Shown in pieces: positions 1 to 64,000 of a stretch of DNA of 64,000 nucleotides (position 1 is the first letter of the stretch; every line of letters starts with the position of its first letter). The translations under genes and the position numbers were made by a program. The stretch comes from Longimicrobiales bacterium (GTDB lineage: Bacteria; Gemmatimonadota; Gemmatimonadetes; Longimicrobiales; Gaopeijiaceae), in NCBI GenBank assembly GCA_958295645.1, contig OY282361.1, positions 516,927 to 580,926 on the forward strand. Direction: 5' to 3'. The notes beneath the pieces were generated by a model that did no database searches, was not told the origin of the DNA, and saw only the letters and a list, made by a program, of their open reading frames with translations.

Positions 1-322
1 CGCGCTCGAGGCGATTGCGGACGACCCGGAGGGCGCGACGGAGCCTCAGGCCGAGTTGGCCGAGTACGAGGGGCTGTACGAGTCCGACTGGGGCGAGACG
101 GCGATCCTCCGCTGGGACGGCGGCTTGGCCGCGCTGAGGCTGCCCGTGGACGACCCGCTCGACGCCTTGACCGAACTCAAGCGCGACGACGGCGCCGACG
201 ACGCTTTTCGCCGCCTCCGGGAGGACGGAGAGCCCGGCGAAGCGCACGTCTTCCACCGCGGTCCCGACGGTCGCGTCGAACGCATGAGCGTCCACGGCAA
301 CTTCTCGCGCAAGATTCGATGA
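1..322 (+). CDS. 3' end of a serine hydrolase (beta-lactamase/PBP family) gene; C-terminal DUF3471-like lipocalin domain. Partial: it begins upstream of the window.
   Basis: Frame 2 is open from the window edge to TGA at 320-322. The translation ...LAEYEGLYESDWGETAILRWDGGLAALRLP...FRRLREDGEPGEAHVFHRGPDGRVERMSVHGN fits the C-terminal domain pattern of class C beta-lactamase-family proteins. The stop overlaps the next start (ATGA). Confidence 0.4.
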   Translation, partial: ALEAIADDPEGATEPQAELAEYEGLYESDWGETAILRWDGGLAALRLPVDDPLDALTELKRDDGADDAFRRLREDGEPGEAHVFHRGPDGRVERMSVHGNFSRKIR

Positions 323-1521
323 TTCGGCAAAGGGAGGACGCCCGCCCCCAAATGAAGATCCCATCGGTCTACGAAGACGGCTATGCCGAGGCTAGGCGGC
401 TCGACCCGGGTCTCGCGGACGAGTACCTGCGCCACGTGTCCGTCGGCGACCCGGTTGCCGATGCGGCCGCCGACTCCCTGGCCGACTTCGAGACGTCCCA
501 CGGCCACCGCCTCATACGAGCCGGCATGGACGGAGACGCGAAGGCGTTCGCTTCGGCCCCGGCGGCTTTGCGCGAGCTGTTCGAGCGAGCCGAGGAGACC
601 CCCTCTTGGTGGGACGCCAGGGTCGCGCACGCCGGTTGCCGCGCCTTCCACGCCAACTCGGACTTGTTCGTTCCGGCCTTCTTCGTCGTCACGTTGCGCA
701 ATGCGAGCACGCTCATTAGTCGCGCCTTCTACGCCACGGGACGCGTCAGAACCGTGCACGGTCTAAGGCGGATTCGCCAGAACACCCGGCACTTCATAGA
801 GATCATGTTGCCCGGGGCGATGGATCGCGAAGGCGACGGTTGGAAGCTTTCCGTGCGCATCCGCCTCGTGCATGCGCAGGTTCGCCGCCTGCTTCGCGAC
901 CCCGGCGATTGGGACCCGGAGGACTTCGGCGCTCCGCTCAGTGCGGCCCACATGGGGCTCGCCTCCGCCAACTTCTCGGCCTCCCTGCTTCAGGAGGCAA
1001 GCCGTCTGGGCGCCGCCCTGGACGCGGAGTCCCGCACCTCCGTCATGCAGATCTGGCGCTACGCGTCGTGGTTGTTGGGCACGCCGGAAGCGCTCCTGTT
1101 CGAGGGCGACGAGTCCGCCACGCTCGCGTTTCGCGACATTGCGGTGGCGTGCGAGCCCTCTCCCGGCGAGGAGGCGTCCGTGATCGCTCAACGGCTGGTC
1201 ATGGCCCTGCCGCTGGTCGCCGGCTTGGACGAGCCTTCCAAGCAACGGGACTTCCAGGTCCACGCCTTTCGCGTATCCAGAGCCCTCTTGGGCGACGAAA
1301 CGGCGGATCAGCTGGGCTTCCCCAAGATGTCGACGGCCGGACTGTTGCGATGGATGCGCGTCAAGCGACGGATGCACGACACGCTCCACCGGGCCGCTCC
1401 CAAGTTGGCGACCAAGTGGTGGAGCGACCAGTTCATGTTCCTCATGGACGCCGCGATGATCGACGACCTCAGCTATCGGCTTCCCGACAAGCTGAAGGCG
1501 GAGGCCGCATCGCCCTGGTAG
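319..1521 (+). CDS. MpaB/DUF2236-family putative oxygenase
   Basis: 400-aa ORF with an ATGA overlap to the upstream gene. Overall resemblance to ER-bound oxygenase MpaB/rubber-oxygenase-like DUF2236 proteins, recalled from memory and not aligned. Confidence 0.4.
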   Translation: MIRQREDARPQMKIPSVYEDGYAEARRLDPGLADEYLRHVSVGDPVADAAADSLADFETSHGHRLIRAGMDGDAKAFASAPAALRELFERAEETPSWWDARVAHAGCRAFHANSDLFVPAFFVVTLRNASTLISRAFYATGRVRTVHGLRRIRQNTRHFIEIMLPGAMDREGDGWKLSVRIRLVHAQVRRLLRDPGDWDPEDFGAPLSAAHMGLASANFSASLLQEASRLGAALDAESRTSVMQIWRYASWLLGTPEALLFEGDESATLAFRDIAVACEPSPGEEASVIAQRLVMALPLVAGLDEPSKQRDFQVHAFRVSRALLGDETADQLGFPKMSTAGLLRWMRVKRRMHDTLHRAAPKLATKWWSDQFMFLMDAAMIDDLSYRLPDKLKAEAASPW

Positions 1522-1550
1522 CGCCGTCGGCCCGCCCCGCGTTTTCCCCG

Positions 1551-2570
1551 GTGCTCGTGCTCAGCACCGGGCGGTGCGGCTCCACGATGGTGTCGAACAT
1601 GCTCAACCTGCATCCCCGGGTCCTGAGCTTGTCCGAGTTCTTCAGCTTCGTGGGGACGGGCGCAATGCGCCGCCGCAGGACCACGGGCGAGCAGATGTGG
1701 GTTTGGTACGCCCGCCAGCGACGGCGCACGAAGCTGATGTTGCGAGAGGACTTCGAGGAACTCGCCTATCCCTTCGGCGGCCCCGGCGCCCGCTACGGCC
1801 TCGACGACGTGCCTCCGATCCTGTGCAGCGCTCTTCCTCATTTGACGCCCGCCCACGACGCGCTCTTCGACGAACTGGGTCCGGTAGTGCGCGCCCGTCC
1901 CCGCCAAGCGCCGGCCCTCCACTTTCGCGACTTGTTCGAGTGGCTCTGTCGGCGGATGGAGCGCGACGTGTGGGTCGAGCGCTCGGGAGCTTCGTTGCTC
2001 TTCGGCGCTCGCCTGCTTCGCGCGTTCCCCGACGCCCGAGTCGTGCACGTGTATCGGGACGGGCGGGAAACGGCCATCTCGATGAGCCGCCACTACCTTT
2101 TCCGCATGATCCTGGCCACCATGCACGCGCTTCGCTCGCGAGGAATCGACGCCATGTCGCAGATGTCTCAGGGCCGCTTCTGGGAGTGGATCGCTCTCTG
2201 GCTGGAACCCATGGCCACCCGGTGCCTGGATCCCGCCAAGTTGCCCTACGACAAATTGACGCTGGCGGACTTCGGCGTCTTCTGGAGCGGCATGATCGAG
2301 CGCGGCCACGAATTGCTGGCCGGCCTTCCGCCGGACCGGTTGCTGAACGTGGCCTTCGAGGATCTGCGAGCGACGCCGGAACCGCACCTGCGTCGGCTGA
2401 TCCGGTTCCTGTCGCCGGAACTCGAGGACGACGATTGGGTGCGCGAGGCCTCTAGGCTCCCGCGCCCGCCGCGTGCTCGGACCCACTTCGAGCGATTGGA
2501 CGCCGCCGACCGGAAAGCGCTGGCGCAAGCCTGCCTGCCAGGGCTGGAGCGGATGGGCTATTCCTTGTGA
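1551..2570 (+). CDS. Sulfotransferase family protein
   Basis: The PAPS-binding 5'-PSB-like motif VLVLSTGRCGST lies near the N-terminus. The listed long ORF 840..2570 is only meaningful after about 1520. The start was chosen at GTG 1551; CTG 1515 is an alternative. The TGA stop overlaps the GTG start of the methyltransferase. Confidence 0.55.
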   Translation: MLVLSTGRCGSTMVSNMLNLHPRVLSLSEFFSFVGTGAMRRRRTTGEQMWVWYARQRRRTKLMLREDFEELAYPFGGPGARYGLDDVPPILCSALPHLTPAHDALFDELGPVVRARPRQAPALHFRDLFEWLCRRMERDVWVERSGASLLFGARLLRAFPDARVVHVYRDGRETAISMSRHYLFRMILATMHALRSRGIDAMSQMSQGRFWEWIALWLEPMATRCLDPAKLPYDKLTLADFGVFWSGMIERGHELLAGLPPDRLLNVAFEDLRATPEPHLRRLIRFLSPELEDDDWVREASRLPRPPRARTHFERLDAADRKALAQACLPGLERMGYSL

Positions 2571-3592
2571 CGAGCGTAGCAACTCGGCGGAGAGGTCCGC
2601 CCCGCGTGATGCCGACCGTCTTTGAGGTATGCGCCGGCGCCGGCGGAATGGCCCTGGGTCTCGAGGACGCGGGTCTCAAGCCTGTCGGCCTTGCCGAGAA
2701 CGATCGTCACGCCTGCGACACGCTTCGCCTGAATCGCGCCGGGTGGCCGGTCATCGAAGCTGACGTGCGCGAGCTGGAGCCGGGCGGCGCTTCGGACGTG
2801 GACGTCTTCGCGGGCGGCGTGCCTTGTCCGCCCTTCTCCGTGGCCGGCAGGCAGTTGGGCGCCGCCGACGACCGCGACCTCTTTCCGACAGCGGTAAGCC
2901 TGATCAAGAGGATTCGGCCCAAGGCCGTCTTCTTGGAAAACGTGCCGGGCTTCGCGTCGCGGCGGTTCCAGCCCTACAGGCGGGGGCTCGCGGCGGACCT
3001 CGACTCGATGGGATACCGCGTCGACTGGCGGGTGTTGAACGCCTGCGACTTCGGCGTTCCGCAGTTGCGGCCCAGGTTCGTGCTTGTTGCTGTTCTCGAA
3101 CGGTATGCGCCTTACTTCGCTTGGCCGGCGCCCAACGGCCGAAGAACCACGGTGGGCGAGGCTTTGGAGGACTTGATGGCGGAAAACGGCTGGCCGGGTG
3201 CTCCCCAATGGGCGAAGCGGGCCAGCCACGTGGCGCCCACGCTGGTCGGCGGATCGAAGAGGCACGGTGGGGCCGACCTGGGGCCGACTCGCGCCCGGGC
3301 AGCGTGGAAGAAGCTAGGAGTCAATGGCCTGTCGCTGGCCGAAGAGGCACCGGCGCCCGACTTCCCCGAGGACTCGCTCCCGCGCCTCACCGTTCGCATG
3401 GCGGCCCGCATCCAGGGCTTTCCCGACTCGTGGCAGTTCTGCGGAAGCAAGACGGCGGCCTACCGCCAAGTCGGCAACGCGCTTCCTCCAGCGGTCGCAA
3501 CGGCAGTCGGCCAAGCCATCGCCGACGCGCTTCGGCAGAAGGAACCGGCGGCCGGAGCGGAGCAACTGGAATTCCGGTATGGCCGCCCATGA
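2567..3592 (+). CDS. DNA (cytosine-5)-methyltransferase, the modification subunit of a type II R-M system
   Basis: Motif I FEVCAGAGGMALG, motif IV GGVPCPPFSVAG (PC dipeptide), motif VI ENV, motif X QVGNALPP. GTG start at 2567 overlaps the upstream stop. An internal ATG at 2609 (MPTVFEV) is an alternative start. Confidence 0.9.
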   Translation: MTSVATRRRGPPRVMPTVFEVCAGAGGMALGLEDAGLKPVGLAENDRHACDTLRLNRAGWPVIEADVRELEPGGASDVDVFAGGVPCPPFSVAGRQLGAADDRDLFPTAVSLIKRIRPKAVFLENVPGFASRRFQPYRRGLAADLDSMGYRVDWRVLNACDFGVPQLRPRFVLVAVLERYAPYFAWPAPNGRRTTVGEALEDLMAENGWPGAPQWAKRASHVAPTLVGGSKRHGGADLGPTRARAAWKKLGVNGLSLAEEAPAPDFPEDSLPRLTVRMAARIQGFPDSWQFCGSKTAAYRQVGNALPPAVATAVGQAIADALRQKEPAAGAEQLEFRYGRP

Positions 3593-4431
3593 CGGACGGC
3601 CTCTTGGACTTTGCCCGGAGACGGTTTCATGAGAGCCTGCGGTCAAGGCTGTGGTCGGTCCGAGACGGCATTCCAAGCAACTCGGACAGAAGCAACCAAG
3701 CCAGCGTGCACATCGGCCGAGCCTTTGCGGGTGCCGTGGGCGCAACCGCAGACTTGCCGCGCCTAGGCGGGTCGGCTGCAGGTAGCGAATTCGAGCGGTG
3801 CGTAGCTGGCTTCCTTGGCGATGCCATGGCATCCCTCGCGCACCTCCACGCGGGAGGCTTGCGCATCTTGAAGGGCTCGGCCATTTCGAACTTCGAGCAG
3901 TATGCGCACTTGAGCGCTCTTGAAGAAGTGGCCGCGGCCAACCCCGAATTGGCAGCGGCTCTGGGCAGCGACTACACGATCAAACCCGACGTCGTCGTAG
4001 TCCGGTCGCCCGAAGCCGAGGAGCGAATCAACTTGGATGGCCGGGTCGTGAGCAACGAATCGGCGCGCCTGGCTCCGTTGCGGCGGGCCAACAACCCCGA
4101 TGATCTTCTGCACGCGAGCATCTCCTGCAAGTGGACGATACGGAGCGATCGCACCCAGAACTCCCGCGCCGAAGCGCTCAATCTTCTGCGAAACCGGAAG
4201 GGACGGGCTCCCCACGTGATCGTCGTCACTGCCGAGCCGCTGCCCAGCCGCCTTGCCTCCATCGCCATGGGCACCGGAGACATCGATTGCACCTACCATG
4301 TTGCGTTGCATGAACTCGAACATGCCGTCGCAGCGTCCCGGTGGGACGACGCCAGGGAGATGCTCGGCATCATGATCAAGGGGAAGAGGTTGCGCGACAT
4401 CTCCGACCTCCCTCTTGATCTCTGCATCTGA
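3589..4431 (+). CDS. Type II restriction endonuclease, NgoMIV/Cfr10I/Bse634I family (probable GCCGGC or RCCGGY specificity)
   Basis: ATG at 3589 overlaps the methyltransferase stop (ATGA). SISCKWTIRSDRTQNSRAE carries an S-x-K...E arrangement with a 14-residue K-to-E spacing, like the catalytic S185/K187/E201 of NgoMIV. An acidic residue (IKPDVVVV) lies about 45 aa upstream. Sandwiched between a C5-methyltransferase and vsr. Confidence 0.6.
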   Translation: MTDGLLDFARRRFHESLRSRLWSVRDGIPSNSDRSNQASVHIGRAFAGAVGATADLPRLGGSAAGSEFERCVAGFLGDAMASLAHLHAGGLRILKGSAISNFEQYAHLSALEEVAAANPELAAALGSDYTIKPDVVVVRSPEAEERINLDGRVVSNESARLAPLRRANNPDDLLHASISCKWTIRSDRTQNSRAEALNLLRNRKGRAPHVIVVTAEPLPSRLASIAMGTGDIDCTYHVALHELEHAVAASRWDDAREMLGIMIKGKRLRDISDLPLDLCI

Positions 4432-4440
4432 TCCTCTGCC

Positions 4441-4938
4441 GTGGCAGAGTACAAGCCGAAGTCCCGCGAAGAGATACGGCGGAACATGTCGGCGATCCGA
4501 AGCACCGGGGGCAAGGCGGAAGTAGCCCTTCGCTCGATTCTGCACCGGCGCGGGCTTCGCTTTCGCAAGAACGACAAGAGGCTCGTCGGCAAGCCCGACA
4601 TCGTCTTCGCGGGGGCTCGGGTGGCGGTGTTCGTCGACGGCGACTACTGGCACGCCCGGGTGCTTCGGGAGCGCGGACCGGCGGCCCTCGGGGAGCGGAT
4701 CAAGACCGCGAACCGGGCCTACTGGATCGACAAGTTCACCCGGCGGGTCGCGCGGGACGACGAAGTCGCGGCGCAGCTCGGGGCCCTCGGATGGACCGTC
4801 CTGCGTCTGTGGGAATCGGACGTGCGCGGGGATCCGGAGGCCGCGGCGGACCTCGTGGAAAGGGCTGTTTCGGGCGGAAGAAAACAGCCGGGGCAGACGG
4901 CGGGGGCTCCGAGCTCCAGCACGCCGGCCGAACTCTGA
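4441..4938 (+). CDS. vsr: Very-short-patch repair endonuclease (Vsr)
   Basis: GKPDIVFAGARVAVFVDGDYWH matches the Vsr catalytic core (the FVDGCFWH region). 165 aa, directly downstream of the R-M genes. Confidence 0.85.
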   Translation: MAEYKPKSREEIRRNMSAIRSTGGKAEVALRSILHRRGLRFRKNDKRLVGKPDIVFAGARVAVFVDGDYWHARVLRERGPAALGERIKTANRAYWIDKFTRRVARDDEVAAQLGALGWTVLRLWESDVRGDPEAAADLVERAVSGGRKQPGQTAGAPSSSTPAEL

Positions 4939-4940
4939 AT

Positions 4941-4965
4941 GCCCGCGGGACGCCAAGCCGCGGGC
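4941..4965. terminator. GC-rich hairpin between convergent genes (possible bidirectional terminator, no T-tract)
   Basis: GCCCGCGG-gacgccaag-CCGCGGGC: an 8-bp perfect stem with a 9-nt loop, lying between the vsr stop (4938) and the stop of the convergent ATPase gene (4971). Confidence 0.3.
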
Positions 4966-4970
4966 CGTCG

Positions 4971-6191
4971 CTACGACGACGCGACCTCCTCCGCCATTTC
5001 CCGGAGGCCCAACGCCTCCACGCCGCCTCCCTTGGGGTAGCGGTCGTCGCCGCCGTGGACCAGGAAGGCGCGGTCGGCGGGAACGTCTTCCAATGCCGTG
5101 CGGAGTCCTCGCGAAACGGCGGGCGCGCTGCTTCGCTTGATCTCCACGGCCCACAACCGGCCGCCGGGCATCTCCAGGAGGAGGTCGATCTCGGCCCCGG
5201 TGGCCGTTCGGTAGAAGCTGGCCTGGGCTTCTTCGGGCGCCGCGCGGATCAAGGTTTCCACGGCAAAGCCCTCCCAGCTCGGGCCCGCCACGGGGTGGCC
5301 CAGCGCCTCGTCGGCGGAGCCCAAGCGCAGCAAGGCATGAACAAGGCCGCTGTCGCGGATGTAGACCTTGGGCGACTTGACCAGCCGCTTGCGGACATTG
5401 GCGTGAAACGACGGCAGGCGCCGCACCAACAGGAGATCCGCCAAGAGGTCCAAGTAGCGGGCGACCGTCTTGCCGTCCACGGCCAAGCTGCGGGCCAGCT
5501 GCGCGCCGTTCCAGAGTCCACCTTGGGAGTGGGCCAGCATGGTCCAGAAGCGGCGCAGGGTGACGGCCGGAATGCGCGGCCCCAGTTCCGGGATGTCGCG
5601 CTCCAGGTAGGTGCGTACGAAGTTCTCTCGCCAAAGTGCGCCGGCTCGCTCGTTGGGCGCCAAGAACGAGCGGGGAAAGCCGCCCCTGGCCCAAAGGTCC
5701 ATGGCTTCGCCCCGGCGCACCTCCCGGACGTCGATGGGGGCCAACTCCAAGTAGCCGATCCGGCCCGCGAGGCTCTCGCTCGTTTGCCGCAACAGATCCA
5801 TCGACGCCGAACCCAGGAGCAGAAACTGACCCGACGGCTCGCCGCGGCGAATGCGCTCGTCGACGATTCCCCGCAACACGGGGAACAACTCGGGCGTCCG
5901 ATGAATCTCGTCGAGGATCACGAGTCGGTCCCGCACGGTTTCCAGGTACCCGGCCGCGTCGGACAGCCGGTCCAGATGGGCTGGGTTTTCCAAGTCGAGG
6001 TACAGTGCCTTGCCGGATCCGCCCGGCCCGCCGTGTCCGCCGCCGCCCGGTGCGCAAAGGGCGTCCGCGATGTTGCGAGCCAGCGTTGTCTTGCCGACTT
6101 GGCGCGGACCCAGCAACGCGACGGCCGGGAAGAGACGCAGGTACTCCACTAGTCGCGTGGCCAGCAAGCGGGGCACGAATCGGCTGTTCAT
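4971..6191 (-). CDS. AAA_14/DUF4143-family ATP-binding protein
   Basis: Walker A LLGPRQVGKTTL near the N-terminus. 406 aa, with the typical architecture of AAA_14 + DUF4143 proteins. Confidence 0.8.
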   Translation of the reverse strand: MNSRFVPRLLATRLVEYLRLFPAVALLGPRQVGKTTLARNIADALCAPGGGGHGGPGGSGKALYLDLENPAHLDRLSDAAGYLETVRDRLVILDEIHRTPELFPVLRGIVDERIRRGEPSGQFLLLGSASMDLLRQTSESLAGRIGYLELAPIDVREVRRGEAMDLWARGGFPRSFLAPNERAGALWRENFVRTYLERDIPELGPRIPAVTLRRFWTMLAHSQGGLWNGAQLARSLAVDGKTVARYLDLLADLLLVRRLPSFHANVRKRLVKSPKVYIRDSGLVHALLRLGSADEALGHPVAGPSWEGFAVETLIRAAPEEAQASFYRTATGAEIDLLLEMPGGRLWAVEIKRSSAPAVSRGLRTALEDVPADRAFLVHGGDDRYPKGGGVEALGLREMAEEVASS

Positions 6192-6237
6192 CCCTGCAAT
6201 TATGGCACGGCAGTCCAGAATTGCGAAATATCCAGCC

Positions 6238-7308
6238 CTACCGAAACGCCCTCTGAATCTCCTCCAGCGTCGTCGCCCCCGGGCACAACTCTTCGAACGA
6301 GCAATGCGCCAGCGGCGCGTCAGCGGTGCCGTGAATGCCGTGGAAGTCCGTCTCGGAGCCTGGGCGGCCCGGCGGTTCCAGGTGCAGGAGTCCAGTTGCG
6401 ACCTCGCCGGCCCGCTGGCGCTCCCGGACGTAGGCGTAGACCCGGTCGCGGTCCCGGGGGTCGTAGTCCGCAGGCACCTTGCGGAACTGGATGCGACTCC
6501 CGTCGTGCATGACGACGGTGCGGGCGTCCCCGGCTTCGTAGGTGGTCTCGATTTCTTCGGCCGGGGGCACGAAGTCGGCGTGCACTAGGGCGTTCACGTG
6601 GTCCCGCGTGTACTCGTAGCTCTTTGTGGAGCCGTGGTGGTCGTTGAAGGTGACGCAGGGCGAGATCACATCCACCAAGGCGAACCCGCGATGTCGCAGC
6701 CCGGCCTTGAGAATGGGGACGAGCTGCTCCTTGTCGCCCGAGAAGCTCCGCGCCACGAAGCCCGCCCCCAGGCTAAGCGCCAGCAGCACGGGATCGATGG
6801 GATGCTCGCGGCTGACCTGTCCGCGCTTGGCTTTCGAGCCCCGGTCGGCCGAGGCCGAGAACTGCCCTTTGGTCAGGCCGTAGACGCCGTTGTTCTCCAG
6901 GACGTACAGCATGTCCACGTTGCGGCGGACGACGTGAGCGAACTGGCCCATGCCGATGGACAGGCTGTCTCCGTCGCCCGAGACGCCGATGCAGACCAGT
7001 TCCCGGTTGGCCGCGTGCGCGCCGGTGGTGATGGAAGGCATCCGGCCGTGGACCGCGTTGAAGCCGTGGGCCTCCTTGAGGAAGTACGCCGGCGTCTTGC
7101 CGCTGCAGCCGATGCCCGACGTCTTGACGACCTTGTGCGGCTCGATGTCCATCTCCCAGAAGGCTTGCACGATCGCCGCCGTGATGGAGTCGTGCCCGCA
7201 CCCCGCGCACAGAGTGGACATGCCGCCTTCGTAGTCGCGGCGCGTGAGGCCCAGCCGGTTGGTGGCGAGTCCGGGATGCCGCACCCGGGGCTTGGCGATG
7301 TGGGTCAC
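6238..7308 (-). CDS. korB: 2-oxoacid:ferredoxin oxidoreductase beta subunit (TPP-binding)
   Basis: CAGCGHDSI and GDGD...SIG...NNGVYGLTKGQ thiamine-pyrophosphate motifs. GTG start at 7308 overlaps the korA stop. Confidence 0.9.
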   Translation of the reverse strand: MTHIAKPRVRHPGLATNRLGLTRRDYEGGMSTLCAGCGHDSITAAIVQAFWEMDIEPHKVVKTSGIGCSGKTPAYFLKEAHGFNAVHGRMPSITTGAHAANRELVCIGVSGDGDSLSIGMGQFAHVVRRNVDMLYVLENNGVYGLTKGQFSASADRGSKAKRGQVSREHPIDPVLLALSLGAGFVARSFSGDKEQLVPILKAGLRHRGFALVDVISPCVTFNDHHGSTKSYEYTRDHVNALVHADFVPPAEEIETTYEAGDARTVVMHDGSRIQFRKVPADYDPRDRDRVYAYVRERQRAGEVATGLLHLEPPGRPGSETDFHGIHGTADAPLAHCSFEELCPGATTLEEIQRAFR

Positions 7309-9263
7309 GGATTCCTCTCCTCGGACGGGACGGCAGGCGTCTGCGCCGGGACCGTCTGCGTGGTCGCGGCCGCCGCTGCCGTCCGCGCCTGCAGGTAGGG
7401 CGCGAGACCCTCCATGACGTGGTGGCGGCTCATGGGGAGCCCTCCGTAGTAGCGCACGGGGATCAGGCTCTCCTTGGGCGCGGACGTCTCGGTTGCCAGG
7501 AGATTGAGCAGCTGGCCGTCTCGGTTCTGTTCGACGACGAAGTTCCTCTCGTGGCCCTGCAGGAACGCCTCGACGGAGGGGTGGAAGGGGAAGGCGCGGA
7601 TCCGCAGGAAGTCGGCCGCGACCCCAAGCCGCTCAAGCTCCTCCAGGGCCTCCAGCGCCGCGCCCCGGCAGCCGCCGACGGTGACGAGCCCGATGCGCAC
7701 CTGCTTGTTGGAAGGGCTTCCGGCGGGGTCGCCGCCCGAGCCGTCGGGGGCGATCTCGACCCGGCGTCCAGAACCGTCGCCGTCCGGGTTGCGGCCTTCG
7801 CCGGACGGCTCTTCGGCCCACGCCACTTCCGGTGCCGGGAGATGCCGTGCCGTCCCGTCGATCTTGCGGCGCAGGCGGTCCATCACGTCCGAATACGGCT
7901 CCGAGTCCTCCGTGTAGGCGCCGTACCGATCGTGGCCCGAGCCCCGGGTCACGAAGGCTCCGTTCGGATGCACGCCCGGCAGGGTGCGGTTGGGGACGCC
8001 GTCCCCGTCCACGTCCAGATAGCGATGAAAGGTTCCCGCGCCCTCCAGCTCTGCCGCCGACAGCACCTTCCCCCGGTCGGGGCGGTAGGCGTCGTCCCAG
8101 GCCAGCTTGGGCACGACCCAATCGTTCATGCCGATGTCCAGGTCGCTCAGCACGAACACCGGCGTTTGGAAGCGGTCCGCCAGGTCGAACGCCTCGACGG
8201 CGAAGTCGAAGCACTCCCGCGGATCGGACGGGAAGAGCACGACGTGCTTGGTGTCGCCGTGCGACGCGTAGGCGGCGAACTGGATGTCCGCCTGCTGAGT
8301 CCGCGTCGGCATTCCGGTGGACGGTCCCACGCGCTGCACGTCGAAGAACACCGACGGAATCTCCGCGTAGTAGGCCAGCCCGATGAACTCGCTCATCAGC
8401 GACAAGCCCGCTCCGCTCGTGGACGTGAAGGCGCGCGCGCCGGTCCAGGCGGCGCCGACGACCATTCCCGCGGCCGCCAGTTCGTCCTCCGCCTGCACGA
8501 TGGCGAAGTTGTTCTTGCCCGTGTCCGGATCCTTGCGATGCTGGTGGCAGAAGGCGGTGAAGGCGTCCACCAGCGACGTGGAAGGAGTGATGGGATACCA
8601 AGCGGCCACCGTCGCCCCGGCGTAGACGCAACCCAGCGCCGCCGCGGTGTTGCCGTCCACGAGGATGCTGTCCTCGTTGCCGTCCATGCGCTCCAAGTGC
8701 GTGGGCAGAGGACAGTCGAAGCGCTGCCGCGCGTAGTCGGCGCCCAAGTCGATGGCCAGGAAGTTGGCGTCCAGGAGCTTCGGCTTGGCCGCGAAAGTCT
8801 CCCGCAGCAGCTCCTTGACCAAGTCCAGGTCGATGTTCAGCAGCGCGGCCATGGCCCCGACGTAGCAGATGTTCTTCATGAGGATCCGCGTCCGGGCGCC
8901 CTGGAAGTTCTCCACGGTCATGCGGGCCAGCGGAATGCCCAGAAAGGCCACGTCTTCGCGGCCCAGCCCCCGCGGCAACGGCCAACTGGAGTCGTGGAGG
9001 ACCCAGCCACCGGATGCGGTCTCGGCGATGTCGCGCGCGTAGGTCGCCGGGTTCATCGCCACTACGAGGTCGAACTGGGCCGTGCGGGCGGTGTGGCCCC
9101 GGGCGTTGGCGCGGATCTCGTACCAAGTCGGCAGGCCCTGGATGTTGGACGGGAAGAGGTTCTTGCCGGACACGGGCACGCCCATGCGGAAGATGGCCCG
9201 CCGGAGCAGGCCGTTGGCGCTCGCGGAGCCCGTTCCGTTGACCGTCCCGATCTTGAAGGCCAT
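7305..9263 (-). CDS. korA: 2-oxoacid:ferredoxin oxidoreductase alpha subunit (fused alpha/gamma type)
   Basis: Starts at MAFKIGTVNGTGSASANG (ATG complement at 9261-9263). Pyruvate/2-oxoglutarate ferredoxin oxidoreductase domains follow. The listed 1260-aa ORF 7305..11087 is an artefact that extends into the antisense of the neighbouring gene. Confidence 0.85.
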   Translation of the reverse strand: MAFKIGTVNGTGSASANGLLRRAIFRMGVPVSGKNLFPSNIQGLPTWYEIRANARGHTARTAQFDLVVAMNPATYARDIAETASGGWVLHDSSWPLPRGLGREDVAFLGIPLARMTVENFQGARTRILMKNICYVGAMAALLNIDLDLVKELLRETFAAKPKLLDANFLAIDLGADYARQRFDCPLPTHLERMDGNEDSILVDGNTAAALGCVYAGATVAAWYPITPSTSLVDAFTAFCHQHRKDPDTGKNNFAIVQAEDELAAAGMVVGAAWTGARAFTSTSGAGLSLMSEFIGLAYYAEIPSVFFDVQRVGPSTGMPTRTQQADIQFAAYASHGDTKHVVLFPSDPRECFDFAVEAFDLADRFQTPVFVLSDLDIGMNDWVVPKLAWDDAYRPDRGKVLSAAELEGAGTFHRYLDVDGDGVPNRTLPGVHPNGAFVTRGSGHDRYGAYTEDSEPYSDVMDRLRRKIDGTARHLPAPEVAWAEEPSGEGRNPDGDGSGRRVEIAPDGSGGDPAGSPSNKQVRIGLVTVGGCRGAALEALEELERLGVAADFLRIRAFPFHPSVEAFLQGHERNFVVEQNRDGQLLNLLATETSAPKESLIPVRYYGGLPMSRHHVMEGLAPYLQARTAAAAATTQTVPAQTPAVPSEERNP

Positions 9264-9304
9264 GTCGTTGACCCGAGGCGCGGCCCGCTGGGCGGACGCC
9301 GCGT

Positions 9305-11164
9305 TCACCCAGTGGACTCCAGGGTCGGCGCGAGTTCCGGATAGACGACCTGTCCCGCGTGCAGACCGCCCGCTTCCAGGCCCGCGTAGGGGAGGAGCAG
9401 GTCGGACTTTCGCATGTCCCAGGCCGCCGTCGGACATCGTTCCGCGCACAGCCCGCAGTGAATGCACAAGTCCTCGTCCTTCACCATGATCCTGCCCGTC
9501 TGCGGCAGGTCCTCGGACACGAACAGCGGCTCCTCCGGGTGAAGAAGCGGCGCCGTCAGCCTCTGCGCCAAGTCCTCCTCCGGCCCGTTGTGCGTGATGG
9601 TCAGGCAGTCCAAGGGACAGATGTCGATGCAGGCGTCGCACTCTATGCACAGGTTCGCTTCGAAGTGGGTCTGCGCGTCGCAGTTGAGACAGCGTTCGAC
9701 CTCGGCGAGCGACTGTTCGATGTCGAATCCCTCTTCCACTTCGATGTCCATCCGCTCGAAGCGCTTCTTCAGGTCGACGTGGCGCATCTTGGCGCGCTGG
9801 GCCTCGTCGTAGTCGTTGGAATACGTCCACTCGTGCAGCCCCATCTTCTGGCTGATCAGATTCATGCCCTCCGCCGGACGGGCCTCCAGCGATTCGCCGT
9901 TGCAGTAGGCGTGAATGGAAATCGCCGCCTGGTGCCCGTGCTCGACTGCCCAGATGATGTTCTCCGGCCCCCAGGCGGCGTCGCCTCCCATGAAGACTCC
10001 GGAGCGCGTCGTCATGAAGGTGGTCTTGTCCACCACGGGCATGTCCCAGTCGTTGAACTCGATGCCGATGTCGCGCTCGATCCACGGGAAGGCCGTGTCC
10101 TGCCCGATGGCCAGGATGACCTCGTCGCAGGGGATGACCTTGCTGCCTACCGTCTCGCTCCTGAGACGCCCGCCTTCGCCCTCGCGCCAGCGCACCAGAT
10201 CGAACTCCATGCCGACCAGCTTGCCGTCCTCCACGACGAAGCGCGACGGCGAGTGGTTCTCCAGGATCTCGACCCGTTCCTCCATTGCGTCGTCCAGCTC
10301 CCACGGAGAAGCCTTGAAGTACGGCTTGGTCTTGCGCGCCATGACCTTCACGTCCTTCCCGCCCAGCCGCTGCGCCGTCCGGCAGCAGTCCATGGCCGTG
10401 TTCCCGACGCCGATCACCAGCACCCGCTCGCCGCAACGCTCGACGTGCCCGAAGCGCACCGATTCCAGCCATTCGATGCCGATGTGGACCTGTTGCGGGG
10501 CGTCCCAGCGGCCCGGAATGTCCAGTTCCTTGCCCTTCGGAGCCCCCGATCCGACGAACACGGCGTCGAAATCGCCGCCCAAAATGTCCGCGAGACTGTC
10601 CACCGGACTGTCCAGCCGCATGTCCACGCCCATGTCCGTGACGTAGGCGATTTCCTCCCACAGGACTTGGCCCGGCAGCCGGAACTCGGGGATGTTCGTC
10701 CACATGAGCCCGCCGGGCTTGGCCAGCTTCTCGAAGATCACGACCTCGTAGCCCAGCGGCATCAGGTCGTTGGCCACGGTCAGCGACGCCGGCCCCGCGC
10801 CCACGCACGCGATGCGCTTGCCGTTCTTCTCGGCCGGGATGGACGGCAGGAAGGGCCGGACGTCGTCGCGCAAGTCCGAGGCCACCCGCTTGAGCCTGCA
10901 GATCGCCACCGGCTCCCCGTCCAAACGCACCCGCCGGCAAACCGGCTCGCAGGGGCGGTCGCAGGTACGGCCCAGAATCCCCGGGAAGACGTTGGACTTC
11001 CGGTTCAGCAGGTAGGATTCCGTGTACTGCCCGTTGGCGATGAGCCGGATGTATTCCGGAATGTCCGTGTGGGCCGGGCACCCCCATTGGCAGTCCACCA
11101 CGCGGTGGTAGTGGCGCGGGTCCCGCGTGTCGGTGGGCTTCATGAAGCTGTCCGTGGACTCCAT
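9305..11164 (-). CDS. GltD-family FAD/NAD(P)H oxidoreductase with C-terminal 2x[4Fe-4S] ferredoxin domains
   Basis: Starts at MESTDSFMKPTD. Two dinucleotide-binding motifs (IACVGAGPASL and VLVIGVGNTAMD), then CLNCDAQ...CIECDACIDICP and CIHCGLCAERCP cysteine clusters. The start coordinate is derived from the ORF-track frame; my manual count gives 11163. Confidence 0.75.
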   Translation of the reverse strand: MESTDSFMKPTDTRDPRHYHRVVDCQWGCPAHTDIPEYIRLIANGQYTESYLLNRKSNVFPGILGRTCDRPCEPVCRRVRLDGEPVAICRLKRVASDLRDDVRPFLPSIPAEKNGKRIACVGAGPASLTVANDLMPLGYEVVIFEKLAKPGGLMWTNIPEFRLPGQVLWEEIAYVTDMGVDMRLDSPVDSLADILGGDFDAVFVGSGAPKGKELDIPGRWDAPQQVHIGIEWLESVRFGHVERCGERVLVIGVGNTAMDCCRTAQRLGGKDVKVMARKTKPYFKASPWELDDAMEERVEILENHSPSRFVVEDGKLVGMEFDLVRWREGEGGRLRSETVGSKVIPCDEVILAIGQDTAFPWIERDIGIEFNDWDMPVVDKTTFMTTRSGVFMGGDAAWGPENIIWAVEHGHQAAISIHAYCNGESLEARPAEGMNLISQKMGLHEWTYSNDYDEAQRAKMRHVDLKKRFERMDIEVEEGFDIEQSLAEVERCLNCDAQTHFEANLCIECDACIDICPLDCLTITHNGPEEDLAQRLTAPLLHPEEPLFVSEDLPQTGRIMVKDEDLCIHCGLCAERCPTAAWDMRKSDLLLPYAGLEAGGLHAGQVVYPELAPTLESTG

Positions 11165-11366
11165 GGCGCCAAATCTAGTGGCCGTGCGGGCAGAGGCGAA
11201 AGCCTGTTGGGCTATGGGGTCGCCCCGAGGAAGGGGGTGGATGAGGCGTGGCGCCGGGCCGAAGGAGCGCGGAACCGCCCGGCCGGGCAAGGCGCCCGTC
11301 GGCCGAGCAAGGCCGTGCGGTTGAACCTGTCCCAGGGCGGCCCCATCTTGTCGGTTCACGTCCACG

Positions 11367-11693
11367 TTGCCACGGAGCCCGCCGTTGCCGAACAGAATTG
11401 CGTCCTTCCGCATCCAAGGCTTTCGGTCCCTCGCGGACGTCGACGTCGCGGACGTGCCCATGGCCACGGTCCTGATCGGCACCAATTGCTCGGGCAAGTC
11501 CAACCTCGTCATCGTGGCAACCCTGTCGCCGTTGCTGGTCGACAACTTCGGCCTCGACGAGATCGTCGTCCTGGAAATGGAGGAGGGCCGAACGAAGGTG
11601 CGTCGCTTCGACGGAGCTCAGTACGGCCGGTGGCTCGAAGACTATTCGACCGGCGAACTCTGGCAAAAGAACGTGCTGGGCGGGCGACCGTGA
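11367..11693 (+). pseudogene. 5' fragment of an AAA/ABC-type ATPase gene (N-terminal 108 aa only)
   Basis: IASFRIQGFRSLADVDV...ATVLIGTNCSGKSNL is the canonical N-terminus and Walker A of RecF/SMC-like AAA_15/21/23 ATPases. The ORF stops after 108 aa and an unrelated gene starts 59 bp downstream. Confidence 0.4.
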
Positions 11694-11751
11694 TTCGCCT
11701 TGCGGTGTCGGTGCTGCCCACGCCCAGATCGCCGAAGACGGGAGCCTACCG

Positions 11752-13170
11752 ATGACGTTGGACCTGTCAGCGGTTCAGAAGATGATCGCCAGCGGAGAGT
11801 CGGAGACCATCGAACTCAAGCGCAGCACGGCGGAGCGCGACCCGGCGGCGAGAGGGCTTTGCGCGATGCTCAACCACCGGGGCGGCAGTGTACTGTTCGG
11901 CGTGAGCCCCGATGGTGCGATCGTGGGACAGGAAGTCAGCGGCCGCACCATTGAACGTCTAGTCCAGCAGTTTGCGAAGATTGACCCGCCGGCCTTCCCT
12001 AGCGTGGACCGCGTCCCGGTCAGAGGCGAACTGGAAGTCATCGTTGTGACGGTCCCGGCTGGGCACAGCCGCCCGTACAGCTACAACAACCAGGCGTGGC
12101 GAAGAGTCGGCAACACCAACCGCGCCCTGTCGCGTGACGAATACAACCAGATGGTACTGAAGTTCATGCATGCGACGCGCAGATGGGAGAACGAGCCTGA
12201 GCCAACCTGGACGGTGGCCGACCTCGACGTGGAGGAGATTCGTCGAACGGTTGGGACGGCCGTCGAGATTGGTCGCCTGGACGAGCCGGACACGCGCGAG
12301 CCGCACGCGCTGTTGCGGGGGCTGGGTCTGACCGTCGAGGACGTGCTGTTGCGCGCGGCAGTTGTATTGTTCGGCAAGAAGGACCGCATGGCCGCGGAGT
12401 ATCCGCAATGCACGGTAAGGGCCGCTCGCTTCCTGGGGACGGATCGGTCGGAGTTCTTGGACAACCGGCAGTTTCACGGCAACGCGATTGAACTGCTGGC
12501 CAGCAGCCAGCGCTTCGTGCGGGAGAATCTCAGCATCGCCAGCAGGTTCGAGCCGGACAACTTCCTGCGGATCGACGAACCTTCGTATCCGCCGCTGGCG
12601 GTGCGCGAGGCTCTGGCGAACGCGATCTGTCATCGGGACTACTCGTCCGGGGGCGGGGCCATCCACCTTGCGATGTACGACGACCGATTGGAGATTGCTT
12701 CCCCCGGTGCCCTGCCTTCCGAACTCACGCCGAGCGCGTTGTACGAACCTCATCGCTCCCTGCCCTGGAACCCGCTGGTCGCCAATGTCTTCTTCCGTCG
12801 CGGGATCGTGGAGATGTGGGGCCAAGGCACGCTGAAGATGGTGAAACTGGCCACGGCCGCCGGCCTGCCCAGGCCGGAAATCGAGGACGAGCACGGAGCG
12901 GTGACAGTTCGTTTTCGGCCCGACGGTCACATTCCGCGATACGTACACGTCAAACTGTCCGGGCGACATCGGGCCATCTTGGCGCTTCTCGCCTCCAAGG
13001 GGCCGCTTCCCCTCCGCGAGATTGCCAAGGAGATACGGCGCGAGTCGGGGTCCCGCCATTCGATGGCACAGGAGAGGCGGAGGCTTCAGCAGGCGTTGCA
13101 GGAGCTGCAGGCATACCGCTTGGTCGAGTGCTGGGGCGCCGGATCCGGAGCGCTGTGGGAGCGCACGTAG
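11752..13170 (+). CDS. AlbA_2 (Schlafen-like) DNA-binding domain + HATPase_c_4 domain protein (RecG C-terminal-like / putative transcriptional regulator)
   Basis: N-terminal ESETIELKRS...GGSVLFGVSPDGAIVGQEV is AlbA_2-like. Histidine-kinase-like ATPase fold residues later (REALANAICHRDY). The codon GC is lower than in the flanking genes. Confidence 0.65.
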   Translation: MTLDLSAVQKMIASGESETIELKRSTAERDPAARGLCAMLNHRGGSVLFGVSPDGAIVGQEVSGRTIERLVQQFAKIDPPAFPSVDRVPVRGELEVIVVTVPAGHSRPYSYNNQAWRRVGNTNRALSRDEYNQMVLKFMHATRRWENEPEPTWTVADLDVEEIRRTVGTAVEIGRLDEPDTREPHALLRGLGLTVEDVLLRAAVVLFGKKDRMAAEYPQCTVRAARFLGTDRSEFLDNRQFHGNAIELLASSQRFVRENLSIASRFEPDNFLRIDEPSYPPLAVREALANAICHRDYSSGGGAIHLAMYDDRLEIASPGALPSELTPSALYEPHRSLPWNPLVANVFFRRGIVEMWGQGTLKMVKLATAAGLPRPEIEDEHGAVTVRFRPDGHIPRYVHVKLSGRHRAILALLASKGPLPLREIAKEIRRESGSRHSMAQERRRLQQALQELQAYRLVECWGAGSGALWERT

Positions 13171-13267
13171 TGCGAGTCCACAACGGTACCGAGCCCGACC
13201 TGGTGGCCGAGGAGCATCGCTTTACGGTTCGCCTGTTGAAGACGCGCGCAGAGTGAAGACAACGCCC

Positions 13268-16200
13268 ATGCTGGGTTCGGAATTCTCCAGAGCACCGGCC
13301 AAGAGAGAAGAATTGTCTTCACAAGCAGTGTGCTCAGCGGGGTTTGCTCTGGCTCTTTTCGCCGCCGCGGGATTCGCCTCGTCGCCCCTAGCCGCCCAGC
13401 CCTCCCCCGCCGCCCAACCTTCCCCCACCTCCCCCAACCAAACCCTCCTCGCAGGCCTCGAATTCCGCCCGCTCGGCCCCGCCTTCATGTCCGGCCGCAT
13501 CGCGGACATCGCCGTGGATCCCGCCGACCGAAGCACCTGGTACGTCGCGACCGCCTCCTCCAACGTCTGGAAGACCGAGAACCGGGGCACCACGTGGACG
13601 CCGGTCTTCGACGACTACCCGTCCTACTCCACGGGCGCCGTCGCCGTCGACCCCAACGACTCCAACGTGATCTGGCTGGGCGCCGGCGAGAACACCAGCC
13701 AGCGGAGCGTGGGTTGGGGCGACGGCGTGTACAGGAGCCTGGACGGCGGCCGCACCTGGGCGAACATGGGCCTTCGCACCTCCGAGCACGTGGGCAGGAT
13801 CGCGGTGGACCCGCGGGACTCGGACGTGGTCTACGTGGCGGCGATGGGCGGTCTGTGGGCGCCGGGGGGCGACCGGGGGCTGTTCAAGACGACCGACGGT
13901 GGCACGACCTGGGTTTCGGCGCTGCAGATCAGCGAGCACACGGGCGTCGCCGACGTTCACCTCGACCCTCGCGACCCGGACGTTCTCTACGCGGTGGCCT
14001 ACCAGCGGCGCAGGCATGTGGGCGTGCTGGTGGCGGGCGGCCCCGAGTCGGGGGTTTGGAAGAGCGTGGACGGCGGGGCGACGTGGCGCGACGTCACGAG
14101 GGGACTGCCGCAGGGCGACTTGGGGCGGATTGCGCTGGCCGTGTCGCCGGTGGACCCGGACGTGGTCTACGCCTTGGTCGCCGCCGCCGAGGATCGAAGC
14201 GGCTTCTATCGCTCGCCGGACCGGGCCGAGTCCTGGACCCGCATGTCCGGCTACATCGTGGTGGACCCCCAGTACTACGGCGAGCTCTATCCGGATCCTC
14301 ACCGCATGGACCGGGTCTACGCCGCGGACGTGCGGCTCCACGTCACCGAGGACGGCGGGCGGACCTTCGAGCCCGTCAACACGCGCTTCAAGCACGTGGA
14401 CAACCATGCCGTCGTCTTCGATCCGGCAGACCCGGAATACCTGCTCGTGGGCACCGACGGCGGCATCTACGAGTCCTTCGACCGGGCGAAGACATGGCGG
14501 TACGCAGCGAATCTGCCGCTGACCCAGTTCTACCGGGTCGGGCTGGACGACGCCGCGCCCTTCTACACCGTCTACGGCGGCACGCAGGACAACTCCTCCG
14601 TCGGCGGACCCTCCCGCACCGCCAACGTGCACGGCATCCGCAACAGCGACTGGTTCGTCACGCACGGGGGCGACGGCTTCCAGGTGCGGGTCGAGCCCGG
14701 CAACCCGAACATCCTCTACACGCAGTCCCAGTACGCCGGAATCGTCCGCTACGACCGGGCCAGCGGCGAAACCATCGACATCCAGCCCCAGCCCGAGGCC
14801 GGAGAAGGCGCGCTGCGCTGGCACTGGGACTCGCCGCTGCTGATCAGCCCGCACGATCCGCGCCGGGTCTGGTTCGCCGCCCAGAAGCTCTTCCGCTCCG
14901 ACGACCGCTCCGACCGCTGGACCGCCGTCAGCGGCGACCTGAGCCGCGGGCTGGATCGCAACCAGCGGCCCGTGATGGGGCGCATCTGGCCGCCGGAGGC
15001 CGTGTGGAAGAACGTCTTCACCTCCCCGTACGGGACGATCGTGGCGTTGGACGAGTCGCCGCTCGTCGAAGGGCTCCTCTACGTGGGCACCGACGACGGG
15101 CTGGTGCAGGTCAGCGAGGACGGCGGCGGCGCCTGGCGCCGACAGGAGGCGTTCCCCGGCGTCCCGGCCATGGCCTACGTGGCGGACGTGGTCGCCTCTC
15201 GCCACGAGCCGGATCGGGTCTACGCCGTCTTCAACAACCACAAGGAGGGGGACTTTCGGCCTTACGTGGCCCGGAGCGAGGATCGGGGAGCGACGTGGGA
15301 GGGCATCGCGGGGGACTTGCCGGAGGGGCAGGCGGCCTGGGCTCTGGTGGAGGACCACGTGGACCCGAACCTGCTGTTCCTGGGGACGGAATTCGGGCTC
15401 TTCGCGACGTTCGACGGCGCAGTGCCAGGCGATGGGACGCCGGGCGGCCGGGCTCGGAACGGCCGGACGCGGAACGGTCGGGCTCGGAGCGGCGGTCCCT
15501 CCTGGGTGCGGCTGAAGGGCGGCCTGCCCACGATCGCCGTGCGGGATCTGGAGATTCAGCGGCGCGAGAACGACTTGGTCCTGGCGACGTTCGGGCGCGG
15601 CTTCTACGTGCTGGACGACTACTCGCCGCTGCGGTTCATGGGAGAGGCGCTGGCGGTCGAGCAGGCGTATCTGTTCCCGGTGAAGGACGCCTGGGCCCAC
15701 GTCCCGAGCCGGCCCATGGGGGGACAGGAGAAGGGGACGATGGGCGACGCCTTCTTCAACGCGCCCAACCCGCCTTTCGGCGCCGTCTTCACGTACTATC
15801 TGCCCGAGGACTTCGAGTCGGCGAAGGAGCGCCGCAAGCGGGAGGAGCAGGAGCGCCTGGCCCGCGGGGAGGAGATCGCGTACCCGGAGCGGGAGACGCT
15901 GGCGGCCGAGGACGTGGAGCGGCCGCCCGAGGTGCTGCTGGTGGTCTCCGACGAGGCTGGCGACGTGGTGCGCCGGGTTCCCGGCCTCCGTCGGGCGGGG
16001 CTGCACCGAGTGGCGTGGAACCTGCGGTACGCCTCGACGGCGCCGCCCCGGCTGGCCGACAGGGAAGGGGACGGTCCCATGGTCGCGCCCGGCCTCTTCT
16101 CGGTTCGGCCGGTGATCGTTCGAGGCGGGGACTACGAGGAGCTGGCGCCGCCCCGGTCGTTCCGCGTCGAATCCCTGGGCGCGGCCACCCTGCCGGCCGC

Positions 16201-16684
16201 CGACCGCGACGCGCTCCTCGCCTTCCAGCGCGAAGTGGCCGCGCTCCAACGCGTCGCGGTCGCCGTCGACCGGGCGGCCCGGGAAACCGCCGAACGCCTA
16301 GACCTCCTCCGTCGCGCCGTCCGGGCGGTGCCCGGTCTGGACGCGGCTTCCTACGAGACGCGCATCGCCGCCTTCGAAGCCCGGCTCTTCGACGTTCGCC
16401 GCGTCCTCTCCCGGGACCGCACGGCGCTGGACCGCGCCGAGTTCGCGCCCCCGTCCATCATCGACCGGATCGGACGCATCGCACGAGCCGGCTTCACCGC
16501 CACCTCGGCGCCGACCGCGACCCACCGAGAGAGCCGGGCGGTCGCGTCGGACCAGCTGGCCGAAGTGTCCGAGGCGCTGCGGGCTCTGGTGGAAGACGAA
16601 CTGGCCGCGCTGGAGAGGGAACTGGAAGCCGCTGGCGTCCCGTGGACCCCGGGACGACCCATTCCCCGCTGGCCGCCCGGCTAG
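13268..16684 (+). CDS. Secreted BNR/Asp-box repeat protein (sortilin/VPS10-type, glycosyl-hydrolase-like beta-propeller)
   Basis: Signal-peptide-like N-terminus. Many SxDxGxTW Asp-box repeats (for example SLDGGRTW, TTDGGTTW, SVDGGATW, SEDGGGAW, SEDRGATW). ATG at 13268 is in the frame of the listed ORF 13022..16684. Confidence 0.75.
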   Translation: MLGSEFSRAPAKREELSSQAVCSAGFALALFAAAGFASSPLAAQPSPAAQPSPTSPNQTLLAGLEFRPLGPAFMSGRIADIAVDPADRSTWYVATASSNVWKTENRGTTWTPVFDDYPSYSTGAVAVDPNDSNVIWLGAGENTSQRSVGWGDGVYRSLDGGRTWANMGLRTSEHVGRIAVDPRDSDVVYVAAMGGLWAPGGDRGLFKTTDGGTTWVSALQISEHTGVADVHLDPRDPDVLYAVAYQRRRHVGVLVAGGPESGVWKSVDGGATWRDVTRGLPQGDLGRIALAVSPVDPDVVYALVAAAEDRSGFYRSPDRAESWTRMSGYIVVDPQYYGELYPDPHRMDRVYAADVRLHVTEDGGRTFEPVNTRFKHVDNHAVVFDPADPEYLLVGTDGGIYESFDRAKTWRYAANLPLTQFYRVGLDDAAPFYTVYGGTQDNSSVGGPSRTANVHGIRNSDWFVTHGGDGFQVRVEPGNPNILYTQSQYAGIVRYDRASGETIDIQPQPEAGEGALRWHWDSPLLISPHDPRRVWFAAQKLFRSDDRSDRWTAVSGDLSRGLDRNQRPVMGRIWPPEAVWKNVFTSPYGTIVALDESPLVEGLLYVGTDDGLVQVSEDGGGAWRRQEAFPGVPAMAYVADVVASRHEPDRVYAVFNNHKEGDFRPYVARSEDRGATWEGIAGDLPEGQAAWALVEDHVDPNLLFLGTEFGLFATFDGAVPGDGTPGGRARNGRTRNGRARSGGPSWVRLKGGLPTIAVRDLEIQRRENDLVLATFGRGFYVLDDYSPLRFMGEALAVEQAYLFPVKDAWAHVPSRPMGGQEKGTMGDAFFNAPNPPFGAVFTYYLPEDFESAKERRKREEQERLARGEEIAYPERETLAAEDVERPPEVLLVVSDEAGDVVRRVPGLRRAGLHRVAWNLRYASTAPPRLADREGDGPMVAPGLFSVRPVIVRGGDYEELAPPRSFRVESLGAATLPAADRDALLAFQREVAALQRVAVAVDRAARETAERLDLLRRAVRAVPGLDAASYETRIAAFEARLFDVRRVLSRDRTALDRAEFAPPSIIDRIGRIARAGFTATSAPTATHRESRAVASDQLAEVSEALRALVEDELAALERELEAAGVPWTPGRPIPRWPPG
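15451..15495 (+). repeat. In-frame 15-bp tandem repeat (x3) inside the BNR protein (encodes ARNGRTRNGRARSGG)
   Basis: ggctcggaacggccg / gacgcggaacggtcg / ggctcggagcggcgg. Confidence 0.5.
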
Positions 16685-17079
16685 CCCAGGCGCAGGAGTC
16701 CCTGTCCCGGCGTCCCGCTTCTGCTGCGACGCATCGCGACGTCAGCTTGCGACGAACCGAGTCGACCGTGATCCCCCGAAATCCCGCCTGCTGTTCGATC
16801 CAGGCATGGTTGGCAAGCAGGCGCTCCGTGTGATGTAGCACCAAGAGGCCCCCCTGCATGAATGGAGACGCAGTCGGGCCGAATTCCGGCGTGTCATTTT
16901 TCTTCACGCCCTCTTCAACGAGCATGTCCGATCCTGGGCTGGCGGGGACTGTCGGCAACCCAATCGTCCCGTCGCGTCGGGAGTGTCACACCGGTCGGCT
17001 ATCCTTTCGCCGAAACCCGGTCGCTCCGGCTTTGACGCTTCGCCCGGTCGCTCCAGGCAAGTCCTAATAGGGAGGGAAC

Positions 17080-17481
17080 ATGAAGAGCAGGATGAAGACG
17101 CTTGTCGGATTGGCAATTGGCGCGCTCGCGTTGCCGCTGGTTGCCTGCGAATCCATGATGCCGGAACGATATTCCCGTGTGCGGCTTTCCCTGCCGACCA
17201 CCGTCACTGTTGCAAGAACCGAAACCGTCGGCCAGTGGGCCCTAGTGAGGGTCGGCGATGGTCTCGAGGAGCGCCTGTCTGTCATGATCGCAAGGAAAGA
17301 CGAGGAAACGGGCATGTTTCATATCGTTGCGGATTGCCAGGGCAGCTACGTCATCGAGGCCACGTCGCCGCAAGGCGCCTACATCGCGACCGCGTCGTTC
17401 AGGGTCGACAGGACTTTTGGCGGGTGCGAAGTCGATTGGATCGTGCCCCCGTCGTGGGACGAGCCCACTCGCGTCTCCTAG
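17080..17481 (+). CDS. Hypothetical lipoprotein
   Basis: Signal peptide with an LVAC lipobox, and a good RBS (GGAGGGAACATG). The GC content is lower than the surroundings. Confidence 0.55.
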   Translation: MKSRMKTLVGLAIGALALPLVACESMMPERYSRVRLSLPTTVTVARTETVGQWALVRVGDGLEERLSVMIARKDEETGMFHIVADCQGSYVIEATSPQGAYIATASFRVDRTFGGCEVDWIVPPSWDEPTRVS

Positions 17482-17532
17482 CGTCCCGGCAGGCGTGTCT
17501 GGCGGCCGTCGAGCGCGTCCGCCAGACGCCTG

Positions 17533-18786
17533 TCACGGCCCCATCGTTCCTATCGGGATCACGCCGACCCGTCCATTGGGAACCGCTCCGTATCCGCTGG
17601 GAACGATCACGGCCAAGGCGGCAGGCTCGCCATAGTTGCTGCTGGCCTTCATCCGCTTGGCGATCTTCGCAAGGTTGGCCATGCCTTCCGCGATCCGGCG
17701 CTCGCCCAGCTTGACCTCGAACGCCGCCCATCTGCCCTCGCCGTCTTCGACGATGGCGTCCACTTCCAGGCCGTCCTTTTCTCTGTAGTGGAACACATGG
17801 GCGTCGGCGGCTTGGGCGTAGACCCGAAGGTCCCGGATCACCATTGACTCGAAGAGGAGGCCGAGCGTCGCCAGGTCGCCTATCAGACGGGACGGGGTGG
17901 CACGCGACGCCGCAACCGCCAGCGACGGATCCGCAAAGTGCCTCACGGGCGTCTTGCGCAGGGTGGTTCGAGAACGCAAGTGCGGCGACCACGCGGGCTG
18001 GTCCTCGACGATCATGAGCCGCTCCAGAACCTCCAGGTATTCGGCGGCCGTGCTGTCCTTGAAGGCGGGTCCAGTGCCTCGAACGTCTCTGGCCAGCGTC
18101 GCGACGCTCGCCGGCGTGGCCACGTTGCGGGCCAGCGACTGCAACAGCCTTCCGACCTTGACGGGGTCGCGGCGCTTGTCTCCCGCCTGCTGAATGTCGG
18201 CGCGCTGGATCTCCGACAAGTAGTCCCGGTTGGCTCTCATGGCTTGCGCGAGGTTGCGGCCCAAGTTTCCGGGCCAGCCCCCGGCGCACACCAGCTCCGC
18301 GAGGCGCCGAATGGCGAGGATGGACCGAGCCGACCGCTGGGGTTCTCCCGCCAACAGGCCGGCCAACGATATCTCTCCCGTGGACTGTCCCGCCTCGAAG
18401 AGCGACATCGGACGCATCCGCAATCGAGTAAGGCGTCCCGCGCCGGTATGGCGGGTGATGTCGTCGGCGGGCACGGCCGAACCAGTGAGGACGAACTGGC
18501 CAGGGAGGCCCCGCCTGTCCACGGACTTGCGGATGTGGTTCCATATGGCCGGTTTCGTCTGCCATTCGTCGACGAGGCGGGGCGTGTCGCCTTCGAGGAC
18601 GGACGCCGGGTCGACATCGACCATCTCGCGGGCGGCGGCGTCCACGTCCAGGAACACCGCGCTGGCTGCTACCGTCTCGGCAGTCGCGGTCTTTCCGCAG
18701 GCCTTGGGGCCCTCGATGACGACCGCGCCAGTGGCCGACAGCCTTTCGGCCAGCTCCGCGTCGACGATCCGGGGAAGGTACTTCAT
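17533..18786 (-). CDS. AAA_14/DUF4143-family ATP-binding protein (second copy of this family in the window)
   Basis: Starts at MKYLPRIVDAELAERL...VIEGPKACGKTATA (Walker A). The 33 codons upstream in the listed ORF cross the repeat array and are not coding. Confidence 0.8.
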   Translation of the reverse strand: MKYLPRIVDAELAERLSATGAVVIEGPKACGKTATAETVAASAVFLDVDAAAREMVDVDPASVLEGDTPRLVDEWQTKPAIWNHIRKSVDRRGLPGQFVLTGSAVPADDITRHTGAGRLTRLRMRPMSLFEAGQSTGEISLAGLLAGEPQRSARSILAIRRLAELVCAGGWPGNLGRNLAQAMRANRDYLSEIQRADIQQAGDKRRDPVKVGRLLQSLARNVATPASVATLARDVRGTGPAFKDSTAAEYLEVLERLMIVEDQPAWSPHLRSRTTLRKTPVRHFADPSLAVAASRATPSRLIGDLATLGLLFESMVIRDLRVYAQAADAHVFHYREKDGLEVDAIVEDGEGRWAAFEVKLGERRIAEGMANLAKIAKRMKASSNYGEPAALAVIVPSGYGAVPNGRVGVIPIGTMGP

Positions 18787-18841
18787 GATTCTGAACGAAT
18801 AAGCTTCCGACGCGGCTCCGGCAAGACCGCCGCGAGCCGCC

Positions 18842-18905
18842 AGGGGAAGATTCGGCGAAGTTTTAGGGGAAGATTCGGCGAACAATCAGGGGAAGATTCG
18901 GCGAA
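18842..18905. repeat. Three direct copies of an 18-bp motif AGGGGAAGATTCGGCGAA at a 23-bp period (iteron-like array)
   Basis: Copies at 18842-18859, 18865-18882 and 18888-18905 with 5-nt spacers. The array lies 56 bp upstream of the minus-strand ATPase start and downstream of the unknown-function gene. Confidence 0.9.
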
Positions 18906-19057
18906 GTATGGTCGTTCTGCCTCGAAACGGCTTTGACGACCAGCCCGCCTCCGGCGCATTCTGGTGCTTCGCAAGCCGTCTGGGCGCCGTCATTCCGTGC
19001 CTGGCGGGTCGTCGCCACGCCCAAGGAGCTTTCTGATAGCCTGCTTGGCCGACCGCA

Positions 19058-20206
19058 TCAATCGCTTTCGTCTGGGGGATCGGACCGGCCGATCTTCTTG
19101 AGGCGCTCTTCCACTTCCTCGGCGGCCGCTGAAGTCAGCGTTGCTATGCGGGATGCAAGATCTCTCAACACTCCCGTGTCGTCGGCCTTCTTCGCAAGGA
19201 GGGTGACAGTCATCCCGGCGAGGATGCTCGCGACCAGCGCGACCGATGCGGGACCGCCGGCTACCGCGACCAGGGGCACCACGGCCATCGGCGCTGCGGT
19301 TCCCACCGCGCCTTCTATCAACTCCTTCACGCAACCCTCGTAGTCTCCGGTCTTGCGGCCCTCCGTGAACGCCTTTGCCAGGGCTGCGAAGGCCACGACT
19401 CCGACGATTGGATTGCGCTTGACGACCGCGACTAGCCCAGTGTTTGCGAAGATGCGCGCGAAGTGCTTGACTTCGCCTCTATTCCAGCGGAAGAGGAGAG
19501 CCGCGCTGCCAAGCAGGCTGGACGCGATGTCGGCCGCGTCGTAGGTGACCAGATCCGCAAACCACTTCTTGGGCATGCCGAACTTCGCCTTGAGCGAGTT
19601 GGCGACTCTGTGGTACGCATCTTCGTTCCAGGTGAGGAAAGGCAGGCCGGCAGAGGTGGTGACGTCTCGGAAGAGAGAGGACGATATTCCCTTGGCTCGG
19701 GTTACGATACCGTCGTCGATGCCAGCGTTTCTTGCGGCTTTGAACGCGCCCCAGGGCGTATGGCTCCCGTCGAATATTCGATGCAGACCGCCGCCGATCC
19801 CGGTCTTCAGAAACTCGGCGTCCATCGCCTTGTCGTAGATCGTCGGAGCGCCCTTGACCAACTGCCCCAGCATGTCGTTCAAGTTGGTCGCCAGCTGAGT
19901 GGCCAGGACCCCTTGACCCATGTCGTGGAGCCACTTGACCGCCCTTGACGCGGCCCGGGCGGTGCGGCGGCGTAGTGGTGCAGCGCTGTCGTAGGCCCAC
20001 GCCAAGGCATCTCCCGCCGTGGACGCGGCCCCATGCACTCGCCCGGCGACTAGCACCAGGACCTTCGACCAGCATCCCGGAGGCAGCTTGTCCGGCCGCC
20101 GACGCTCGTCGAGATCGGCTTCGACCCATTCCCTGATTGTCGTTGCCGCCGGATCGGACTTGCGAGTCAGTGTTTCCGGCGAATGCTCTCCGCGGTTCCT
20201 CGGCAT
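19058..20206 (-). CDS. Hypothetical protein of unknown function (paralog copy 1), with a C-terminal Gly/Ala-rich hydrophobic segment
   Basis: 382-aa ORF. Residues ~60-382 are ~80-90% identical at the DNA level to the C-terminal half of the 21302..23323 gene. No recognised domain. Confidence 0.6.
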   Translation of the reverse strand: MPRNRGEHSPETLTRKSDPAATTIREWVEADLDERRRPDKLPPGCWSKVLVLVAGRVHGAASTAGDALAWAYDSAAPLRRRTARAASRAVKWLHDMGQGVLATQLATNLNDMLGQLVKGAPTIYDKAMDAEFLKTGIGGGLHRIFDGSHTPWGAFKAARNAGIDDGIVTRAKGISSSLFRDVTTSAGLPFLTWNEDAYHRVANSLKAKFGMPKKWFADLVTYDAADIASSLLGSAALLFRWNRGEVKHFARIFANTGLVAVVKRNPIVGVVAFAALAKAFTEGRKTGDYEGCVKELIEGAVGTAAPMAVVPLVAVAGGPASVALVASILAGMTVTLLAKKADDTGVLRDLASRIATLTSAAAEEVEERLKKIGRSDPPDESD

Positions 20207-20251
20207 CGTGGACTTCTCCTCTCGCGACTACGGTGAGCGTGGCGGGCGCTC

Positions 20252-21094
20252 GAACCTATCTCAAAAACCGAGATGCTTGAAGAAGATGCAGATCGCCGAC
20301 AGCTGCACGAAGGCCAGAAAGTTCTCCGGATGATGCTCCCAGCGGATCAGAAGCCTGCGCTTCCACTGCATCCAGCCGAAGAACCGCTCCACGATCCACC
20401 GCCGCTTCGCCCGGCGCAGACGGCGACCGTCCTGCGTGCGCCGTCTCCGGTTGCGACGGTGCGGCGCGATCATCTCCACCCCCCGCTCCCGCAGTGCCGC
20501 GTCCAGAGCGTCGCTGTCGTACGCCTTGTCTCCGATCAGGTTCGCCGGCGCCTCCTGCGCGAAACGCCAAGTCCAACGACAACTGCACCAGCTTCGATTC
20601 GTGCGGGTTGGCCGGATGCGTGCTCAACGACAGCGGAAGCCCGCAACGGTCCACGATCGCCATGATCTTCACGCCCTTGCCCGCCTTCGCGACTCCCACG
20701 TCCGCACCCCCGCCCTTTGCCCGCGCGAACGACGCGTCCACGTACGCCTCCGTTCCGTCGAAGAGGCCCCGCTGCTTCGCTTCCCCCGCCAAGTCCTCCA
20801 GCACTCGCTCGAGCACACCCGCCCGGACCCACGCTTGAAACCGCCGGTGCACCGTCTTGTAGTTCGGGCAGCACTGCGGCAGAAACCGCCACTGCGCCCC
20901 CGTGTGCAGAATCCACAGCACCGCTTCCAGCACACGCCGAGTCGGCGCCGGCGGCCGTCCCCGCCTCCCCTTCGGCCTCGCCTCCTCGGGAAAGTGGCAA
21001 CGCACACGCTCCCACTGCCTGTCGCTCAAAAGCACTTCCTTCATGCTTGAACATACCCCATCTCGTCGACCCCCGCAACCTTCTCATGTTTTTG
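20252..21094. mobile_element. IS5-family insertion sequence (about 843 bp) with imperfect ~18-bp terminal inverted repeats
   Basis: IRL GAACCTATCTCAAAAAC (20252-20268). IRR GTTTTTGAGATAAGTTC (21078-21094), which is the reverse complement with one mismatch. Possible 2-bp target duplication TC. It encodes an IS5-type DDE transposase. Confidence 0.65.
20261..21044 (-). pseudogene. IS5-family DDE transposase, reading frame broken by a +1 shift
   Basis: N-terminal MKEVLLSDRQWERVRCHF...AIVDRCGLPLSLSTHPANPHESKLVQ in one frame. The continuation ...FAQEAPANLIGDKAYDSDALDAALRERGVEMIAPHRRNRRRR...IVERFFGWMQWKRRLLIRWEHHPENFLAFVQLSAICIFF is in the +1 frame. The frames switch near 20560-20585 with no slippery heptamer. 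Confidence 0.7.
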
Positions 21095-21209
21095 AGATAA
21101 GTTCTCACACTTGTTGCTAGTCTTCGTCAGTTTCGCGACGTTCGCAAGTGTGGCTGCGCCGTCCTCGGATCGTTCTGGTTCTGTTCCGGCAAGACGTCCG
21201 CGGGGCGAC

Positions 21210-21250
21210 AGGGGAAGATTTGGCGAAACTTTAGGGGAAGATTCGGCGAA
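21210..21250. repeat. Two direct copies of the same 18-bp motif (AGGGGAAGATTTGGCGAA / AGGGGAAGATTCGGCGAA) at a 23-bp period
   Basis: Copies at 21210-21227 and 21233-21250. They are the homologous counterpart of the 18842-18905 array, inside the duplicated segment. Confidence 0.9.
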
Positions 21251-21301
21251 ACTCTCGGCCCTCCGGCACACTCTGGCGCTCCGCAAGCCGTCTGGGCGCC
21301 G

Positions 21302-23323
21302 TCATTCCGTGCCTGGCGGGTCGTCGCCACGCCCAAGGAGCTTTCTAGTCGCCTGGCCTGGCGGGTCGTTGCCACGCCCAAGGAGCTTTCTAATCGCCGG
21401 CTTGGCCGACCGGATCAATCGCTTTCGTCCGGGGGGCCGGCCGATCTTCTTGAGGTGCTCTTCCGCTTCCTCGGCGGCCGCTGAAGTCAGCGTTGCTATG
21501 CGGGATGCAAGATCACTCAACACTCCCGTGTCGTCGGCCTTTTTCGCGAGCACGGTGACAGTTATCCCGGCGAGGATGCTCGCGGCCAGCGCGACCGATG
21601 CGGGGCCGCCCGCCGCCACGACCAGGGGCACCACGATCATCGGCACTGCGGTCCCCGCCGCGCCTTCTGCCAACTCCTTCACGCAACCCTCGTAGTCTCC
21701 GGTCTTGCGACCCTCCGTGAACGCCTTCGCCAAGGCGGTGAAGGCCACAACTCCAACGATTGGATTGCGCTTGAGGATCGCGACTAGCCCAGTGCTTGCG
21801 AAGATGCGCGCGAAGTGCCTGACTTCGCCGTCATTCCAGCGGAAGAGGAGTGCCGCGCTGCCAAGCAGTCCGGACACGATGTCGGCCGCGTCGTAGGTGA
21901 CCAGATCCTCGAACCACTTCTTGGGCATGCCGAACGTCGCCTTGAGCCAGTCGGCGATCTTGTGGTAGGCATCTTCGTTCCAGGTGAAGAAAGGCAGGCC
22001 GGCAGTGGTGGTGACGTCTCGGAAGAGCGAGAACGTTATTTCCTTGGCTCGAGTTATGATGCTGTCGTCGATGCCAGCGTTTCTTGCGGCTTTGAACGCG
22101 CCCCAGGGCGTATGACCTCCATCGAATACTCGGTGCAGGCGGCCGCCGATCCAGGTCCTCAGAAACTCGGCGTCCATCGCCTTGTCGTAGATCGTCGGGG
22201 CACCCTTGACCAACTGCGCCAGCATGTCGTTCAGGTTGGTCGCCAGCAGAGTGGTCAGGGCTCCTTGACCCATATCGTGGAGCCAGTTGACTGCCGTTGA
22301 CGCAGCTCGGGCCGTACGTCGGCGCAGAGGTGCTACCCACGCCAAGGCATCCTCCGCCGTGGGCGCAGCCATCGCCCGCTGACGCAGGAGCGCCAGCACC
22401 AAGTCGATCGTAGGCGTAGGCGTGCCCACCAGCCCCGCCATTTCTTGCACGGCGGCGCCCATGGCGTCGATCTCCAACGGACGCCCAGCCTGCAAGTCCT
22501 GCAGCATTGACGTTCGGTGTGCGCCGACCTTGCCGGTTCCGTCTATCCGCTTCTCCAGGCTGATGCGAAACCGGACGCCCAGGGCTTCGCCGACCTGTTG
22601 GGCCTCGGCCATCATCGACTTGGCCACGGTGCGTGTGCCGAGCTCGCTCGCAATCCGGTCCAGCGTGGCCAACGTCAGTGCGCTGATGGGGTTGAAGGCA
22701 ACATTGCCCCAGAGCTTGACCCAGATCTCGTCGCGAATCGGACGCACCCGGGCGCGGAAGCCGGCTTCGGCCAAGATGTGGCGAAGCGTCTCGACCCGTT
22801 TTGTGCTTTCGCCCGAGGGCTCGCCCAGCGTCAACCGGTCCTCGGACAGATGGCGGATCACGCCGGGCGCCACGATCTCCGTGGCCGGGTAGACGACGCA
22901 CCCGATGGCCCGCTCGGGGCCGATCCCGTCCCACTGCTTCCCGCCGGGATCGACGCTATCGAGGCGGTGGCCGTCGAAGTCGCCGCCCGAGCGGTAGAAG
23001 TACCACCAGGGCACGCCGTTTTGTGCAGTGACGACCGCTGTGTTCGGACCGAGCAGAGGCTGCATCGCGTCGACCGCGCCCGGGGTGGCGTGCGCCTTCA
23101 GCGTCACGATCACGTAGTCTTGGGGGCCGGCCTCCGCTGGATCGTCGGTGGAGAAGGGCCGCGCGTTCAGTTCTCCTTTGTCGGTGATCACCGTCACGCC
23201 GTCCTGCCGCATCGCCTCCAAGTGCGGCCCGCGGGCGATCAGCGTCGTTTCCACGCCGACTTGCGCCAACCGCAGGCCCAGGTACCCGCCCGTGGCGCCC
23301 GCGCCGAAGACCGCGACCTTCAC
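21302..23323 (-). CDS. panE: Fusion protein: N-terminal 2-dehydropantoate 2-reductase (PanE/ApbA) + C-terminal paralog copy 2 of the unknown-function protein
   Basis: N-terminus MKVAVFGAGATGGYLGLRLAQVG... is ketopantoate-reductase-like for about 320 aa. It continues in frame with no stop, through an internal Met (MAAPTAEDALAW...), into a ~330-aa region homologous to 19058..20206. GTG start overlaps the stop of the upstream acyl-CoA synthetase. Confidence 0.65.
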   Translation of the reverse strand: MKVAVFGAGATGGYLGLRLAQVGVETTLIARGPHLEAMRQDGVTVITDKGELNARPFSTDDPAEAGPQDYVIVTLKAHATPGAVDAMQPLLGPNTAVVTAQNGVPWWYFYRSGGDFDGHRLDSVDPGGKQWDGIGPERAIGCVVYPATEIVAPGVIRHLSEDRLTLGEPSGESTKRVETLRHILAEAGFRARVRPIRDEIWVKLWGNVAFNPISALTLATLDRIASELGTRTVAKSMMAEAQQVGEALGVRFRISLEKRIDGTGKVGAHRTSMLQDLQAGRPLEIDAMGAAVQEMAGLVGTPTPTIDLVLALLRQRAMAAPTAEDALAWVAPLRRRTARAASTAVNWLHDMGQGALTTLLATNLNDMLAQLVKGAPTIYDKAMDAEFLRTWIGGRLHRVFDGGHTPWGAFKAARNAGIDDSIITRAKEITFSLFRDVTTTAGLPFFTWNEDAYHKIADWLKATFGMPKKWFEDLVTYDAADIVSGLLGSAALLFRWNDGEVRHFARIFASTGLVAILKRNPIVGVVAFTALAKAFTEGRKTGDYEGCVKELAEGAAGTAVPMIVVPLVVAAGGPASVALAASILAGITVTVLAKKADDTGVLSDLASRIATLTSAAAEEAEEHLKKIGRPPGRKRLIRSAKPAIRKLLGRGNDPPGQATRKLLGRGDDPPGTE
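21312..21401 (-). repeat. 45-bp in-frame tandem duplication at the 3' end of paralog copy 2 (encodes the repeated RKLLGRGxDPPG)
   Basis: Units at 21312-21356 and 21357-21401 (cctggcgggtcgtcgccacgcccaaggagctttctagtcgcctgg / cctggcgggtcgttgccacgcccaaggagctttctaatcgccggc). Present once in copy 1 at about 19010-19055. Confidence 0.8.
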
Positions 23324-25007
23324 GTCGGCCTGGGACGGGCCGGGGACTCCGCTCGCGCCCCGGACTTTGCCCGGTGCTCACCATCCGCTGTTCCACTCGT
23401 GTCCTTCGTCGCGCCGAGTCCAAGCCGCTCGGCCAACCCGATCCGCTGCACTTTGCCCGTGGGCCCCGTGGGGATTGCGTCCATGATCACAATCTCGCGC
23501 GGCACCTTGAATGCGGCAAGGCGCTCGGACGCGAAAGCGCGGATGCCGTCCGGTGCGGCCGATTCGCGGTCCGCGTCGGTTTCCTCCTTCGGCGCACGTA
23601 AGGCCCCCTCCCGCAGCACCACTGCGGCCGCCACCTCCTCGCCCAGCTTCGGATGCGGGATGGCGAAGGTCACCGCCTGTCGCACGCCGGCATGTTGCAT
23701 GAGGACTTCGTCCACTTCGCGCGGCGACACTTTCTCGCCGCCCCGGTTGATGATCTCCTTCAAGCGCCCGGTGACGGCGAAGCAGCCGTCTTCGTCGCGA
23801 AAGCCTTGGTCGCCGGTGCGAAACCAGCCGTTGGTGAACGCGGCCTCGTTGGCGGCTGGGTTGTTCTCGTATCCAGGCGTCACGTTGGGGCCGCGAACGA
23901 CGATCTCGCCCGTCTCGCCGGGCGGCAGATGGACGCCGTCCTCGTCCATGACCGACATTTCGGGTCCCGCCGCCGGACCCACCGTGCCCAGCTTGCGACG
24001 CGCCGGGAGCAAGGGACTGCAAGTCATCTGATGGGCGGCCTCGGTCATGCCGTACGATTCCAGGACGGGTGCGCCGAAGGTCTCTTCCAGCTCGCGGGCA
24101 ACGCGAGTCGGCAGAGCCGCCGAAGAGGAGCGAACGAAGCGTAGCCGCGCACGCGCCACGGCCTCCGGGTTCCGCGCGGCGCGGGCCAAGACGGCTTGAT
24201 GCATGGCCGGGACGGCGGAATACCACGTTGGGACGCAGTCGTCCATCCAGCCGAAGAACTTGAGAGCGTCGAACCCCGGCGCGCAGTAGACGCAGGCCCC
24301 CGCCGCCAGCGACCCCAAGACGCAGGCCGCCAGCCCGTGGATGTGGAACAGCGGCATGACGTTCAGGCAACGGTCGCCGGGAACCAGCGACAACGCCTCC
24401 CGAATATGCAGCGCGGAGGCGCACAGGTTCCGGTGAAGCAGGGGAACGACCTTGGGGCGGGATGTGGTGCCCGACGTGTGGAGAACCAAGGCGGTGTCGT
24501 TGGGCCTGGCCGGGTCGCTGGGCCGGGCCATCCCGTCCGACCCGGCCTCGCCCGCCCGCTTGCCCCTGTCGCAACCCGCCGCCCCCACGATGCGAAACGT
24601 CCCGGTGGGATCGCCCTCCTGCACGCGGATCTCCAGCACGGCCACGTCCAGAGCGGCAGCCGCCGACCGTGCCCGGGAATCGCAGCCCTCCGTCAACATC
24701 AGCGCCTTGATCCCCAGGTCCGACAAGTAGAAGGCGAACTCGCGCTCCGTGTACGCGGGATTCAGCGGCGCCGCCACGGCCCCGGTAGCGACCGACACGA
24801 AAGCCGCCGCCGCCTCGGGTCCGCCGGGCAGGACGATGGCCACCCGGTCGCCTCGTCCCACGCCCCGGTCGCGCAACCCTCCGATCGTCCGCACCGCGTG
24901 CTTGCGCAGACAGTCGTAGGTCGCGCTGCGGCGTCCGGGGGCCGCAAGCGCAAAGTCGTTGGGCGCACCGGCCAGGAGCAGGTCGAAGACGGTGGAGGGG
25001 GCGGTCA
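23320..25007 (-). CDS. AMP-dependent synthetase/ligase (acyl-CoA synthetase family)
   Basis: AMP-binding motif LHTSGTTSRPKVV, followed by GYGMTE- and TGD-type motifs. The start was taken at MTAPSTVFDLL (ATG 25007); an upstream ATG at 25059 is an alternative. Confidence 0.8.
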
Positions 25008-25230
25008 TGCCGATGAGAATCGCATCACGACCGTCCTGCCCCAAGCCCGCCGCCGACATACGCCGTGCGCCGCAAGGGTCGCAAGAGACTGGAGCAGACT
25101 CACGTTCGACGGATGCCCGAGCGCCTGGGACGCCGGCGGGGAGACCGCCCGGTAGCGCGGGTTTGCGGCTTCTCGCCTTGCCAATCATCTTCGACACTGC
25201 AATGACGGCGGCCGCGCAAGAGATCGATTC

Positions 25231-26481
25231 ATGGGGAAAATCGAAGGAATCAGGGTCAAGAACTACCGAGTCCTCAAGAACGTCGTATTCGGCAAGTTGT
25301 GGAACACGCAGAAAGTCGCACCGCTGACTCCGCTGACCGCGGTCATTGGCAAGAACGGAGTCGGCAAGAGTTCTCTTTTCGACGCCTTTGGTTTCTTGGC
25401 CGACTGCCTGAAGTTGGGCGTCGAGGAGGCCTGCGACGCTCGTGGCCGTGGCGGCTTCCAGCGCATCCGGTCCCAAGGGAGTAAGGAGCCGATCGAATTC
25501 GAGATTTGTTATCGACAAGATTCGAGAACTCGGCCTATCACGTACGAACTCGCCATCGACAGCGACAACTCCCGTCGCCCCTATGTGTCAAGCGAGCGTC
25601 TCAGGCAACGGCGCAGGGGTCAGCGCTACGGTCGGCCCTTCTCGTTCTTGATCATGGAAGACGGGAAGGGCGTTGCCTGGAAGGGAGATGCCCACGCGCC
25701 GGTAGAAGCGTCCGGCTCCGAGTTGGACAAGTTGCGGGAGATTGGGTCAGAGGAGAGCGCGGACAGGGAAGAGGTAGAACTCGAAGACAAGCGCAGGTTG
25801 GGCATCGCGACGCTTGGCGCGCTGAAGCAGCATCCCCGCATGTCGTCGTTTCGCAATTTTGTGGAGGGTTGGTACCTGAGCTATTTTGCCCCGAACACTG
25901 CCCGTGGCTTGCCGTTGGCCGGGCCGCAAAGGCACTTGAGCGTCCATGGCGACAATCTAGGCAATGTAGTTCAGTTCATGGAACGCCGGCACCCGCGACG
26001 ATTCAAGGGCATCTTGCAACGGATTTCCGAGAGAGTACCCGGAATCCACAATATTGATACTGATCGAAGCCCTGATGGGCGACTGTTGCTCCGGTTTAAC
26101 GACAAGGGGTTCCAAGATCCGTTCTATGCACAGCAGGTGTCCGACGGCACGTTGAAGTTGTTTGCCTACTTGCTCTTGCTGGAAGACCCTTCGCCACCGC
26201 CGTTTATTTGCGTCGAAGAACCGGAAAACGGACTGTATCACAAGTTGCTGGAAACTCTTGCTCGCGAGATGCGCGATCATGCGCCGAAGACGCAAGTTCT
26301 TGTCACGACGCACCAGCCTTACTTTGTTGACGCGCTCAGCCCAAACGAGACGTGGATACTCGAGAAAGGAGCCGATGGGTTCGCCGCGATTCGGCGGGCG
26401 AGCGACGACCCCATAGTCGAATCGATGGTGAACGAGGGTCTGCCGCTCGGTAGCCTCTGGTACGGCGATTATCTGGATTGA
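25231..26481 (+). CDS. AAA_21/AAA_15-type (SMC/ABC-like) ATPase, orphan
   Basis: N-terminus IEGIRVKNYRVLKNV...LTAVIGKNGVGKSSLFDA (Walker A). Q-loop/signature-like QQVSDGTLKLFAYLLLL. Walker B FICVEEPENGLYH. TTHQPYFV near the C-terminus. The codon GC (~50-55%) is well below the flanking ~70%. Confidence 0.75.
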   Translation: MGKIEGIRVKNYRVLKNVVFGKLWNTQKVAPLTPLTAVIGKNGVGKSSLFDAFGFLADCLKLGVEEACDARGRGGFQRIRSQGSKEPIEFEICYRQDSRTRPITYELAIDSDNSRRPYVSSERLRQRRRGQRYGRPFSFLIMEDGKGVAWKGDAHAPVEASGSELDKLREIGSEESADREEVELEDKRRLGIATLGALKQHPRMSSFRNFVEGWYLSYFAPNTARGLPLAGPQRHLSVHGDNLGNVVQFMERRHPRRFKGILQRISERVPGIHNIDTDRSPDGRLLLRFNDKGFQDPFYAQQVSDGTLKLFAYLLLLEDPSPPPFICVEEPENGLYHKLLETLAREMRDHAPKTQVLVTTHQPYFVDALSPNETWILEKGADGFAAIRRASDDPIVESMVNEGLPLGSLWYGDYLD

Positions 26482-26543
26482 GATCGCGACGGCGTGCGAG
26501 ACTTGGCGAGAGGCTGACTTGGCCGGACAACGACTCGCCGCCG

Positions 26544-28270
26544 TCAACCCCCTCCCAAAGTCACCCTGCCCCCCACGTACACTCCACGGCCTGGAGCGGG
26601 GAACCCCCACACCTCTTCGTATCCGGCGCCTAGGAGGTTCTCCGCCCTCACGGTCAGGGCGACGCCCGCCCGCCGCCCCCGGCCCCCAGCCAGCCGCAGG
26701 TTGGCGCCCAAGTCCACGGTTGAATACGCCGGCATCACGACGGGCGCCGCCGACCAGACCGCGAAGTCGCGATCCTCGCGCGCGCCCACGTGGCGCAGGC
26801 CCAAGTCCAGCGTCAGCCGCTCCTGTGCCGACACGGAGGCGGTGGCCGTGAACGCATGTTCAGGGCGCCGAAGCAGTGGCTGTCCCTCCACGAAGGTTGC
26901 CCCGGGGCCCTCGTCGAAACCGCTGTCGTCCACTCGAGTTCGCAACCAAGTGTAGGAGCCGCCGAGTCGAAGCGGCCCGAAACCGGCCTCGGCCTCCGCC
27001 TCCAGGCCGCGGCTGCGCGCCCTCGCGACGTTGTGGAAGTTGGGGCCACCCGGCACGGGCGGAGAGAAGGTGTACTGGACGAGGTTGCGGAAGTTCTGCG
27101 AGAAGGCCGTCAGGGAAACGGAGGCGCCTGCGCCGATCTGCTGGTCCACGTCGGCTTCGAAGCCGGTCGAGCGCTCGGGAGCCAGATCGGGATTTCCAGA
27201 AGCGTAGGCCGATCCGAACGACTCGTCGAAGGTGGGCTCCTTGATTGCCGTCCCCGCCGAGGCGCGCAGCCGCGTGCCCGCCGGAGAGAGCCGCCATACG
27301 ACTCCGGCGCGCCATGTCGCGGCCGTCCGTCGGCGAGACCTTCCGAACCGAAGAACCCAAGCGTGTCCGCCGGGCCGTCCGGGGCGTCGTCGTTGCCAGA
27401 GTCCCACTCGTGCAAGGCCAGCGCCAGGCGCGTCTCGAAGGCGTCCGTCCACCTGCGGCCTGCATCCACGGTTGCGACCAGGGCGTCGCCGAACGTGTAG
27501 GCGTTGCGATCCACGACCGCTCCCGACCCGTCGGTGGGGAAGTGGAAACGCTGCTTCTCATGGCGGACGGAGAGCGTCACGTCGGTCTGCGCGTTCGGCC
27601 TCGCCTGCACGCGCCCCGTCGCCGTCGTCGCGCGGTGGCCGTTGTTGAAGTCGAGGATGCCGTCCGTGTCGTTTCGGCCCAAGGAGAAGGCGTAGGACAG
27701 CGCCCCGGTACCGCCGGAGGCCCCGCCGCGCCATTGCCGCGTCCCGAAGCTCCCAGCGCGAAACGACAGGTCGGCGGACGGCGCCCCGCGCCCCTGCCGC
27801 GTAAACACGTGGATCACGCCGCTCACCGCGTCCGAGCCGTACAGCGCCGAGGCCGGCCCGCGCAAGATCTCGATTCGCTCGACGCCGTCCACCGTCATCG
27901 AACCGAAGTCGAAGCGTCCGCCCGGCTCGTTCACGCTGACCCCGTCCACCAGCACCTGCACATGGTCGGACTCGCCTCCCCGGAGGAATGCCGAGGTCGT
28001 GGCGCCGAAGGAGCCGCCCCGGACGACGGCGAGCGAGGCGACTTGCCGCAAGGCGTCGGCCACGTACTTGATCCCGGCCCGCTGCAACGCCTCGCCTTCG
28101 ATGACGGTGATGCGGGCGGCGACGGTCCAGGCGGGTGCGGGCCGCCGGTTGGCGGTGACGACGAGACCCTCGAGGGGAATGGGTTCTTGCGCTTGAACGG
28201 GAGCGTCGGCGGCGCCCAGAAGTGTTGCCAGGAAGACGGCGGTGCAGGTGGCGCGTCGCGAAACTCGATG
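26544..28270 (-). pseudogene. TonB-dependent outer-membrane receptor (BtuB/CirA-like size, ~600 aa) interrupted by a frameshift
   Basis: The N-terminal plug and start of the barrel (ORF 27110..28357: signal peptide, TonB-box-like LVVTANR, plug motifs) and the C-terminal barrel (ORF 26544..27452) are in different frames. The frames switch around 27300-27400. The start is probably GTG near 28270, before the signal peptide VSRRATCTAVFLATLLGAADAPVQA. Confidence 0.65.
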
Positions 28271-28467
28271 TCCGCGAGGCTCCGCCCGGAAAGCGGAAGG
28301 CCAGCGGCGGCGAAAGTGCGAAGACGCCGGGAAAGGGGGATGCGCGGCGTGTCTCATGTCGGCTCTCCTTCCCCGCGCGGAAGAAGAGGGAGAGGCCGGG
28401 CGAACGCGCCGGCTCGGACACCCTCACCTCCCCGCGGAGGTGTTGAAATGGGCGCCGAAGGAGATCG

Positions 28468-30471
28468 TCAATCCCGCGAGCCCGCCGTCCCCTCCGGCAA
28501 CGCCAGCGCCACCAGCTCGCCCGGATGGCCGCGCGCGCCTACCGCGACCACGACGAACTGCCGCCCCTCGTGCATGTAGGTCATCGGCAGGCCCGTCTGG
28601 TTGGCCGGCAGCTCGATCTCCGCCAACACCGCCCCCGTCGCCTTGTCGTGCGCGCGCAGCATGGCGCCCCCCGATCCCGCTGCCGCGAACATCCCGCCGC
28701 CCTCTCCGGCGAACAGCAGCGTCTTCGTGGCCAGCAGCCCGCCTCGGTCCATGCGTCCCGTCCTTCCCACGTCGATGCCTTCCAGCGCGGGATGATCCTT
28801 GACGTAGTCGGGCGCCTCGCCGTTGGGCACTTGCCATGCGATCTCGCCGGCGTTCAGGTCGATGGCCGTGATCCGTCCCCACGGGGGCTTGAACAGCGGC
28901 AGCCCTTGCGGACCGCCGCCGCCCCGCAGCCGCAATCCGCCGCCGCGCACGAAGTCCATGCTCGACACGTCGGGGTCGTGCACGAGCGAGATGACGCTGG
29001 GACTGGTGGCCGACTGGACGAACAGATGGCCCGACTCCGGATCGAAGGCGCCTCCGGGCCAGTTGGCGCCGCCCAGAAAACCCGGGACCATCAGCGTGCC
29101 CTGGGTGCCGTCCTCCTCGGCGACGGAGGGCGGCGTGTACAGCGGTCCCCAGCGCAGCCGGGACAGGATCGCCTCGGCCTCGGCCCGCAGTTCCGGCGTG
29201 AAGTCGATCAGGTCTTCCGGGTCCACGCCCTGCCTGTCGAACGGCGGCGGCTTGGTGGGGAAGGGTTGCGTGGGCGAGGTGCGCTCGCCGGGCACGTCGG
29301 ACTGGGCGACGGGGCGCTCCTCGACGGGCCAGAGCGGTTCGCCGGTCCGCCTGTCGAAGACGAAGGTGAAGGTCTGCTTCGTCAGTTGCGCGACGGCGGA
29401 AACGGGCCGGCCGTCCACCACGAGATCGGCCAGGATCGGCGGCGCGGGGAGGTCGTAGTCCCAGATGCCGTGGTGCACGGTCTGGAAGTGCCATTTCCGC
29501 TCGCCGGTGGCGGCTTCCAGGGCGACCAAGCTCTGGGAGAACAGGTTGTCGCCGGGCCGGTGGCCGCCGTAGTAGTCGCCGGTGGGGGCCTCGACGGGCA
29601 GATACACGAGTCCCAGGGCGGTGTCGGCGGTGATCGCCGTCCAGACGGCCGCGTTGCCGGTGTACTGCCAGGACCCGTCCTCCCAGGTGTCGTGGCCGTG
29701 CTCGCCGGGCTGGGGGATGGTGTGGAAGGTCCAAAGGCGCCGGCCGGTCGCCGCGTCGTATCCGCGCACGTGCCCGGGGGGCATCTCGGGCGAGGGAGGC
29801 GCGTTGCCCGCCGGCAGCGCAGAGCCCACGACGACGACCCCGCCGACGACCACCGGCGGCGAACTCGATCCTATCGGCGCGCGCTCGAGGTCCACGTCGC
29901 GCCCCAGTTCCAGCCGGAGGTCCACGATGCCGCCCTCGCCGAAGCCCTCCGCGGGCCGGCCGGAAGCCGCGTCCAGCGCCACCAAGCGGAAGCCCGGCGT
30001 CACGAAGAAGATTCTCGGCCCCGTCTCCAGCGACTCCCAGTACGCCACGCCCCGGCCCGAGTTGCGCCGCGGCGCCGACCGCTCGCCCTCGTCCAGCCGG
30101 TAGGTCCACAGGGTCTCGCCGGTGCCCGGATCGACGGCGGCGACGGCGCGTCGGTAGCCGGCGGTCGCGTAGAGCGTCGAGTCCACCATGATCGGCGTCG
30201 TCCGATAGTTGAACTCGGGCACGGGGCCGAAGTTGGCGGCCTGCCATCGCCAAACGACCTCCAGCGAGGCCACGTTGCTCCGGTCGATCTGATCGAGGGG
30301 CGCGTACCGCGTGTTGCCGGCGTCCCCGCCGTAGTGGCGCCACTGCCCGTCCGCGGCTCCCCGCTGCAAGGCGGCCCCGTCCCCCCGCAACGCCAGGGCC
30401 GCCGAGACCGCGCATAAGGCGGCCCTCGCCAGCCGCGCGACGGCCTGGAATTGTTCACGGTCGCCGTTCAA
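28468..30471 (-). CDS. PQQ-dependent quinoprotein dehydrogenase (alcohol/glucose dehydrogenase family)
   Basis: Eight-bladed PQQ beta-propeller signatures (W-rich repeats, GG...YDAATG..LW). Signal-peptide-like N-terminus. The start was taken at TTG 30471, because the upstream ATG at 30651 would leave only 5 bp to the divergent gene. Confidence 0.75.
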   Translation of the reverse strand: MNGDREQFQAVARLARAALCAVSAALALRGDGAALQRGAADGQWRHYGGDAGNTRYAPLDQIDRSNVASLEVVWRWQAANFGPVPEFNYRTTPIMVDSTLYATAGYRRAVAAVDPGTGETLWTYRLDEGERSAPRRNSGRGVAYWESLETGPRIFFVTPGFRLVALDAASGRPAEGFGEGGIVDLRLELGRDVDLERAPIGSSSPPVVVGGVVVVGSALPAGNAPPSPEMPPGHVRGYDAATGRRLWTFHTIPQPGEHGHDTWEDGSWQYTGNAAVWTAITADTALGLVYLPVEAPTGDYYGGHRPGDNLFSQSLVALEAATGERKWHFQTVHHGIWDYDLPAPPILADLVVDGRPVSAVAQLTKQTFTFVFDRRTGEPLWPVEERPVAQSDVPGERTSPTQPFPTKPPPFDRQGVDPEDLIDFTPELRAEAEAILSRLRWGPLYTPPSVAEEDGTQGTLMVPGFLGGANWPGGAFDPESGHLFVQSATSPSVISLVHDPDVSSMDFVRGGGLRLRGGGGPQGLPLFKPPWGRITAIDLNAGEIAWQVPNGEAPDYVKDHPALEGIDVGRTGRMDRGGLLATKTLLFAGEGGGMFAAAGSGGAMLRAHDKATGAVLAEIELPANQTGLPMTYMHEGRQFVVVAVGARGHPGELVALALPEGTAGSRD

Positions 30472-30656
30472 GGGGGCTCCTCGGTCGAGACTCGGAAGCG
30501 GCGGAGAAGCCTCCCGGGGCTGTCCCCCGCGCTCCTGTGAAAGTACGTTGCCCGGCGTCCCGCGTGAAGCCGCCGCCCGGCTCCTGCGTAGACAAGGACG
30601 CGCACCACGCACGCAGACGCGCAACCGCCGCCGCCAGTTGGGGGACGCCAACCCGA

Positions 30657-31226
30657 ATGCTCACCGCCTACATCGCTTGCTTCGCCGTTGGCGGCGTTCT
30701 GTTGGCGCTGTCGTTCTTCGGCGACTTCCTGGACGCCGACGCCGACGTTTCCGCAGATGTCGACGTGGACGGCGACGCCTTCATGGGGGCCGCCTCCACG
30801 ATCCTCTCGTTGCGCACGGCCGTCTACGCGCTCTTCGGGTTCGGCGCCACGGGCACCGCGCTCCACTTCCTCTGGGACGGAGCGCGCTTCGGGACTACGG
30901 CGCTGGCGGCGGGCGCCACGGGACTCGTCTCGGGAGCGCTCGTCAGCACGGCCTTCCGCTATCTGAAGGGCAGCGAGGCGGGCGTCATCGAGGGCGAGGA
31001 GACGTTCGTCGGCTTGGCCGGCAAAGTCGCCTTGGAGATTGGTCCGGGCAGTCCCGGGCAGGTGCAGATCCAGCGGGGAGGCCGCCAAGTCCGCGTCAGG
31101 GCCCGCGTGAACGACGCCTACGCGGGCGACGGGCCATTGGAGGCGGGCCGCGCGGTCGTCGTGGTGGAGATGAAGAAAGGGGTCGCGGCAGTGGCCCCCG
31201 TGGACGCGAAGCTGCTGGAAGACTAG
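30657..31226 (+). CDS. NfeD-like membrane protein (partner of the SPFH/flotillin protein)
   Basis: N-terminal TM helices, an acidic segment and a C-terminal OB-fold-like region. Directly upstream of the flotillin gene. Confidence 0.55.
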   Translation: MLTAYIACFAVGGVLLALSFFGDFLDADADVSADVDVDGDAFMGAASTILSLRTAVYALFGFGATGTALHFLWDGARFGTTALAAGATGLVSGALVSTAFRYLKGSEAGVIEGEETFVGLAGKVALEIGPGSPGQVQIQRGGRQVRVRARVNDAYAGDGPLEAGRAVVVVEMKKGVAAVAPVDAKLLED

Positions 31227-31346
31227 CCGCCGGGCCGCCCAGCGCCGAAGAGCTCGTCGCCGGGGAGGTCCAGCCTGTGCGCTCCTGCGCAAGAGGAAGC
31301 ACCGACAACCGGGCCGCAGCGCCCGAGAAAGAAGAGACGCCGACAA

Positions 31347-32654
31347 ATGGAATCCCTGCAACTCGGACTGACCATCGCCGGAATCGTGGCCGTCGCCGCC
31401 ATCGTGCTGATCGCGACGATCAAGAAGCTCATCGTCATCGTGCCGCCGAACCGGGCCGCCGTCCTGACCGGCCGAAGGCGCCAGCTGACCGACGGCCAAG
31501 CCGTGGGCTACCGCTCCATATCGGGCGGGCGCACGCTCCGGGTCCCCATCATCGAGACCGTCCAGCACGTCAACCTGGAGACCATTCCGATCGAGGTGTC
31601 GGTCAGCAACGCGTTCTCCAAGGGCAACATCCCGCTCAACGTGGAGGCCATCGCCAACGTCAAGGTGGCGTCGGAGCCCGAGTGGGTGTTCAACAACGCG
31701 GTGGAGCGCCTGCTGGGGAAGACGGAAGGGGCAGTCCGCGCGCTGGCCCAGGACACGCTCACCGGCAACCTGCGCGGCGTCCTCGCGACCATGACCCCGG
31801 AGGCCGTCAACGAGGATCGGCTCGGGTTCGCCAAGGCGTTGTCCGAGGACGCGGGAGAGGACTTGGCCTCGCTCGGGTTTCACCTGGACGTGCTCAAGAT
31901 CCAGAACGTGAGCGACGAACGGGGCTACCTGGAGGCCATCGGCCGCGAGAAGTCCGCCGAAGCGATTCGGCAGGCCGAGATCGCCGAAGCCAGGGCCGAG
32001 GCCGACACGCGCGAAGCCAGGGCCGAGGCGGTTCGGCGGGCCGAGGTGCGCGAGGCCGGGGCCTCGATCAAGGTGGCGGAGGCGCGAAACTCCCTGCGGG
32101 TGCGCCAGGCCGAGCTGGACCAGGAGAGCGTGACCGCCGAGAAGATCGCGGGCGTGCGCGCTCGGGAGGCCGAGATCGAGGCCGAGAAGGTCTTGGAGGC
32201 CAAGCGGGTCGAGCGCGAGGAGCAGCGTCTCCGCGCCGACGTGATCGAGCCGGCGGAGGCCGAGAAGATTGCGGCCTTTGCCAGGGCCGAGGCGGAGGCT
32301 GCGCCGATCCTGGCCCGCGGCAAGGCGCAGGTGGAGGTGTTGCGCCGGTTGTCCGCGGAAGTGCGCGCCGGCGGGGACGACGCCTTCTCGGTGTTCATTG
32401 CCGAGAAGCTGCCCGAGCTGCTCGAGACCACGGTGGAGGCGGTCAAGGGCGTGGACATCGACCGCTTGGTGGTGATGGACGGCGGAGACGGAGGAGGGGT
32501 GGCCAACGCGCTCAATCAGCGGGTCAAGGGCGCCTACGGCACGCTCGAGGGACTGGCCTCGGTGCTCGGACTCGACATCGGGCAGGTGTTGCGGCGGGTC
32601 GGCGGCCCGGCCGAAGAGCAGAGGGGAGCCGTCGCCAAGCTTCCCGCGGACTGA
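31347..32654 (+). CDS. Flotillin/SPFH (band 7) domain protein, YqiK-like
   Basis: N-terminal TM helix, SPFH domain, and a long Ala/Glu-rich coiled-coil (EAEA repeats). Confidence 0.8.
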   Translation: MESLQLGLTIAGIVAVAAIVLIATIKKLIVIVPPNRAAVLTGRRRQLTDGQAVGYRSISGGRTLRVPIIETVQHVNLETIPIEVSVSNAFSKGNIPLNVEAIANVKVASEPEWVFNNAVERLLGKTEGAVRALAQDTLTGNLRGVLATMTPEAVNEDRLGFAKALSEDAGEDLASLGFHLDVLKIQNVSDERGYLEAIGREKSAEAIRQAEIAEARAEADTREARAEAVRRAEVREAGASIKVAEARNSLRVRQAELDQESVTAEKIAGVRAREAEIEAEKVLEAKRVEREEQRLRADVIEPAEAEKIAAFARAEAEAAPILARGKAQVEVLRRLSAEVRAGGDDAFSVFIAEKLPELLETTVEAVKGVDIDRLVVMDGGDGGGVANALNQRVKGAYGTLEGLASVLGLDIGQVLRRVGGPAEEQRGAVAKLPAD

Positions 32655-32859
32655 CGTTGCGGGGCGGGGCCTCCGCGCTACGCGGTCGCCACCGCCCCGT
32701 TGCCGTTTCGTGACATCCGCCCGGTATTGTTGAGCGACACTCCTGCGCAGTATCGTTGCGCGGGTTCGCGCCGCCGCCCGGGCGGCACCGGCCCGCGGGC
32801 CTTCGCCTTCCGCGGGAGGCCGGCGTTCCGCATTTGGCAGACCGGCGAGAGGCCAGCCG

Positions 32860-33732
32860 ATGATGAAGCGAGCAATCCCGTTGTCCGTCCTCCTGCTTTC
32901 GCTCGGATGCGGGGGCGACCGCCCGCAACGCGCGGTCATTCAGAACAAGGGGTCCGACACCCTGCTCAATGTGGCCCAGGCGTGGGCGGAAGCGTACAGC
33001 GTGGTGGACCCCAACGTCCTGATCGCGGTGACGGGCGGGGGATCGGGCACGGGCATTTCGGCAATGATCAACGGTACGGTGGACATCGCCAACTCCTCTC
33101 GCCGAATGCGCGAACGAGAGTTGGCCGCCGCGCGCGAGAACGGCATCGAAGCGGTCGAGCACGTCGTGGGATACGACGCCCTTGCCGTCTTCCTGCACGA
33201 AGACAATCCCATTGGGGCGATGACGCTGGCGCAGATCAGGGACGTGTTCGGGGAGGACGGGGCGGTGGAGCGTTGGTCCGACCTGGGCGTGTCGGTGCCG
33301 GGTTGCCCCTCCGACGAGGTCGTGCGCGTCAGTCGCCAGAACAACTCCGGCACGTACGCCTACTTCAGGGACGCGGTGCTCGGGGCCGACATGGAATTCC
33401 GCCTGGGTTCGCGCGACATGCACGGCTCCAAGGACGTCGTGGACCTGGTGGAGAACACGCCCTGCGCGATCGGATACAGCGGGCTCGCCTACGCCACCGA
33501 GCACGTTCGCATCCCGTGCGTGGCCGCGGAGGAGGGCGCCGACTGCGTGACTCCGACGGTGGCGACCGCAGTGAGCGGGACCTACCCGATCGCCCGGCCG
33601 CTCTTCATGTACACGGCCGGACATCCGCGCGGGCCGGTCGAGCTGTACATGGAATGGATCCTGTCGGACGAGGGACAGTGCGTGATCTTGGGCCGCGGCT
33701 ATGCGTCGGTCCGGGAGATCGGGTGCGGCTGA
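32860..33732 (+). CDS. pstS: Phosphate ABC transporter substrate-binding protein PstS
   Basis: Lipobox LSLGCGG. PBP-like phosphate-binding residues (SGTG, GYDAL). Confidence 0.85.
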   Translation: MMKRAIPLSVLLLSLGCGGDRPQRAVIQNKGSDTLLNVAQAWAEAYSVVDPNVLIAVTGGGSGTGISAMINGTVDIANSSRRMRERELAAARENGIEAVEHVVGYDALAVFLHEDNPIGAMTLAQIRDVFGEDGAVERWSDLGVSVPGCPSDEVVRVSRQNNSGTYAYFRDAVLGADMEFRLGSRDMHGSKDVVDLVENTPCAIGYSGLAYATEHVRIPCVAAEEGADCVTPTVATAVSGTYPIARPLFMYTAGHPRGPVELYMEWILSDEGQCVILGRGYASVREIGCG

Positions 33733-33877
33733 ATCTCGGGCGCCTCCGCCCGGGCCCCTCGTCGATCGTCGTTCTGAAACGCGCCTTGCGGCCCGGCCGA
33801 GGACCGCAACCCCCGGCTCGCGCTGGGCCGGAGGCAGGCTCGCAGCTGTGAACGCGCCGGCGGGATCCGGCCCCGAC

Positions 33878-34765
33878 ATGGATCGGAGGGACTTCGCCTG
33901 GTACTCCGACCGGGCCGCGCAGGCGCTGATCTTTGCGGGCGGCCTGTCGGCCGTCGTCTTCGTGGTCGGCATCTTCGTGTTCGTGACCAAGGAAGGGCTC
34001 TCCTTCGTCTTCGGCGCGCTCGACGTGGGCGAGTTCTTCACCTCCATCGCCTGGCGTCCGACCTCCTCGACGCCGACCTACGGCGCGCTCGCCCTGTTCG
34101 TGGGGACGGCCAGCGTGACGGGCATCGCCATGCTGTTCTCGGTGCCGCTCGCCCTGGGCGCGGCGTTGTACATCGGCGAGTTCGCCACGGGCAAGCTCCG
34201 CGAGACCTTGAAGATCCTGGTGGAACTGCTGGCGGCCATTCCTTCGGTGGTGTGGGGATTCGTCGGCATGTCCATCATGAACCCGCTCATCATCCGCACG
34301 TTCGACGTGCCGGTGGGCTTGAGCGCGCTCAACGCGGGCATCATCCTCGGGCTGATGGCGGCCCCGATCATGGCCACGATCGCGGAAGACGCGCTCAAGG
34401 CGGTGCCCGACGGCTACCGAGAGGCGGCGGAGGCTCTGGGCGCCACGCGCTGGGAAGTCGTCTGGAAAGTGGTCGTGCCCGCCAGCCGAAACGGCCTGCT
34501 CGCCGCCGTGCTGCTGGGCGTCGGGCGCGGCTTCGGCGAGACCATGGCCGTGCTGATGGCTTCCGGACACGCCATCAACCTCCCCACCAGCCCCTTCGAC
34601 TCGGTCCGCGCGCTGACCGCCACCATCGCCGCCGAGCTCGGCGACACCGCCTACGGATCGGACCACTACGGATCGCTCTTCACCCTGGGCATCATGCTGT
34701 TCGCGGTCACGTTCGCCATCAACCTGACGGCGGATCTCGTGGTGCGGGGCATCAGGAAGAAATAG
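33878..34765 (+). CDS. pstC: Phosphate ABC transporter permease PstC
   Basis: Six-TM permease with EAA-like motif AEALGATRWEVVWKVVVP. Confidence 0.85.
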   Translation: MDRRDFAWYSDRAAQALIFAGGLSAVVFVVGIFVFVTKEGLSFVFGALDVGEFFTSIAWRPTSSTPTYGALALFVGTASVTGIAMLFSVPLALGAALYIGEFATGKLRETLKILVELLAAIPSVVWGFVGMSIMNPLIIRTFDVPVGLSALNAGIILGLMAAPIMATIAEDALKAVPDGYREAAEALGATRWEVVWKVVVPASRNGLLAAVLLGVGRGFGETMAVLMASGHAINLPTSPFDSVRALTATIAAELGDTAYGSDHYGSLFTLGIMLFAVTFAINLTADLVVRGIRKK

Positions 34766-34768
34766 GCC

Positions 34769-35635
34769 GTGTTCGCCACGACCTCTCTCACCCGCCGGAG
34801 CTACCGCACGCAGGCTCTGGCCAAGGCGGCCCTCTTCTTCACGACCGTCGTGCTCGTGATTCCCGTCCTGCTGGTCTTGGGCACGCTCCTCTGGCGCGGC
34901 GGGCCGGTGATTTCCTGGGCCTTCCTGGCAACCCCGCCAGCCAGCGACGGAGGCGGCGGAATCGCGTTGCCGCTGGTGGGCACGGTATGGCTGGTGGTGG
35001 TGGCGCTGCTGGCTTCGGTGCCGGTCGGTGTGGCCGCGGCCCTGTACCTCAGCGAGTACGCGCCGGACAACTTCCTGACCCGCGCCATCAACTTGGCGAT
35101 CGTCAACCTGGCGGGCGTGCCTTCGATCGTGCACGCGCTCTTCGGGCTCGGGGCATTCGTGCTCTTCTTCGACTTCGGGACCAGCATCCTCGCGGCCAGC
35201 CTGACCCTGGCGGTGATGACGCTGCCCGTGGTGATCGTGGCCACGCGGGAATCCCTCCAAGCGGTTCCGCGGGCCTTTCGCGAGGCCTGCTGGAACATGG
35301 GCGCGACGCGCTGGCAGACCATCCGCAAGGTGGTCCTGCCCAACTCGGTGAGCGGCGTGCTGACCGGCGTGATCCTGGAGGTCTCGCGCACGGCGGGCGA
35401 GACCGCGCCCATCATGTTCACCGGCGCGGCGGCCTTCATGCTGTTTCATCCCGAGAGCGTCATGGACCAGACCATGGCCATGTCGCTGCACCTGTACGTC
35501 ATCGCCACGCAGACGCCGGGGGTGCCCGAGGCGCTGCCCTACGGGGTGGCCCTGGCCCTCGTCTCCATCGTGATCTTCATGAACGCCGTGTCGATCGCGT
35601 TTCGCGTGTACCTCCGGGGCCTCAAGAAGTGGTAG
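34769..35635 (+). CDS. pstA: Phosphate ABC transporter permease PstA
   Basis: Permease with REACWNMGATRWQTIRKVVLP. Confidence 0.85.
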   Translation: MFATTSLTRRSYRTQALAKAALFFTTVVLVIPVLLVLGTLLWRGGPVISWAFLATPPASDGGGGIALPLVGTVWLVVVALLASVPVGVAAALYLSEYAPDNFLTRAINLAIVNLAGVPSIVHALFGLGAFVLFFDFGTSILAASLTLAVMTLPVVIVATRESLQAVPRAFREACWNMGATRWQTIRKVVLPNSVSGVLTGVILEVSRTAGETAPIMFTGAAAFMLFHPESVMDQTMAMSLHLYVIATQTPGVPEALPYGVALALVSIVIFMNAVSIAFRVYLRGLKKW

Positions 35636-36423
35636 CGGAGCCGAAGGCGGCCGGCCCGCGCTACGACGAGCGGCCCTTGGTCGAAGTCCGCGACCTGGCG
35701 GTCTCGTATCAGGGCAAGCCCGCGCTCCAGGATGCGACGCTCGAGGTCTACCCGAACGAGATCTTCGGCGTCATCGGCCCGGCGAACAGCGGCAAGACCT
35801 CGTTCCTGCGGGCGCTCAACCGGATGGACGCCTTCACCCGGGGCATGGACGTGCGCGGCTCGATCCGGATCAACGGCAAGGACACGCGGGACTGGCGGAA
35901 CTTGTACGCCCTCCGAAGCCGCATCGGCGTGGTCTTCCCGTTGCCCGTGGGACTGCCGCTCAGCGTCTTCGACAACGTGGCCTTCGCGCCGCGCCTGCGT
36001 GGCGTCCGCAAGAAGGCGGCTCTGGAAGAGGTGGTCGAGCGGTGCTTGGTGCGGGCCGCGCTCTGGGACGAAGTCAAGGATCGACTGGACACTCTGGGCA
36101 GCCTGCTCTCGGGTGGACAGCAGCAGCGCCTGACCATCGCCCGCGCCCTCTCGCAGGAACCGGAGCTCCTGCTGCTCGACGAGTTCTCCATCGCCGTGGA
36201 TCCAGTCACGACGATGCGCATCGAAGACGTGCTCAAGGAACTCCGCTCCGAGCTGACGATCGTGCTGGTGACGAACTTGGTCCAACAGGCGCGCCGCCTC
36301 GCCGACCGGACGGCCTTCTTCCTGACCGGCGAAGTGGTGGAGATCGGAAGGACCGAAGACCTGTTCTCCGGCCAGGCCGCCGACCCGCGCACCACCGGCT
36401 ACATCGAGGGTCGCTTTGGCTAG
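35629..36423 (+). CDS. pstB: Phosphate import ATP-binding protein PstB (copy 1)
   Basis: Walker A GPANSGKTS, LSGGQQQRL, Walker B LLLDE. GTG start overlaps the pstA stop. Confidence 0.9.
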   Translation: MVAEPKAAGPRYDERPLVEVRDLAVSYQGKPALQDATLEVYPNEIFGVIGPANSGKTSFLRALNRMDAFTRGMDVRGSIRINGKDTRDWRNLYALRSRIGVVFPLPVGLPLSVFDNVAFAPRLRGVRKKAALEEVVERCLVRAALWDEVKDRLDTLGSLLSGGQQQRLTIARALSQEPELLLLDEFSIAVDPVTTMRIEDVLKELRSELTIVLVTNLVQQARRLADRTAFFLTGEVVEIGRTEDLFSGQAADPRTTGYIEGRFG

Positions 36424-37210
36424 CGGGACGAGTGGTCCGGGGGCGGAACTCGCGATCGAGACGCGCGGTCTCAACCTCTGGTACGGCGACTTTCAGGCGC
36501 TTTTCGACGTCGAGCTGCAAGTGAAGCAGGGCATAGTGACCTCGATGATCGGCCCCTCGGGATGCGGCAAGTCCACCGTCCTGCGCACCTGCAACCGCAT
36601 CGCCGAGCGGCTGGGCTACGTGCGCACGACGGGCAGCGTGCTCGTGCACGGCGAAGACGTGTTCGGTTCCGGCGTGGAGATCGTGCAGGTGCGCAAGCAG
36701 GTCGGGATGGTCTTCCAGCGGCCCAATCCGCTGCCGGTCTCGGTTCGGGCCAACGTCCTGTTCGGATTCCGGCTGCACGAAGCCCGCCTCCGCCGGGTGA
36801 CGGCGGCGGAAGAGGAGGAGGCGCTGGAGACCGCGCTTCGCCGCGTGCTGCTCTGGGACGCGGTGAAGGACCGGCTCGATCGTCCCGCGACGAGCCTTTC
36901 GCTCGAGGAGCAGCAGAAGCTGTGCATTGCCCGCCTGCTTCCGGTCAAGCCGCGCGTCCTCTTGATGGACGAACCCTGCTCGGCGCTCGATCCGGCAGGC
37001 ACCGAAGCGGTGGAGGACATGATCCGCGAGCTGAGCGGCGACTACACGATTCTGATCGTGACCCACAACTTGGCGCAGGCAAGGCGCGCCTCCAGCGAAT
37101 GCGTCTTCATGCTGATGGGCCGCATCGCCGAAAGCGGTTCCACCGAGGACATGTTCCGCAGTCCGCGGCGCTCCGAGACGGCGGACTACATCGAGGGCCG
37201 CTACGGATGA
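36416..37210 (+). CDS. pstB: Phosphate import ATP-binding protein PstB (copy 2)
   Basis: Walker A GPSGCGKST, Walker B LLMDE, C-terminal ...ETADYIEGRYG. Confidence 0.9.
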   Translation: MASGTSGPGAELAIETRGLNLWYGDFQALFDVELQVKQGIVTSMIGPSGCGKSTVLRTCNRIAERLGYVRTTGSVLVHGEDVFGSGVEIVQVRKQVGMVFQRPNPLPVSVRANVLFGFRLHEARLRRVTAAEEEEALETALRRVLLWDAVKDRLDRPATSLSLEEQQKLCIARLLPVKPRVLLMDEPCSALDPAGTEAVEDMIRELSGDYTILIVTHNLAQARRASSECVFMLMGRIAESGSTEDMFRSPRRSETADYIEGRYG

Positions 37211-37306
37211 GGGACAGACGGCGGACTACGTCGAAGGCCGCTACGGCCGAGGGGCAGACGGCGGACGACATCGAAGGCCGCTACGACTGAGGGGCAGACG
37301 ACGACC
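37175..37306 (+). repeat. About 3.3 tandem copies of a 40-bp unit derived from the 3' end of pstB copy 2
   Basis: Units start at 37175, 37215 and 37255 (cagacggcggactacrtcgarggccgctacg...gagggg). Only the first copy is in the gene; the rest are out of frame downstream. Confidence 0.8.
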
Positions 37307-38321
37307 TGCGCGGGCTTCGGCGTCCCGTAGCCGACCAGACCCGAAACGGACCCCGATCCGCGACGACGACGAGGCTCCGAAAGTGAGCGCCCAGGATACG
37401 GCCGGCCGGAATCCGGCGCTGCACGACCAGGAGGACCTGCCCGCCGCGGCGCAACATCGCGGGCGCCTGCGAGGCGAGTTCCGCGAGGGCTCGCGTGCTG
37501 GGCCTGCCGCCTTCGTGGATGGGTGGATTGGAGACGATCAGGTCGTACGGGGCCCGGGCGGCCTGTGGACCCCGGGCCAAGATTATGCGGGCGCCGGGCA
37601 CGTTGCGGGCGGCGGCCGCCAGCGAAATCGCGTCGTGGTCCAGGAGATCGGCCTCCGCCGCCTCTCCAGCTCGCTCCAGCGCGGCGGCCGCGACGATGCC
37701 CGTGCCGGCGCCGTAGTCCAGGAGGCGCGCGCCCGGCGGTAGCCGCGGCAGGCTCTCGGCGAGCAAGGCCGTGCCGGGGTCGAGCCGGCCGAAGGCGAAC
37801 ACGCCGGGGTAGTGAAGCCACCGCCGATCTCCCTTGCCCCAGTCCAGCGTCGTCTCGAACGCCCAGTGCTCCAGGCCGTCCGGGCGAGGGGGCGGCCCCA
37901 CTCTCCTGGCCGAGAGAACGCGGCAGCGGCCCTTCGCCAACACGGTTCGGGGCGTTGCCGTCCCAGCCGGAAAGCGCTTGGCCGCCGAGCGGAGGCCGTC
38001 GCGGTTGGCGCCGTACAGGAGAACGCGGCCCCCGTCCTGCACTCGCGCGGCCGCGGCGTGCAGAAGCATCGCGGCCTCCTGCCCGGACCGGGGCATTCGC
38101 ACCCAGACCTCTCCGAAGCGGCCCTCCGGCGGCCAGGCCGAGCACGGCCGTTCCCGCCTCTTGAAGCGGCTCCAGCACGCCGCCGCCGCGCCGGTGCTCT
38201 CAAGGGCCTCCAGCAGCAGCCCGTCCGCCTCGCCGACAACGAGAGCGGTCGCTCCCGCCGCTCCGTCGGCTGCGCGGGCCCACTCCGCGGCCACCCGCGA
38301 GGCCTCTCCGCGGCCGGTCAT
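37281..38321 (-). CDS. Class I SAM-dependent methyltransferase, RsmC-like (methyltransferase small domain, NPP-x-H motif)
   Basis: LLDYGAGTGIVAAAAL (motif I) and VSNPPIHEG. Starts at MTGRGEASRV (ATG 38321) and overlaps the upstream gene's stop. Confidence 0.6.
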   Translation of the reverse strand: MTGRGEASRVAAEWARAADGAAGATALVVGEADGLLLEALESTGAAAACWSRFKRRERPCSAWPPEGRFGEVWVRMPRSGQEAAMLLHAAAARVQDGGRVLLYGANRDGLRSAAKRFPAGTATPRTVLAKGRCRVLSARRVGPPPRPDGLEHWAFETTLDWGKGDRRWLHYPGVFAFGRLDPGTALLAESLPRLPPGARLLDYGAGTGIVAAAALERAGEAAEADLLDHDAISLAAAARNVPGARIILARGPQAARAPYDLIVSNPPIHEGGRPSTRALAELASQAPAMLRRGGQVLLVVQRRIPAGRILGAHFRSLVVVADRGPFRVWSATGRRSPRRSSSAPQS

Positions 38322-39247
38322 CTTCGCGGCGGCGCCCCGGCCTCCTCCTCCGCGGAAGCGAGCAGTTCGCCCAGCACCGTCCCGGCCAGGTCGCTCGGAA
38401 AACCGACCTTGTAGGTCGCCTTGAAGACGTTCGCGCCTCCGTTGCGGATGGCCGCCGCGACCTCGGCCCCGACGGGCTCGAGCAACCCGGCGTGCAGCAG
38501 CTGCAGGGGATCGGCGGCGGCGATCTTGGGCGTCGCTTCCCAGGCGCGGCGAAACTCCTCGTCGCGATCCAGGAGTTGCCGAAACAGGTACTGCATCCAG
38601 AAGTACACCCCCAGCTTGGGGTGCTCGACCGTGGGCATCAGAAGCCCCTCGTACGGCCGGCCCCACCGGCGGCCGCAACCGTGACGGAAGCGCAGGTGGG
38701 TGGTCCGCGCAGCGACCCGCTCGCCCGTCAAGCGCACTCTGCTCAGCAGCCCTCCTCCCGCAACGGGCCGTCCGGCGGCCCTCCTCCGCGTCTTCTCGAG
38801 CAGCCGCAGGGACTCGGCGAACCAGCGGGCCACGACCAGGGAGCCCGGCCGAGCGGCCAACAGCCAGCTGTCCACGGGGCGGTCGCAGGAAGGGCGATCG
38901 TACCCGAAGAAGCCGCTGGGAGCCGTGACCCCGTCGATCCACGCGTCCAGAGGCTTGGCGCACCACAGCGTGGCGTCCGCCCACACCCCGCCGTGCCTCG
39001 CGAGCAGCGCCAAGCGCAGCAGGTCGGAGCGCGCCGGCAACGCGGGACGCGCCTCCTCCACGATCGGCGGGAGGACCTCCCCGACGGCGTCGCTGTTCGC
39101 GTCCAGCTGGTGGACGACCCATCCCGGATTCCTGCGCCGCCACGTCTCGCCGCAACGTTGCACGACCCCGGGCGCGGCCCCCCACCCCTGGTGCCAGTAG
39201 GTCCAAATCCGGCGAGGCAGGGGCTTGGCCGGCGGCCCGCCGTTCAC
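38318..39247 (-). CDS. Capsular-polysaccharide-synthesis / GT32-like glycosyltransferase-family protein
   Basis: RRIWTYWHQGW and a DxD-like region (SDLLRLALLARHGGVWADATL). GTG start at 39247 overlaps the cls stop. Confidence 0.5.
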   Translation of the reverse strand: MNGGPPAKPLPRRIWTYWHQGWGAAPGVVQRCGETWRRRNPGWVVHQLDANSDAVGEVLPPIVEEARPALPARSDLLRLALLARHGGVWADATLWCAKPLDAWIDGVTAPSGFFGYDRPSCDRPVDSWLLAARPGSLVVARWFAESLRLLEKTRRRAAGRPVAGGGLLSRVRLTGERVAARTTHLRFRHGCGRRWGRPYEGLLMPTVEHPKLGVYFWMQYLFRQLLDRDEEFRRAWEATPKIAAADPLQLLHAGLLEPVGAEVAAAIRNGGANVFKATYKVGFPSDLAGTVLGELLASAEEEAGAPPRR

Positions 39248-40689
39248 AGCAAAGGCGCCAGGAGGCCGCCCGCGTTCTCCGCAAGGCGGCTGGGCCAGTG
39301 GCGGCGCGACCAGGCGGCGGGGTCCACGGTCCTGCAGTCTAGGAGGTAGCGTTCCTGCAGGGAGCGCAGCCGCGAGGCGAAGTCGCTGTCGTACACCAAG
39401 GTGGTGATCTCGAAGTTGATGTCGAAGCTGCGGCGGTCCATGTTGGCCGTGCTGACCATGGCGAAGTCCCGGTCCACGGTCATGGTCTTGGCGTGCAGGA
39501 GGCCCTTTCTGAACTCGTGCACCTGCGCGCCGGCGTTGAGAAGCCCCTGGTAGTAGCTTCGGCTGGCCAAGCCGACGAGGAGAGAGTCGTTGCGGGCCGG
39601 AACCACGACGATCGTCGAGACGCCGCGCAGCGCCGCGGTGGTGAGCGCCGCCATGGTGCCTTCGTCGGGCACGAAGTAGGGCGTGGTCAGCACGAGTTCT
39701 TCGCGAGCGGTGTGGATCGCGGACTGGATCACGCGCACGAGCGCTTGGTTCCTGGAGTTGACGCCGCTGCCGATCACCTGCACGACCGTGCCGTCGTCGT
39801 GCTGCTCGGGCCCGGTCGCGATCAGGTGGTCGAGGCTCTGGCCCGTGTCCAGGTACCAGTCCTCCACGAACAACGCCTGCAAGTCGCGCACGGCGGGGCC
39901 GTCGATTCGCAGCGTCGCGTCGATCCACGGAGCGAACTTGGGCTTGGGACGAAAGGCTGCCGAGGCCACGTTGTGGCTGCCCGTGTAGCCGACGAGCCCG
40001 TCCACGACCACGATCTTGCGATGGTTCCTCATGTCGAAGCGGATCGAGGCGATCTGGTCGATGCGCGTCGGCAGCGCGCGGACGATCTGCACGCCCCGTC
40101 TCTTCATTTCCTGGCAGAGGCTGGACTTGAGGAAGTCGGCGGATCCCACGTTGTCGGCCAGCAGGCGGCAGTCCACCCCCTGGCCCGCGCGCTCGATCAG
40201 CGCCTCGCCCAGCTTGCGCCCGACTTCGTCGTCCAGGTAGATGTAGGAGAGAAGGTGCACGTGACGTTGCGCCCGGCCGATGTCCGCCATCAACGCGTCG
40301 ACGAAGTCGTCCGTGCGCGCCAACAGCGTGAGCCGGTTGCCCGCCCGCGGCTCCGTGTCGCTGACTAGGCCCGCCAGCCGCGCCACCGCGCGGGACGTTC
40401 CCGGCCGCAGGGAGGGAGCGGCGGCCTCTCGCCAGGCGCGCTTCAGCACGGTTCGGATGGTGCCTTGAATCACCCGGTGCCGGCGCTTGCGCCTGCTGCC
40501 CGGCCTTACTTCCCCCAAGATCATGTACAGCGCGACGCCGATCACGGGCACCGCCAAGATCACCAATATCCAGGCCATGGACGAAGACTGGCGGGTCCGC
40601 GGACGCAACAGCACGAACACCACGAAGACCATCTGGAGAACGACGACGACGCTCCCGCCCAGGACCAGGACGGCGCCCAGGCCGGTCAT
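39244..40689 (-). CDS. cls: Cardiolipin synthase (phospholipase D family, two HKD motifs)
   Basis: N-terminal TM helices; HRKIVVVDG and HAKTMTVD HKD motifs. Confidence 0.85.
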   Translation of the reverse strand: MTGLGAVLVLGGSVVVVLQMVFVVFVLLRPRTRQSSSMAWILVILAVPVIGVALYMILGEVRPGSRRKRRHRVIQGTIRTVLKRAWREAAAPSLRPGTSRAVARLAGLVSDTEPRAGNRLTLLARTDDFVDALMADIGRAQRHVHLLSYIYLDDEVGRKLGEALIERAGQGVDCRLLADNVGSADFLKSSLCQEMKRRGVQIVRALPTRIDQIASIRFDMRNHRKIVVVDGLVGYTGSHNVASAAFRPKPKFAPWIDATLRIDGPAVRDLQALFVEDWYLDTGQSLDHLIATGPEQHDDGTVVQVIGSGVNSRNQALVRVIQSAIHTAREELVLTTPYFVPDEGTMAALTTAALRGVSTIVVVPARNDSLLVGLASRSYYQGLLNAGAQVHEFRKGLLHAKTMTVDRDFAMVSTANMDRRSFDINFEITTLVYDSDFASRLRSLQERYLLDCRTVDPAAWSRRHWPSRLAENAGGLLAPLL

Positions 40690-40717
40690 CGCGCCGCTGC
40701 TTCCGCGGCGGAGCGTC

Positions 40718-42199
40718 CTAGGGGCGGCTCCCCCGAAACGAGGCGGCCACGACCAGCGTCTTCAGCAGTATCCGCATGTCCCATAGGCTGTTTCGATGCC
40801 GGATGTAATGGAGATCGTATTCCAGCTTGGCTTCGGCCCCGGAGACGGTCTGGCTGTAGCCGCATTCGATCTGGGCCAGCCCCGTGACGCCGGGCTTCAC
40901 GATGTGGCGCAGGTCGTAGTAGGGAATTCGCTTGCGGAACTCGTCGGCAAGTTCGCAGATCTCGGGCCGCGGTCCAACCAAGCTCATGTCTCCCCGCAAC
41001 ACGTTCCAGAGCTGGGGCAACTCGTCCCAGTGGGTCCTGCGGAGAAAACGGCCGAGCCGGGTGATCCGGGGGTCGGCCGGCTGCGTGGGCCCGAACTGCT
41101 CCGCATTGGCCACCATCGTGCGGAACTTGTTGATGACGAAGGGCTGGTTCCGCAGTCCCACCCGCTCCTGCCTGAACAGCGCCGGGCCCCTGGACGTAAG
41201 GCGGATCGCCAGGTACGCGAGCAGCAGCAGGGGCGAGGCCACCAGCAGGCCGAACGCCGACAACGCGATGTCGACAAGACGCTTGAGTCGGTCGTCGAGC
41301 GCCTGGCCCCAACCCAGGAACCGGAACGAGAACGCGACCCACCAGTCCTCGACGTGCCGAATGGGCAGCCTTCGCGTCAGCATCTCGACGCAGGGGCCGA
41401 TGTCCTGCACTTCCACGCCCATGCGCTTGCACAGGATCAGCTGCTGGTACACGTCCTTGCGTCCGGCCAAGCCCGACGGCGCGACCGCGATCAGCCGGAT
41501 GCCCGCGGCGCCCACCACCCTGGAGACGTCGGACGCGGGTCGCCGGCCGGCTTGGCGGCCCCACTTGGAGACCTGGATTTCGCCATTGGGCAACGCCTTG
41601 AATTCGACATCCACCCGGTACGACTTGTCGCGCCTCAACGCTTCGCCGAGTTCCTGCAGGCCGGGGCCGTATCCCAGCACTGCAACGGGAATGGGCGCGA
41701 CGCGAGCCCGGATGCGTTCGCCGCCGGTTCGCCTCCAAACGAGCAGGGCGGGCAACGCGAGAAGGTAGTAGACGGCCACCGCGGTCCGTCCCAGGCCCAC
41801 GGCGGGGACGAAGAACGAAATCGTGCTGGAAACGAGAACCGCGAGTCCCAGACCGAAGAGCAGTCGCGTCGACAGGCCGTTGGCCCGGTGATAGACCCGC
41901 TCGTCGTAGCAGCCCGCCAAGTAGAGGCCGAAGACGGAGCATCCGGCCAGCACGAGGGGGACGTTGACGATTGCCGGCGTGCGCACGGCCGCGATGGCCA
42001 CCGTCGCCGCCAGGGAGGCCGCGATGGCGACCGCGTCTCCAAGCAGGAACACCCTCCCGCCGCTGGAGATGCGGGGCCTGCCGGCGTTCGGCTGCGCTCC
42101 CGGGAAGACCTCGAGGGGTACGGATTGCCCCTCTAGCGGCGGCGGCGGTGCGATGCCTTCCGGTTCAGCGGCGATGCGCGGTCGGGCTGACGTGGCCAT
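40718..42199 (-). CDS. Exopolysaccharide-priming polyprenyl glycosylphosphotransferase (WbaP/EpsL-like sugar transferase)
   Basis: N-terminal TM helices and a C-terminal bacterial sugar-transferase domain (LPQLWNVLRGDMSLVGPRP). Confidence 0.85.
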   Translation of the reverse strand: MATSARPRIAAEPEGIAPPPPLEGQSVPLEVFPGAQPNAGRPRISSGGRVFLLGDAVAIAASLAATVAIAAVRTPAIVNVPLVLAGCSVFGLYLAGCYDERVYHRANGLSTRLLFGLGLAVLVSSTISFFVPAVGLGRTAVAVYYLLALPALLVWRRTGGERIRARVAPIPVAVLGYGPGLQELGEALRRDKSYRVDVEFKALPNGEIQVSKWGRQAGRRPASDVSRVVGAAGIRLIAVAPSGLAGRKDVYQQLILCKRMGVEVQDIGPCVEMLTRRLPIRHVEDWWVAFSFRFLGWGQALDDRLKRLVDIALSAFGLLVASPLLLLAYLAIRLTSRGPALFRQERVGLRNQPFVINKFRTMVANAEQFGPTQPADPRITRLGRFLRRTHWDELPQLWNVLRGDMSLVGPRPEICELADEFRKRIPYYDLRHIVKPGVTGLAQIECGYSQTVSGAEAKLEYDLHYIRHRNSLWDMRILLKTLVVAASFRGSRP

Positions 42200-42211
42200 T
42201 GGAGAAGAAGA

Positions 42212-42227
42212 GGGGGGGGGGGGGGGG
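42212..42227. repeat. Homopolymeric G16 tract (C16 on the coding strand), 12 nt upstream of the sugar-transferase start codon
   Basis: gaagaagaGGGGGGGGGGGGGGGGagcc. Sits in the 42-bp gap between two minus-strand genes. Confidence 0.95.
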
Positions 42228-42241
42228 AGCCAAAGGAGTGC

Positions 42242-42826
42242 CTACTGGTCGTTCGAAGGCGGCACGATCATGATGTGCGCCCCCGGCGTGCCGGGATTCA
42301 TGATCCAGGGGCCGCCGGGTTGTGGTTCGGGCGACAGGCCCGTGGAGGCGGCTGTGGCGCCCGGCACGTAGATCACCCACCGGACCCGTCCTTCGCCGGT
42401 CAGCGTCTCGGAGTCCCAGAGGCCGTCGAAGACGTACTGCGTGGCCGACGCGGCGGGGGTGGCAAGGGCGCCGGACTCCATTTCCTCCCACCGGATCCGG
42501 TACCGGTCCTCGTGCGAAACGCTGTCAGCCGACAGCTCCCGGCCACGGGCGAAGTAGGGTTCCAGCGAGGCGTGGTAGCATGAACTGGAGAAACGTTCGC
42601 GGGCCGGATTCGCGGCCAAGCAGACGAAGTCGCCCGAGCCTGCCCTGATCTCGACCACGCTGCCGTCGGCCGCATACCCCAGGAGGCGCGCCTCCGCCGC
42701 CTTGTCGGCCGGGGCCGCGAGCAACGCCTGCGCGGTCTGTTCCTCCAGGTTGGGCACTTGCGCGTTGGCGCCGCCGCATGCGGACAGCGCGAGCGCGCTG
42801 GAGACGATCGAGCGGGCGTTCTTCAT
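42242..42826 (-). CDS. Hypothetical lipoprotein (194 aa)
   Basis: MKNARSIVSSALALSACGG is a signal peptide with a lipobox. The listed 1037-aa ORF is an alternate-frame artefact apart from this C-terminal part. Confidence 0.5.
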   Translation of the reverse strand: MKNARSIVSSALALSACGGANAQVPNLEEQTAQALLAAPADKAAEARLLGYAADGSVVEIRAGSGDFVCLAANPARERFSSSCYHASLEPYFARGRELSADSVSHEDRYRIRWEEMESGALATPAASATQYVFDGLWDSETLTGEGRVRWVIYVPGATAASTGLSPEPQPGGPWIMNPGTPGAHIMIVPPSNDQ

Positions 42827-43416
42827 AGGGCGGTGGCCTCTCTGTGGGAGACTACGGGGCGGGTCGTGGACGGAAGGCGCCGTGCGCCGTCCGGAAAGCG
42901 GATGATGCTCGGGCGGTGGTTCTCCGCCGCCAGGAAGCGCAGCAACCCCCCTCTCGATATGCTGGTCGTCTTGGAGTTGTCGAGCGGATGAAAGTTGAGC
43001 GGGGGATTCTCCAAGAGCTCCTCGTCCAGGGCGACGTTGACGATTCCCTCGCGGTCGTTGAGGACGGCGAACGGCGAGACGGCGCCGGCCCGGATGCCGA
43101 GATGGGCGGCCAAGCGGCGCCGGCTGCAGAACGTGAGCCGCTTCGTGCCCAGCCGTTCGGCGAGCCAAGCCAAGTCCACCGCGCGGTCGCTCCGGCAGGA
43201 GACCAGCCAATGCCGCTCCTTCTTGTCGCGCAGGAACAGGTTCTTCGAGTGGGAGCCGGGAATCCGCCCGCGCAGCCGCCGTGCTTCCTCCACCGTGAAC
43301 ACGGGCGCGTGGTCGATGGTCTCGTGATCGACGCCGAGCGCGTCCAGGCGGGCGTGCAAATCCGCGGACGACTTGGGCCTCGTGCCATCGGCCAGCTTGA
43401 GCGGGGCGGCATCCAT
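42823..43416 (-). CDS. YbaK/ProX-like aminoacyl-tRNA deacylase domain protein
   Basis: Resemblance to the YbaK/prolyl-tRNA synthetase-associated editing domain (HSKNLFLRDKK...; GAVSPF). Confidence 0.6.
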   Translation of the reverse strand: MDAAPLKLADGTRPKSSADLHARLDALGVDHETIDHAPVFTVEEARRLRGRIPGSHSKNLFLRDKKERHWLVSCRSDRAVDLAWLAERLGTKRLTFCSRRRLAAHLGIRAGAVSPFAVLNDREGIVNVALDEELLENPPLNFHPLDNSKTTSISRGGLLRFLAAENHRPSIIRFPDGARRLPSTTRPVVSHREATAL

Positions 43417-43494
43417 GGCCTCTAACGTAACGATTGAAGAGGCTTGGCAATGGCCGGATGGGACGCTGCCGGCCGGTTGCCGGGTCTAACGGGG

Positions 43495-44634
43495 CTACCG
43501 GGCCTCGCTTCCCAGCACCTGATCCAGCGCCCGTTCCAGCGTGGCGAGGGTGCGATCCACGTCGTGCAGCTTGTCGAGCCCGAACAATCCCAAGCGGAAC
43601 GTCCGAAAGTCTTCGGGTTCGTCGCAGGCCAGCGGCACGCCCGCCGCGATCTGGAGGCCGGCCCGGGCGAACTTCGTGCCGTTGGCGATCTCGGGATCCC
43701 GGGTATGGCAGACCACCACTCCGTCGGCTTGGTAGGGGGCGGCGGCCACGTTGCGCAGGTCCCGCCGGGCGAGCAGCGCCCGGGTCTTGGCCCCCAGAAG
43801 GCGCTGCAGGCCGCGGGCGCGGTCGAATCCCGTGGCCCTGATCTCGTCCATCGCGGAGGCCAGGAGGCGCAGCGCGTCCGTCGGCATGGTCGTGTGGTAG
43901 AGGTGCGCGCCGGTCTCGTAGGCTTCCGCGACGCGCAGCCACGTCCCCAGGTCGCAGGAGAAGCTGGAGCTCCGCGAGGAGCGGAGGGCCGCCTCCGCCG
44001 CCGGGCCCAACATCACCAGCCCGGCGCAGGGAGAGCCGCTCCAGCCCTTTTGGGGCGCGCTCACGAGCACGTCCACGCCAGAGGAGGCCATGTCGATCCA
44101 CTCGGCGCCCGAGGCGATGCAGTCCAGCACGAACAGCCCGCCTCCCCGGTGCGTCGCCTCCGCCACGGCCGCCAAGTACTCCGCCGTCAGCATCATTCCC
44201 GAGGACGTCTCGACGTGCGGCGCGAACACCACCGCCGGCCGCTGGGCCTCGATCGCCTCCACGACCTCGCCAAGCGGCGGCGGCGAGAAGGCCGGCGGAG
44301 CCGCATCGTCGTGCACGGCCTTCAGCACGCGGTGCTCCGAGGCGATCGACCCCGCGTCCAGGATCTGGCTCCAGCGGTAGCTGAACCAGCCGTTGCGGAT
44401 CACGAGGCAGGCCTTGCCGGCCGCGAACTGGCGGGCCACGGCCTCCATGGCGAAGGTGCCCCCGCCGGGGACGACCGCCGCTCTCTCGGCGCCGTACGCC
44501 TCCTTGAGCGTCGCGCAGACCTTCCTCATCACTTCGCGGAAGGCCGCGGACATGTGGTTCAGCGACCGGTCCGTGAACACCACCGAGTACTCGAGCAGGC
44601 CGTCCGGGTCGATGTCCGGGCGCAGTCCAGGCAC
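43495..44634 (-). CDS. Class V aminotransferase (serine-pyruvate/alanine-glyoxylate or PhnW-like)
   Basis: PLP-lysine motif SAPQKGW; class V fold pattern. Confidence 0.8.
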   Translation of the reverse strand: MPGLRPDIDPDGLLEYSVVFTDRSLNHMSAAFREVMRKVCATLKEAYGAERAAVVPGGGTFAMEAVARQFAAGKACLVIRNGWFSYRWSQILDAGSIASEHRVLKAVHDDAAPPAFSPPPLGEVVEAIEAQRPAVVFAPHVETSSGMMLTAEYLAAVAEATHRGGGLFVLDCIASGAEWIDMASSGVDVLVSAPQKGWSGSPCAGLVMLGPAAEAALRSSRSSSFSCDLGTWLRVAEAYETGAHLYHTTMPTDALRLLASAMDEIRATGFDRARGLQRLLGAKTRALLARRDLRNVAAAPYQADGVVVCHTRDPEIANGTKFARAGLQIAAGVPLACDEPEDFRTFRLGLFGLDKLHDVDRTLATLERALDQVLGSEAR

Positions 44635-44809
44635 TCTTCGACTCCCTTTGCAATTCAGCGGCTTGTCGTGGCGCCGCCAACGACGGGCGGGCGTCCATCG
44701 GCGTTACGTTAACCGTTCGCCGCGCCGCGCGTGGGCTCCGACCGGCCCCCGCCGCGCCCTCGCTCCGGATTCTGGCCCCCTCGCCAGGGAAACCACAAGA
44801 CGTCCGCCC

Positions 44810-45580
44810 GTGAAACGCCTTCCCGTCCTGCTCTCCGCGATCCTTGTCGCCGCCGCCTCTTGGGGGTGCGGCGGCGGAGCGGTCGCCGAGCTGAGATACG
44901 AGATCACCCGCCAGCTGCCTCACGACACGCTGGCGTACACGCAAGGACTCCTGCTCCAGGACGGGACCTTCTTCGAGAGCACCGGACAGCGGGGCAGGTC
45001 GCAGCTGCGCCAAGTCGAGGTCGCGACCGGAGAGGTGCTGCGCGCCCGCGACCTGGACGCCGAGCACTTCGGGGAGGGGTTGGCCGCCACGGGCGCCAGG
45101 CTGGTTCAGCTCACTTGGCAGGCGGGGCTGGCGTTCGTGTACGACGCGGCCACGTTCGAGGTCGTGGACACGCTGCGGTACGAGGGCGAGGGATGGGGGC
45201 TGTGCTACGACGGCGAAGCGCTCTTCATGTCCAACGGCTCCTCCGTCCTCACGCGGCGCGACCCGGGCACGCTGGCCGTCCTCGGCGAGGTGCGGGTCAC
45301 GCGGGACGGCTTCAGCCAGAGGGACCTGAACGAGCTCGAGTGCGTGGACGACCACGTCTACGCCAACGTCTACGGGTCCAACACGATCGTCAGGATCGAC
45401 AAGCGCACCGGCGAGGTGACGGGCGAAGTGGACGCCTACGGACTCTTCCTGCAGAGTTCGCGCCCGGCGGACGAGGGCGCCGTCCTGAACGGCATCGCCT
45501 ACGACCCGGCGACCGGCCTGTTCTATTTGACCGGCAAGCTGTGGGCCGACATGTTCGAGGTTCGGATCACGGAGGGATGA
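44810..45580 (+). CDS. Glutaminyl-peptide cyclotransferase (plant/bacterial-type glutamine cyclotransferase beta-propeller)
   Basis: Lipoprotein-like N-terminus (GTG start; AASWGCGG). YTQGLLLQDGTFFESTGQRGRSQLRQVEVATGEV matches the bacterial QC family. Confidence 0.7.
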   Translation: MKRLPVLLSAILVAAASWGCGGGAVAELRYEITRQLPHDTLAYTQGLLLQDGTFFESTGQRGRSQLRQVEVATGEVLRARDLDAEHFGEGLAATGARLVQLTWQAGLAFVYDAATFEVVDTLRYEGEGWGLCYDGEALFMSNGSSVLTRRDPGTLAVLGEVRVTRDGFSQRDLNELECVDDHVYANVYGSNTIVRIDKRTGEVTGEVDAYGLFLQSSRPADEGAVLNGIAYDPATGLFYLTGKLWADMFEVRITEG

Positions 45581-45651
45581 CCGCCGGCGCGCCTGTTGCC
45601 GCGCCGGGAAGCGACCGGAGGAGAGCCTTGCCCCAGTCCAGCGTCCTCGAC

Positions 45652-46164
45652 ATGAGCGACGATCTGCTCGGCGCCATGAACCAGCAAGTCGCCAACGAGC
45701 TGGGCGCCTCCGTGCAGTACGTTCTCGTCGCCTCCTACTTCGACGGCCGGAGCCTGCCCGGGCTCGCGCGCTTCTTTCATGCGCAGGCCGGCGAGGAGCG
45801 CGACCACGCCATGCGCTTCGCCCGGTTCGTGGTCGATTCCGGCGCGCAGCTGCGGATTCCGGCGATTCCGGAGCAGCAGAGCGACTTCGCGTCGGCCTCG
45901 GCGGCCGTGGGCTTGGCGTTGGACTGGGAGGAAGAGGTGACGCGCCAGATCCTGGCGCTCGTGGACCGGGCGCGGCGGGACCGCAACGTCGTCGCGGAAC
46001 GCTTTTTGGACTGGTTCGTCAACGAGCAGCACGAGGAGGTGACGACCATGCGGGAACTGCTGGACGTGGTCGAGCACGCGGGCGAGGACGACCTGCTCGC
46101 CGTCGAGGAGCGCTTGGCGCGCGAGGGGATGCCTGCCGGGGGCTCCTCCGCGAGGCCTGCGTAG
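45652..46164 (+). CDS. Ferritin-like (non-haem ferritin/Dps-superfamily diiron) protein
   Basis: LNQQVANELGASVQYV...EERDHAMRF...NEQHEEV are ferritin diiron-site helices. Confidence 0.8.
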   Translation: MSDDLLGAMNQQVANELGASVQYVLVASYFDGRSLPGLARFFHAQAGEERDHAMRFARFVVDSGAQLRIPAIPEQQSDFASASAAVGLALDWEEEVTRQILALVDRARRDRNVVAERFLDWFVNEQHEEVTTMRELLDVVEHAGEDDLLAVEERLAREGMPAGGSSARPA

Positions 46165-46174
46165 GGCCGGGCGC

Positions 46175-46426
46175 GTGCCGGTCTTCGAGTACCTCTGCAA
46201 GGAGTGCGCGCAGGAGTTCGAGCTCTTGGTGCGGGGCTCGGCGGCGCCGTCGTGTCCGGCCTGCGGCGGCCAGGAGCTGGAGAAGCTCATGTCCTTGCCC
46301 CGCGTCAAGTCCTCCGCGACCCGGGGCGTGGCCATGCGCGCGGCCAAGCGGCGCGACGCGAAGCAGGCGCGCGACAGGATGCACGAACGAATTCGCTACG
46401 AACAAAGCCACGACCGCCACGGATAA
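46175..46426 (+). CDS. FmdB-family zinc-ribbon protein
   Basis: MPVFEYLCKECAQEFE...CPACGG: the CxxC...CxxC zinc ribbon typical of the FmdB family. Confidence 0.7.
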   Translation: MPVFEYLCKECAQEFELLVRGSAAPSCPACGGQELEKLMSLPRVKSSATRGVAMRAAKRRDAKQARDRMHERIRYEQSHDRHG

Positions 46427-46444
46427 GCGGCGGTTCGGCGGAGG

Positions 46445-47767
46445 TCAGGCCCAGCGCCGCGGCCGCGTGGTCCCGTGCATGAACAGGTTGGCCGCCGCGC
46501 GTCCGCCGAGAAACGCCAACGAAGCCGCGGCCACGCCGGTCAGGGTGGAATGCCGCGACGCCACGAGGAAGATCGCCGTCGCGGCCGCCAGTTCCAGGGC
46601 GGTCGCGACCGTGATGGTCGCCGTGCGCCGGTCCAGCACCAACCGGGCGCGTTGGCAGGACATCCATACCGCCAGGGCCGGCAGCGGCACGAGGATGACG
46701 GCGGGCAGCCGCGCGTAGGCGGCGAGGCCGGGCGCGAGTCCGAAGATGCGCTCGAACCAAAGGCCGAACAGCGGAGTGCAGGCGGCCAGGGCCAGTCCGG
46801 CGACCGACGCGAGCGCGAGCAGAAGCCCGAACCGGTTCAGGGCGGGCAAGTTTCGTCGGCTGGCGCTGCCCAGGGCGATGACGGCCTCCTGGTAGCTGAG
46901 TCCGACGGCGCGAAACAGGAAGACCAGCGCGTGCACGGCCGGGAACACCGCCAGCGACTCGAGCGGCGCATGGGCCCGCGTCATGAAGAAGGTGGCCAAG
47001 GGTTGCATGGCCAAGTTCATCATCGACGTGAGGGCCAAGGGATAGTAGAACGAGACGATTCCCGCCCAGCTCATTGGCGGCCCGCGGCGCGCAGGCCCGG
47101 CCAGGAGCCGGCGGACGACGCCTGCGGCCATGACACGCGTGGCGGCGGCCTCCACGCACACTCCGACGACCAGCCCGGCGGCGCCCGCCCAGACCCCGGG
47201 GACGCCGGGCACGGCGGAGAACGCCAGCACGGCCGCGGACATGGCGGCCAGCCGTGCGACCGTGCCCGCGGCGACTTGGCGCGTCTTGCCCGCGCCGATG
47301 ACGACCCCGTGCAGGAACCGCCGGTATCCGATCGCCGCGGCCCAAGGCAGGTAGATCCAGAGCGCGCCATGGACGAGCCGCGCGATTTCCTCCGGCAGCT
47401 TCAGGAGCTCCAAGGCCCAGCGGTCGAACACTGGGGGCACGAGGAACAGGCAAATGAGGCCGGTGGCGAAGAGGTTGACGCCCACGCTGAAGCGGCGGAG
47501 CCGCCGGTAGCTGTCGCCGTCTCGCACGAGGGCGGTCGCGGTGCTCATGAGCATCATCACCGGCGCTTCGACGAGAACCGCGATCGCGAAGGCGACCCCG
47601 TGCGCCGCCAAGTTGATCAAGGGATCCGGCATGCGCGCGATGGCCGCAACCAGAATCGGACCCTCGAGCGCCATCATGATCCAGGTGGCCACGAGCGGGT
47701 ACCAGAACCGCGCGATGCCGCTCTGCGACAATGCGGCGCCCGAAGACGGACCGTCGCCTGGGTTCAT
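46445..47767 (-). CDS. MATE-family efflux transporter
   Basis: 12-TM, 440 aa, MATE-like N-terminal region. Confidence 0.7.
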   Translation of the reverse strand: MNPGDGPSSGAALSQSGIARFWYPLVATWIMMALEGPILVAAIARMPDPLINLAAHGVAFAIAVLVEAPVMMLMSTATALVRDGDSYRRLRRFSVGVNLFATGLICLFLVPPVFDRWALELLKLPEEIARLVHGALWIYLPWAAAIGYRRFLHGVVIGAGKTRQVAAGTVARLAAMSAAVLAFSAVPGVPGVWAGAAGLVVGVCVEAAATRVMAAGVVRRLLAGPARRGPPMSWAGIVSFYYPLALTSMMNLAMQPLATFFMTRAHAPLESLAVFPAVHALVFLFRAVGLSYQEAVIALGSASRRNLPALNRFGLLLALASVAGLALAACTPLFGLWFERIFGLAPGLAAYARLPAVILVPLPALAVWMSCQRARLVLDRRTATITVATALELAAATAIFLVASRHSTLTGVAAASLAFLGGRAAANLFMHGTTRPRRWA

Positions 47768-47914
47768 GGGGATTCGCTCTCGCGGCGTGCGTGACCCGGA
47801 GCCGGCCCGTGGCTGGGGTTCGGCGACCTGCTGCTTCGCCGCGAGGCGAGCGGGCCGCTGGCCGTCAAAGGTCGGCCAACAGCCGATTGTTCACAACCTT
47901 CTTTCCGCCTAGAT

Positions 47915-49033
47915 TTGGAACATGACGGACTAGATTTGGAACATGACGGAATGGCGTCCCGCTCTTCTCACGACCCCCAGCCAGTTGACGTGATCGACCT
48001 TCGCAGCGACACGGTCACGAAGCCCAGCAAGGCGATGCGCGAAGCCATGGCGCGCGCGCCAGTGGGCGACGACGTGTACGGGGACGACCCCACCGTCGGG
48101 TGCTTGGAGTCGCGGGTCGCCGAGGTGCTGGGCAAGGAGGAGGCCGTCTACGTGCCGACCGGGACCATGGCCAACCAAGCCGCCATCCGGGCGCACACCC
48201 AGTCCGGCGACCGCGTGCTGCTGGACTGGGGAACCCACTCGGTACGCTCCGAGAGCGGAGGTCCCGCGGCCCTGTCGGGAGTGACCGCGGACCGCATTCT
48301 GGGCAAGAGGGGCGTGTTCACGGCGGCGCAGCTCGTAGCCACGGCGGGCAAGGCGCGCGGGGGCAGGCCCGACTTCTGCACGCCCCCCGCCACGCTCCTC
48401 TGCGTGGAGAACACGCACAATGCGGGCGGCGGCAAGGTCTGGCCGCTCGACGCCCTCGACGAAGTGGCGCGCACGGGCCGTTCGCTGGGGTTGCGGACGC
48501 ATCTCGACGGCGCCCGGCTCTGGAACGCATCCGCCGCGACCGGCGTCTCCGAAGCGCGCTGGGCCCGCGAGTTCGACAGCGTGTCGGTCTGCTTCTCGAA
48601 GGGCCTGGGGGCGCCGCTGGGATCGGCGGTCGCCGGCTCGCGCGACTTCGTGCAGCGCGTGCGGCGCTTCAAGCAGCTCTTCGGCGGCGGCTTTCGCCAA
48701 GCCGGCATCGTCGCGGCGGGAGCGCTCCACGCGCTGGAGCGCCACCGCGACGGCCTGCCGCTCGATCACAAGAAGGCGCAGGCGCTGGCCGGGGAGCTGG
48801 CGAGCCTCCCCGCCGTGAACCTGCGCCCCGAGAGCGTGGAGACGAACATCGTCCGTTTCGAGGTGGCGACCAGCGCGGCGAACTTCGTGGAGGCCTGCCG
48901 CCGGGAGGGCGTGGTCATGCTGGACACGGGGCCGCGGCAGGTCCGCGCCGTCACGCACCGGGACGTCTCCATGGACGAGATCGGACGGGCGGCCGAAGTG
49001 ATGGCGCACAGCCTCGAGGGCTTGCAGAGGTGA
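47915..49033 (+). CDS. ltaE: Low-specificity L-threonine aldolase
   Basis: [12 protein letters not shown]...TGTMANQ...[12 protein letters not shown] (PLP-lysine in SKG). An alternative start at ATG 47951 is possible. Confidence 0.8.
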
Positions 49034-49980
49034 CCCGCCGCTGGAAGTGGCTCGCCCTGTCCGCCTTGGCGGTCCTTGCTCTCGGCGTGGGCTCGGCCGG
49101 TCTGTACCACCTGTCCGAGATGGCGCGCGTGCGCAGAGCGCTGGTCCAGCACGAAGAGGCGAGCAACGTGACCCACGCCGAGCTGCTCATGGAGTTTCCG
49201 CGGGCGATTCGCGAGAGTTCGGGCGTCGCAGCGAGCGTGCTTAACCCGGGACTGTTCTGGACCCACAACGATTCGGGTCACGGGCCGATCCTCTACGCGG
49301 TCAGGCCGTCCGACAGTCTCCTGGCGGAGGTTCGCTTGGACGGCGCCCCCTCCCGGGACTGGGAGGACATCGCGACCGGGCCGTGCCTGCGCGAGGCGAG
49401 GAGAACCTGCCTCTACGTGGGCGACATCGGCGACAACAGAGCCAGAAGGCGGTCCTTGACGTTGCTGCTGGCCGAAGAACCCCGTCTCTCCGGCTCGGGT
49501 GCCCTGCCGGAGGAGATCGAATGGACCGCGATCCCGCTCGCCTACCATGGCGGCCCCCGGAACGCCGAGGCGCTTGCGGTTTCGCAAAGCGGCGACCTCC
49601 TCGTCGTGAGCCGCAGCGGCATCGTGTTCCGCGCCTCGCGCCAGGACCTGGAGGCCGGCCTGGACGGGAGCCTCGTCGTGCTCTACGCGGACGGCGCTCT
49701 GGCGCTCGCCCCGTCGCCTCCCGCTTACGACAAGGGCGTCGTGACCGCGGCGGCCACCGTCGGCGCCGACCTCGTCGTGAGAACGTACGAAGGGATACAC
49801 TTCTACCACCGGACGGGAAATCGGTGGGAGGAGGCGCGGCAACCCTGCTGGGCGGGACACCTGGGCCCGCTCGGCGAAGGCTTGGACGTGGCCCCTCCCG
49901 ATCTCCTCTACCTGACGCGGGAGCAATGGTTCGGCTTCGGCCGGCCGGCCGCGCTGCACCGCGTCACCTGTCCGCCGTGA
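49030..49980 (+). CDS. Hypothetical membrane-anchored protein (possible phytase-like/beta-propeller fold)
   Basis: GTG start overlaps the ltaE stop (GTGA). N-terminal TM helix. FWTHNDSG and VGDIGDN motifs. Confidence 0.4.
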   Translation: MTRRWKWLALSALAVLALGVGSAGLYHLSEMARVRRALVQHEEASNVTHAELLMEFPRAIRESSGVAASVLNPGLFWTHNDSGHGPILYAVRPSDSLLAEVRLDGAPSRDWEDIATGPCLREARRTCLYVGDIGDNRARRRSLTLLLAEEPRLSGSGALPEEIEWTAIPLAYHGGPRNAEALAVSQSGDLLVVSRSGIVFRASRQDLEAGLDGSLVVLYADGALALAPSPPAYDKGVVTAAATVGADLVVRTYEGIHFYHRTGNRWEEARQPCWAGHLGPLGEGLDVAPPDLLYLTREQWFGFGRPAALHRVTCPP

Positions 49981-49987
49981 GCCCCGG

Positions 49988-50443
49988 CTAGGCGGCACCG
50001 GGCTGCGCGAGACGGGCGGCCCGGCGAAGCGCCAGGGTCGCGACGAGCCAGGTGGCTCCAGCCAGCGGCGCGCCCGCGGCCAGCCATCCGAACGTGACCG
50101 GGTACTGGTCGCCGGGATAGAGCACCGAAGGCGCGAAGGCCAGGGCCACCCCCGTGGCGAATCCTCCCGCCACGAGCGCAGCCAGCCCCCATGCCCAGTT
50201 CCGGGAGCGAACCCCGATCAGGGCGGCGACGATCCCCAGCCAGACGGCCAAGATGTTGCCGGTCACCGCCATCGAGAGCCGGTAAGGGTGATGGAGCAGG
50301 GTCCCGTCGAAGGCCTGCCCCGTCCCGGGAAACCACCCGGCCCGCGAGGCGGCGAGCACCGCGACGACGGCCGCTCCGTACGCAAGCGCAGCGGCCTGCT
50401 CCCGCCGAAGCGGACGTTCCTTCGATTGACGAAATGCGTGCAC
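49988..50443 (-). CDS. Hypothetical small integral membrane protein (about 4 TM)
   Basis: Hydrophobicity pattern only. Confidence 0.35.
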   Translation of the reverse strand: MHAFRQSKERPLRREQAAALAYGAAVVAVLAASRAGWFPGTGQAFDGTLLHHPYRLSMAVTGNILAVWLGIVAALIGVRSRNWAWGLAALVAGGFATGVALAFAPSVLYPGDQYPVTFGWLAAGAPLAGATWLVATLALRRAARLAQPGAA

Positions 50444-50512
50444 GAGTCTTCAGTCCTCTGTGGATTGGAATGAGCTTTACGATGCAAAGTTAATGCAATC
50501 GAGCACGGCCAG

Positions 50513-50541
50513 TTGAAAAATAATTTAGGCTTGCCTAAACT
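50513..50541 (+). promoter_or_regulatory. Candidate sigma70-type promoter (TTGAAA-17-TAAACT) overlapped by an IdeR/DtxR-like palindrome TTTAGGCTTGCCTAAA
   Basis: -35 at 50513-50518 and -10 at 50536-50541, within an AT-rich patch. The inverted repeat TTAGGC-tt-GCCTAA (50524-50539) resembles the iron-box half sites TTAGG/CCTAA. The dtxR-feoA start is about 80 bp downstream. Confidence 0.4.
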
Positions 50542-50622
50542 TTACTCCGACGCCGACGGAACTTGCCGCGGCGCCAACGGACTTGCCCCGACGCCGACGG
50601 ATTCCCTGCCGCCAACTCTCTC

Positions 50623-51657
50623 ATGAGCGATCCAGCCTTCAACCTCCTCCTCTTTGCGGCGCTCGCGCTGGGCGGGGCCCTGCTGCTGCTGCCCGGATCG
50701 GGGTTGCTGGCCCGGGCGCGGCGCCTTTGGCGGTTGACGGAGCGCGTCCGCCTGGAGGACGTGCTCAAGCAGCTGCACAAGCTCGAGTACGAGAGACGCC
50801 CGGCTACGGCCGCCGCCGTCGCTGCGGGCGTTCGGATGCGCCGCCAACGGGCGGCCGCCTTGCTGGATGTCCTGGAGTCGCAAGGACTCGCGGCCTCTCG
50901 GGCGGAGCGCTTCCGGTTGACCGAAGGCGGCCGGGCGTACGCGCTGCGCATCGTTCGCACGCACCGTCTGTGGGAGCGCTTCCTGGCGGATCGCACCGGG
51001 GTTCGGCCGGAGGACTGGCACGAGGAGGCCGAGAGGCGAGAGCACCAGCTGACCGCCTCCGACGCCGACGACCTCGCCATGGCTCTGGGCAATCCGGCGT
51101 ACGATCCCCACGGCGACCCCATTCCCACGGCTGCGGGAGACATGCCCGCTCCCTCCGGGGCGCCTCTGGCCACGTTGAGGCCGGGACAGCACGCCCTCGT
51201 CACGCACGTCGAAGACGAGCCGCGCGACGCCTACCACGAACTCGTCGCCGCGGGCCTCGCGCCGATGCTGCCGGTCGAGCGTCTCGAGGGGCCTCCGGGC
51301 AGTGTGCGTATTCGGCTCGCGGGCGTGGAGCGGGATGTGTCGGCCGCGGCCGCGGCCAACGTGACGGTCGAGGCCTGCGCGGAGCCGCCGGGGCCCTCGT
51401 GGTCCTCGACGCTGGCGGAGCTGGCCCCCGGGCAGTCGGCCCCCGTGGCGGGCCTGTCGCCGTTGTGCAGAGGCCCGGCCCGGCGGCGCTTGCTGGATCT
51501 GGGCGTCGTCCCCGGGACGGTCGTCCGCGCGCGCTTGAGGGCCCCCGGAGGCGGCCCCGTGGCCTACGAGGTTCGGGGGGCGCTGGTCGCGTTGCGGCGG
51601 GAGCAGGCCGCGCTGGTCTACGTGGAAGAGGCCGCGCAGGAGGCGGAGGCGCCGTGA
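50623..51657 (+). CDS. DtxR/IdeR-family metal-dependent regulator fused to FeoA domains
   Basis: Metal-binding/dimerisation region HRLWERFL...HEEAERREH...DPHGDPIP. Two SH3-like FeoA segments follow ([17 protein letters not shown]; [15 protein letters not shown]). The stop overlaps feoB. Confidence 0.8.
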
Positions 51658-53909
51658 GGGCCGCAGGTGCGGGCGGCCGGGCCAGGCCGGTCGACGTGCC
51701 AGCGGGCGCCGAGCCGAAGCCGGCCCGCAATCTGGTGCGGCTGGGGCTCGACTCGGGGAAGTGGGACTGCTTGGTGGCTCTGGCCGGCAATCCCAACGTC
51801 GGCAAGACCACGGTGTTCAACGCGCTGACCGGGTTGCGCCAGCATACCGGCAACTGGCCCGGCAAGACGGTGACCCGGGCGGAGGGCGTGTTCGCGCACC
51901 GGGGCCGGCGCGTCAAGGTGGTGGACCTGCCGGGCGCCTATTCGCTGCGGGCCGGCAGCGTGGACGAAGAGGTGGCCCGCGACTTCGTGCTGTTCGGCCG
52001 GCCGGACGTGACCGTCGTGGTCGTCGACGCGGCGCGATTGGAGCGCAACCTGGGACTGGCGCTTCAGGTGCTGGAGATCACGAACCAGGTCGTCGTCTGC
52101 CTCAACTTGGTGGACGAGGCCCAGCGCCACGGCGTCTCGGTCGACGCGAGACGGCTGTCCAAGGAGCTGGGCGTGCCGGTCGTCCCGGCGGTGGCGAGAA
52201 GGGGCGAGGGCATCGAGGAGCTGCTGGACGCGATCGCGGCCGTGGCCTCCGGCTCAAAGCGCACCCGTCCTCGGCGGACAGCGCCCGTGGCATCCGAGGT
52301 GGCTGCGGCGGCTCAGGCGCTCGAACCTCTGATCGAGGAAGAGTTTCCGGGACTGCCGAACGGGCGATGGGTCGCGCTTCGGTTGCTTCACGGGGACGAG
52401 AGCGTCGCGGCGGCGGTGAGAAGCGGCGAGATCGCGAGCCTGTGCGGAGCGCCTCCGCCTCCCTCTCCGTCCACCGGCAACGGGCGCGGTCCTTCGGGCC
52501 CGGAGCGGATTTTGCAGGAGGCGACGCGGCAGCGCTGGTCCGTGGGGCCCGGTCTGGGCGACTCCTTGGCCCAATCTCTCTACCGCGAAGCCGGAGAGAT
52601 TGCGGAGAACTGCGTGGAGCGCTCCAGCCGGGGCGCCGCCGGCTTCGAGCGAGCGCTGGACCGCTGGCTCACGAGCCCGGCCACGGGCTTCCCCCTCATG
52701 CTGGCCGTCTTGGCCGTGGTCTTCTGGGTCACGATCGCCGGCGCCAACGTCCCGTCGGCGATGCTGGCCTCCTTGCTCATCGGCCAAGTGCACCCTCTGC
52801 TGCTCGACTTCGGCGCCTTCTCCGGGATGCCGTGGTGGGCGAGCGGCTTTCTCTTCGACGGCGTGTATCTCGCCACCGCCTGGGTCGTGAGCGTCATGCT
52901 CCCGCCCATGGCCATCTTCTTCCCCTTGTTCACGTTGCTGGAGGACTTCGGCTATCTCCCGCGGGTGGCGTTCAACCTGGACTTCCTCTTTCGCCGGGCC
53001 GGCGCCCACGGCAAGCAGGCGCTCACCATGGCGATGGGCTTCGGATGCAACGCCGCCGGAGTCGTGGCCGCCCGCATCATCGACAGCCCGCGGGAGCGGC
53101 TGATCGCCATCGTCACCAACAACTTCTCGTTGTGCAACGGGCGGTGGCCCACGCAAGTACTGATCGCCACCATCTTCATCGGGGCCCTCGCGCCGCCGGC
53201 CTTCGCGGGCCTGGTGTCGGCCGCCGCCGTCGTCGCCGTGGCGCTGCTGGGCGTGGCGTTCATGCTGGCCGTCTCGTGGCTGCTGTCCAACACGGTGCTC
53301 AAGGGCGAGGCGACCACGTTCTCGCTGGAGCTGCCGCCGTACCGGCCGCCGCGCATCCTCCAGACCCTCTACACGTCGGTGATCGACCGCACGCTCGTCA
53401 TCCTCTGGCGCGCAGTGGTGTTCGCGATGCCGGCGGGCGCCGCCATCTGGCTGATCTCGAACATCTCGGCCGGGGAACTCTCGCTGGCGGAGCACGCCAT
53501 CGGCGGCCTCGATCTCTTCGGCCTGCTGGTCGGCCTCAACGGAGTGATCCTGCTTGCGTACGTGATCGCCATCCCCGCCAACGAAATCGTCATTCCGACG
53601 ATCATGATGCTGACGGTGCTGGCGCTGGGCGATCCGGCGCTCGGGGCAGGGACGGGCGTGATGTTCGAGGCGGACTCCACCGGAGAGATGGCCGCGCTGC
53701 TCGAGGCGGGGGGATGGACCCTGCTGACGGGGGCCAACCTCATGCTGTTCAGCCTCCTGCACAACCCCTGCTCGACCACGCTCTACACCATATACAAAGA
53801 GACGGGCAGCGCGCGCTGGACTGCCGTGTCGGCCCTGCTGCCGCTCGCCGCGGGGTTCGTCACCTGTTTTCTCGTGGCGCAGACGTGGTGCTTGGTCGCC
53901 GGAGGGTGA
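51654..53909 (+). CDS. feoB: Ferrous iron transporter FeoB
   Basis: G-domain [21 protein letters not shown], a gate region, and a polytopic membrane domain. GTG start overlaps the upstream TGA. Confidence 0.9.
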
Positions 53910-54060
53910 AGGGCTAGGCGCGCTCCGACATGCACAGGGGCCAGGCGCTCGCTCGCACTTTGGTGCGCTACGTCCACAACGCGCTCCGACGCGCACAGGG
54001 GTCAGGCGTACCGGTCGCCGCGGCTGCTGCCCGGCTCCAGGCGCTTGGCCGCGCGCAGGG

Positions 54061-55449
54061 TCAGGGCAGGGGGCTGTAGGCCGCCTGCAGCATTTCCGCG
54101 ACCGTGCACAGCTTCACGCGGGGCCGTCCCTGCTCTTTCCCCGCGGCCGTCTCGCGGGCATCCAGCCGCGCCCATCCGTCCTTGTCGATCCAGCGGATGC
54201 CGCGCTCCCGCAATGCCTCCGTCACCCCGCTCGGCCGGCCGCCCGCGTTCCGGCGGCCCTTGCGCAAGCTGATTCCCTCCTCCCAGTCCACGGCCAGGGC
54301 GGCGACCGTCTCGGACGCGTCCGCCTTGTTGGTGCCGATCACCCCCGACGGCCCCCGCTTGGCCCAGCCCGCCACGTATTCGCCCGGCGCAGGCCGCCCC
54401 TTCGCCCCTAGCACCCGCCCCCCTTCGTTGGGGATCACGCTCAGGCGCTCGTCGAACGGAACGCCGGGCACCGGCTCGCCGCGATAGCCCACCGAGCGGA
54501 GCGCCATTCCGCAGTCGATCCTCTCCGTCTCGCCGATGCCGCGGGCGCGCAGAACTCCGTCCTTCCCCGCCTCCAGCCCATTGCGCTCGACCCGAACCGC
54601 CGACACGCGCCCCTCCCGCCCCTCGATCGCCACCGGCGAGACCAGAAAGCGAAACCGGACGATCCGGTCGCCCGCCTCCGGCCCGGCTCGCGCATACCCC
54701 CTCAGCACCTCCATGTTCCGGCTGCGCACCCGATCCGACTCCGCGAGCGCCCGGCTTGCGGCGTCCAGCGCCAAGTCGCTTTCGTCCACGACCGCCGAAA
54801 CGCCCTCCAGGCCGCCGAATTCCTTGAGTTCCGGCGTCGCGAACGACGCCTGCGCAGGTCCGCGGCGCCCCAGAACCAGGACCTCTTGCACACGGCTCTC
54901 GCGAAGCGCCCGGAGCGCGTGACAAGCGATGTCGGTCCTCGCGAGCCGCTCGGCGCCGAGCACGAGGATGCGCGCCACGTCGAGCGCCACGTTGCCGTTT
55001 CCCACGACCACGACCCGCCGGCACGCCAGATCGAAGCGCCTGTCCCGGTAATGCGGATGCCCGTTGTACCAGCCCACGAAGGCCGTGGCGGCGTGGCTCC
55101 CCTCGAGCCCCTCTCCCGGGACGCGCATCCGCCGGTCCCTCTGCGACCCCACCGCGTAGACGATCTGGTCGTACAGGCCCCGCAGCACGTCCACCTCCAG
55201 GCCGGCGCCCACGTCGACGTTGCCGAAGTACCGGACCTCCTCCCTGGCGAGCAGCTTGGCGAACACCCGCGAGACGGACTTGATGGGCTCGTGGTCGGGC
55301 GCCACGCCGTCCCGAACCAGTCCATAAGGCGCCGGAAGGCGGTTGAAGAGGTCGATCCGGGCTCCTGGCACGGCCTTGAGCAGAGCGGCGACCGTGAAGA
55401 AGCCCGCGGGGCCGGCTCCGACGACCGCGATTCGGGCGGGGGTGTTCAT
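54061..55449 (-). CDS. Ferredoxin-NADP+ reductase, FprA/adrenodoxin-reductase type
   Basis: Starts at MNTPARIAVVGAGPAGFF (FAD GxGxxG). A second dinucleotide motif RVVVVGNGNVALD follows. Confidence 0.8.
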   Translation of the reverse strand: MNTPARIAVVGAGPAGFFTVAALLKAVPGARIDLFNRLPAPYGLVRDGVAPDHEPIKSVSRVFAKLLAREEVRYFGNVDVGAGLEVDVLRGLYDQIVYAVGSQRDRRMRVPGEGLEGSHAATAFVGWYNGHPHYRDRRFDLACRRVVVVGNGNVALDVARILVLGAERLARTDIACHALRALRESRVQEVLVLGRRGPAQASFATPELKEFGGLEGVSAVVDESDLALDAASRALAESDRVRSRNMEVLRGYARAGPEAGDRIVRFRFLVSPVAIEGREGRVSAVRVERNGLEAGKDGVLRARGIGETERIDCGMALRSVGYRGEPVPGVPFDERLSVIPNEGGRVLGAKGRPAPGEYVAGWAKRGPSGVIGTNKADASETVAALAVDWEEGISLRKGRRNAGGRPSGVTEALRERGIRWIDKDGWARLDARETAAGKEQGRPRVKLCTVAEMLQAAYSPLP

Positions 55450-55613
55450 CCGTTTGGGGCTGGCCGCCTGCCGAAGGAGGAGGACGCGTTGGTTGACCTG
55501 TTCGTAGTTAACGAACGAGCTTTCTCGGGGCAACGACTCTCTCCGCCGCGACGGGGGCGGCGAGCGCGGGCCGGAGGACGGAGCACGAACCGAAGGACAA
55601 CCTTGGAGGCGGC

Positions 55614-56111
55614 ATGAACGAAGAGAGGAAGCGGCGGGGTAGGCTGGGCGCCGGGCTGGCGTCCCTGTTTTTCTGCTTGGCCTGCGGAGGGGGGGACTCC
55701 GCCGAGGAGGGAGAGGCGCCTGGAGCCCCCGAGACGGCAGGCCAGGAAGGCGGGGCCGCCGCCGTCGAGGTGGCCCCGGGCGGGGAGGCGCTCGAAGTCG
55801 ACCCGGCGCTGTTGCCGGAAGGCGTGACCGCGGAGATGGTGCAGGAGGGACGAGACCTGTTCCGCGGCGGGGGCATCTGCTACACCTGCCACATGCAGGA
55901 CGGCCAGGGCGGGCCGTTGGCCCCCGACTTGACCGACTCGGACTGGCTCAACGTGGACGGAGAGTACGAATCCATTGTGGAGCTCGTGAAGACGGGGGTC
56001 GCGCAACCGGTCGAGCATCCCGGGGTCATGTTGCCGAGAGCCGGCATGAGCCTGACGGACGAGCAGGTGGCCGCCGTGGCCGCCTACGCCTACATGCTCA
56101 GCCGGCTCTGA
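55614..56111 (+). CDS. Lipoprotein-anchored mono-haem cytochrome c
   Basis: Lipobox FFCLACGGG and haem-binding CYTCH. Confidence 0.75.
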   Translation: MNEERKRRGRLGAGLASLFFCLACGGGDSAEEGEAPGAPETAGQEGGAAAVEVAPGGEALEVDPALLPEGVTAEMVQEGRDLFRGGGICYTCHMQDGQGGPLAPDLTDSDWLNVDGEYESIVELVKTGVAQPVEHPGVMLPRAGMSLTDEQVAAVAAYAYMLSRL

Positions 56112-57204
56112 CCCTGCGGGCGCCGTCTGCCCGAGAACCGCAACCGAACAGGTCCCCTTGCGGCCCGGCCCGAGCGAAGTCGTCGGTGGACAGGACGGGT
56201 GGGCGGCGGTCCAGGCCGAACTTCCTCGCCGCCGCTCCGAACAGCGAGGCCAAGTTCCGGGCGTAGGTCCCCTGGCCCCGGAACCGCCGGTGAAAGGCCG
56301 AGTCGTTGAGCCTGCCGCCCCTCGATTCCCTAATCCTGGCGAGCACCTTCTCCTTGCGGTGCGGGAAGCGCGAGGCCAGCCAGGTCACGAAGTGCTGGTC
56401 GACGCCTGCGGGAAGGCGCAGCAGAAGGAAGGCGGCCCTCGTGGCTCCGGCCTCGGCGGCGGCCTCCAGGATGGCCGGCATTTCGTGATCGGTCAGGCCG
56501 GGGACGACCGGCGCGACGTTGACGCAGACCGGAACTCCCGCGGCGGACAGGACGCGAATGGCCTCCAGGCGCTTGGCGGGAATGGACGTCCGAGGCTCCA
56601 TGATCCGCTGCAGCGCGTTGTCCAGGGTCGTCACCGACAGCGCGACGCTGGCGCAACTGCGCTCCGCCATCTCCGCCAGGATGTCCGCGTCTCGGGCGAC
56701 CAGGCGATTCTTGGTGACGACGCAGACCGGGTTGCGAAACTCCCGCAAGACGGAGAGACATGCCCGCGTGAGCCCGAGACGGCGTTCGACGGGCTGATAG
56801 GGATCGGTCACCCCCGAGAGGCCAATCAACCGAGGCTTCCAGGAGGGCCGGGAGAGCGCCCTGCGAAGAAGCTCGGGCGCCCTGCGCTTGACCAGGATCT
56901 TGCGCTCGAAGTCCAGACCGGAGGAGAATCCCAGGAACTCGTGGGTCGGTCTGGCGTAGCAGTAGACGCATCCGTGCTCGCATCCCCGGTAGGGGTTGAT
57001 GGAGTGGCTGAAGGGCACGTCGGGGCTCTGGTTGGCGGAGAGGATCGTCCGGGATGCGTCCTCCAGGAACTCGGTCTTCGGCGGCGGGTCCCCGGCGCTC
57101 GAGGAGTCGGGAACCAGATGCACGCGTTCGAAGCGGTTGGGAGGATCGTAGGGGACGGCGCGTCCGCGAATCTGGGCCGGCTCGCGAATCTGATGGAGTA
57201 TCAT
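56098..57204 (-). CDS. Radical SAM protein, PA0069 family
   Basis: CEHGCVYCY is the CxxxCxxC cluster; length and layout match the PA0069-family rSAM proteins. Confidence 0.7.
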   Translation of the reverse strand: MILHQIREPAQIRGRAVPYDPPNRFERVHLVPDSSSAGDPPPKTEFLEDASRTILSANQSPDVPFSHSINPYRGCEHGCVYCYARPTHEFLGFSSGLDFERKILVKRRAPELLRRALSRPSWKPRLIGLSGVTDPYQPVERRLGLTRACLSVLREFRNPVCVVTKNRLVARDADILAEMAERSCASVALSVTTLDNALQRIMEPRTSIPAKRLEAIRVLSAAGVPVCVNVAPVVPGLTDHEMPAILEAAAEAGATRAAFLLLRLPAGVDQHFVTWLASRFPHRKEKVLARIRESRGGRLNDSAFHRRFRGQGTYARNLASLFGAAARKFGLDRRPPVLSTDDFARAGPQGDLFGCGSRADGARRVRAG

Positions 57205-57254
57205 CCCTTGAAGTTCGCGTTTTGTTCGGTTTTTGGCAAGAAGGCGGAGCCCCG

Positions 57255-57692
57255 ATGGAGCTAGAGCAGCTGGAGAAGAGGCTGGCGGGCCTGTCCGACC
57301 GCACGCTGCGCTACCACTACATCATCCAGCTGGGGCGAAGACTGCCGCCGATGCCTCCCGAGCTGAAGAACGGCGACACCATGGTGCGCGGGTGCATGAG
57401 CCCTGCTTGGCTTTCAGGCGGGCTGGACGAGAGCGAGCCGCCCGCGCTCCGCTTCGTGGGCGATTCGGAGTCCGTGATCGTCAAGGGGCTGTTCGCCATC
57501 CTGGCGGGCGTATTCAACGGAAAGACGCCGGAGGAGGCTCTGGCCATAGACCTCTCGGACGTCTTCGACCGTCTGGGGTTGGGCGAGGCACTCAGCCCCA
57601 ACCGGCGAAACGGCTTTTACTCGATGGTGGAGCAGATTCGCCGAGCCGCGGCCTCTCTTGCGAGCGAGACCGCCTTGGGTTCAGGGGCCTGA
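57255..57692 (+). CDS. sufE: SufE-like Fe-S cluster assembly sulfur acceptor
   Basis: ...MVRGCMSPAWL... carries the conserved Cys in a SufE-type loop. Confidence 0.8.
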   Translation: MELEQLEKRLAGLSDRTLRYHYIIQLGRRLPPMPPELKNGDTMVRGCMSPAWLSGGLDESEPPALRFVGDSESVIVKGLFAILAGVFNGKTPEEALAIDLSDVFDRLGLGEALSPNRRNGFYSMVEQIRRAAASLASETALGSGA

Positions 57693-57729
57693 AGGAGCCG
57701 GACGGCATGGCGCCGCCCAGCGCTGCCAG

Positions 57730-58191
57730 CTAGAGGACTTCGATCTCGTACCCGAGCCGCCAGTTCTCCATGTTCTCCGGGTCGGCCGACGCCTCGTCTC
57801 CCGGTTGCACGACGGCGGCGTGGCCCTCGATGGGACCGGTGAACTCTCGGCGGTACGGCGCCAGCTGGTCGTTGGCCGAGAACTGGTCCAATTCCTCGCC
57901 GTTGAACTCCACGACCAAGTGGTCGGTCACCTCCCCTTCGAAGACGACCCTGTCCAGCTTGCTAAGCTTGTTCCAGCGCGGATGGTCCGAAATCGAGTAG
58001 TGACCCGCCCTGGGAACCCTCGTCTCCTGAACCTTCCCGCCGTGGTTGTCGGTCCACACCTTGGCGCGAAAGACGAATTCGCCCTTTTCCTTGAAGAAAG
58101 GCTCCAGGTTGTCGAGGATCTGCACCCACCGGAGGGTGACCCGCACGCTCTTGCCCGTCGACTCCGCCATTTCCGCTCCTTTGTGAACCAT
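57730..58191 (-). CDS. Hypothetical protein (153 aa)
   Basis: ORF only; no recognisable motif. Confidence 0.35.
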   Translation of the reverse strand: MVHKGAEMAESTGKSVRVTLRWVQILDNLEPFFKEKGEFVFRAKVWTDNHGGKVQETRVPRAGHYSISDHPRWNKLSKLDRVVFEGEVTDHLVVEFNGEELDQFSANDQLAPYRREFTGPIEGHAAVVQPGDEASADPENMENWRLGYEIEVL

Positions 58192-58504
58192 GCGCCTGCG
58201 GCCGTGCGGCCCGGCCTGTCGCCCGACAAGATACCGGAAACCGGGTTGCCAGTCCAGAACCGGCCCGCCGGCCTGGATCCAGCGCCGCTCCCGCTGGGGA
58301 GGCCGGATCCGGTCGGGTCGCCGGATTGGCAGCGGGCCAGCGAATTGACGGGCCCGCCAGCGCTGGACTAGGTTGGCCGCAGACCGTTGCCCCGCCATCC
58401 CCGATTCGCCGCCCGGCCGCTCCCGACTGGTGTCCCCCGCTCCCGATAGTTCGCGTCCGCCGGCCGGAGCTCCGCCGCCCGGCGCCGGACGCGGGTCGAG
58501 AGAC

Positions 58505-59794
58505 GTGGCGTTGCTGCTGGGGATTCGCTTGGCGACCCTGGGCTTGGCGGTCGCCGTCCAGTCGGCTCTGGCGCGCACCCTCCTCCCGGCCGACCGGGGC
58601 GCCTACGCGCTGGTCACCTCGGTGGCCGTCTTTCTGTGCATGGCCTCCACAGCGAGCGTCCACCACGGCGCCCAGTACGAGATCCTCACCAAGAAGACGA
58701 GTCCTTCCCAAGGCATGTCCGCGGCGCTCGCCATCTCCGTGGTGGGCTCGCTCCTGGCCGCCGCCGTTGCGGTTCCGGTCGTTCTGGCCGTAGTCGGCGC
58801 CTCCGGAGACGCGAACGAGCGGACGTTCCTGCTCGCGTTGACGGTGATGCCGTTGTACGCGTTCACGACGACGGCGAACGGCCTGTTGCTCGCGTTCTCG
58901 CGGTTCGGCGCGATGGGACTCGTGGAGCTGGTCATGGCCTTCTTCCAGCTCGCGGGCACGTTGCTTCTGGCGGGCCAGCTGGCGTTGGGCGTGGACGGCG
59001 CGGTCGTCGCCTTCACCGCCTGCGTCGCGGTGGGCGGCGTTCTTGCGGTCGGCTTCCTGCGCCTCAAGTGCGGCGTCGCTTTGCAGGCTCCGACGCGCGC
59101 CGGATTGCTGGCGGTGCTGCGATACGGCCGCAAGATCCACGTGGCCAACATCTGCGAGTTTCTGGAGCCGCGGATCGGGATCCTGGTCCTCTGGCTTCTG
59201 GCGAGCAGCGCCGAAGTGGGCTTCTTCGCGGCCGCGAGCGTGCTGGCCGTGGGCATGTACGCGTTGCCGGCCGCCTTCAGCGGGGCGCTGCTGCCTCGCA
59301 TCACGGGCGCCGACCAGTCGCAGCCGTTCTTGGTGGCCTTTTCGCTCAGGATCGTCGGGTGGGCCGCGGCGCTGGGCGTGCTGGCCCTCTTCGCCGCGCG
59401 GGGACCGTTCGTGCGCACGGTTCTGGGCGACGAGTTCCTTCCGGTCGTCTCGTTGGTGCCGGCGCTCGGACCGGGAATGGTGGCCGGGGCGCTGTCCATT
59501 GTGGTCGTCGCCTACCTCAAGGCCGAGGGCCGCCCGGAACTCCCCTCGTACGCGGCCTTGATCCAGGTCGCTTCGATGACCTTCCTCACCTTCCTGCTGT
59601 ATCCGCGAATGGGCTTGGTCGGGGCGGCCTGGGCGCTCTCCATCGCCCTGGTTGCCCGCGGTCTCTTCCTGCTGGCCTTCTTTTGCAGGCTCTCGGGCGA
59701 AGCGTGGACCTCGGCCTGGAGGCTGCGGCGCGCGGATCTCGCGATGCTCCGGCAAGGAGTTCTGGCGATGGCGCCTCGGCGGGTGCGGGGGTGA
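58505..59794 (+). CDS. wzx: Oligosaccharide flippase (Wzx/MOP-superfamily polysaccharide biosynthesis protein)
   Basis: About 12 TM helices. GTG start. The stop overlaps the GT4 gene. Confidence 0.7.
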   Translation: MALLLGIRLATLGLAVAVQSALARTLLPADRGAYALVTSVAVFLCMASTASVHHGAQYEILTKKTSPSQGMSAALAISVVGSLLAAAVAVPVVLAVVGASGDANERTFLLALTVMPLYAFTTTANGLLLAFSRFGAMGLVELVMAFFQLAGTLLLAGQLALGVDGAVVAFTACVAVGGVLAVGFLRLKCGVALQAPTRAGLLAVLRYGRKIHVANICEFLEPRIGILVLWLLASSAEVGFFAAASVLAVGMYALPAAFSGALLPRITGADQSQPFLVAFSLRIVGWAAALGVLALFAARGPFVRTVLGDEFLPVVSLVPALGPGMVAGALSIVVVAYLKAEGRPELPSYAALIQVASMTFLTFLLYPRMGLVGAAWALSIALVARGLFLLAFFCRLSGEAWTSAWRLRRADLAMLRQGVLAMAPRRVRG

Positions 59795-60885
59795 AGCCCA
59801 AGCGGGCGGCGTTGTTTCTCCCGTCCCTGGAGGGCGGAGGAGCCGAAAGGCACCTGCTGAGCGTCGCCAAGGGCCTCGTGGAGCATGGATTCTCCGTCGA
59901 CATGGTCTTGGCGCGGGCCGCCGGGCCCTTCCTGCCGCTCCTGCCCCCCGGCGTCAGGCTGATCGATCTCCAGTCGAAGAAGACGCTCGCCAGTCTCCCC
60001 GGCCTGCTCGAGTACCTGAAGAGCGAGCGTCCGGAGGCGATGTTGCCGTCCCTGAACGCCATCGTGACGGCCCTGGTCGCCAAGAAGTTCTTCGCCAAGG
60101 ACGTGCGCGTCGTGGCGAACTACCAGAGCACGTTCTCCGAGGAGATGAGGCACGCGCCCAGGGCCGGAAGGGCGGCGATGACGGCGCTGCGCCTCCTGCT
60201 TCCCACCGCCGACGCCGTCGTCGTGGCCTCGCGGGGAGCCGCCGAGGACTTGACCGACCGCGTACCCGCGGTTCGGGGGAGGACCCGTGTGATCTGGAAT
60301 GCCGTCGATGTCCCGCCTCGCGCCTCCGTGGCGGCCGTGCCGCATCCCTGGTTCGAGAATCCGGGGCCTCCAATCGTCTTGTCCGTGGGCCGTCTCGACG
60401 CCGGGAAGGATCACCGGACGCTGCTCAAGGCGTTCGCCGAAGTGCGCAGGCGTCGTCCAGTGCGCCTCGTCGTGCTGGGCGAGGGCCCGCTTCGGGCTTC
60501 GCTGGAGTCGCTCTCGCGCAGCCTAGGGGTCGACGGCTGCGTGGATTTCCCCGGATTCCAGCCCAACCCCTACGGCTACATGGCCCGTGCGCAGGTGTTC
60601 GCGTTCTCGTCGAGGTTCGAAGGGATGCCGGTCGTTCTGCTCGAAGCCTTGGCCTTCGGCACGCCGGTCGTCAGCACCGACTGCCCCCACGGCCCGGCCG
60701 AGATCCTCGAAGAAGGCAGGTGGGGACGGCTCGTCCCGGTCGGAGACTGGCGGAGCATGGCCGAGGCCGTCTTGGCGACGCTCGAGAGTCCCCCGGCGCC
60801 AGGTCCCCTTATCGACCGGGCCCGAGCCTTCTCGGCCTTCTCGACAGCCGGCCGGTTCGCGGAGGCGCTCTTCCCGGGGTTCTGA
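59791..60885 (+). CDS. Glycosyltransferase family 4 (RfaG-like)
   Basis: FSSRFEGMPVVLLEALAFGTPVVSTD is the GT4 EX7E region. Confidence 0.8.
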   Translation: MKPKRAALFLPSLEGGGAERHLLSVAKGLVEHGFSVDMVLARAAGPFLPLLPPGVRLIDLQSKKTLASLPGLLEYLKSERPEAMLPSLNAIVTALVAKKFFAKDVRVVANYQSTFSEEMRHAPRAGRAAMTALRLLLPTADAVVVASRGAAEDLTDRVPAVRGRTRVIWNAVDVPPRASVAAVPHPWFENPGPPIVLSVGRLDAGKDHRTLLKAFAEVRRRRPVRLVVLGEGPLRASLESLSRSLGVDGCVDFPGFQPNPYGYMARAQVFAFSSRFEGMPVVLLEALAFGTPVVSTDCPHGPAEILEEGRWGRLVPVGDWRSMAEAVLATLESPPAPGPLIDRARAFSAFSTAGRFAEALFPGF

Positions 60886-60951
60886 TTGATTCGCCCGTGC
60901 GTTACATTCCCCCTGTTAAGCGGGATCGGATTCCTTCAGGAGCGACGACTT

Positions 60952-62051
60952 TGAAAGAGCAAGGCGAGCCGACCGGCGTCGCCGGCGAGGATCTGGAGGC
61001 ACACTCCGGGTCCGGCGAGCCGACGCTCGACTTTTCGTTGTTTGCGCTCGGCGCCGTGTTCTTGCGCCATGGCCGGGTCATCCTGCTGAGCGCTCTTGCC
61101 TTGAGTTTCGCAGCAGCGGCCAAGAACTGGCTCCGCGAGCCCGAGTACTCGACGCGGGCGATCATCCGGGGCCAGCAGCGGCAGGAGACCGACCTTCTCT
61201 CCGCGGCCGACGGCCTCGCGCAGCGTTTGGGCTTGAGCTCCGCCGGGAGGGGCCTGCATCCGTTGCGCTTGAAGCAAGTGCTCAACTCGCGCGAAGTGCT
61301 CGATTCCGTCGGCAGCCGCCTCTACACGGTCGAGACCGAGGACGGGATCAAGCGTCTTCATTTGGCGGATCTTCTGGAGGTCCGGCGCCCGGGCGAGGAG
61401 AGGAGGCGGAGGCGGGTGAGAGGTTGGTTGCGCGGCGCCGTTCTCGTGCAGCCCGATTTGCCGACGAGTTCGATTTCGATCGTGGTGCGGTCCCGCTGGC
61501 CTCGCATTTCCCAGAGCATCGCGCAACAGTTGATCTCCGAGGTCGACCGGTTCAACGTCGAGACCCGGCAGACCAGTTCGCGAGCGGAGCGAGAATTCAT
61601 CGAGGGGCAGCTGGACTCCGCGGCCCATGCCTTGACGAAGGCCGAGGTCGCGTTGCAGGAGTTCAAAGACGCGAACAGAGAGTACGGCGAATGGTCTCCG
61701 CTGACGGTCGAGCACGGCCGACTGGCGGAGGACGTGACGCAGAAGCGCCGACTGTACGCGAACTTGAGGGTGAGGTACGACGACGCCAAGGTCTCGGAAG
61801 TCCGCGACACTCCCGTCATAACCGTGATTCAACATCCGTTTCTGCCGGAGCAGCCCGCCTCCCAGGGCTTGATCCGCGGAGCTGCGTCCGGGTTCGTGGC
61901 AGGCGGCTTGGTTGCCTTCATGGTGGTCTTGCTGGTGCAGTACTTCACGAAGTCGGCCAATGCCGCCGTGCACCGCGAACTTCGAATGGCGTGGAACCAC
62001 TTCGTCGCGTCGATGCCAGTCCCCTTTCTTCGCAACCTGAAGAGAAAATGA
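60952..62051 (+). CDS. wzz: Polysaccharide co-polymerase / chain-length determinant (Wzz/GumC-like, no kinase domain)
   Basis: Two TM segments flank a coiled-coil periplasmic region. TTG start chosen at 60952. The stop overlaps wza (ATGA). Confidence 0.6.
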
Positions 62052-64000
62052 CCCGAACCCCAGTCTGTTCAGCAGGGCGTGGTTCCTGCTCTGGCCTGCT
62101 TGCGTTTGCGCTGGCGGCGGCGCCGGTTGCAGGAGCTTCGGCCGTGCCGTCGTCGCCTGCCCCCGCACTTGATCTGCAGGACCGGTCCGCAATCGAGGCC
62201 CAGATCCAGGCCAGCGGGATGACGATTGCCCAGCTTCAGGCGATGGCTCGGCAGTCGGGTATGAGCCAAGCCCAGATCCGCCAACGACTTGTGACGGAGG
62301 GATACGATCCCGCTTTGGTGGACGAACTCTTCTTGGGCGTGGGCGCCGGTCTGGAGGTCGGCACGACCGCGCCGTCGCCGTTTGCGAGCGACAGGTTGGT
62401 GGAGGCGTTGAGCGCCCTGGGCTTGCTGTCGGAGACGAACCCACGGGACCAAGGTGCACAGCCGGCCGAAGCAGAAATGGAAGAGACGGAGGACGGAGCC
62501 GCCGGGGCCGCCCGCCTCCGTGTGTTCGGCAGCGACGTCTTTGGCAGGGGCGCAATGGAGCCCGTGCATTCCGGGCCGGCCGGGGCAGACTACGTACTGG
62601 GACCTGGAGACGCGCTTCTTGTCGTTCTGGCCGGCGACGTGGAACGGGTGCACAGGCCAATAGTCACTCGCGAAGGGGTGGTGATCATGCCCCGCGTTGG
62701 CCAGATGGTCGTCTCTGGATTGTCGCTAGCCGAGTTCGAGGATCGTCTGGAGCAACGGCTCCGCGCCGTCTACAGCGACGTGGGGAGGGATGCGAGCGCC
62801 CGCATCCGCTTCTCGGTGTCGATCGGCAGACTTCGAACCATTCAAGTGCATGTCGTCGGGGCCGTGACCAATCCCGGCTCGTACTTGGTGAGTTCCGTAG
62901 CCACCTTGATCGACGCCCTCTACAGGGCTGGAGGCCCGACGAGCCGAGGGAGCTACCGGCATGTGCGGCTGGTGCGCGGCAACGAAGTGATCGAGGCGGA
63001 TCTATATCCCTACATCACGTCGGGCGGTCCCGGCTCGTATCCGAGGTTGCGCGGGGGAGATGTCGTCCACGTGCCGTGGGTCGGAAAGCAAGTGACGGTC
63101 CGCGGGCAGATACGCAATCCGGCCGTCTACGAACTCCGCGACGGGGAGAGCTTGGCCGACGTGCTGGGATTCGCTGGTGGTCTGTTGCCGACCGGGCGAA
63201 GCGACTTGGCGAACGTCGAGCGGATCCTGCCGCTGGACGTCCGAGGCGGGCTGACGGACCGTGTCTTCATGAACGCTCCGCTGGACTCGGTGTTGCAGGG
63301 AGCGGCCTCGTTCCCGCTCGAGGCGGGCGACGACGTCGAAGTCCTGCCGATTCGGGAGCGAGTTCTCAATCTCGTCAGTGTCTCGGGTGCGGTATCGTGG
63401 GCGGGAGCCTACGAGTTGGAGCCCGGCATGAGGTTGAGCGACCTTCTTGCCAGAGCGGGAGGCTTGACCCAGGACGCCCATTTGAGCGAGATACAGATCG
63501 TGCGAGTGGACGTGAGCGACGAGAGCCGGACGATGATTCGTCACGATTTGAGCGTGGACCCGGCCGGTCCGCTCCTTGTCGGCCGGGACGAGGTCATAGT
63601 GTTCTCCAAGGCGGTGCTGAGGTCCGCAGACTCGGTGTCGATCGAAGGACATGTCCGTCGGCCCGGCAGGTATCCTTTTGTGGAAGGGATGACCGCGGGC
63701 GACATGATCATGCTGGCCGGCGGCTACACGATAGGAGCGGTGCCATGGCGCGTCGAGATTTCCCGGCTTGTGAAGGGAGAGACAATGTACGAGACGGAGA
63801 CGGTCGTCTCGGGAGTCCGACCGACGGTCGCCGGGTTCCTCAGTAGTGGCAACTCGTCCGGTGGGCTGGCGGCCGTCGAGGTGCCGCTCCAGTCACGCGA
63901 CCGCGTCTTCGTCCGAGGGCAGACCGGTTACGACGTGGCGGGCAGCGTGGTCTTTTTGAGCGGACAGTTCGTGAGTCCAGGAACATACGTGTTGGAGACG
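62048..64000 (+). CDS. wza: Polysaccharide export protein Wza-like (Poly_export + SLBB domains); 3' end beyond the window
   Basis: Signal peptide, YVLGPGDALLV (PGD export motif), and repeated SLBB-like segments. The frame is open to the window end. Confidence 0.8.
   Translation, partial: MTRTPVCSAGRGSCSGLLAFALAAAPVAGASAVPSSPAPALDLQDRSAIEAQIQASGMTIAQLQAMARQSGMSQAQIRQRLVTEGYDPALVDELFLGVGAGLEVGTTAPSPFASDRLVEALSALGLLSETNPRDQGAQPAEAEMEETEDGAAGAARLRVFGSDVFGRGAMEPVHSGPAGADYVLGPGDALLVVLAGDVERVHRPIVTREGVVIMPRVGQMVVSGLSLAEFEDRLEQRLRAVYSDVGRDASARIRFSVSIGRLRTIQVHVVGAVTNPGSYLVSSVATLIDALYRAGGPTSRGSYRHVRLVRGNEVIEADLYPYITSGGPGSYPRLRGGDVVHVPWVGKQVTVRGQIRNPAVYELRDGESLADVLGFAGGLLPTGRSDLANVERILPLDVRGGLTDRVFMNAPLDSVLQGAASFPLEAGDDVEVLPIRERVLNLVSVSGAVSWAGAYELEPGMRLSDLLARAGGLTQDAHLSEIQIVRVDVSDESRTMIRHDLSVDPAGPLLVGRDEVIVFSKAVLRSADSVSIEGHVRRPGRYPFVEGMTAGDMIMLAGGYTIGAVPWRVEISRLVKGETMYETETVVSGVRPTVAGFLSSGNSSGGLAAVEVPLQSRDRVFVRGQTGYDVAGSVVFLSGQFVSPGTYVLET

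What the first reader, a model, noticed from the sequence alone, without database searches (positions are those of the whole stretch)
2567..4938. Type II R-M operon (C5-methyltransferase, NgoMIV-family endonuclease, Vsr) translationally coupled into an upstream metabolic operon
The C5-methyltransferase, the endonuclease (S-x-K...E catalytic spacing as in NgoMIV/Cfr10I, so probably a GCCGGC-type site) and vsr form a compact unit. The first two are coupled by an ATGA overlap. Vsr would repair T:G mismatches arising from deamination of the 5mC this methyltransferase produces; the NaeI (GCCGGC) system is, as far as I recall, the other known example with a cognate Vsr gene. Unusually, the methyltransferase start overlaps (GTGA) the stop of a sulfotransferase. 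That gene in turn follows an MpaB-like oxygenase and a serine hydrolase, each with 4-bp overlaps (319-322). The R-M genes therefore appear to be transcribed as the tail of a five-gene operon rather than as an autonomous cassette with its own controller.
Basis: partly seen in the sequence, partly recalled or inferred. Interest (0 to 1): 0.5.

Follow-up and report, generated by a model that had tools for sequence, protein, structure and literature searches.

The report
Ordinary NgoMIV-type restriction system with Vsr
This is an intact but ordinary restriction-modification cassette of the NgoMIV (GCCGGC) type with a Vsr repair gene, and most of its supposed translational fusion to an upstream metabolic operon comes from picking the longest reading frames.

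Summary
The three genes are real. There is a C5 methyltransferase (Pfam PF00145, 56% identical to M.NgoMIV), an endonuclease (PF09015, 49% identical to crystallised NgoMIV) and a Vsr nuclease (PF03852). The endonuclease keeps every catalytic and CCGG/outer-G:C contact residue except Q63, which is Ser. The M/R ATGA overlap (3589-3592) is real and recurs in relatives.

The claimed coupling to upstream genes is not supported. Homologues place the methyltransferase start at ATG 2609, 38 nt after the sulfotransferase stop and behind its own conserved Shine-Dalgarno. They place the MpaB start at ATG 352, not 319. MpaB and the sulfotransferase do not overlap here (TAG stop, no start codon).

The "five-gene operon" is a mosaic of three parts: a hydrolase 3' end, a two-gene MpaB-sulfotransferase unit (333-2577) and the M-R-Vsr cassette (2602-4850). 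The two-gene unit recurs at 83-88% nucleotide identity in unrelated contexts, once between nuoA and nuoB. One relative has the hydrolase followed after 16 nt by M-R-Vsr; two others have the cassette beside the same oxidoreductase operon. So the metabolic pair probably inserted upstream of a resident cassette.

Co-transcription remains plausible but untested. M-R-Vsr is common: 28 of 51 assessable metagenomic NgoMIV loci.

The parts
2..322 (+). 3' end of a beta-lactamase-family serine hydrolase gene (DUF3471 C-terminal domain). Context only; stop codon TGA at 320-322.
   Evidence: Weak PF11954 match, E=4.4e-5. 67% aa / 78% nt identity to the 3' end of the PF00144 gene that directly precedes M-R-Vsr in L085.
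333..2577 (+). Two-gene MpaB-like oxygenase and sulfotransferase unit. MpaB is 352-1521. The sulfotransferase probably runs 1551-2570.
   Evidence: PF09995 at 2.7e-16 and PF13469 at 4e-21. 83-88% nt identity across exactly this span to L094, L095 and L096, which sit in unrelated contexts. The start at ATG 352 comes from homologues. The MpaB/sulfotransferase junction is TAG here but GTGA in relatives.
2588..2594 (+). Shine-Dalgarno-like GGAGAGG that serves the methyltransferase gene.
   Evidence: Read directly from the sequence. A purine-rich block lies at the same place upstream of the M start in L085, L087 and L092.
2609..3592 (+). C5 cytosine DNA methyltransferase, orthologue of M.NgoMIV. 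Alternative starts are GTG 2606 (as in the database copy) and GTG 2567 (longest ORF, unsupported).
   Evidence: PF00145, E=6.7e-65. 56% identity to the gene directly upstream of NgoMIV in N. gonorrhoeae, over residues 17-325. N-termini of 17 homologues. Motifs FxGxG, PCPPFS, ENV, QLRPR and GNALPP read from the translation.
3589..4431 (+). NgoMIV-family Type II restriction endonuclease, 280 aa. Its ATG overlaps the M stop codon (ATGA).
   Evidence: PF09015, E=3.5e-94. PDB 1FIU/4ABT, E=3.8e-78. 49% identity to NgoMIV. E70, D140, K187, E201, R191-S-D-R194, D34 and R227 are all conserved; Q63 is Ser.
4441..4938 (+). Vsr (very-short-patch repair) T:G mismatch endonuclease, 165 aa. GTG start lies 9 nt after the R stop. 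The C-terminal ~30 aa are not conserved.
   Evidence: PF03852, E=3.1e-22. PDB 1CW0, E=3.6e-14. 73-76% identity to the Vsr genes of L085 and L086. The start aligns with the ATG of L085.
4941..4965 (.). GC-rich 8-bp hairpin between the convergent vsr and DUF4143 ATPase genes. Likely transcript end.
   Evidence: Fold dG -23.6 kcal/mol, z=-2.9 against shuffles. The four upstream junctions show nothing comparable.
4971..6191 (-). AAA_14/DUF4143 ATPase, a PADLOC candidate defence family (PDC-S01). Convergent neighbour; context only.
   Evidence: PF13635 at 3.6e-46 and PF13173 at 1.2e-24. PDLC04790, E=5.3e-86.

Best explanation
Window 2602-4965 holds an intact three-gene Type II restriction-modification cassette of the NgoMIV kind.

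Inferred mechanism, by orthology with NgoMIV:
- The methyltransferase puts 5-methylcytosine on GCCGGC.
- The endonuclease cleaves unmethylated G|CCGGC, working as a two-site (Type IIF) tetramer.
- Vsr nicks the T:G mismatches left when the methylated cytosines deaminate, and so starts very-short-patch repair.

Expression:
- M is translated from its own Shine-Dalgarno and ATG 2609.
- R is coupled to M by the ATGA overlap.
- Vsr starts 9 nt after the R stop with no visible ribosome-binding site, so it probably depends on ribosomes terminating at R (inferred).

History:
- The cassette is a long-term resident of this chromosomal spot in related Gemmatimonadota-like genomes, downstream of a serine-hydrolase gene and next to a 2-oxoacid:ferredoxin oxidoreductase operon.
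- In this lineage a two-gene MpaB-sulfotransferase unit was probably inserted into the short spacer between the hydrolase and M.
- The result is a co-directional five-gene array with 29-38 nt spacers.

The cassette here and in L085 lacks the conserved upstream block found in three relatives. Its transcription may therefore come from upstream read-through, or from a promoter inside the preceding coding sequence. That step is inferred, not shown.
For: Gene identities.

Specificity:
- All NgoMIV catalytic residues are conserved (E70, D140, K187, E201; named in PMC2532715, PMC5389614, PMC4652773).
- The RSDR stretch that reads CCGG is conserved (PMC3413111).
- The outer-G:C contacts D34 and R227 are conserved (PMC5389614). 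All of these hold in 85 of 85 homologues, including this one.
- M is 56% identical to M.NgoMIV, and the alignment runs through the target-recognition region.

Start codons.

Cassette generality:
- M lies upstream in 51 of 56 assessable loci, Vsr downstream in 37 of 67, and M-R-Vsr in 28 of 51.
- An annotated trio sits on a Mycobacterium plasmid.

Mosaic structure and residency:
- L085 has the hydrolase, then 16 nt, then M-R-Vsr. Homology to the window is 57-318 and 2602-4836.
- L087 and L089 share the cassette and the downstream oxidoreductase operon in the same orientation.
- The MpaB-sulfotransferase unit occurs in five other contexts, including between nuoA and nuoB.

Transcript end: hairpin after vsr only.

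Missing 5' block.
Against: - No expression, methylation or cleavage data exist for this organism.
- Q63, the minor-groove contact to the outer C in NgoMIV (PMC3413111, PMC4652773), is Ser here and in 3 of the 84 other homologues aligned, so outer-base discrimination could differ slightly.
- GCCGGC is not noticeably avoided in the window: 109 sites, O/E 0.87, unremarkable among palindromes. This neither supports nor contradicts activity.
- The direction of the indel (insertion here versus loss in L085) is inferred from parsimony over few genomes.
- GTG 2567 and ATG 319 cannot be excluded as minor alternative starts. Two in-frame, stop-free overlap starts in one array is a mild coincidence.
- The sigma-70 consensus scan is uninformative in these genomes, so an internal promoter in the 3' end of the sulfotransferase gene cannot be ruled out.
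Confidence: 0.8

Rival explanations
1. The R-M genes are the translationally coupled tail of a genuine five-gene operon, with 4-bp overlaps linking hydrolase to MpaB, MpaB to sulfotransferase, and sulfotransferase to M. R-M expression would then be mechanistically tied to the metabolic genes.
For: - ATGA at 319-322 and GTGA at 2567-2570 exist and are in frame with the downstream genes, with no stop codon between.
- The source genome's own annotation uses ATG 319 for MpaB (P0121, 400 aa).
- All genes are co-directional, with no hairpin between them.
Against: - M homologues start at the codon equivalent to 2609, each behind its own purine-rich Shine-Dalgarno. Homology to related cassettes begins only at about 2586-2602.
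- Most listed MpaB homologues are 389 aa, which matches ATG 352, and homology of the unit begins at 333.
- MpaB ends in TAG with GTA, not GTG, at the overlap position.
- The array is a mosaic of three independently distributed modules.
Confidence: 0.1
2. The cassette is transcriptionally autonomous. A promoter embedded in the last ~200 nt of the sulfotransferase gene (and in the hydrolase 3' end in L085) drives M-R-Vsr independently of upstream genes.
For: - In L091 the gene upstream of M is divergent (253-nt gap), so the cassette family can carry its own promoter.
- L087, L089 and L092 have 140-210 nt upstream regions with a shared conserved block.
- Promoters inside upstream coding sequence are common for R-M genes (general knowledge).
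Against: - The conserved upstream block of the relatives is absent from window 1-6400.
- The window and L085 share no sequence upstream of the Shine-Dalgarno.
- No sigma-70-like site was found on the + strand. However, the scan also finds none where a promoter must exist, so this is weak evidence.
Confidence: 0.3
3. The system recognises a relaxed or different CCGG-core site (for example RCCGGY) rather than strict GCCGGC, because the minor-groove contact Q63 is replaced by Ser.
For: - Q63 is Ser in this protein and in 3 of the 84 other homologues aligned, whereas 79 have Gln.
- Q63 hydrogen-bonds O2 of the outer cytosine in NgoMIV (PMC3413111, PMC4652773).
Against: - The major-groove contacts that specify the outer G:C pair (D34, R227) and S192 inside the RSDR stretch are conserved (PMC5389614, PMC4652773).
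- The partner methyltransferase is 56% identical to M.NgoMIV over its whole length.
Confidence: 0.1

Closest known systems
NgoMIV (NgoMI) restriction-modification system of Neisseria gonorrhoeae (PDB 1FIU, 4ABT)
   Same: - Same M-then-R gene order with directly abutting genes.
- R is 49% identical and M 56% identical.
- Identical PD-X46-K-X13-E active site plus E70, RSDR CCGG reader, and D34/R227 outer-pair contacts.
   Different: - No vsr within 3 kb of the Neisseria locus, whereas here vsr follows R after 9 nt.
- Q63 is Ser here.
- M and R overlap by 4 bp here but are merely contiguous in Neisseria.
M-R-Vsr and Vsr/M/R NgoMIV-family cassettes in public sequence data (for example Mycobacterium sp. 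plasmid p20KCMC460_04, and 28 metagenomic loci)
   Same: The same three protein families in one compact unit. In the metagenomic loci the order M, R, Vsr is the same.
   Different: - In the Mycobacterium plasmid vsr is divergent and upstream.
- Vsr identity to the metagenomic copies is only 33-46%.
Escherichia coli dcm-vsr
   Same: vsr lies immediately downstream of, and is co-expressed with, the gene before it. It repairs deamination damage at the sites its partner methylates (PMC12907096, introduction).
   Different: - E. coli has no restriction gene and targets CCWGG.
- The R-less relatives L086 and L091 (M followed by Vsr; L091 keeps the last codons of R) resemble dcm-vsr more closely than this window does.
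   Same: Same recognition sequence.
   Different: R.NaeI belongs to the other (beta) structural branch of PD-(D/E)XK enzymes, whereas NgoMIV is in the alpha branch (PMC4081073). It is an isoschizomer, not a homologue.

Membership tests
NgoMIV family / CCGG-family Type IIF endonucleases (PF09015) | Full-length sequence homology to NgoMIV | tested here: met
   PF09015, E=3.5e-94, residues 25-280. PDB 1FIU, E=3.8e-78, residues 9-280 against 8-286. 49% identity.
NgoMIV family / CCGG-family Type IIF endonucleases (PF09015) | Permuted active site PD-X46-53-K-X13-E plus an upstream Glu (NgoMIV E70, D140, K187, E201) | tested here: met
   E69, P133-D134, K181 and E195 in this protein, with spacings X46 and X13. 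Motif as given in PMC3413111, PMC4652773 and PMC2532715.
NgoMIV family / CCGG-family Type IIF endonucleases (PF09015) | R-x-D-R stretch that reads the CCGG core | tested here: met
   R185-S-D-R188 is identical to NgoMIV R191-S-D-R194 and is invariant in 85 of 85 homologues (PMC3413111).
NgoMIV family / CCGG-family Type IIF endonucleases (PF09015) | Contacts to the outer G:C pair (D34 and R227 in the major groove; Q63 in the minor groove) | tested here: inconclusive
   D34 and R227 are conserved. Q63 is replaced by Ser (PMC5389614, PMC3413111).
NgoMIV family / CCGG-family Type IIF endonucleases (PF09015) | Tetramer that cleaves G|CCGGC at two sites concertedly | not testable with these tools
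   Needs biochemistry. Inferred by orthology only (PMC4081073).
C5 cytosine DNA methyltransferase (PF00145), M.NgoMIV orthologue | Pfam match and the conserved motifs I (FxGxG), IV (PC), VI (ENV), VIII (QxRxR) and X (GN) | tested here: met
   PF00145, E=6.7e-65. FEVCAGAGG, GGVPCPPFS, ENV, QLRPR and GNALPP read from the translation.
C5 cytosine DNA methyltransferase (PF00145), M.NgoMIV orthologue | Similarity to M.NgoMIV through the target-recognition region, and pairing with an NgoMIV-type R | tested here: met
   56% identity over residues 17-325 to the ORF directly upstream of NgoMIV in N. gonorrhoeae. M homologues sit upstream of R in 51 of 56 loci.
C5 cytosine DNA methyltransferase (PF00145), M.NgoMIV orthologue | Methylation of GCCGGC | not testable with these tools
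   Needs a methylome or a protection assay.
Vsr very-short-patch repair endonuclease (PF03852) | Pfam match and homology to E. coli Vsr, including the catalytic Asp (D51) and the F/W-H segment (W68, H69) | tested here: met
   PF03852, E=3.1e-22. In the 1CW0 alignment GKPD matches GRPD and YWH matches FWH.
Vsr very-short-patch repair endonuclease (PF03852) | Structural zinc site of E. coli Vsr (C66, H71, C73, C117; ligand identities from my own knowledge) | tested here: not met
   The aligned residues are D, R, L and S. This is a zinc-less Vsr variant, and family membership by sequence is unaffected.
Vsr very-short-patch repair endonuclease (PF03852) | Nicking 5' of the T in T:G mismatches within the methylated site | not testable with these tools
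   Needs biochemistry.
   Only the M/R overlap (3589-3592) is supported and recurs in relatives. The supported starts at the other junctions are 352, 1551 and 2609, giving spacers of 29, 29 and 38 nt.
   Consistent with the short spacers and with a hairpin only after vsr. Needs RNA data.
C-protein-controlled R-M system | Small helix-turn-helix controller gene in or beside the cassette | tested here: not met
   The ORFs of 60 aa or more listed between 2570 and 4971 lie inside the M, R and Vsr coding regions, in other frames or on the opposite strand, and the spacers between the genes leave no room for an extra gene. None of the seven proteins scanned matched a helix-turn-helix family.

The most novel reading that the evidence does not exclude
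The MpaB-like oxygenase and sulfotransferase pair may be a promoter-less, mobile two-gene unit that lands co-directionally in the short spacers of existing operons. No recombinase, terminal repeat or att-like site accompanies the unit, so the way it moves would be new.
Probability: 0.25. Interest if true: 0.5.

Novelty: new member of a known kind. Interest (0 to 1): 0.18.

Why it matters
For the R-M system itself, very little. It adds a Gemmatimonadota-like member to a well-characterised enzyme family, and the M-R-Vsr layout turns out to be widespread.

The practical lesson is methodological. In a genome of about 67% G+C, longest-ORF start calls manufacture 4-bp "translational coupling" overlaps, and homologue-anchored starts remove two of the three cited.

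Two by-products may be worth a separate look. One is the recurrent, context-hopping MpaB-sulfotransferase pair. The other is the repeated decay of M-R-Vsr into R-less M-Vsr pairs, a natural series illustrating how dcm-vsr-like orphan modules could arise.

Tried and rejected
- **Exact-sequence look-ups.** Look-ups of R and of the annotated M (P0001) found no contig on record, so the source genome's own annotation could not be read.
- **Rfam.** A scan of the whole window found nothing.
- **Promoter scans.** The sigma-70 scan found no + strand site in 1-6400. It also found none upstream of M in four relatives, including L091 where the upstream gene is divergent and a promoter must exist. I therefore rejected the scan as uninformative rather than counting it as evidence for read-through.
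- **Flanking repeats.** Direct and inverted repeat searches around both modules gave only short, chance-level matches, so there are no target-site duplications or terminal repeats.
- **GCCGGC avoidance.** O/E is 0.87, unremarkable among hexamer palindromes, so this is not usable as evidence of specificity.
- **PADLOC.** No hit for MpaB or the sulfotransferase, which gives no support for calling that pair a known defence system.
- **Genome-collection scan with the sulfotransferase.** It gave only four loci. The one close relative (L004, Longimicrobiales) has a degraded copy and no R-M cassette, so it is not a clean empty site.
- **Structure prediction of R.** Considered and judged unnecessary given 49% identity to a crystal structure.
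- **Small hairpins.** Hairpins around the M Shine-Dalgarno and the vsr start codon were not pursued. They are not significant against shuffles, or not evidently conserved in L085.

Full report
**What is in the sequence.** The first 6.4 kb of the window (about 67% G+C) carries six co-directional reading frames on the + strand and a convergent gene.
- Pfam assigns them as follows:
  - residues encoded by 2-322: the DUF3471 tail of a serine hydrolase;
  - 319/352-1521: an MpaB/Lcp-type oxygenase domain (PF09995, 2.7e-16);
  - about 1551-2570: a sulfotransferase (PF13469, 4e-21);
  - 2567/2609-3592: a C5 DNA methyltransferase (PF00145, 6.7e-65);
  - 3589-4431: an NgoMIV restriction enzyme (PF09015, 3.5e-94);
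  - 4441-4938: Vsr (PF03852, 3.1e-22);
  - 4971-6191 on the minus strand: an AAA_14/DUF4143 ATPase.
- PADLOC agrees: MTase_II, REase_II and Vsr for the three R-M genes, and the candidate family PDC-S01 for the ATPase.
- The strings ATGA (319-322), GTGA (2567-2570) and ATGA (3589-3592) are all present.

**The endonuclease.**
- It aligns over its full length with crystallised NgoMIV (1FIU/4ABT, E=3.8e-78) at 49% identity.
- I aligned it with NgoMIV and 84 homologues from metagenomes and related genomes.
- Every residue the literature names is conserved in all 85 sequences:
  - active site E70, D140, K187, E201 (PMC2532715, PMC5389614, PMC4652773);
  - the R191-S-D-R194 stretch that reads CCGG (PMC3413111);
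  - D34 and R227, which read the outer G:C pair (PMC5389614).
- The family motif PD-X46-53-K-X13-E (PMC3413111) appears here as P133-D134, X46, K181, X13, E195.
- The one departure is Q63, the minor-groove contact to the outer cytosine (PMC3413111, PMC4652773). It is Ser here and in three other homologues.

**The methyltransferase.**
- Two mislabelled 2.17-Mb Neisseria gonorrhoeae records in the plasmid collection gave access to the type locus.
- There a 312-aa ORF directly abuts the 286-aa NgoMIV gene.
- The window's methyltransferase is 56% identical to that ORF over residues 17-325, right through the variable target-recognition region.
- With the conserved endonuclease contacts, this makes GCCGGC the expected site.
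- A paper on gonococcal Vsr enzymes uses GTCGGC/GCCGGC as the mismatch substrate for the GCCGGC methyltransferase (PMC6116569). This implies methylation of the first cytosine. I carry that over only as an inference.

**Vsr.**
- It aligns with E. coli Vsr (1CW0, 3.6e-14).
- The catalytic Asp (GKPD against GRPD) and the aromatic-His segment (YWH against FWH) are conserved.
- The four zinc ligands I recall for E. coli Vsr (C66, H71, C73, C117) align with D, R, L and S. This is a zinc-less variant.
- Its GTG start lies 9 nt after the endonuclease stop. It aligns with the ATG of the L085 orthologue.
- No purine-rich ribosome-binding site precedes it. I therefore infer dependence on ribosomes terminating at R, as is known for vsr after dcm in E. 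coli (co-transcription cited in PMC12907096).

**How common the layout is.** A metagenome scan with the endonuclease returned 80 loci at 48-55% identity.
- M lies directly upstream in 51 of 56 loci where enough flanking DNA exists to judge.
- Vsr lies directly downstream in 37 of 67.
- The full M-R-Vsr order is present in 28 of 51.
- A RefSeq Mycobacterium plasmid already carries an annotated Vsr, C5 methyltransferase and "NgoMIV family type II restriction endonuclease" trio.
- The Neisseria type locus has no vsr within 3 kb.
NaeI is in any case an isoschizomer from the other structural branch (PMC4081073).

**The start codons, which decide the "unusual" claim.**
- *Methyltransferase.*
  - The database copy of this exact protein is 328 aa, starting at GTG 2606 (P0001).
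  - Of the 17 homologues fetched, the full-length calls begin M-x-x-V-F-E- or within a few residues of it. The closest begins MPTVFEVCAGAGG, identical to the window from ATG 2609. The shorter 312-315-aa calls start inside motif I.
  - DNA alignments place the GTG or TTG starts of L085, L087 and L092 on the same codon as ATG 2609. Each follows a purine-rich Shine-Dalgarno, GGAGAGG at 2588-2594 here.
  - Homology to related cassettes begins only at about 2586-2602.
  - The 14 codons from GTG 2567 (MTSVATRRRGPPRV) have no counterpart anywhere.
- *MpaB.*
  - Most of the listed homologues are 389 aa, which corresponds to ATG 352.
  - The SAR202 homologues start at the aligned position, two of them with an upstream stop codon.
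  - In the three closest loci the aligned ATG and the preceding GGAGG are invariant, while sequence upstream of 333 is unrelated.
- *MpaB to sulfotransferase.*
  - Three of the four relatives aligned do have a true GTGA overlap.
  - The window and L096 read GTAG. This keeps a stop codon but destroys the overlapping start.
  - The next in-frame start is GTG 1551.
- *Summary.* The supported spacers are 29, 29 and 38 nt. Only the M/R overlap is real, and it recurs in L085, L087/L088 and L092.
- *Chance.* In DNA this G+C-rich, stop-free upstream extensions are expected. I estimate roughly a one-in-six chance per TGA junction. This is my own estimate, not a computed result.

**The array is a mosaic.** Context look-ups for close homologues gave the following.
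- L085 (M 76% identical) has a beta-lactamase-family hydrolase, then 16 nt, then M-R-Vsr. Its DNA matches window 57-318 and 2602-4836 and nothing between.
- L087/L088 and L089/L090 carry M-R-Vsr followed by the same 2-oxoacid:ferredoxin oxidoreductase genes, in the same orientation as window 6232 onward.
- L086 and L091 have M followed directly by Vsr, with the hydrolase gene nearby. L091 still carries the last codons of R (…LPLDLVV*) in front of vsr, so R was lost there.
- Window 333-2577, exactly MpaB plus the sulfotransferase, matches L094, L095 and L096 at 83-88% nucleotide identity. Their surroundings are unrelated:
  - L094: an AAA/nSTAND3 gene and cytochromes;
  - L095: an AbiJ/DUF1156/DUF499 defence cluster;
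  - L096: RNase HII and a Type I HsdR.
- In L101/L102 a 70%-identical copy of the pair sits between nuoA and nuoB of the Complex I operon. Two independent assemblies show this.
- In L004 the pair is degraded.
- The most economical reading is that the R-M cassette is a long-term resident between the hydrolase and the oxidoreductase operon, and that the MpaB-sulfotransferase pair was inserted upstream of it.
- No repeats mark either module's ends.

**Is the cassette transcribed from upstream?** This cannot be decided here.
- In favour:
  - all five genes are co-directional with short spacers;
  - the only significant hairpin is the 8-bp GC stem right after vsr (4941-4965, dG -23.6 kcal/mol, z=-2.9), and the other junctions score near zero;
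  - three relatives with 140-210 nt upstream of M share a conserved block, CATGGCGCnGTCCCG…GCCA…TA..GT;
  - the window lacks that block, and the window and L085 share nothing upstream of the Shine-Dalgarno.
- Against over-reading: the sigma-70 scan finds nothing even where a promoter must exist. A promoter inside the 3' end of the sulfotransferase gene therefore remains possible.

**Verdict.** The gene identifications and the GCCGGC prediction hold. The "translationally coupled into a metabolic operon" claim does not. The system is a new member of a well-known kind. GCCGGC occurs 109 times in the window without marked avoidance (O/E 0.87), so an active methyltransferase is needed if the endonuclease is active. 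That is expected from the intact motifs but has not been shown.

Noticed in passing
window 333-2577; L094 8996-11355; L095 8996-11239; L096 2125-4348; L101 572-2799: The MpaB-like oxygenase and sulfotransferase pair recurs as the same tight two-gene unit (83-88% nt identity in three contigs) in unrelated neighbourhoods. In L101/L102 it sits between nuoA and nuoB of the Complex I operon. In four of five contexts it is co-directional with, and within 91 nt of, the upstream gene. Three contexts abut defence genes. It has no recombinase, no terminal repeats and no PADLOC hit.
   Followed up: partly
window 1515-1560, compared with L095, L101, L094 and L096 (alignment A5): Three of the four relatives aligned couple MpaB and the sulfotransferase through a GTGA overlap. 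The window and L096 read GTAG, which removes the overlapping GTG start. The sulfotransferase must then begin at GTG 1551, only four residues before its STGRCGST PAPS-binding loop, or it is poorly translated.
   Followed up: partly
L086 8001-9526; L091 7001-8550: Two related genomes carry M followed directly by Vsr, with no endonuclease. L091 retains the last ~8 codons of R in front of vsr. This is a natural example of an R-M system decaying into a dcm-vsr-like orphan pair.
   Followed up: partly
L087 6890-6945; L089 6890-6945; L092 6930-6985: A conserved ~50-nt block (CATGGCGCnGTCCCG…GCCA…TA..GT) lies about 45-95 nt upstream of the M start in three cassettes. It is absent from the window and from L085. 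It may be the cassette's native promoter or operator.
   Followed up: partly
window 4971-6191 (- strand); promoter-like site 6227-6199: The convergent neighbour is an AAA_14/DUF4143 ATPase that matches the PADLOC candidate defence family PDC-S01 (5.3e-86). DUF4143 or AAA_14 genes or fragments also flank the cassette in L087, L089 and L091. The only sigma-70-like site in 1-6400 sits just upstream of this gene.
   Followed up: no
window 3772-3774 (residue 62 of R): The NgoMIV minor-groove contact Q63 is Ser in this enzyme and in 3 of the 84 other homologues aligned. All other named contacts are invariant.
   Followed up: partly
window 4441-4938: This Vsr lacks all four residues that align with the E. 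coli Vsr zinc ligands (D, R, L and S in their place). It also has a non-conserved Ala/Gly/Pro-rich C-terminal tail of ~30 aa.
   Followed up: no
L004 9081-10597: In a Longimicrobiales genome the MpaB-sulfotransferase pair is broken by frameshifts and by a ~360-nt deletion across the gene junction. This could be a pseudogene pair or long-read assembly errors.
   Followed up: no
L098 (NZ_CP119142.1) and NZ_CP119140.1: Two 2.17-Mb Neisseria gonorrhoeae records are filed in the plasmid collection as plasmids. They look like chromosomes and are almost unannotated there.
   Followed up: no

Follow-up and report, generated by a model that had tools for sequence, protein, structure and literature searches.

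Probable partial tandem duplication at a Longimicrobiales panE::X locus and 23-nt-period repeat arrays upstream of DUF4143 ATPase genes

We analysed a duplicated locus in a Longimicrobiales genome, within a window of 64,000 nucleotides (the whole stretch of DNA that was examined), where two copies of a protein that we call X, two short repeat arrays, and an insertion sequence (IS) lie between an acyl-CoA synthetase gene and a DUF4143 ATPase gene. The best joint explanation, which we regard as likely, is that a conserved panE::X fusion gene and its downstream neighbours underwent a partial tandem duplication, that one of the resulting ATPase genes was lost, and that an IS then inserted, with the arrays forming the control region of the ATPase gene and X serving as an anchor. 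The duplication itself is ordinary and represents routine genome turnover (tandem duplication, loss of a redundant gene, and IS insertion), though two components of the locus, X and the arrays, are uncharacterised.

The duplicated segment and the panE::X fusion gene

Two 1.2-kb blocks on the minus strand (unit 1, 18817–20030, and unit 2, 21185–22370) align by blastn at 85.1% identity over 1218 positions with 14 gaps, which reproduces an earlier observation, made in a preliminary description of this DNA, that the duplication continues past the genes at ~80–90% DNA identity. Because the units diverge by 15%, an assembly duplication is ruled out and was rejected as their source, and the duplication is real, as had been proposed. 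The two X proteins share 84% identity over 323 codons, against 54–67% identity to their orthologues, which indicates that the duplication was intragenomic and later than the species splits. It had also been called recent, a term that does not hold given a dS of 0.22 between the copies, slightly above the 0.17 between two species-level relatives (loci L008 and L009). Both copies are intact and, with dN/dS at 0.41 between them and 0.27–0.34 between orthologues (i.e., below 1), appear to be under purifying selection, and all family-invariant residues are retained in each. A relative-rate test, which included some unreliable N-terminal columns, gave no significant difference between copy 1 and copy 2 (28 vs 17 derived changes, p = 0.14).

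On the coding (minus) strand, the locus begins with the acyl-CoA synthetase gene (23320–25008; Pfam AMP-binding at 250 bits plus AMP-binding_C), which probably starts at ATG 25008 (562 aa) or at ATG 25059; the orthologue in L207 has 562 aa. Direct reading of the sequence confirmed the reported GTGA overlap between its stop and the panE::X start, and this translational coupling is conserved. The fusion gene (21302–23323, minus strand) is one ORF of 673 aa, in which copy 2 is joined in frame to the PanE C-terminus as first described. Its PanE/ApbA domain occupies residues 1–320 (22364–23323), with Pfam ApbA and ApbA_C (90 and 91 bits) restricted to residues 3–316 and NCBIfam NF005089 matching at 469 bits (cut-off 223) across 1–320 of 326 positions, and this part is 64–78% identical to PanE in L007, L008, L009, and L207. 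Judged by these profiles, the N-terminal part belongs to the PanE/ApbA 2-dehydropantoate 2-reductase family, the match being to a subfamily-level model and ketopantoate reductase activity putative. While the match of these first 320 residues runs the full length of the domain and exceeds the curated cut-off, the protein differs from PanE/ApbA ketopantoate reductases in its ~350-residue C-terminal X extension with hydrophobic helices, which is conserved in four Longimicrobiales genomes. Copy 2 itself (residues ~321–673; 21302–22363) was delimited by alignment and family X motifs and has no Pfam match. Compared with its orthologues, it has a shorter PanE–X linker and a longer C-terminal tail; repeat-family analysis and sequence reading placed in this tail a 45-nt tandem duplication (RKLLGRGNDPPGQAT / RKLLGRGDDPPGTE; 21311–21400, minus strand), and copy 1 has a single 45-nt tail unit, out of frame after an indel.

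The fusion had been taken to belong to a module that is still evolving; its existence stands and its novelty does not. Among relatives checked for a fused or split arrangement, three further Longimicrobiales MAGs (L007, L008, and L009) encode PanE::X in a single uninterrupted frame, and another PanE::X protein (P0153) represents a 50%-identity cluster, so the fusion is ancestral and the novelty is the free-standing copy 1. On this sequence comparison, we take PanE::X to be a conserved ancestral gene and copy 1 a derived partial duplicate. At L008, the gene order is intact (acs, panE::X, 23-nt-period array, and DUF4143 ATPase) and a divergent HEC-01A-like ATPase is also in place; in the genome that holds L009 and L207, the same locus is rearranged differently.

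Copy 1 (19058–20206, minus strand; 382 aa), which was examined through the ORF list, AF2 models, and hydropathy, is indeed a free-standing ORF. Its conserved core spans residues ~100–345, and ~59 N-terminal residues are without a match to any source. With an ATG start and a GGAG ribosome-binding site, the latter within 20225–20251 (discussed below), copy 1 is a putative expressed gene. Positions 20031–20224, which include the copy 1 N-terminus, had no significant match when compared with the window, the fusion linker, the sequence beyond the ATPase gene, and 86 loci, and because this stretch matches nothing, the exact end-points of the duplication were not recovered.

The DUF4143 ATPase gene, a second DUF4143 remnant, and the upstream arrays

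The ATPase (17533–18786, minus strand; 417 aa, COG1373) matches Pfam AAA_14 (36 bits) followed by DUF4143 (122 bits), and PADLOC PDC-S01 (PDLC04790) at 236 bits, with 385 of the 422 profile positions covered, and it belongs to a subfamily of high conservation. PDC-S01 is a candidate defence system only, and an anti-phage role for the ATPase is accordingly putative. Orthologues are 84–89% identical in other Longimicrobiales and 67–72% identical in other phyla, and no close relatives were found in viral contigs. DUF4143 has been placed in the PD-(D/E)XK superfamily, with its function given as unknown (PMC3424549). The papers on DUF4143 that were examined contained nothing on regulation.

Downstream of the fusion gene, an 853-bp IS5-family element (20252–21104, minus strand) was recognised from its inverted repeats and Pfam matches. 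It is the sole copy in the window and has 17-nt terminal inverted repeats (20252–20268 and 21088–21104; 16/17 complementary). Its ORF matches DUF4096 (85 bits) and, partially and below the cut-off of 23, DDE_Tnp_1 (19.8 bits); three-frame translation shows a transposase divided between two frames, with the remaining DDE region in the other frame. GA occurs on both sides of the element, so its true ends may be 20250/21106, and as a copy in L009 (82% nucleotide identity) aligns through these bases, GA may be part of the element rather than a target-site duplication.

This IS had been placed exactly at the junction between the duplicated units. Its presence is upheld, while the element lies within what is left of a second DUF4143 gene, with unit-2 homology stopping 80 nt ahead of it and unit-1 homology beginning 221 nt beyond it. 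With the IS excised, the junction aligns locally to the 3' part of the ATPase gene (window 17603–17692) with a score of 30, compared with 12.3 ± 1.6 (maximum 19) for shuffled sequences (~11 sd). The remnant comprises about 90 nt at about 70% identity, its upstream half lying at 21105–21167 and its downstream half, for which sequence reading was also used, at 20225–20251 (both minus strand). It could in principle derive from another DUF4143 paralogue rather than from the duplicate. In our reading, the array beside copy 2 marks where an ATPase gene copy was lost, with ~90 nt from its 3' end apparently surviving. As to whether an ATPase gene follows every copy of X, it does so in the original arrangement and after copy 1, and does not after copy 2 today.

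The arrays consist of an 18-nt minus-strand unit, TTCGCCGAATCTTCCCCT, at 18842–18859, 18865–18882, 18888–18905, 21210–21227 (one mismatch), and 21233–21250; at up to 3 mismatches, the window holds just those five matches (0.06 expected by chance). The preliminary description thus counted correctly, with three and two units at a 23-nt period, and erred in assigning them to the downstream region of the duplicated gene, as they belong to the 5' region of the ATPase gene. The three-unit array (18842–18905, minus strand) ends 55 nt before the DUF4143 ATG, and the two-unit array (21210–21250, minus strand), which aligns with the intergenic regions of unit 1, L008, and L009, is an orphan from upstream of a DUF4143 gene. 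The array position relative to the ATPase is conserved in L008, L009, L207, L208, and L209. Further, all ten sampled loci of the ATPase subfamily, which has several thousand members (7844 proteins at E ≤ 1e-40), carry an upstream array of 2–8 units whose period is always 23; the unit sequence drifts as the ATPase diverges, and the more distant DUF4143 genes that were examined had no array. Arrays also stand before the orthologous ATPase genes of loci that lack X (L207, L208, L209, L211, L213, L216, and L217), the upstream neighbour at some being a PIN toxin, cytochrome, or acyl-CoA dehydrogenase gene rather than X, and L007 has PanE::X with neither ATPase nor array. Together, these occurrences indicate that the arrays belong to the ATPase gene, and we interpret them as its putative upstream control region. 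To our knowledge, no upstream 23-nt array has been described for the COG1373/DUF4143 family. A motif scan of JGI metagenomes gave 0 matches to the dimer pattern and single chance matches only to the single unit.

Between array and gene lies a conserved spacer, seen in alignments (18787–18841, minus strand), with a promoter-like pair, TTGCCG / 17 nt / TATTCG. The array ends 12–17 nt before a conserved, promoter-like TTGCC hexamer in 8 of the 10 loci, and the hexamer was not found after the arrays of the other two (L211 and L217); a generic sigma-70 scan did not call the TTGCCG/TATTCG pair. Since the ATG stands 9 nt past the pair and has no Shine-Dalgarno sequence, the ATPase mRNA may be leaderless. 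The array units would be operators bound by a protein that recognises their sequence. The simplest candidate is the ATPase, which has a PD-(D/E)XK-type domain for DNA handling; an unlinked regulator would be an equally good candidate, but for the fact that array and gene co-vary.

Iterons (e.g., of pSC101, P1, F, and R6K) and parC of plasmid R1 are repeat arrays that autoregulate an adjacent gene, and iteron arrays have several 17–22 bp direct repeats, with a period of ~22 bp, beside the gene of the binding protein. By analogy, the arrays studied here resemble both in having ~18-nt direct repeats about two helical turns apart, which lie directly upstream of the adjacent gene, abut its putative promoter, and co-vary in sequence with it, and this iteron-type architecture is seen in 10/10 array loci, with the binding protein putative. 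Unlike iterons and parC, the array loci are chromosomal (contigs of 2.9–4.5 Mb) and lack DnaA boxes as well as proteins of the Rep, ParR, and ParB families, the neighbour being the AAA_14 + DUF4143 ATPase; the array sequences that were read contained no AT-rich tract that could be an unwinding element. Relative to COG1373/DUF4143 ATPases as typified by PDC-S01, the protein is alike in its domains and profile match, and the gene differs by its upstream array. A CRISPR array was rejected, as 18-nt units with 5-nt gaps contrast with 24–48 nt repeats and unique spacers of similar length.

Family X, a widespread protein with a predicted hydrophobic hairpin

X was confirmed to have no recognisable domain, with no match in Pfam, NCBIfam, PADLOC, PHROG, PDB sequences, or PDB folds. 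Across Pfam, NCBIfam, PADLOC, and PHROG, nothing meaningful emerged (the best matches being NF038396, E 0.065, and LmuA, E 0.008 across 38 residues), copy 1 had no Pfam match at E ≤ 0.01, and an X profile found only matches of E > 0.4 among PDB sequences (apolipophorin and designed helical proteins). EcsC was rejected as the identity of X: besides the absence of an EcsC match to copy 1 in Pfam, a scan of 116 aligned X homologues at E ≤ 1 did not have it among the 25 families listed by how many members they matched (87 matched at least one member).

Homologues numbered 147 by word-indexed search, 714 as cluster representatives at E ≤ 1e-3, and 211 as loci in GTDB species genomes, and they come from MAGs that span at least eight lineages at phylum level, many of these MAGs being sponge-derived. 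Both window copies contain the core motifs (GxPTIYDKAMDA, GGxxHRLFDGxHT, RDVTTPxGLP..W, IPKxWF.DL, NP, and AGGP, with a hydrophobic tail) and keep all invariant columns. The invariant residues (D129, H142, R143, D146, H149, D181, T184, and N265, in motifs KAMDA, HRLFDGxH, and RDVTTP) fall in the best-modelled part of X (AF2 pLDDT 83–95), while confidence is below 50 for the hydrophobic hairpin. Hydropathy analysis confirmed the C-terminal Gly/Ala-rich hydrophobic segment noted before, as segments 258–276, 299–317, and 320–338 of copy 1, which are conserved and include an invariant GGP turn. X is predicted to be an all-helical domain in which a His/Asp/Arg cluster is conserved and the C-terminal part forms a hydrophobic hairpin. 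We infer a membrane- or lipid-anchored protein.

The N-terminal modules of X proteins vary (PanE, amphipathic repeats, DUF4096, and HTH). Among the N-terminal regions of the 116 homologues, 20 matched Apolipoprotein, 13 ApoLp-III, and 5 Phasin_2; the apolipoprotein-like matches were weak (best E 4e-5) and none were in the window copies. Many homologues are analogous to apolipoprotein/phasin-type and oleosin-like proteins in their N-terminal amphipathic repeats, Gly/Ala-rich hairpin, and Gly-Gly-Pro turn, and differ from them in that no significant homology was found and the X core has no counterpart there. X would tether a variable N-terminal module (in this genome PanE, and in many other lineages amphipathic repeats of an apolipoprotein-like kind) to a membrane or lipid surface. 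The polar cluster D129, H142, R143, D146, H149, and D181 suggests catalysis or ligand binding by X rather than mere anchoring.

Proposed history, alternatives, and significance

The ancestral order would be that of L008, with acs, panE::X as a single ORF, the array, and the DUF4143 ATPase gene. A tandem duplication would have copied a segment that starts in the PanE–X linker and takes in X, its downstream array, and the ATPase gene, after which the ATPase gene of the upstream unit would have been deleted save for the array and ~90 nt of its 3' end, and the IS5-family element would have entered this remnant. The downstream X, now lacking PanE, would be read from a new ATG behind the GGAG in the remnant/junction sequence, with both X copies staying intact under purifying selection. 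The locus resembles tandem duplication, pseudogenisation, and IS insertion in general, with co-linear direct blocks, sister paralogues, and one decayed gene that holds an IS; it differs in that a fusion gene was cut in its linker and the freed domain gained its own start, and in that the same locus was independently rearranged in a related genome.

Several observations could also be accommodated by a separate origin of copy 1, together with its array and ATPase, in a closely related strain, from which recombination or IS5-mediated transfer would have brought them in beside a resident panE::X, namely the IS5 element between the units, the GC content of the region (0.652 vs 0.68–0.69 in the flanks), the different rearrangement in the L009/L207 genome, and the 194-nt stretch at the 5' end of copy 1 without a detectable local source. 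We consider it quite unlikely, however, as a single IS copy does not make a composite transposon, the sequence is continuous across the IS site so that the IS came after the units were already adjacent, and the units are co-linear, in direct orientation, and mutually closest relatives. A mobile element made of X and the repeats, with the arrays as end-binding sites, was rejected, since X homologues occur in unrelated non-mobile contexts and the arrays track the ATPase, not X.

That the arrays work through RNA, or as sites of recombination or phase variation, rather than as protein-binding operators, is in our judgement very unlikely. Under such a scheme, for instance, slippage in unit number would switch ATPase expression, or the repeats would make up part of a 3' UTR or terminator that belongs to the gene upstream, and the variation from 2 to 8 units among close relatives is as for slippage-prone repeats, with the locus being a hotspot of segmental rearrangement in two genomes. 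However, Rfam returned no match at E ≤ 1 for window positions 17000–26000, a terminator scan found no terminator-like hairpin, the upstream gene varies while the distance from array to ATPase start is fixed, and whole 23-nt units leave the register of last unit and promoter unchanged. Another alternative overlaps with the preferred history of duplication and ATPase loss and bears on the role of X alone: X may be an enzyme in one pathway with PanE and the acyl-CoA synthetase, e.g., a membrane-bound metal-dependent hydrolase or transferase, with copy 1 as a dosage or sub-functionalised paralogue. This is possible, if doubtful; the well-modelled invariant residues, the conserved acs–panE::X coupling, and dN/dS below 1 in both copies are consistent with it, yet outside Longimicrobiales X never adjoins PanE or acyl-CoA synthetase and has no conserved neighbour (ORF clustering of 80 loci gave lineage-specific synteny only), and no fold or sequence likeness to any enzyme family was found. 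A broader joint reading, which we think unlikely, would make the DUF4143 gene and its array a self-contained, self-recognised unit and X a horizontally spread membrane family of sponge symbiosis. Were it true, the array would be an iteron-like self-marker or autoregulator whose copy number tunes ATPase expression, arrays and gene copies would be recombination substrates that drive local segmental duplications, and X would be a new fold with a His/Asp active site.

The main value of the present analysis, under the preferred history of duplication and ATPase loss, is one of correction, in that the fused gene is the norm for the clade, whose "downstream repeats" would instead control a different gene. 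Beyond this, X and the iteron-like arrays are worth modest follow-up. For the widespread and little-studied COG1373/DUF4143 ATPases, the arrays suggest a simple regulatory architecture, in which a repeat array abuts the promoter and co-varies with the gene across phyla. X comprises ~700 clusters, is absent from Pfam and NCBIfam, and has no relative of solved structure; as many of its MAGs come from sponges, it is a candidate for association with symbiosis, of the same sort as protein families recently highlighted for sponge symbionts (PMC11706023).

Ancestry of the PanE fusion and its free-standing copy

The genes of interest all lie on the minus strand, in the order acyl-CoA synthetase (acs; 23320 to about 25008), a 673-codon fusion ORF (21302-23323), a free-standing 382-codon ORF (19058-20206) and, last, an AAA_14 + DUF4143 ATPase gene, whose true start we place at ATG 18786 because orthologous ORFs start at the same point. 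The acs stop overlaps the start of the fusion ORF as GTGA. Residues 3-316 are the only recognisable part of this ORF, a PanE/ApbA reductase (Pfam) that also matches NCBIfam NF005089 (469 bits vs a cut-off of 223), and the C-terminal half is copy 2 of X, a ~330-aa domain of unassigned family. Copy 1 is the free-standing ORF, which has no match in Pfam. Over 1218 aligned positions, the blocks holding copy 1 (unit 1; 18817-20030) and copy 2 (unit 2; 21185-22370) share 85.1% identity. At a 23-nt period, the 18-nt motif TTCGCCGAATCTTCCCCT is present in three copies in unit 1 and two in unit 2, and nowhere else in the 64 kb (chance expectation, 0.06 matches). In copy 2 the linker is shortened, four codons are deleted and the tail, which contains a 45-nt tandem duplication, is longer; an indel makes copy 1 end earlier. 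An assembly duplication was ruled out because the units diverge by 15%. The duplicated blocks, motif arrays, PanE fusion, GTGA overlap and IS5 element of the preliminary description are real and were accurately described.

Relatives of X were sought in one genome per GTDB species, yielding 211 loci, among which the closest to the window's X come from Longimicrobiales (Gemmatimonadota) MAGs. PanE and X form a single unbroken reading frame in three relatives (L007, L008, and L009), and L008 has the window's gene order with a single X (divergent HEC-01A-like ATPase, acs, panE::X, repeats, DUF4143). A PanE::X protein also represents a 50%-identity cluster (P0153), and in a fourth relative (L012) X is free-standing. 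The two copies are closer to each other (84% identity) than to the orthologues of the L007/L008/L009 type (54-67%), and the duplication therefore took place within the window's lineage. It was not very recent, given a dS of 0.22 between copies vs 0.17 for the species-level pair L008/L009, and a dN/dS of 0.41 (dN 0.09; 0.27-0.34 among orthologues) indicates that purifying selection still acts on both copies, each of which retains every family-invariant residue. The PanE fusion is the ancestral state and the free copy 1 is derived. Within the fusion ORF, GC is lower in the X part (21302-22330; 0.63) than in the PanE part (22331-23323; 0.68), with 0.64 in copy 1; these values would fit X being of foreign origin and horizontally acquired before the fusion.

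An ATPase remnant and a rearranged locus

The IS5-family element (minus strand, 853 bp; DUF4096 and a partial DDE domain) is bounded by 17-nt inverted repeats at 20252-20268 and 21088-21104. With the element removed in silico and its flanks joined, ~90 nt across the insertion point (21167-21105 plus 20251-20225) align to the 3′ end of the DUF4143 gene (17603-17692) with a local score of 30 vs 12.3 ± 1.6 for shuffles (maximum 19); at the protein level, EDGAATLANVAKLTKTSNKCES aligns with AEGMANLAKIAKRMKASSNYGE. This alignment indicates that unit 2 formerly had its own ATPase gene. That gene would have been deleted, leaving its upstream array and the ~90-nt remnant, into which the IS would then have inserted. 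The element had been placed exactly at the junction of the two units, but it lies inside the ATPase remnant, away from that junction. Ahead of the copy-1 start codon is GAGAGGAGAAG, located in remnant or junction sequence, and a search for the source of 20031-20224 (194 nt, encoding the copy-1 N-terminus) found nothing matching; the precise limits of the duplicated segment are putative.

A related genome, that of L009, carries two arrangements on one contig (OZ241892.1). The first comprises acs, PanE (365 aa, without X), VapB-like and PIN genes, a 3-unit array and an intact DUF4143 gene; the second, ~7 kb on, has panE::X followed by an array of 2 units, a DUF4143 pseudogene with a frameshift and an IS5 copy of the type found in the window. 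The rearrangement spans positions 1-9257 of locus L207 together with L009. Segments with PanE, X and the ATPase have therefore been duplicated, with later decay of one ATPase copy, at least twice independently, and the locus is a rearrangement hotspot.

The 17-27 kb part of the window, where GC is below that of the flanks, resembles a defence or variable island. At 25231-26481 (+) lies a divergently oriented AAA_21 ATPase gene (PADLOC candidate HEC-01A, 626 bits; GC 0.57 vs ~0.69 for the genome), whose position is conserved in L008. A small ORF (17080-17481, +) whose product has a lipoprotein-type signal (…LPLVAC…) converges on the DUF4143 3′ end, and a large BNR/sortilin-type repeat protein, typical of Gemmatimonadota, is encoded upstream of the region (13022-16684, +).

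Repeat arrays of a DUF4143 ATPase subfamily

In L008 (4 units; 6092-6178) and L009 (2 units), panE::X and the ATPase gene are separated by repeats of the same motif and period, and L007 has neither ATPase nor array. A search for ATPase homologues returned a strongly conserved subfamily of 7844 proteins at E ≤ 1e-40, the best 120 all ≥67% identical, and seven further ATPase loci without X were examined. Three are Longimicrobiales-like, with 84-89% ATPase identity and a PIN toxin gene upstream (arrays at L207 3886-3949, L208 3816-3948, and L209 3793-3948); at the other four, ATPase identity is 67-72% (L211, 2828-2913; L213, Acidobacteria MAG, 2880-2940; L216, Chromatiales MAG, ~1379-1424; L217, JGI metagenome, ~1346-1426). 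All seven have a direct-repeat array of 2-8 units with a 23-nt period, ≤300 nt from the start codon. Counting the window (18842-18905), an array precedes the ATPase in 10 of 10 sampled subfamily members (67-100% identity, several phyla), and none was found upstream of more distant DUF4143 genes (L001, L076). The unit drifts with protein divergence (TTCGCCGAATCTTCCCCT, TCTGCCGAATCGTCCCCT, TCGACAAATCACCCGCT, TCTGCCGTTTTACCCGTT, ATTCTGCCTGTTGAAACTTCCTC) while the period stays constant. A TTGCC promoter-like hexamer follows the array end by 12-17 nt at eight of the ten loci (not found in L211 and L217). In the six Longimicrobiales-type sequences, TAnTnn follows ~17 nt after TTGCC and ATG a further 9-10 nt on, with no Shine-Dalgarno sequence before this ATG. 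Neither an Rfam family nor a terminator-like hairpin was found in the array region.

From these sequence comparisons, we conclude that the arrays belong to this ATPase subfamily as an element proximal to the promoter. The repeats had been taken as part of a duplicated X module, a reading that fails since they track the ATPase and are present at X-less loci. Because array and gene co-vary, the arrays occur whatever the neighbouring genes, and DUF4143 is classified as PD-(D/E)XK (PMC3424549), the arrays may be bound by a protein, putatively the ATPase itself. Their architecture resembles that of iterons and parC-type operators, but they lack the replication or partition components that define those systems, and we therefore do not class them as such.

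Family X and its hosts

The earlier statement that X has no recognisable domain was borne out: Pfam, NCBIfam, PADLOC, PHROGs, and PDB sequences gave no match, and EcsC, the family proposed as a possible refutation, was absent from the matches listed. Of 1.84 billion cluster representatives, 714 belong to family X at E ≤ 1e-3. Its conserved part (~250 residues; invariant G119, D129, G139, H142, R143, D146, G147, H149, A154, D181, T184, G187, W193, W241, F249, and N265) is followed by three hydrophobic segments, the last two linked by a GGP turn that hardly varies. N-terminal regions differ among members, with weak matches among 116 homologues to Apolipoprotein (20), ApoLp-III (13), and Phasin_2 (5); other N-termini are PanE, an IS5 transposase fragment, or HTH. 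X might tentatively be seen as a protein anchored to a membrane or lipid surface, with a metal- or ligand-binding core.

In another metagenome (L005 5405-6715; P0016, also P0018), X is preceded in the same reading frame by the initial ~105 codons of an IS5-type transposase (54% identity to that of the window). This is an independent, second case in which this type of IS is associated with an X gene on its 5′ side. No neighbouring gene is conserved across lineages. An HpcH/HpaI-type aldolase gene lies 1-4 kb from X in 22 of 80 loci (L014-L069), in both Dehalococcoidia and Ca. Poriferisodalis, in differing relative positions and strands; the genes on either side of X in Dehalococcoidia are BNR/sialidase-like and AP_endonuc_2 (xylose-isomerase-like).

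The MAGs hosting X across the 211 loci include Longimicrobiales, Binatia, Chloroflexota (Dehalococcoidia, SAR202), Ca. Poriferisodalis and other Acidimicrobiia, Vicinamibacterales, Bryobacterales, several gammaproteobacterial lineages, and Alphaproteobacteria. Some record names are those of documented sponge-symbiont bins (APA_bin, from Aplysina aerophoba, and SB0661, from Ircinia ramosa; PMC11706023), and Poriferisodalaceae are described as known sponge symbionts (PMC12988363).

What had been described as one still-evolving accessory module has real features, but it resolves into three distinct components: a conserved fusion gene of which part was duplicated; a neighbouring ATPase gene's control region and remnant; and a later IS insertion. 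The duplication event itself is ordinary, and two uncharacterised components, the X family and the 23-nt arrays upstream of the DUF4143 subfamily, are of modest interest in their own right.

What the first reader, a model, noticed from the sequence alone, without database searches (positions are those of the whole stretch)
25231..26481. Low-GC orphan AAA_21/SMC-like ATPase: a horizontally acquired single-gene candidate defence or abortive-infection factor
A complete ABC/SMC-fold ATPase (Walker A, Q-loop/signature-like, Walker B, H-loop-like) of 416 aa with no partner gene. Its codon GC is around 50-55% in a ~70% GC genome. It is transcribed divergently from the neighbouring operon. AAA_15/AAA_21 ATPases of this size are core components of several phage-defence systems (Septu PtuA, PARIS AriA, AbiL, Gabija-like). 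Here there is no nuclease partner in cis. Either the effector lies elsewhere, or this is an uncharacterised stand-alone variant.
Basis: partly seen in the sequence, partly recalled or inferred. Interest (0 to 1): 0.5.

Follow-up and report, generated by a model that had tools for sequence, protein, structure and literature searches.

The report
Defence-type ATPase that lost its nuclease partner
This gene is the intact ATPase half of a known two-gene candidate anti-phage cassette (HEC-01) whose nuclease half was removed by a roughly 630-bp deletion, so it is a decayed copy of a catalogued system and not a new stand-alone one.

Summary
The ORF at 25231-26481 (+) is real. It encodes a 416-aa ABC-type ATPase with all catalytic motifs intact. 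Its GC is 57.4% in a 68.4% GC window, and it is transcribed divergently from an acyl-CoA ligase gene.

It is not an uncharacterised orphan. It matches the PADLOC HEC-01A model end to end (E 8.7e-189). In relatives this ATPase is almost always followed, about 14 nt downstream, by a DUF4276 (TOPRIM-type, HEC-01B) gene: 83 of 84 ATPase-anchored genome loci, and 61 of 61 DUF4276-anchored metagenome loci.

Two related Gemmatimonadota genomes show the same gene order as the window (ApbA, acyl-CoA ligase, ATPase, DUF4276, TonB receptor) with DUF4276 intact. In the window about 630 bp are missing immediately after the ATPase stop codon. Only the last 11 DUF4276 codons remain (DRDGVRDLARG*, 26482-26517).

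So the cassette is ancestral at this locus, not a recent single-gene acquisition. Its below-host GC is a family-wide trait. The ATPase shows no detectable decay (dN/dS about 0.1). The adjacent TonB receptor is also broken by a roughly 240-bp deletion. HEC-01 itself gave no phage protection when tested (Payne et al. 2024 preprint).

Verdict: an ordinary degraded instance of a known candidate system. Low interest.

The parts
25231..26481 (+). Intact HEC-01A-type ABC ATPase gene (416 aa), with Walker A, signature-like motif, Walker B and H-loop all conserved.
   Evidence: ORF. Pfam AAA_21 E 3.2e-42. PADLOC HEC-01A model PDLC04182 E 8.7e-189, residues 1-416 against profile positions 1-401 of 406. 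84% identity to P0002. Motifs match the consensus of 82 family members. dN/dS 0.09-0.12.
26482..26517 (+). Remnant of the deleted partner gene (DUF4276 / HEC-01B, TOPRIM-type). It holds the last 11 codons plus the stop, reading DRDGVRDLARG*. The deletion junction lies at 26482-26487, directly after the ATPase stop codon.
   Evidence: tblastn gives an 8/8 residue match to the C-terminus of the L001 DUF4276 protein at 26485-26508. DNA matches to L001 7894-7918 and L003 7872-7900. The family C-terminal consensus is FRDxxRxLA-GI*, and L009 ends FRDGVRDLAGI*. Collinear blastn shows window 25222-26482 aligned to L089 11928-13220, then window 26488-27330 aligned to L089 13853-14693, so 632 bp of L089 (631 bp of L087) have no counterpart in the window.
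25060..25230 (.). Divergent intergenic region between the acyl-CoA ligase gene (minus strand) and the ATPase gene. It presumably holds both promoters.
   Evidence: The source-annotated ligase product P0121 is 579 aa, which places its start near 25059. The consensus scan found no sigma-70-like promoter here, which is uninformative for this phylum. The equivalent divergent spacer is 249 bp in L089.
23320..25059 (-). Flanking host gene: AMP-binding acyl-CoA ligase. It serves as a synteny anchor.
   Evidence: Pfam AMP-binding E 5.2e-74. Orthologs P0122 and P0133 lie beside complete ATPase + DUF4276 cassettes in L087 and L089.
26544..28357 (-). Flanking TonB-dependent receptor, a pseudogene here. 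About 80 codons are missing internally and the frame shifts at about 27323-27335. It serves as a synteny anchor. In relatives its 3' end overlaps the 3' tail of DUF4276.
   Evidence: The Plug domain and the beta-barrel lie in two different frames. Ortholog residues 1-280 align in frame -1 and residues 362-616 in frame -3. About 240 bp present in both L089 and L087 are absent from the window.

Best explanation
The gene is the surviving ATPase half of a decayed HEC-01 cassette. HEC-01 is a two-gene module made of an ABC ATPase (HEC-01A) and a small TOPRIM-superfamily DUF4276 protein (HEC-01B).

Shown:
- The cassette was already at this chromosomal position (between an acyl-CoA ligase gene and a TonB-dependent receptor gene) in the common ancestor of this genome and at least two other Gemmatimonadota (Longimicrobiales-like) genomes.
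- In this lineage a deletion of about 630 bp removed the spacer and about the first 205 codons of DUF4276. That stretch includes the conserved N-terminal acidic residues (E4, E8, D9) and the D85/D87 motif, which the literature equates with the TOPRIM catalytic Glu and DxD.
- The ATPase ORF and its upstream region are untouched.

Inferred, by analogy with other split ABC-ATPase/TOPRIM systems (PARIS AriA/AriB, OLD-family nucleases):
- The ATPase is the sensor or scaffold that controls the nuclease, and the DUF4276 protein is the effector.
- Without the effector, the ATPase can still bind and hydrolyse ATP but cannot produce the system's output.
- The locus is therefore most likely a non-functional remnant. 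The ATPase ORF is still intact either because the loss was recent relative to the divergence sampled or because the ATPase alone is harmless.
For: - Family: full-length match to PADLOC HEC-01A (E 8.7e-189). Partners in relatives match HEC-01B (E 4e-85 and 1.3e-91).
- Obligate pairing: DUF4276 follows the ATPase in 83 of 84 genome loci with enough downstream sequence, usually 12-18 nt after it. A full-length ATPase precedes DUF4276 in 61 of 61 DUF4276-anchored metagenome loci.
- Deletion: collinear alignments to L089 and L087 skip 632 and 631 bp exactly between the ATPase stop codon and about codon 207 of DUF4276. The retained 11 codons match the family's C-terminal motif.
- Ancestry at the locus: L087 and L089 share the order ApbA, AMP-binding, ATPase, DUF4276, TonB receptor (L089 also has the PQQ dehydrogenase) with the window.
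- No other DUF4276 in the 64 kb.
- Effector role of DUF4276: it is described as a TOPRIM-superfamily member with a conserved Glu and DxD (PMC12065111), and HEC-01B shares the OLD-type metal-binding site (10.1101/2024.01.29.577857). E4, E8, D9, D85 and D87 are invariant in alignment A2.
- Partner loss recurs: L055 has no DUF4276, and L058 and L007 carry internal DUF4276 deletions beside intact ATPases.
Against: - The ATPase shows no sign of decay. All motifs are intact. dN/dS is 0.09-0.12, the same as pairs with intact partners. The relative-rate excess is small and not significant (chi-square below 1). Deviations at conserved columns equal those of clade-mates that keep the partner. This fits a recent deletion equally well as continued selection for a partner-independent or trans-partnered role.
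- Only 64 kb of a contig of about 2.9 Mb was visible, so a second DUF4276 or other effector elsewhere cannot be excluded.
- The source is apparently a metagenome-assembled genome (the record itself was not identified), so the deletion was not verified against reads.
- The defence function of HEC-01 is itself unproven: no protection was seen in the one published test.
Confidence: 0.85

Rival explanations
1. The ATPase still works after losing its cis partner, either alone (for example as a sensor, decoy or regulator) or with a nuclease encoded elsewhere in the genome.
For: The ORF and all catalytic motifs are intact. dN/dS is about 0.1 with no significant rate acceleration. Three other loci also keep an intact ATPase after DUF4276 loss or damage.
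Against: Pairing is near-obligate in both directions (83/84, 61/61), which argues that the two proteins function only together. No orphan clade was seen: each orphan's nearest relative keeps the partner. L055 and L058 show more changes at conserved columns than their nearest intact relatives. No candidate effector lies in the 64 kb. Pairwise dN/dS averages over a long shared history and cannot detect recent relaxation.
Confidence: 0.1
2. The missing partner is an assembly or consensus artefact. The organism actually carries an intact two-gene HEC-01 cassette, and the 630-bp gap (and the 240-bp gap in the receptor) comes from mis-assembly or from a minority deletion variant being taken as the consensus.
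For: The sequence probably comes from a metagenome-assembled genome: the exact protein is recorded once, on a single 2.89-Mb contig. Two deletions fall within 1 kb. Several related long-read MAGs show frameshifts in DUF4276 that may be sequencing errors.
Against: Sequencing errors produce 1-2 nt indels, not clean losses of 630 and 240 bp with collinear flanks. Similar internal DUF4276 deletions occur independently in L058 and L007, so such events do happen in this family.
Confidence: 0.05
3. It is an ordinary ABC-transporter ATP-binding subunit remnant or a housekeeping SMC/RecF/RecN-type protein.
For: It shares P-loop and Walker B similarity with ABC_tran, SMC_N, RecF and SbcC models.
Against: Those matches all fall below their cut-offs and cover only the P-loop (ABC_tran 13.5 against 25 bits; RecF 13.8 against 172 bits). 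By contrast the HEC-01A match is 625.6 bits over the full length. No permease or substrate-binding genes are adjacent.
Confidence: 0.01

Closest known systems
HEC-01 (Hma-embedded candidate 1; PADLOC-DB; Payne et al. 2024 preprint 10.1101/2024.01.29.577857)
   Same: The ATPase matches the HEC-01A model over its full length (625.6 bits). Syntenic relatives carry the complete A+B pair, and their B proteins match HEC-01B. It has the same ABC ATPase architecture with inserts.
   Different: The B subunit (TOPRIM/DUF4276) is deleted here, so PADLOC's two-gene definition is not met. The locus is not embedded in an Hma system or a defence island; it sits among metabolic and transport genes. HEC-01 gave no protection in the published assays.
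PARIS (AriA ABC ATPase + AriB DUF4435 TOPRIM nuclease; PMC11464382)
   Same: It has the same logic of a separate AAA_15/21 ABC ATPase and a small TOPRIM-type effector. [quoted passage not shown] This is the best mechanistic analogy: the ATPase scaffold holds the nuclease until a trigger arrives.
   Different: The only AriA-labelled hits are the generic AAA_21 and AAA_15 profiles, and they score far lower (130 and 58 bits). The family's partner is DUF4276, not DUF4435. Foldseek places AriA only at rank 49 with TM about 0.2, on a poor model.
MADS MAD3/MAD4 (methylation-associated defence system; 10.1101/2023.03.30.534895)
   Same: MAD3 is an AAA ATPase, and MAD4 is a DUF4276 homolog (PMC12065111). 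So the same ATPase + DUF4276 pairing exists as an accessory module of MADS. Deleting mad3 or mad4 reduced bacterial growth under phage infection.
   Different: The NCBIfam MAD3 model scores 93.9 bits against a cut-off of 420. None of the neighbours scanned with Pfam is a methyltransferase or restriction-type gene. The MAD6-8 core genes were not searched for specifically.
Septu PtuA / retron-associated PtuAB, and OLD-family nucleases
   Same: ABC ATPase of the same broad clade. PtuA, Rad50 and RecN are the top Foldseek matches, and the OLD ATPase P-loop matches in the PDB profile search.
   Different: PtuA models score 41.5 bits or less and only partially. The partner in this family is TOPRIM/DUF4276, not the HNH protein PtuB. 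In class 1 OLD proteins the TOPRIM domain is fused to the ATPase, whereas here it is, or was, a separate gene.

Membership tests
HEC-01 (PADLOC candidate system) | ABC ATPase matching an HEC-01A profile over its full length | tested here: met
   PDLC04182 E 8.7e-189, 625.6 bits, residues 1-416 against profile positions 1-401 of 406.
HEC-01 (PADLOC candidate system) | Adjacent HEC-01B gene (TOPRIM-type, DUF4276) | tested here: not met
   No DUF4276 in the window. Only an 11-codon remnant remains at 26482-26517, and 631-632 bp are missing relative to L087 and L089. Relatives have the gene (83/84; HEC-01B E 4e-85).
HEC-01 (PADLOC candidate system) | Embedded in or beside an Hma or other defence system | tested here: not met
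   The neighbours are ApbA, acyl-CoA ligase, TonB receptor, PQQ dehydrogenase and a phosphate-binding-type transporter. The same non-defence synteny is seen in L087 and L089.
HEC-01 (PADLOC candidate system) | Demonstrated anti-phage activity | not testable with these tools
   The published test of one HEC-01 representative in E. coli found no protection against any phage tried (10.1101/2024.01.29.577857).
PARIS (AriA/AriB) | AriA-type ATPase with an adjacent or fused DUF4435 TOPRIM protein (AriB) | tested here: not met
   The AriA-labelled hits are the generic AAA_21 (304 positions) and AAA_15 (373 positions) profiles, at 129.8 and 58 bits. No partner gene is present, and the family's partner is DUF4276.
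MADS MAD3 | Score above the NCBIfam NF047739 cut-off, in the context of the MAD6-8 core genes | tested here: not met
   93.9 bits against a cut-off of 420. The neighbours scanned with Pfam are metabolic or transport genes. No specific search for MAD6-8 was run.
Septu PtuA | PtuA profile match plus an adjacent HNH protein (PtuB) | tested here: not met
   PtuA1 model 41.5 bits, partial. NCBIfam PtuA 18.8 bits against a cut-off of 500. No HNH gene is adjacent.
ABC transporter nucleotide-binding subunit | Pfam ABC_tran above its gathering score, with adjacent permease genes | tested here: not met
   ABC_tran 13.5 bits against a cut-off of 25, P-loop only. No permease is adjacent.
ABC-ATPase superfamily (SMC/Rad50/OLD-like clade) | Walker A, signature-like motif, Walker B and H-loop in ABC order; N-terminal beta-hairpin; ABC fold | tested here: met
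   The motifs are present and conserved. AAA_21, AAA_15 and SMC_N match. Foldseek hits are exclusively ABC/SMC-type ATPases, but on a low-confidence model (pLDDT 55.6, TM about 0.2), so the fold evidence is weak and rests mainly on sequence.

The most novel reading that the evidence does not exclude
The orphaned HEC-01A ATPase is maintained by selection after effector loss, either as a stand-alone factor or with a trans-encoded nuclease. More broadly, this unusually conserved ATPase + DUF4276 subfamily may not be a classical phage-defence system at all. The points behind that are:
- At least 68% amino-acid identity across many bacterial phyla and one archaeal MAG.
- A stable, syntenic, non-island position in Gemmatimonadota.
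- No defence activity when HEC-01 was tested.
It could instead be a conserved module acting on some other target, for example plasmids or a host nucleic-acid process.
Probability: 0.1. Interest if true: 0.45.

Novelty: new member of a known kind. Interest (0 to 1): 0.15.

Why it matters
It matters little beyond correct annotation. The gene should be labelled as an HEC-01A-type ABC ATPase in an incomplete cassette (the TOPRIM/DUF4276 partner is deleted), not as a new single-gene defence factor or a fresh horizontal acquisition.

Two minor points may interest people who work on defence systems:

1. Loss of the nuclease with retention of the ATPase occurred independently at least four times among about 85 loci. 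That pattern fits the effector being the costly or toxic part. The reciprocal search found no ATPase-less DUF4276 in 61 loci, but the two samples are not strictly comparable, so the asymmetry is suggestive and not demonstrated.

2. This HEC-01 subfamily is remarkably conserved and widely transferred, including on a conjugative plasmid, yet its function is still unverified. Intact relatives such as the L089 cassette would be reasonable candidates for further testing.

Tried and rejected
- Cryptic C-terminal nuclease domain: rejected. AAA_21 covers residues 35-367, leaving only 49 residues, and Foldseek returned no nuclease fold. The AlphaFold model was poor (pLDDT 55.6, pTM 0.45) because the 25-sequence alignment is shallow (73-84% identity). 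The fold search therefore only weakly supports the ABC assignment.
- PDB sequence searches, with both the single sequence and the profile, found no close solved relative. The hits are P-loop-only matches to SMC and OLD proteins.
- Decay of the ATPase after partner loss: orphans as a group deviate more at conserved columns (Mann-Whitney p about 0.002). For the window and L007 this is a clade effect, because clade-mates that keep the partner score the same. I rejected it as evidence for this locus. Tajima-type relative-rate tests and pairwise dN/dS were also negative.
- Low GC as proof of recent transfer: rejected by the regression over 83 loci and by the synteny.
The Gemmatimonadota/Longimicrobiales affiliation is inferred from neighbours and nearest relatives.
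- The promoter and terminator consensus scan found nothing useful. The window has no tRNA genes.
- Asymmetry of loss (effector lost, ATPase kept): the reciprocal DUF4276-anchored search found 0 of 61 without an ATPase, against 3 deletions plus 5 frameshifts among 84 loci. The two samples come from different collections, and each is biased towards an intact query gene, so I do not claim significance.
- The profile search for the remnant did not score the 11-residue fragment. The remnant rests on tblastn, blastn and collinearity instead.
Full report
**1. The observation**

An ATG-to-TGA ORF of 416 codons lies at exactly 25231-26481 on the + strand. Pfam assigns AAA_21 over residues 35-367 (E 3.2e-42), with AAA_15 and SMC_N at the N-terminus.

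- Walker A: GKNGVGKS, residues 40-47.
- Signature-like: SDGT, residues 304-307.
- Walker B: FICVEEPE, residues 325-332.
- H-loop: TTHQ, residues 359-362.

The gene's GC is 57.4% (GC3 0.70). The window is 68.4% overall, and neighbouring genes have GC3 of 0.78-0.90. This is the only 1-kb stretch of the window below 62% GC.

Upstream lies an AMP-binding acyl-CoA ligase gene on the minus strand, so the two are divergent. Downstream lies a TonB-dependent receptor, also on the minus strand, so those two are convergent.

**2. What the protein is**

Against PADLOC-DB the protein matches the HEC-01A model PDLC04182 end to end (E 8.7e-189, 625.6 bits). That is far above the generic AriA-labelled AAA_21 profile (129.8 bits), mad3 (81.9 bits), AbiLi and PtuA. 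NCBIfam has no model above its cut-off: MAD3 scores 93.9 bits against 420, and all transporter, RecF and SbcC hits cover only the P-loop. ABC_tran is below its threshold.

HEC-01 is defined in Payne et al. (bioRxiv 10.1101/2024.01.29.577857) as an ABC ATPase plus a TOPRIM-domain protein found embedded in Hma systems. The tested representative protected against none of the phages tried.

**3. The partner**

The family is very large: more than 8000 database hits, with the best 120 all at least 71% identical. The two closest homologs (84% and 81% identity) are each followed, after a 13-nt spacer, by a 216-227-aa DUF4276 gene.

Pairing counts in both directions:

| Sample | Loci with enough flanking sequence | Partner present |
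|---|---|---|
| ATPase-anchored loci from species-representative genomes | 84 | 83 have DUF4276 downstream, typically 12-18 nt after the ATPase |
| DUF4276-anchored metagenome loci | 61 | 61 have a full-length ATPase upstream |

The partners in relatives match HEC-01B (E 4e-85 and 1.3e-91). DUF4276 is described as a TOPRIM-superfamily member with a conserved Glu and DxD, homologous to Mad4 of MADS (PMC12065111). E4, E8, D9, D85 and D87 are invariant in my alignment of 21 partners. The normal state of this family is therefore an obligate two-gene module.

**4. What happened here**

No DUF4276 gene exists anywhere in the 64 kb (tblastn; profile search). The three codons after the ATPase stop begin the string DRDGVRDLARG* (26482-26517). 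Eight of these residues are identical to the C-terminus of the L001 partner (RDGVRDLA). The string fits the family-wide C-terminal motif: L009 ends FRDGVRDLAGI*. The DNA matches the 3' ends of the partner genes in L001 and L003.

Searching with the neighbouring acyl-CoA ligase found two related genomes with the same gene order as the window and an intact DUF4276. These are L087, a metagenome scaffold, and L089, from OZ241892.1, a Longimicrobiales MAG. The shared order is ApbA, AMP-binding, ATPase, DUF4276, TonB receptor, and L089 also carries the PQQ dehydrogenase.

Collinear blastn maps the deletion:
- Window 25222-26482 aligns to L089 11928-13220, and window 26488-27330 aligns to L089 13853-14693.
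- Window 25204-26482 aligns to L087 14332-15646, and window 26484-27330 aligns to L087 16278-17119.
- So 632 bp of L089 and 631 bp of L087 are absent from the window. The missing stretch is the spacer plus about the first 620 nt of DUF4276.

The cassette is therefore ancestral at this site, and the partner was deleted in this lineage. Nucleotide identity of the ATPase to L087 and L089 (75.7% and 77.3%) is in the range of the flanking genes (69-84%). That is consistent with co-inheritance and not with recent import.

**5. Low GC and horizontal transfer**

Across 83 loci the ATPase gene's GC correlates with flank GC (r = 0.88, slope 0.67). It lies below the flank GC in most of the sampled high-GC hosts. 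A host at 0.70 predicts 0.588, and the observed value is 0.574. The GC deficit is a family trait, partly forced by a highly conserved protein with GC2 of 0.42, and does not date the acquisition.

On deep timescales the family is clearly mobile:
- Identities of 68% or more span Acidobacteriota, Cyanobacteriota, Desulfobacterota, Pseudomonadota, Chloroflexota, Verrucomicrobiota and even a Promethearchaeota MAG.
- 68%-identical copies sit on a Rahnella megaplasmid and on the conjugative Pseudomonas plasmid pGLE121P3, between the T4SS genes and the MobF relaxase.
- It is rare in phages.

**6. Is the orphan ATPase decaying?**

Nothing detectable:
- Pairwise dN/dS to its four nearest relatives is 0.09-0.12. 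Pairs that keep the partner give 0.05-0.13.
- Relative-rate counts are slightly higher on the window branch in all four comparisons (for example 17.6 against 14.9), but far from significant.
- A grouped test suggested that orphans deviate more at conserved columns (p about 0.002). Clade-mates that keep the partner score the same as the window, so that signal is phylogenetic for this locus. Only L055 and L058 exceed their nearest intact relatives.

So either the deletion is recent relative to the sampled divergence (dS of 0.7 or more), or the ATPase remains under selection. These data cannot separate the two.

**7. Recurrence**

Beside intact ATPases, L055 has no DUF4276 at all. L058 lacks residues of about 50-163 and L007 lacks residues of about 82-157; both deletions remove the D85/D87 motif. 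Five further loci are frameshifted, which could be sequencing error in long-read MAGs. Together with the window, that makes four independent effector losses. The reciprocal search found none for the ATPase, but sampling biases prevent a firm claim of asymmetry.

**8. Mechanism**

Shown: the anatomy, the pairing, the deletion and the synteny.

Inferred from established knowledge of ABC-ATPase/TOPRIM systems (OLD-family nucleases; PARIS, PMC11464382; HEC-01B's OLD-like metal site): the ATPase acts as the sensor or scaffold, and DUF4276 is the nuclease effector. With the effector gone, the locus most likely has no output. If the free effector is toxic, losing it first is the tolerated route of decay.

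I put 0.85 on 'degraded HEC-01 cassette, not a functional stand-alone system'. The structural part of that claim (partner deleted from an ancestral two-gene cassette) is close to certain, unless the assembly is wrong.

**9. Structure**

AlphaFold2 on a shallow alignment gave a poor model (pLDDT 55.6). Its Foldseek hits are all ABC/SMC-type ATPases (PtuA, Rad50, RecN, cohesin heads, AriA) at TM of about 0.2. This is compatible with the sequence-based assignment and gives no hint of a nuclease domain, but it carries little weight.

**10. Surroundings**

The neighbourhood is ordinary chromosome, not a defence island. It contains:
- a BNR/Sortilin protein;
- an AAA_14/DUF4143 ATPase;
- an IS4/5-type transposase ORF (20256-21044);
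- ApbA and the acyl-CoA ligase;
- the TonB receptor and the PQQ dehydrogenase;
- phosphate-type ABC transporter components.

The TonB receptor next to the cassette is itself a pseudogene. About 80 codons are missing, and the frame shifts at about 27323-27335 relative to both orthologs.

**11. Verdict**

The family-level guess (a defence-type AAA_21 ATPase) is right. The key interpretations are not supported: it is not a single-gene system, not a recent horizontal acquisition, and not an uncharacterised stand-alone variant. It is a new, degraded instance of a catalogued but functionally unvalidated candidate system. Interest is low.

Noticed in passing
window 26544-28357 (-), junction about 27323-27335: The TonB-dependent receptor next to the cassette is a pseudogene. 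Compared with the orthologs in L089 and L087, about 80 codons (about 240 bp) are missing and the reading frame shifts. So two deletions (630 bp and 240 bp) lie within 1 kb.
   Followed up: yes
window 20256-21044 (-): An ORF with a DUF4096 domain (putative IS4/5-family transposase, E 3.9e-24) lies about 4 kb upstream of the ATPase. Its completeness, terminal repeats and any link to the nearby deletions were not examined.
   Followed up: no
window 17533-18885 (-): An AAA_14 + DUF4143 ATPase gene. DUF4143-containing genes also lie within about 4 kb of the cassette in L087 and L089, where L089 additionally has a PIN-domain gene. Function and any relation to the cassette are unknown.
   Followed up: no
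loci L007-L086 (family-wide): This HEC-01A subfamily is unusually conserved for a defence-type gene: 68-84% amino-acid identity across more than ten phyla and one Promethearchaeota MAG. Its DUF4276 partner is only 46-75% identical. The gene's GC lies below host GC in most sampled high-GC hosts (slope 0.67).
   Followed up: partly
L055; L058 6302-6585; L007 6297-6745: These are independent cases of effector loss beside an intact ATPase. L055 has no DUF4276. L058 and L007 have internal deletions that remove the D85/D87 (DxD) region. L024, L028, L080, L019 and L076 have frameshifted DUF4276 genes.
   Followed up: partly
L170 (NC_021212.1, plasmid pGLE121P3) 3501-5460: A 68%-identical copy of the ATPase, followed by a 220-aa 'hypothetical protein', sits between the T4SS genes and the MobF relaxase of a conjugative Pseudomonas plasmid from Antarctic glacier ice. 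That is a plausible vehicle for the family's spread.
   Followed up: partly
PADLOC models PDLC04143 and PDLC04144: The model labelled HEC-01B (PDLC04144) matches the ATPase (E 2.2e-99), and the model labelled HEC-01A (PDLC04143) matches DUF4276 proteins (E about 1e-15). The A and B labels appear to be swapped for this model pair, perhaps for a subtype with reversed gene order.
   Followed up: no
L003-L006 4737-6008: In the 81%-identical relatives, a SLFN_AlbA_2 + HATPase_c_4 gene overlaps the start of the ATPase gene by 8 nt. That suggests a three-gene arrangement in some lineages.
   Followed up: no
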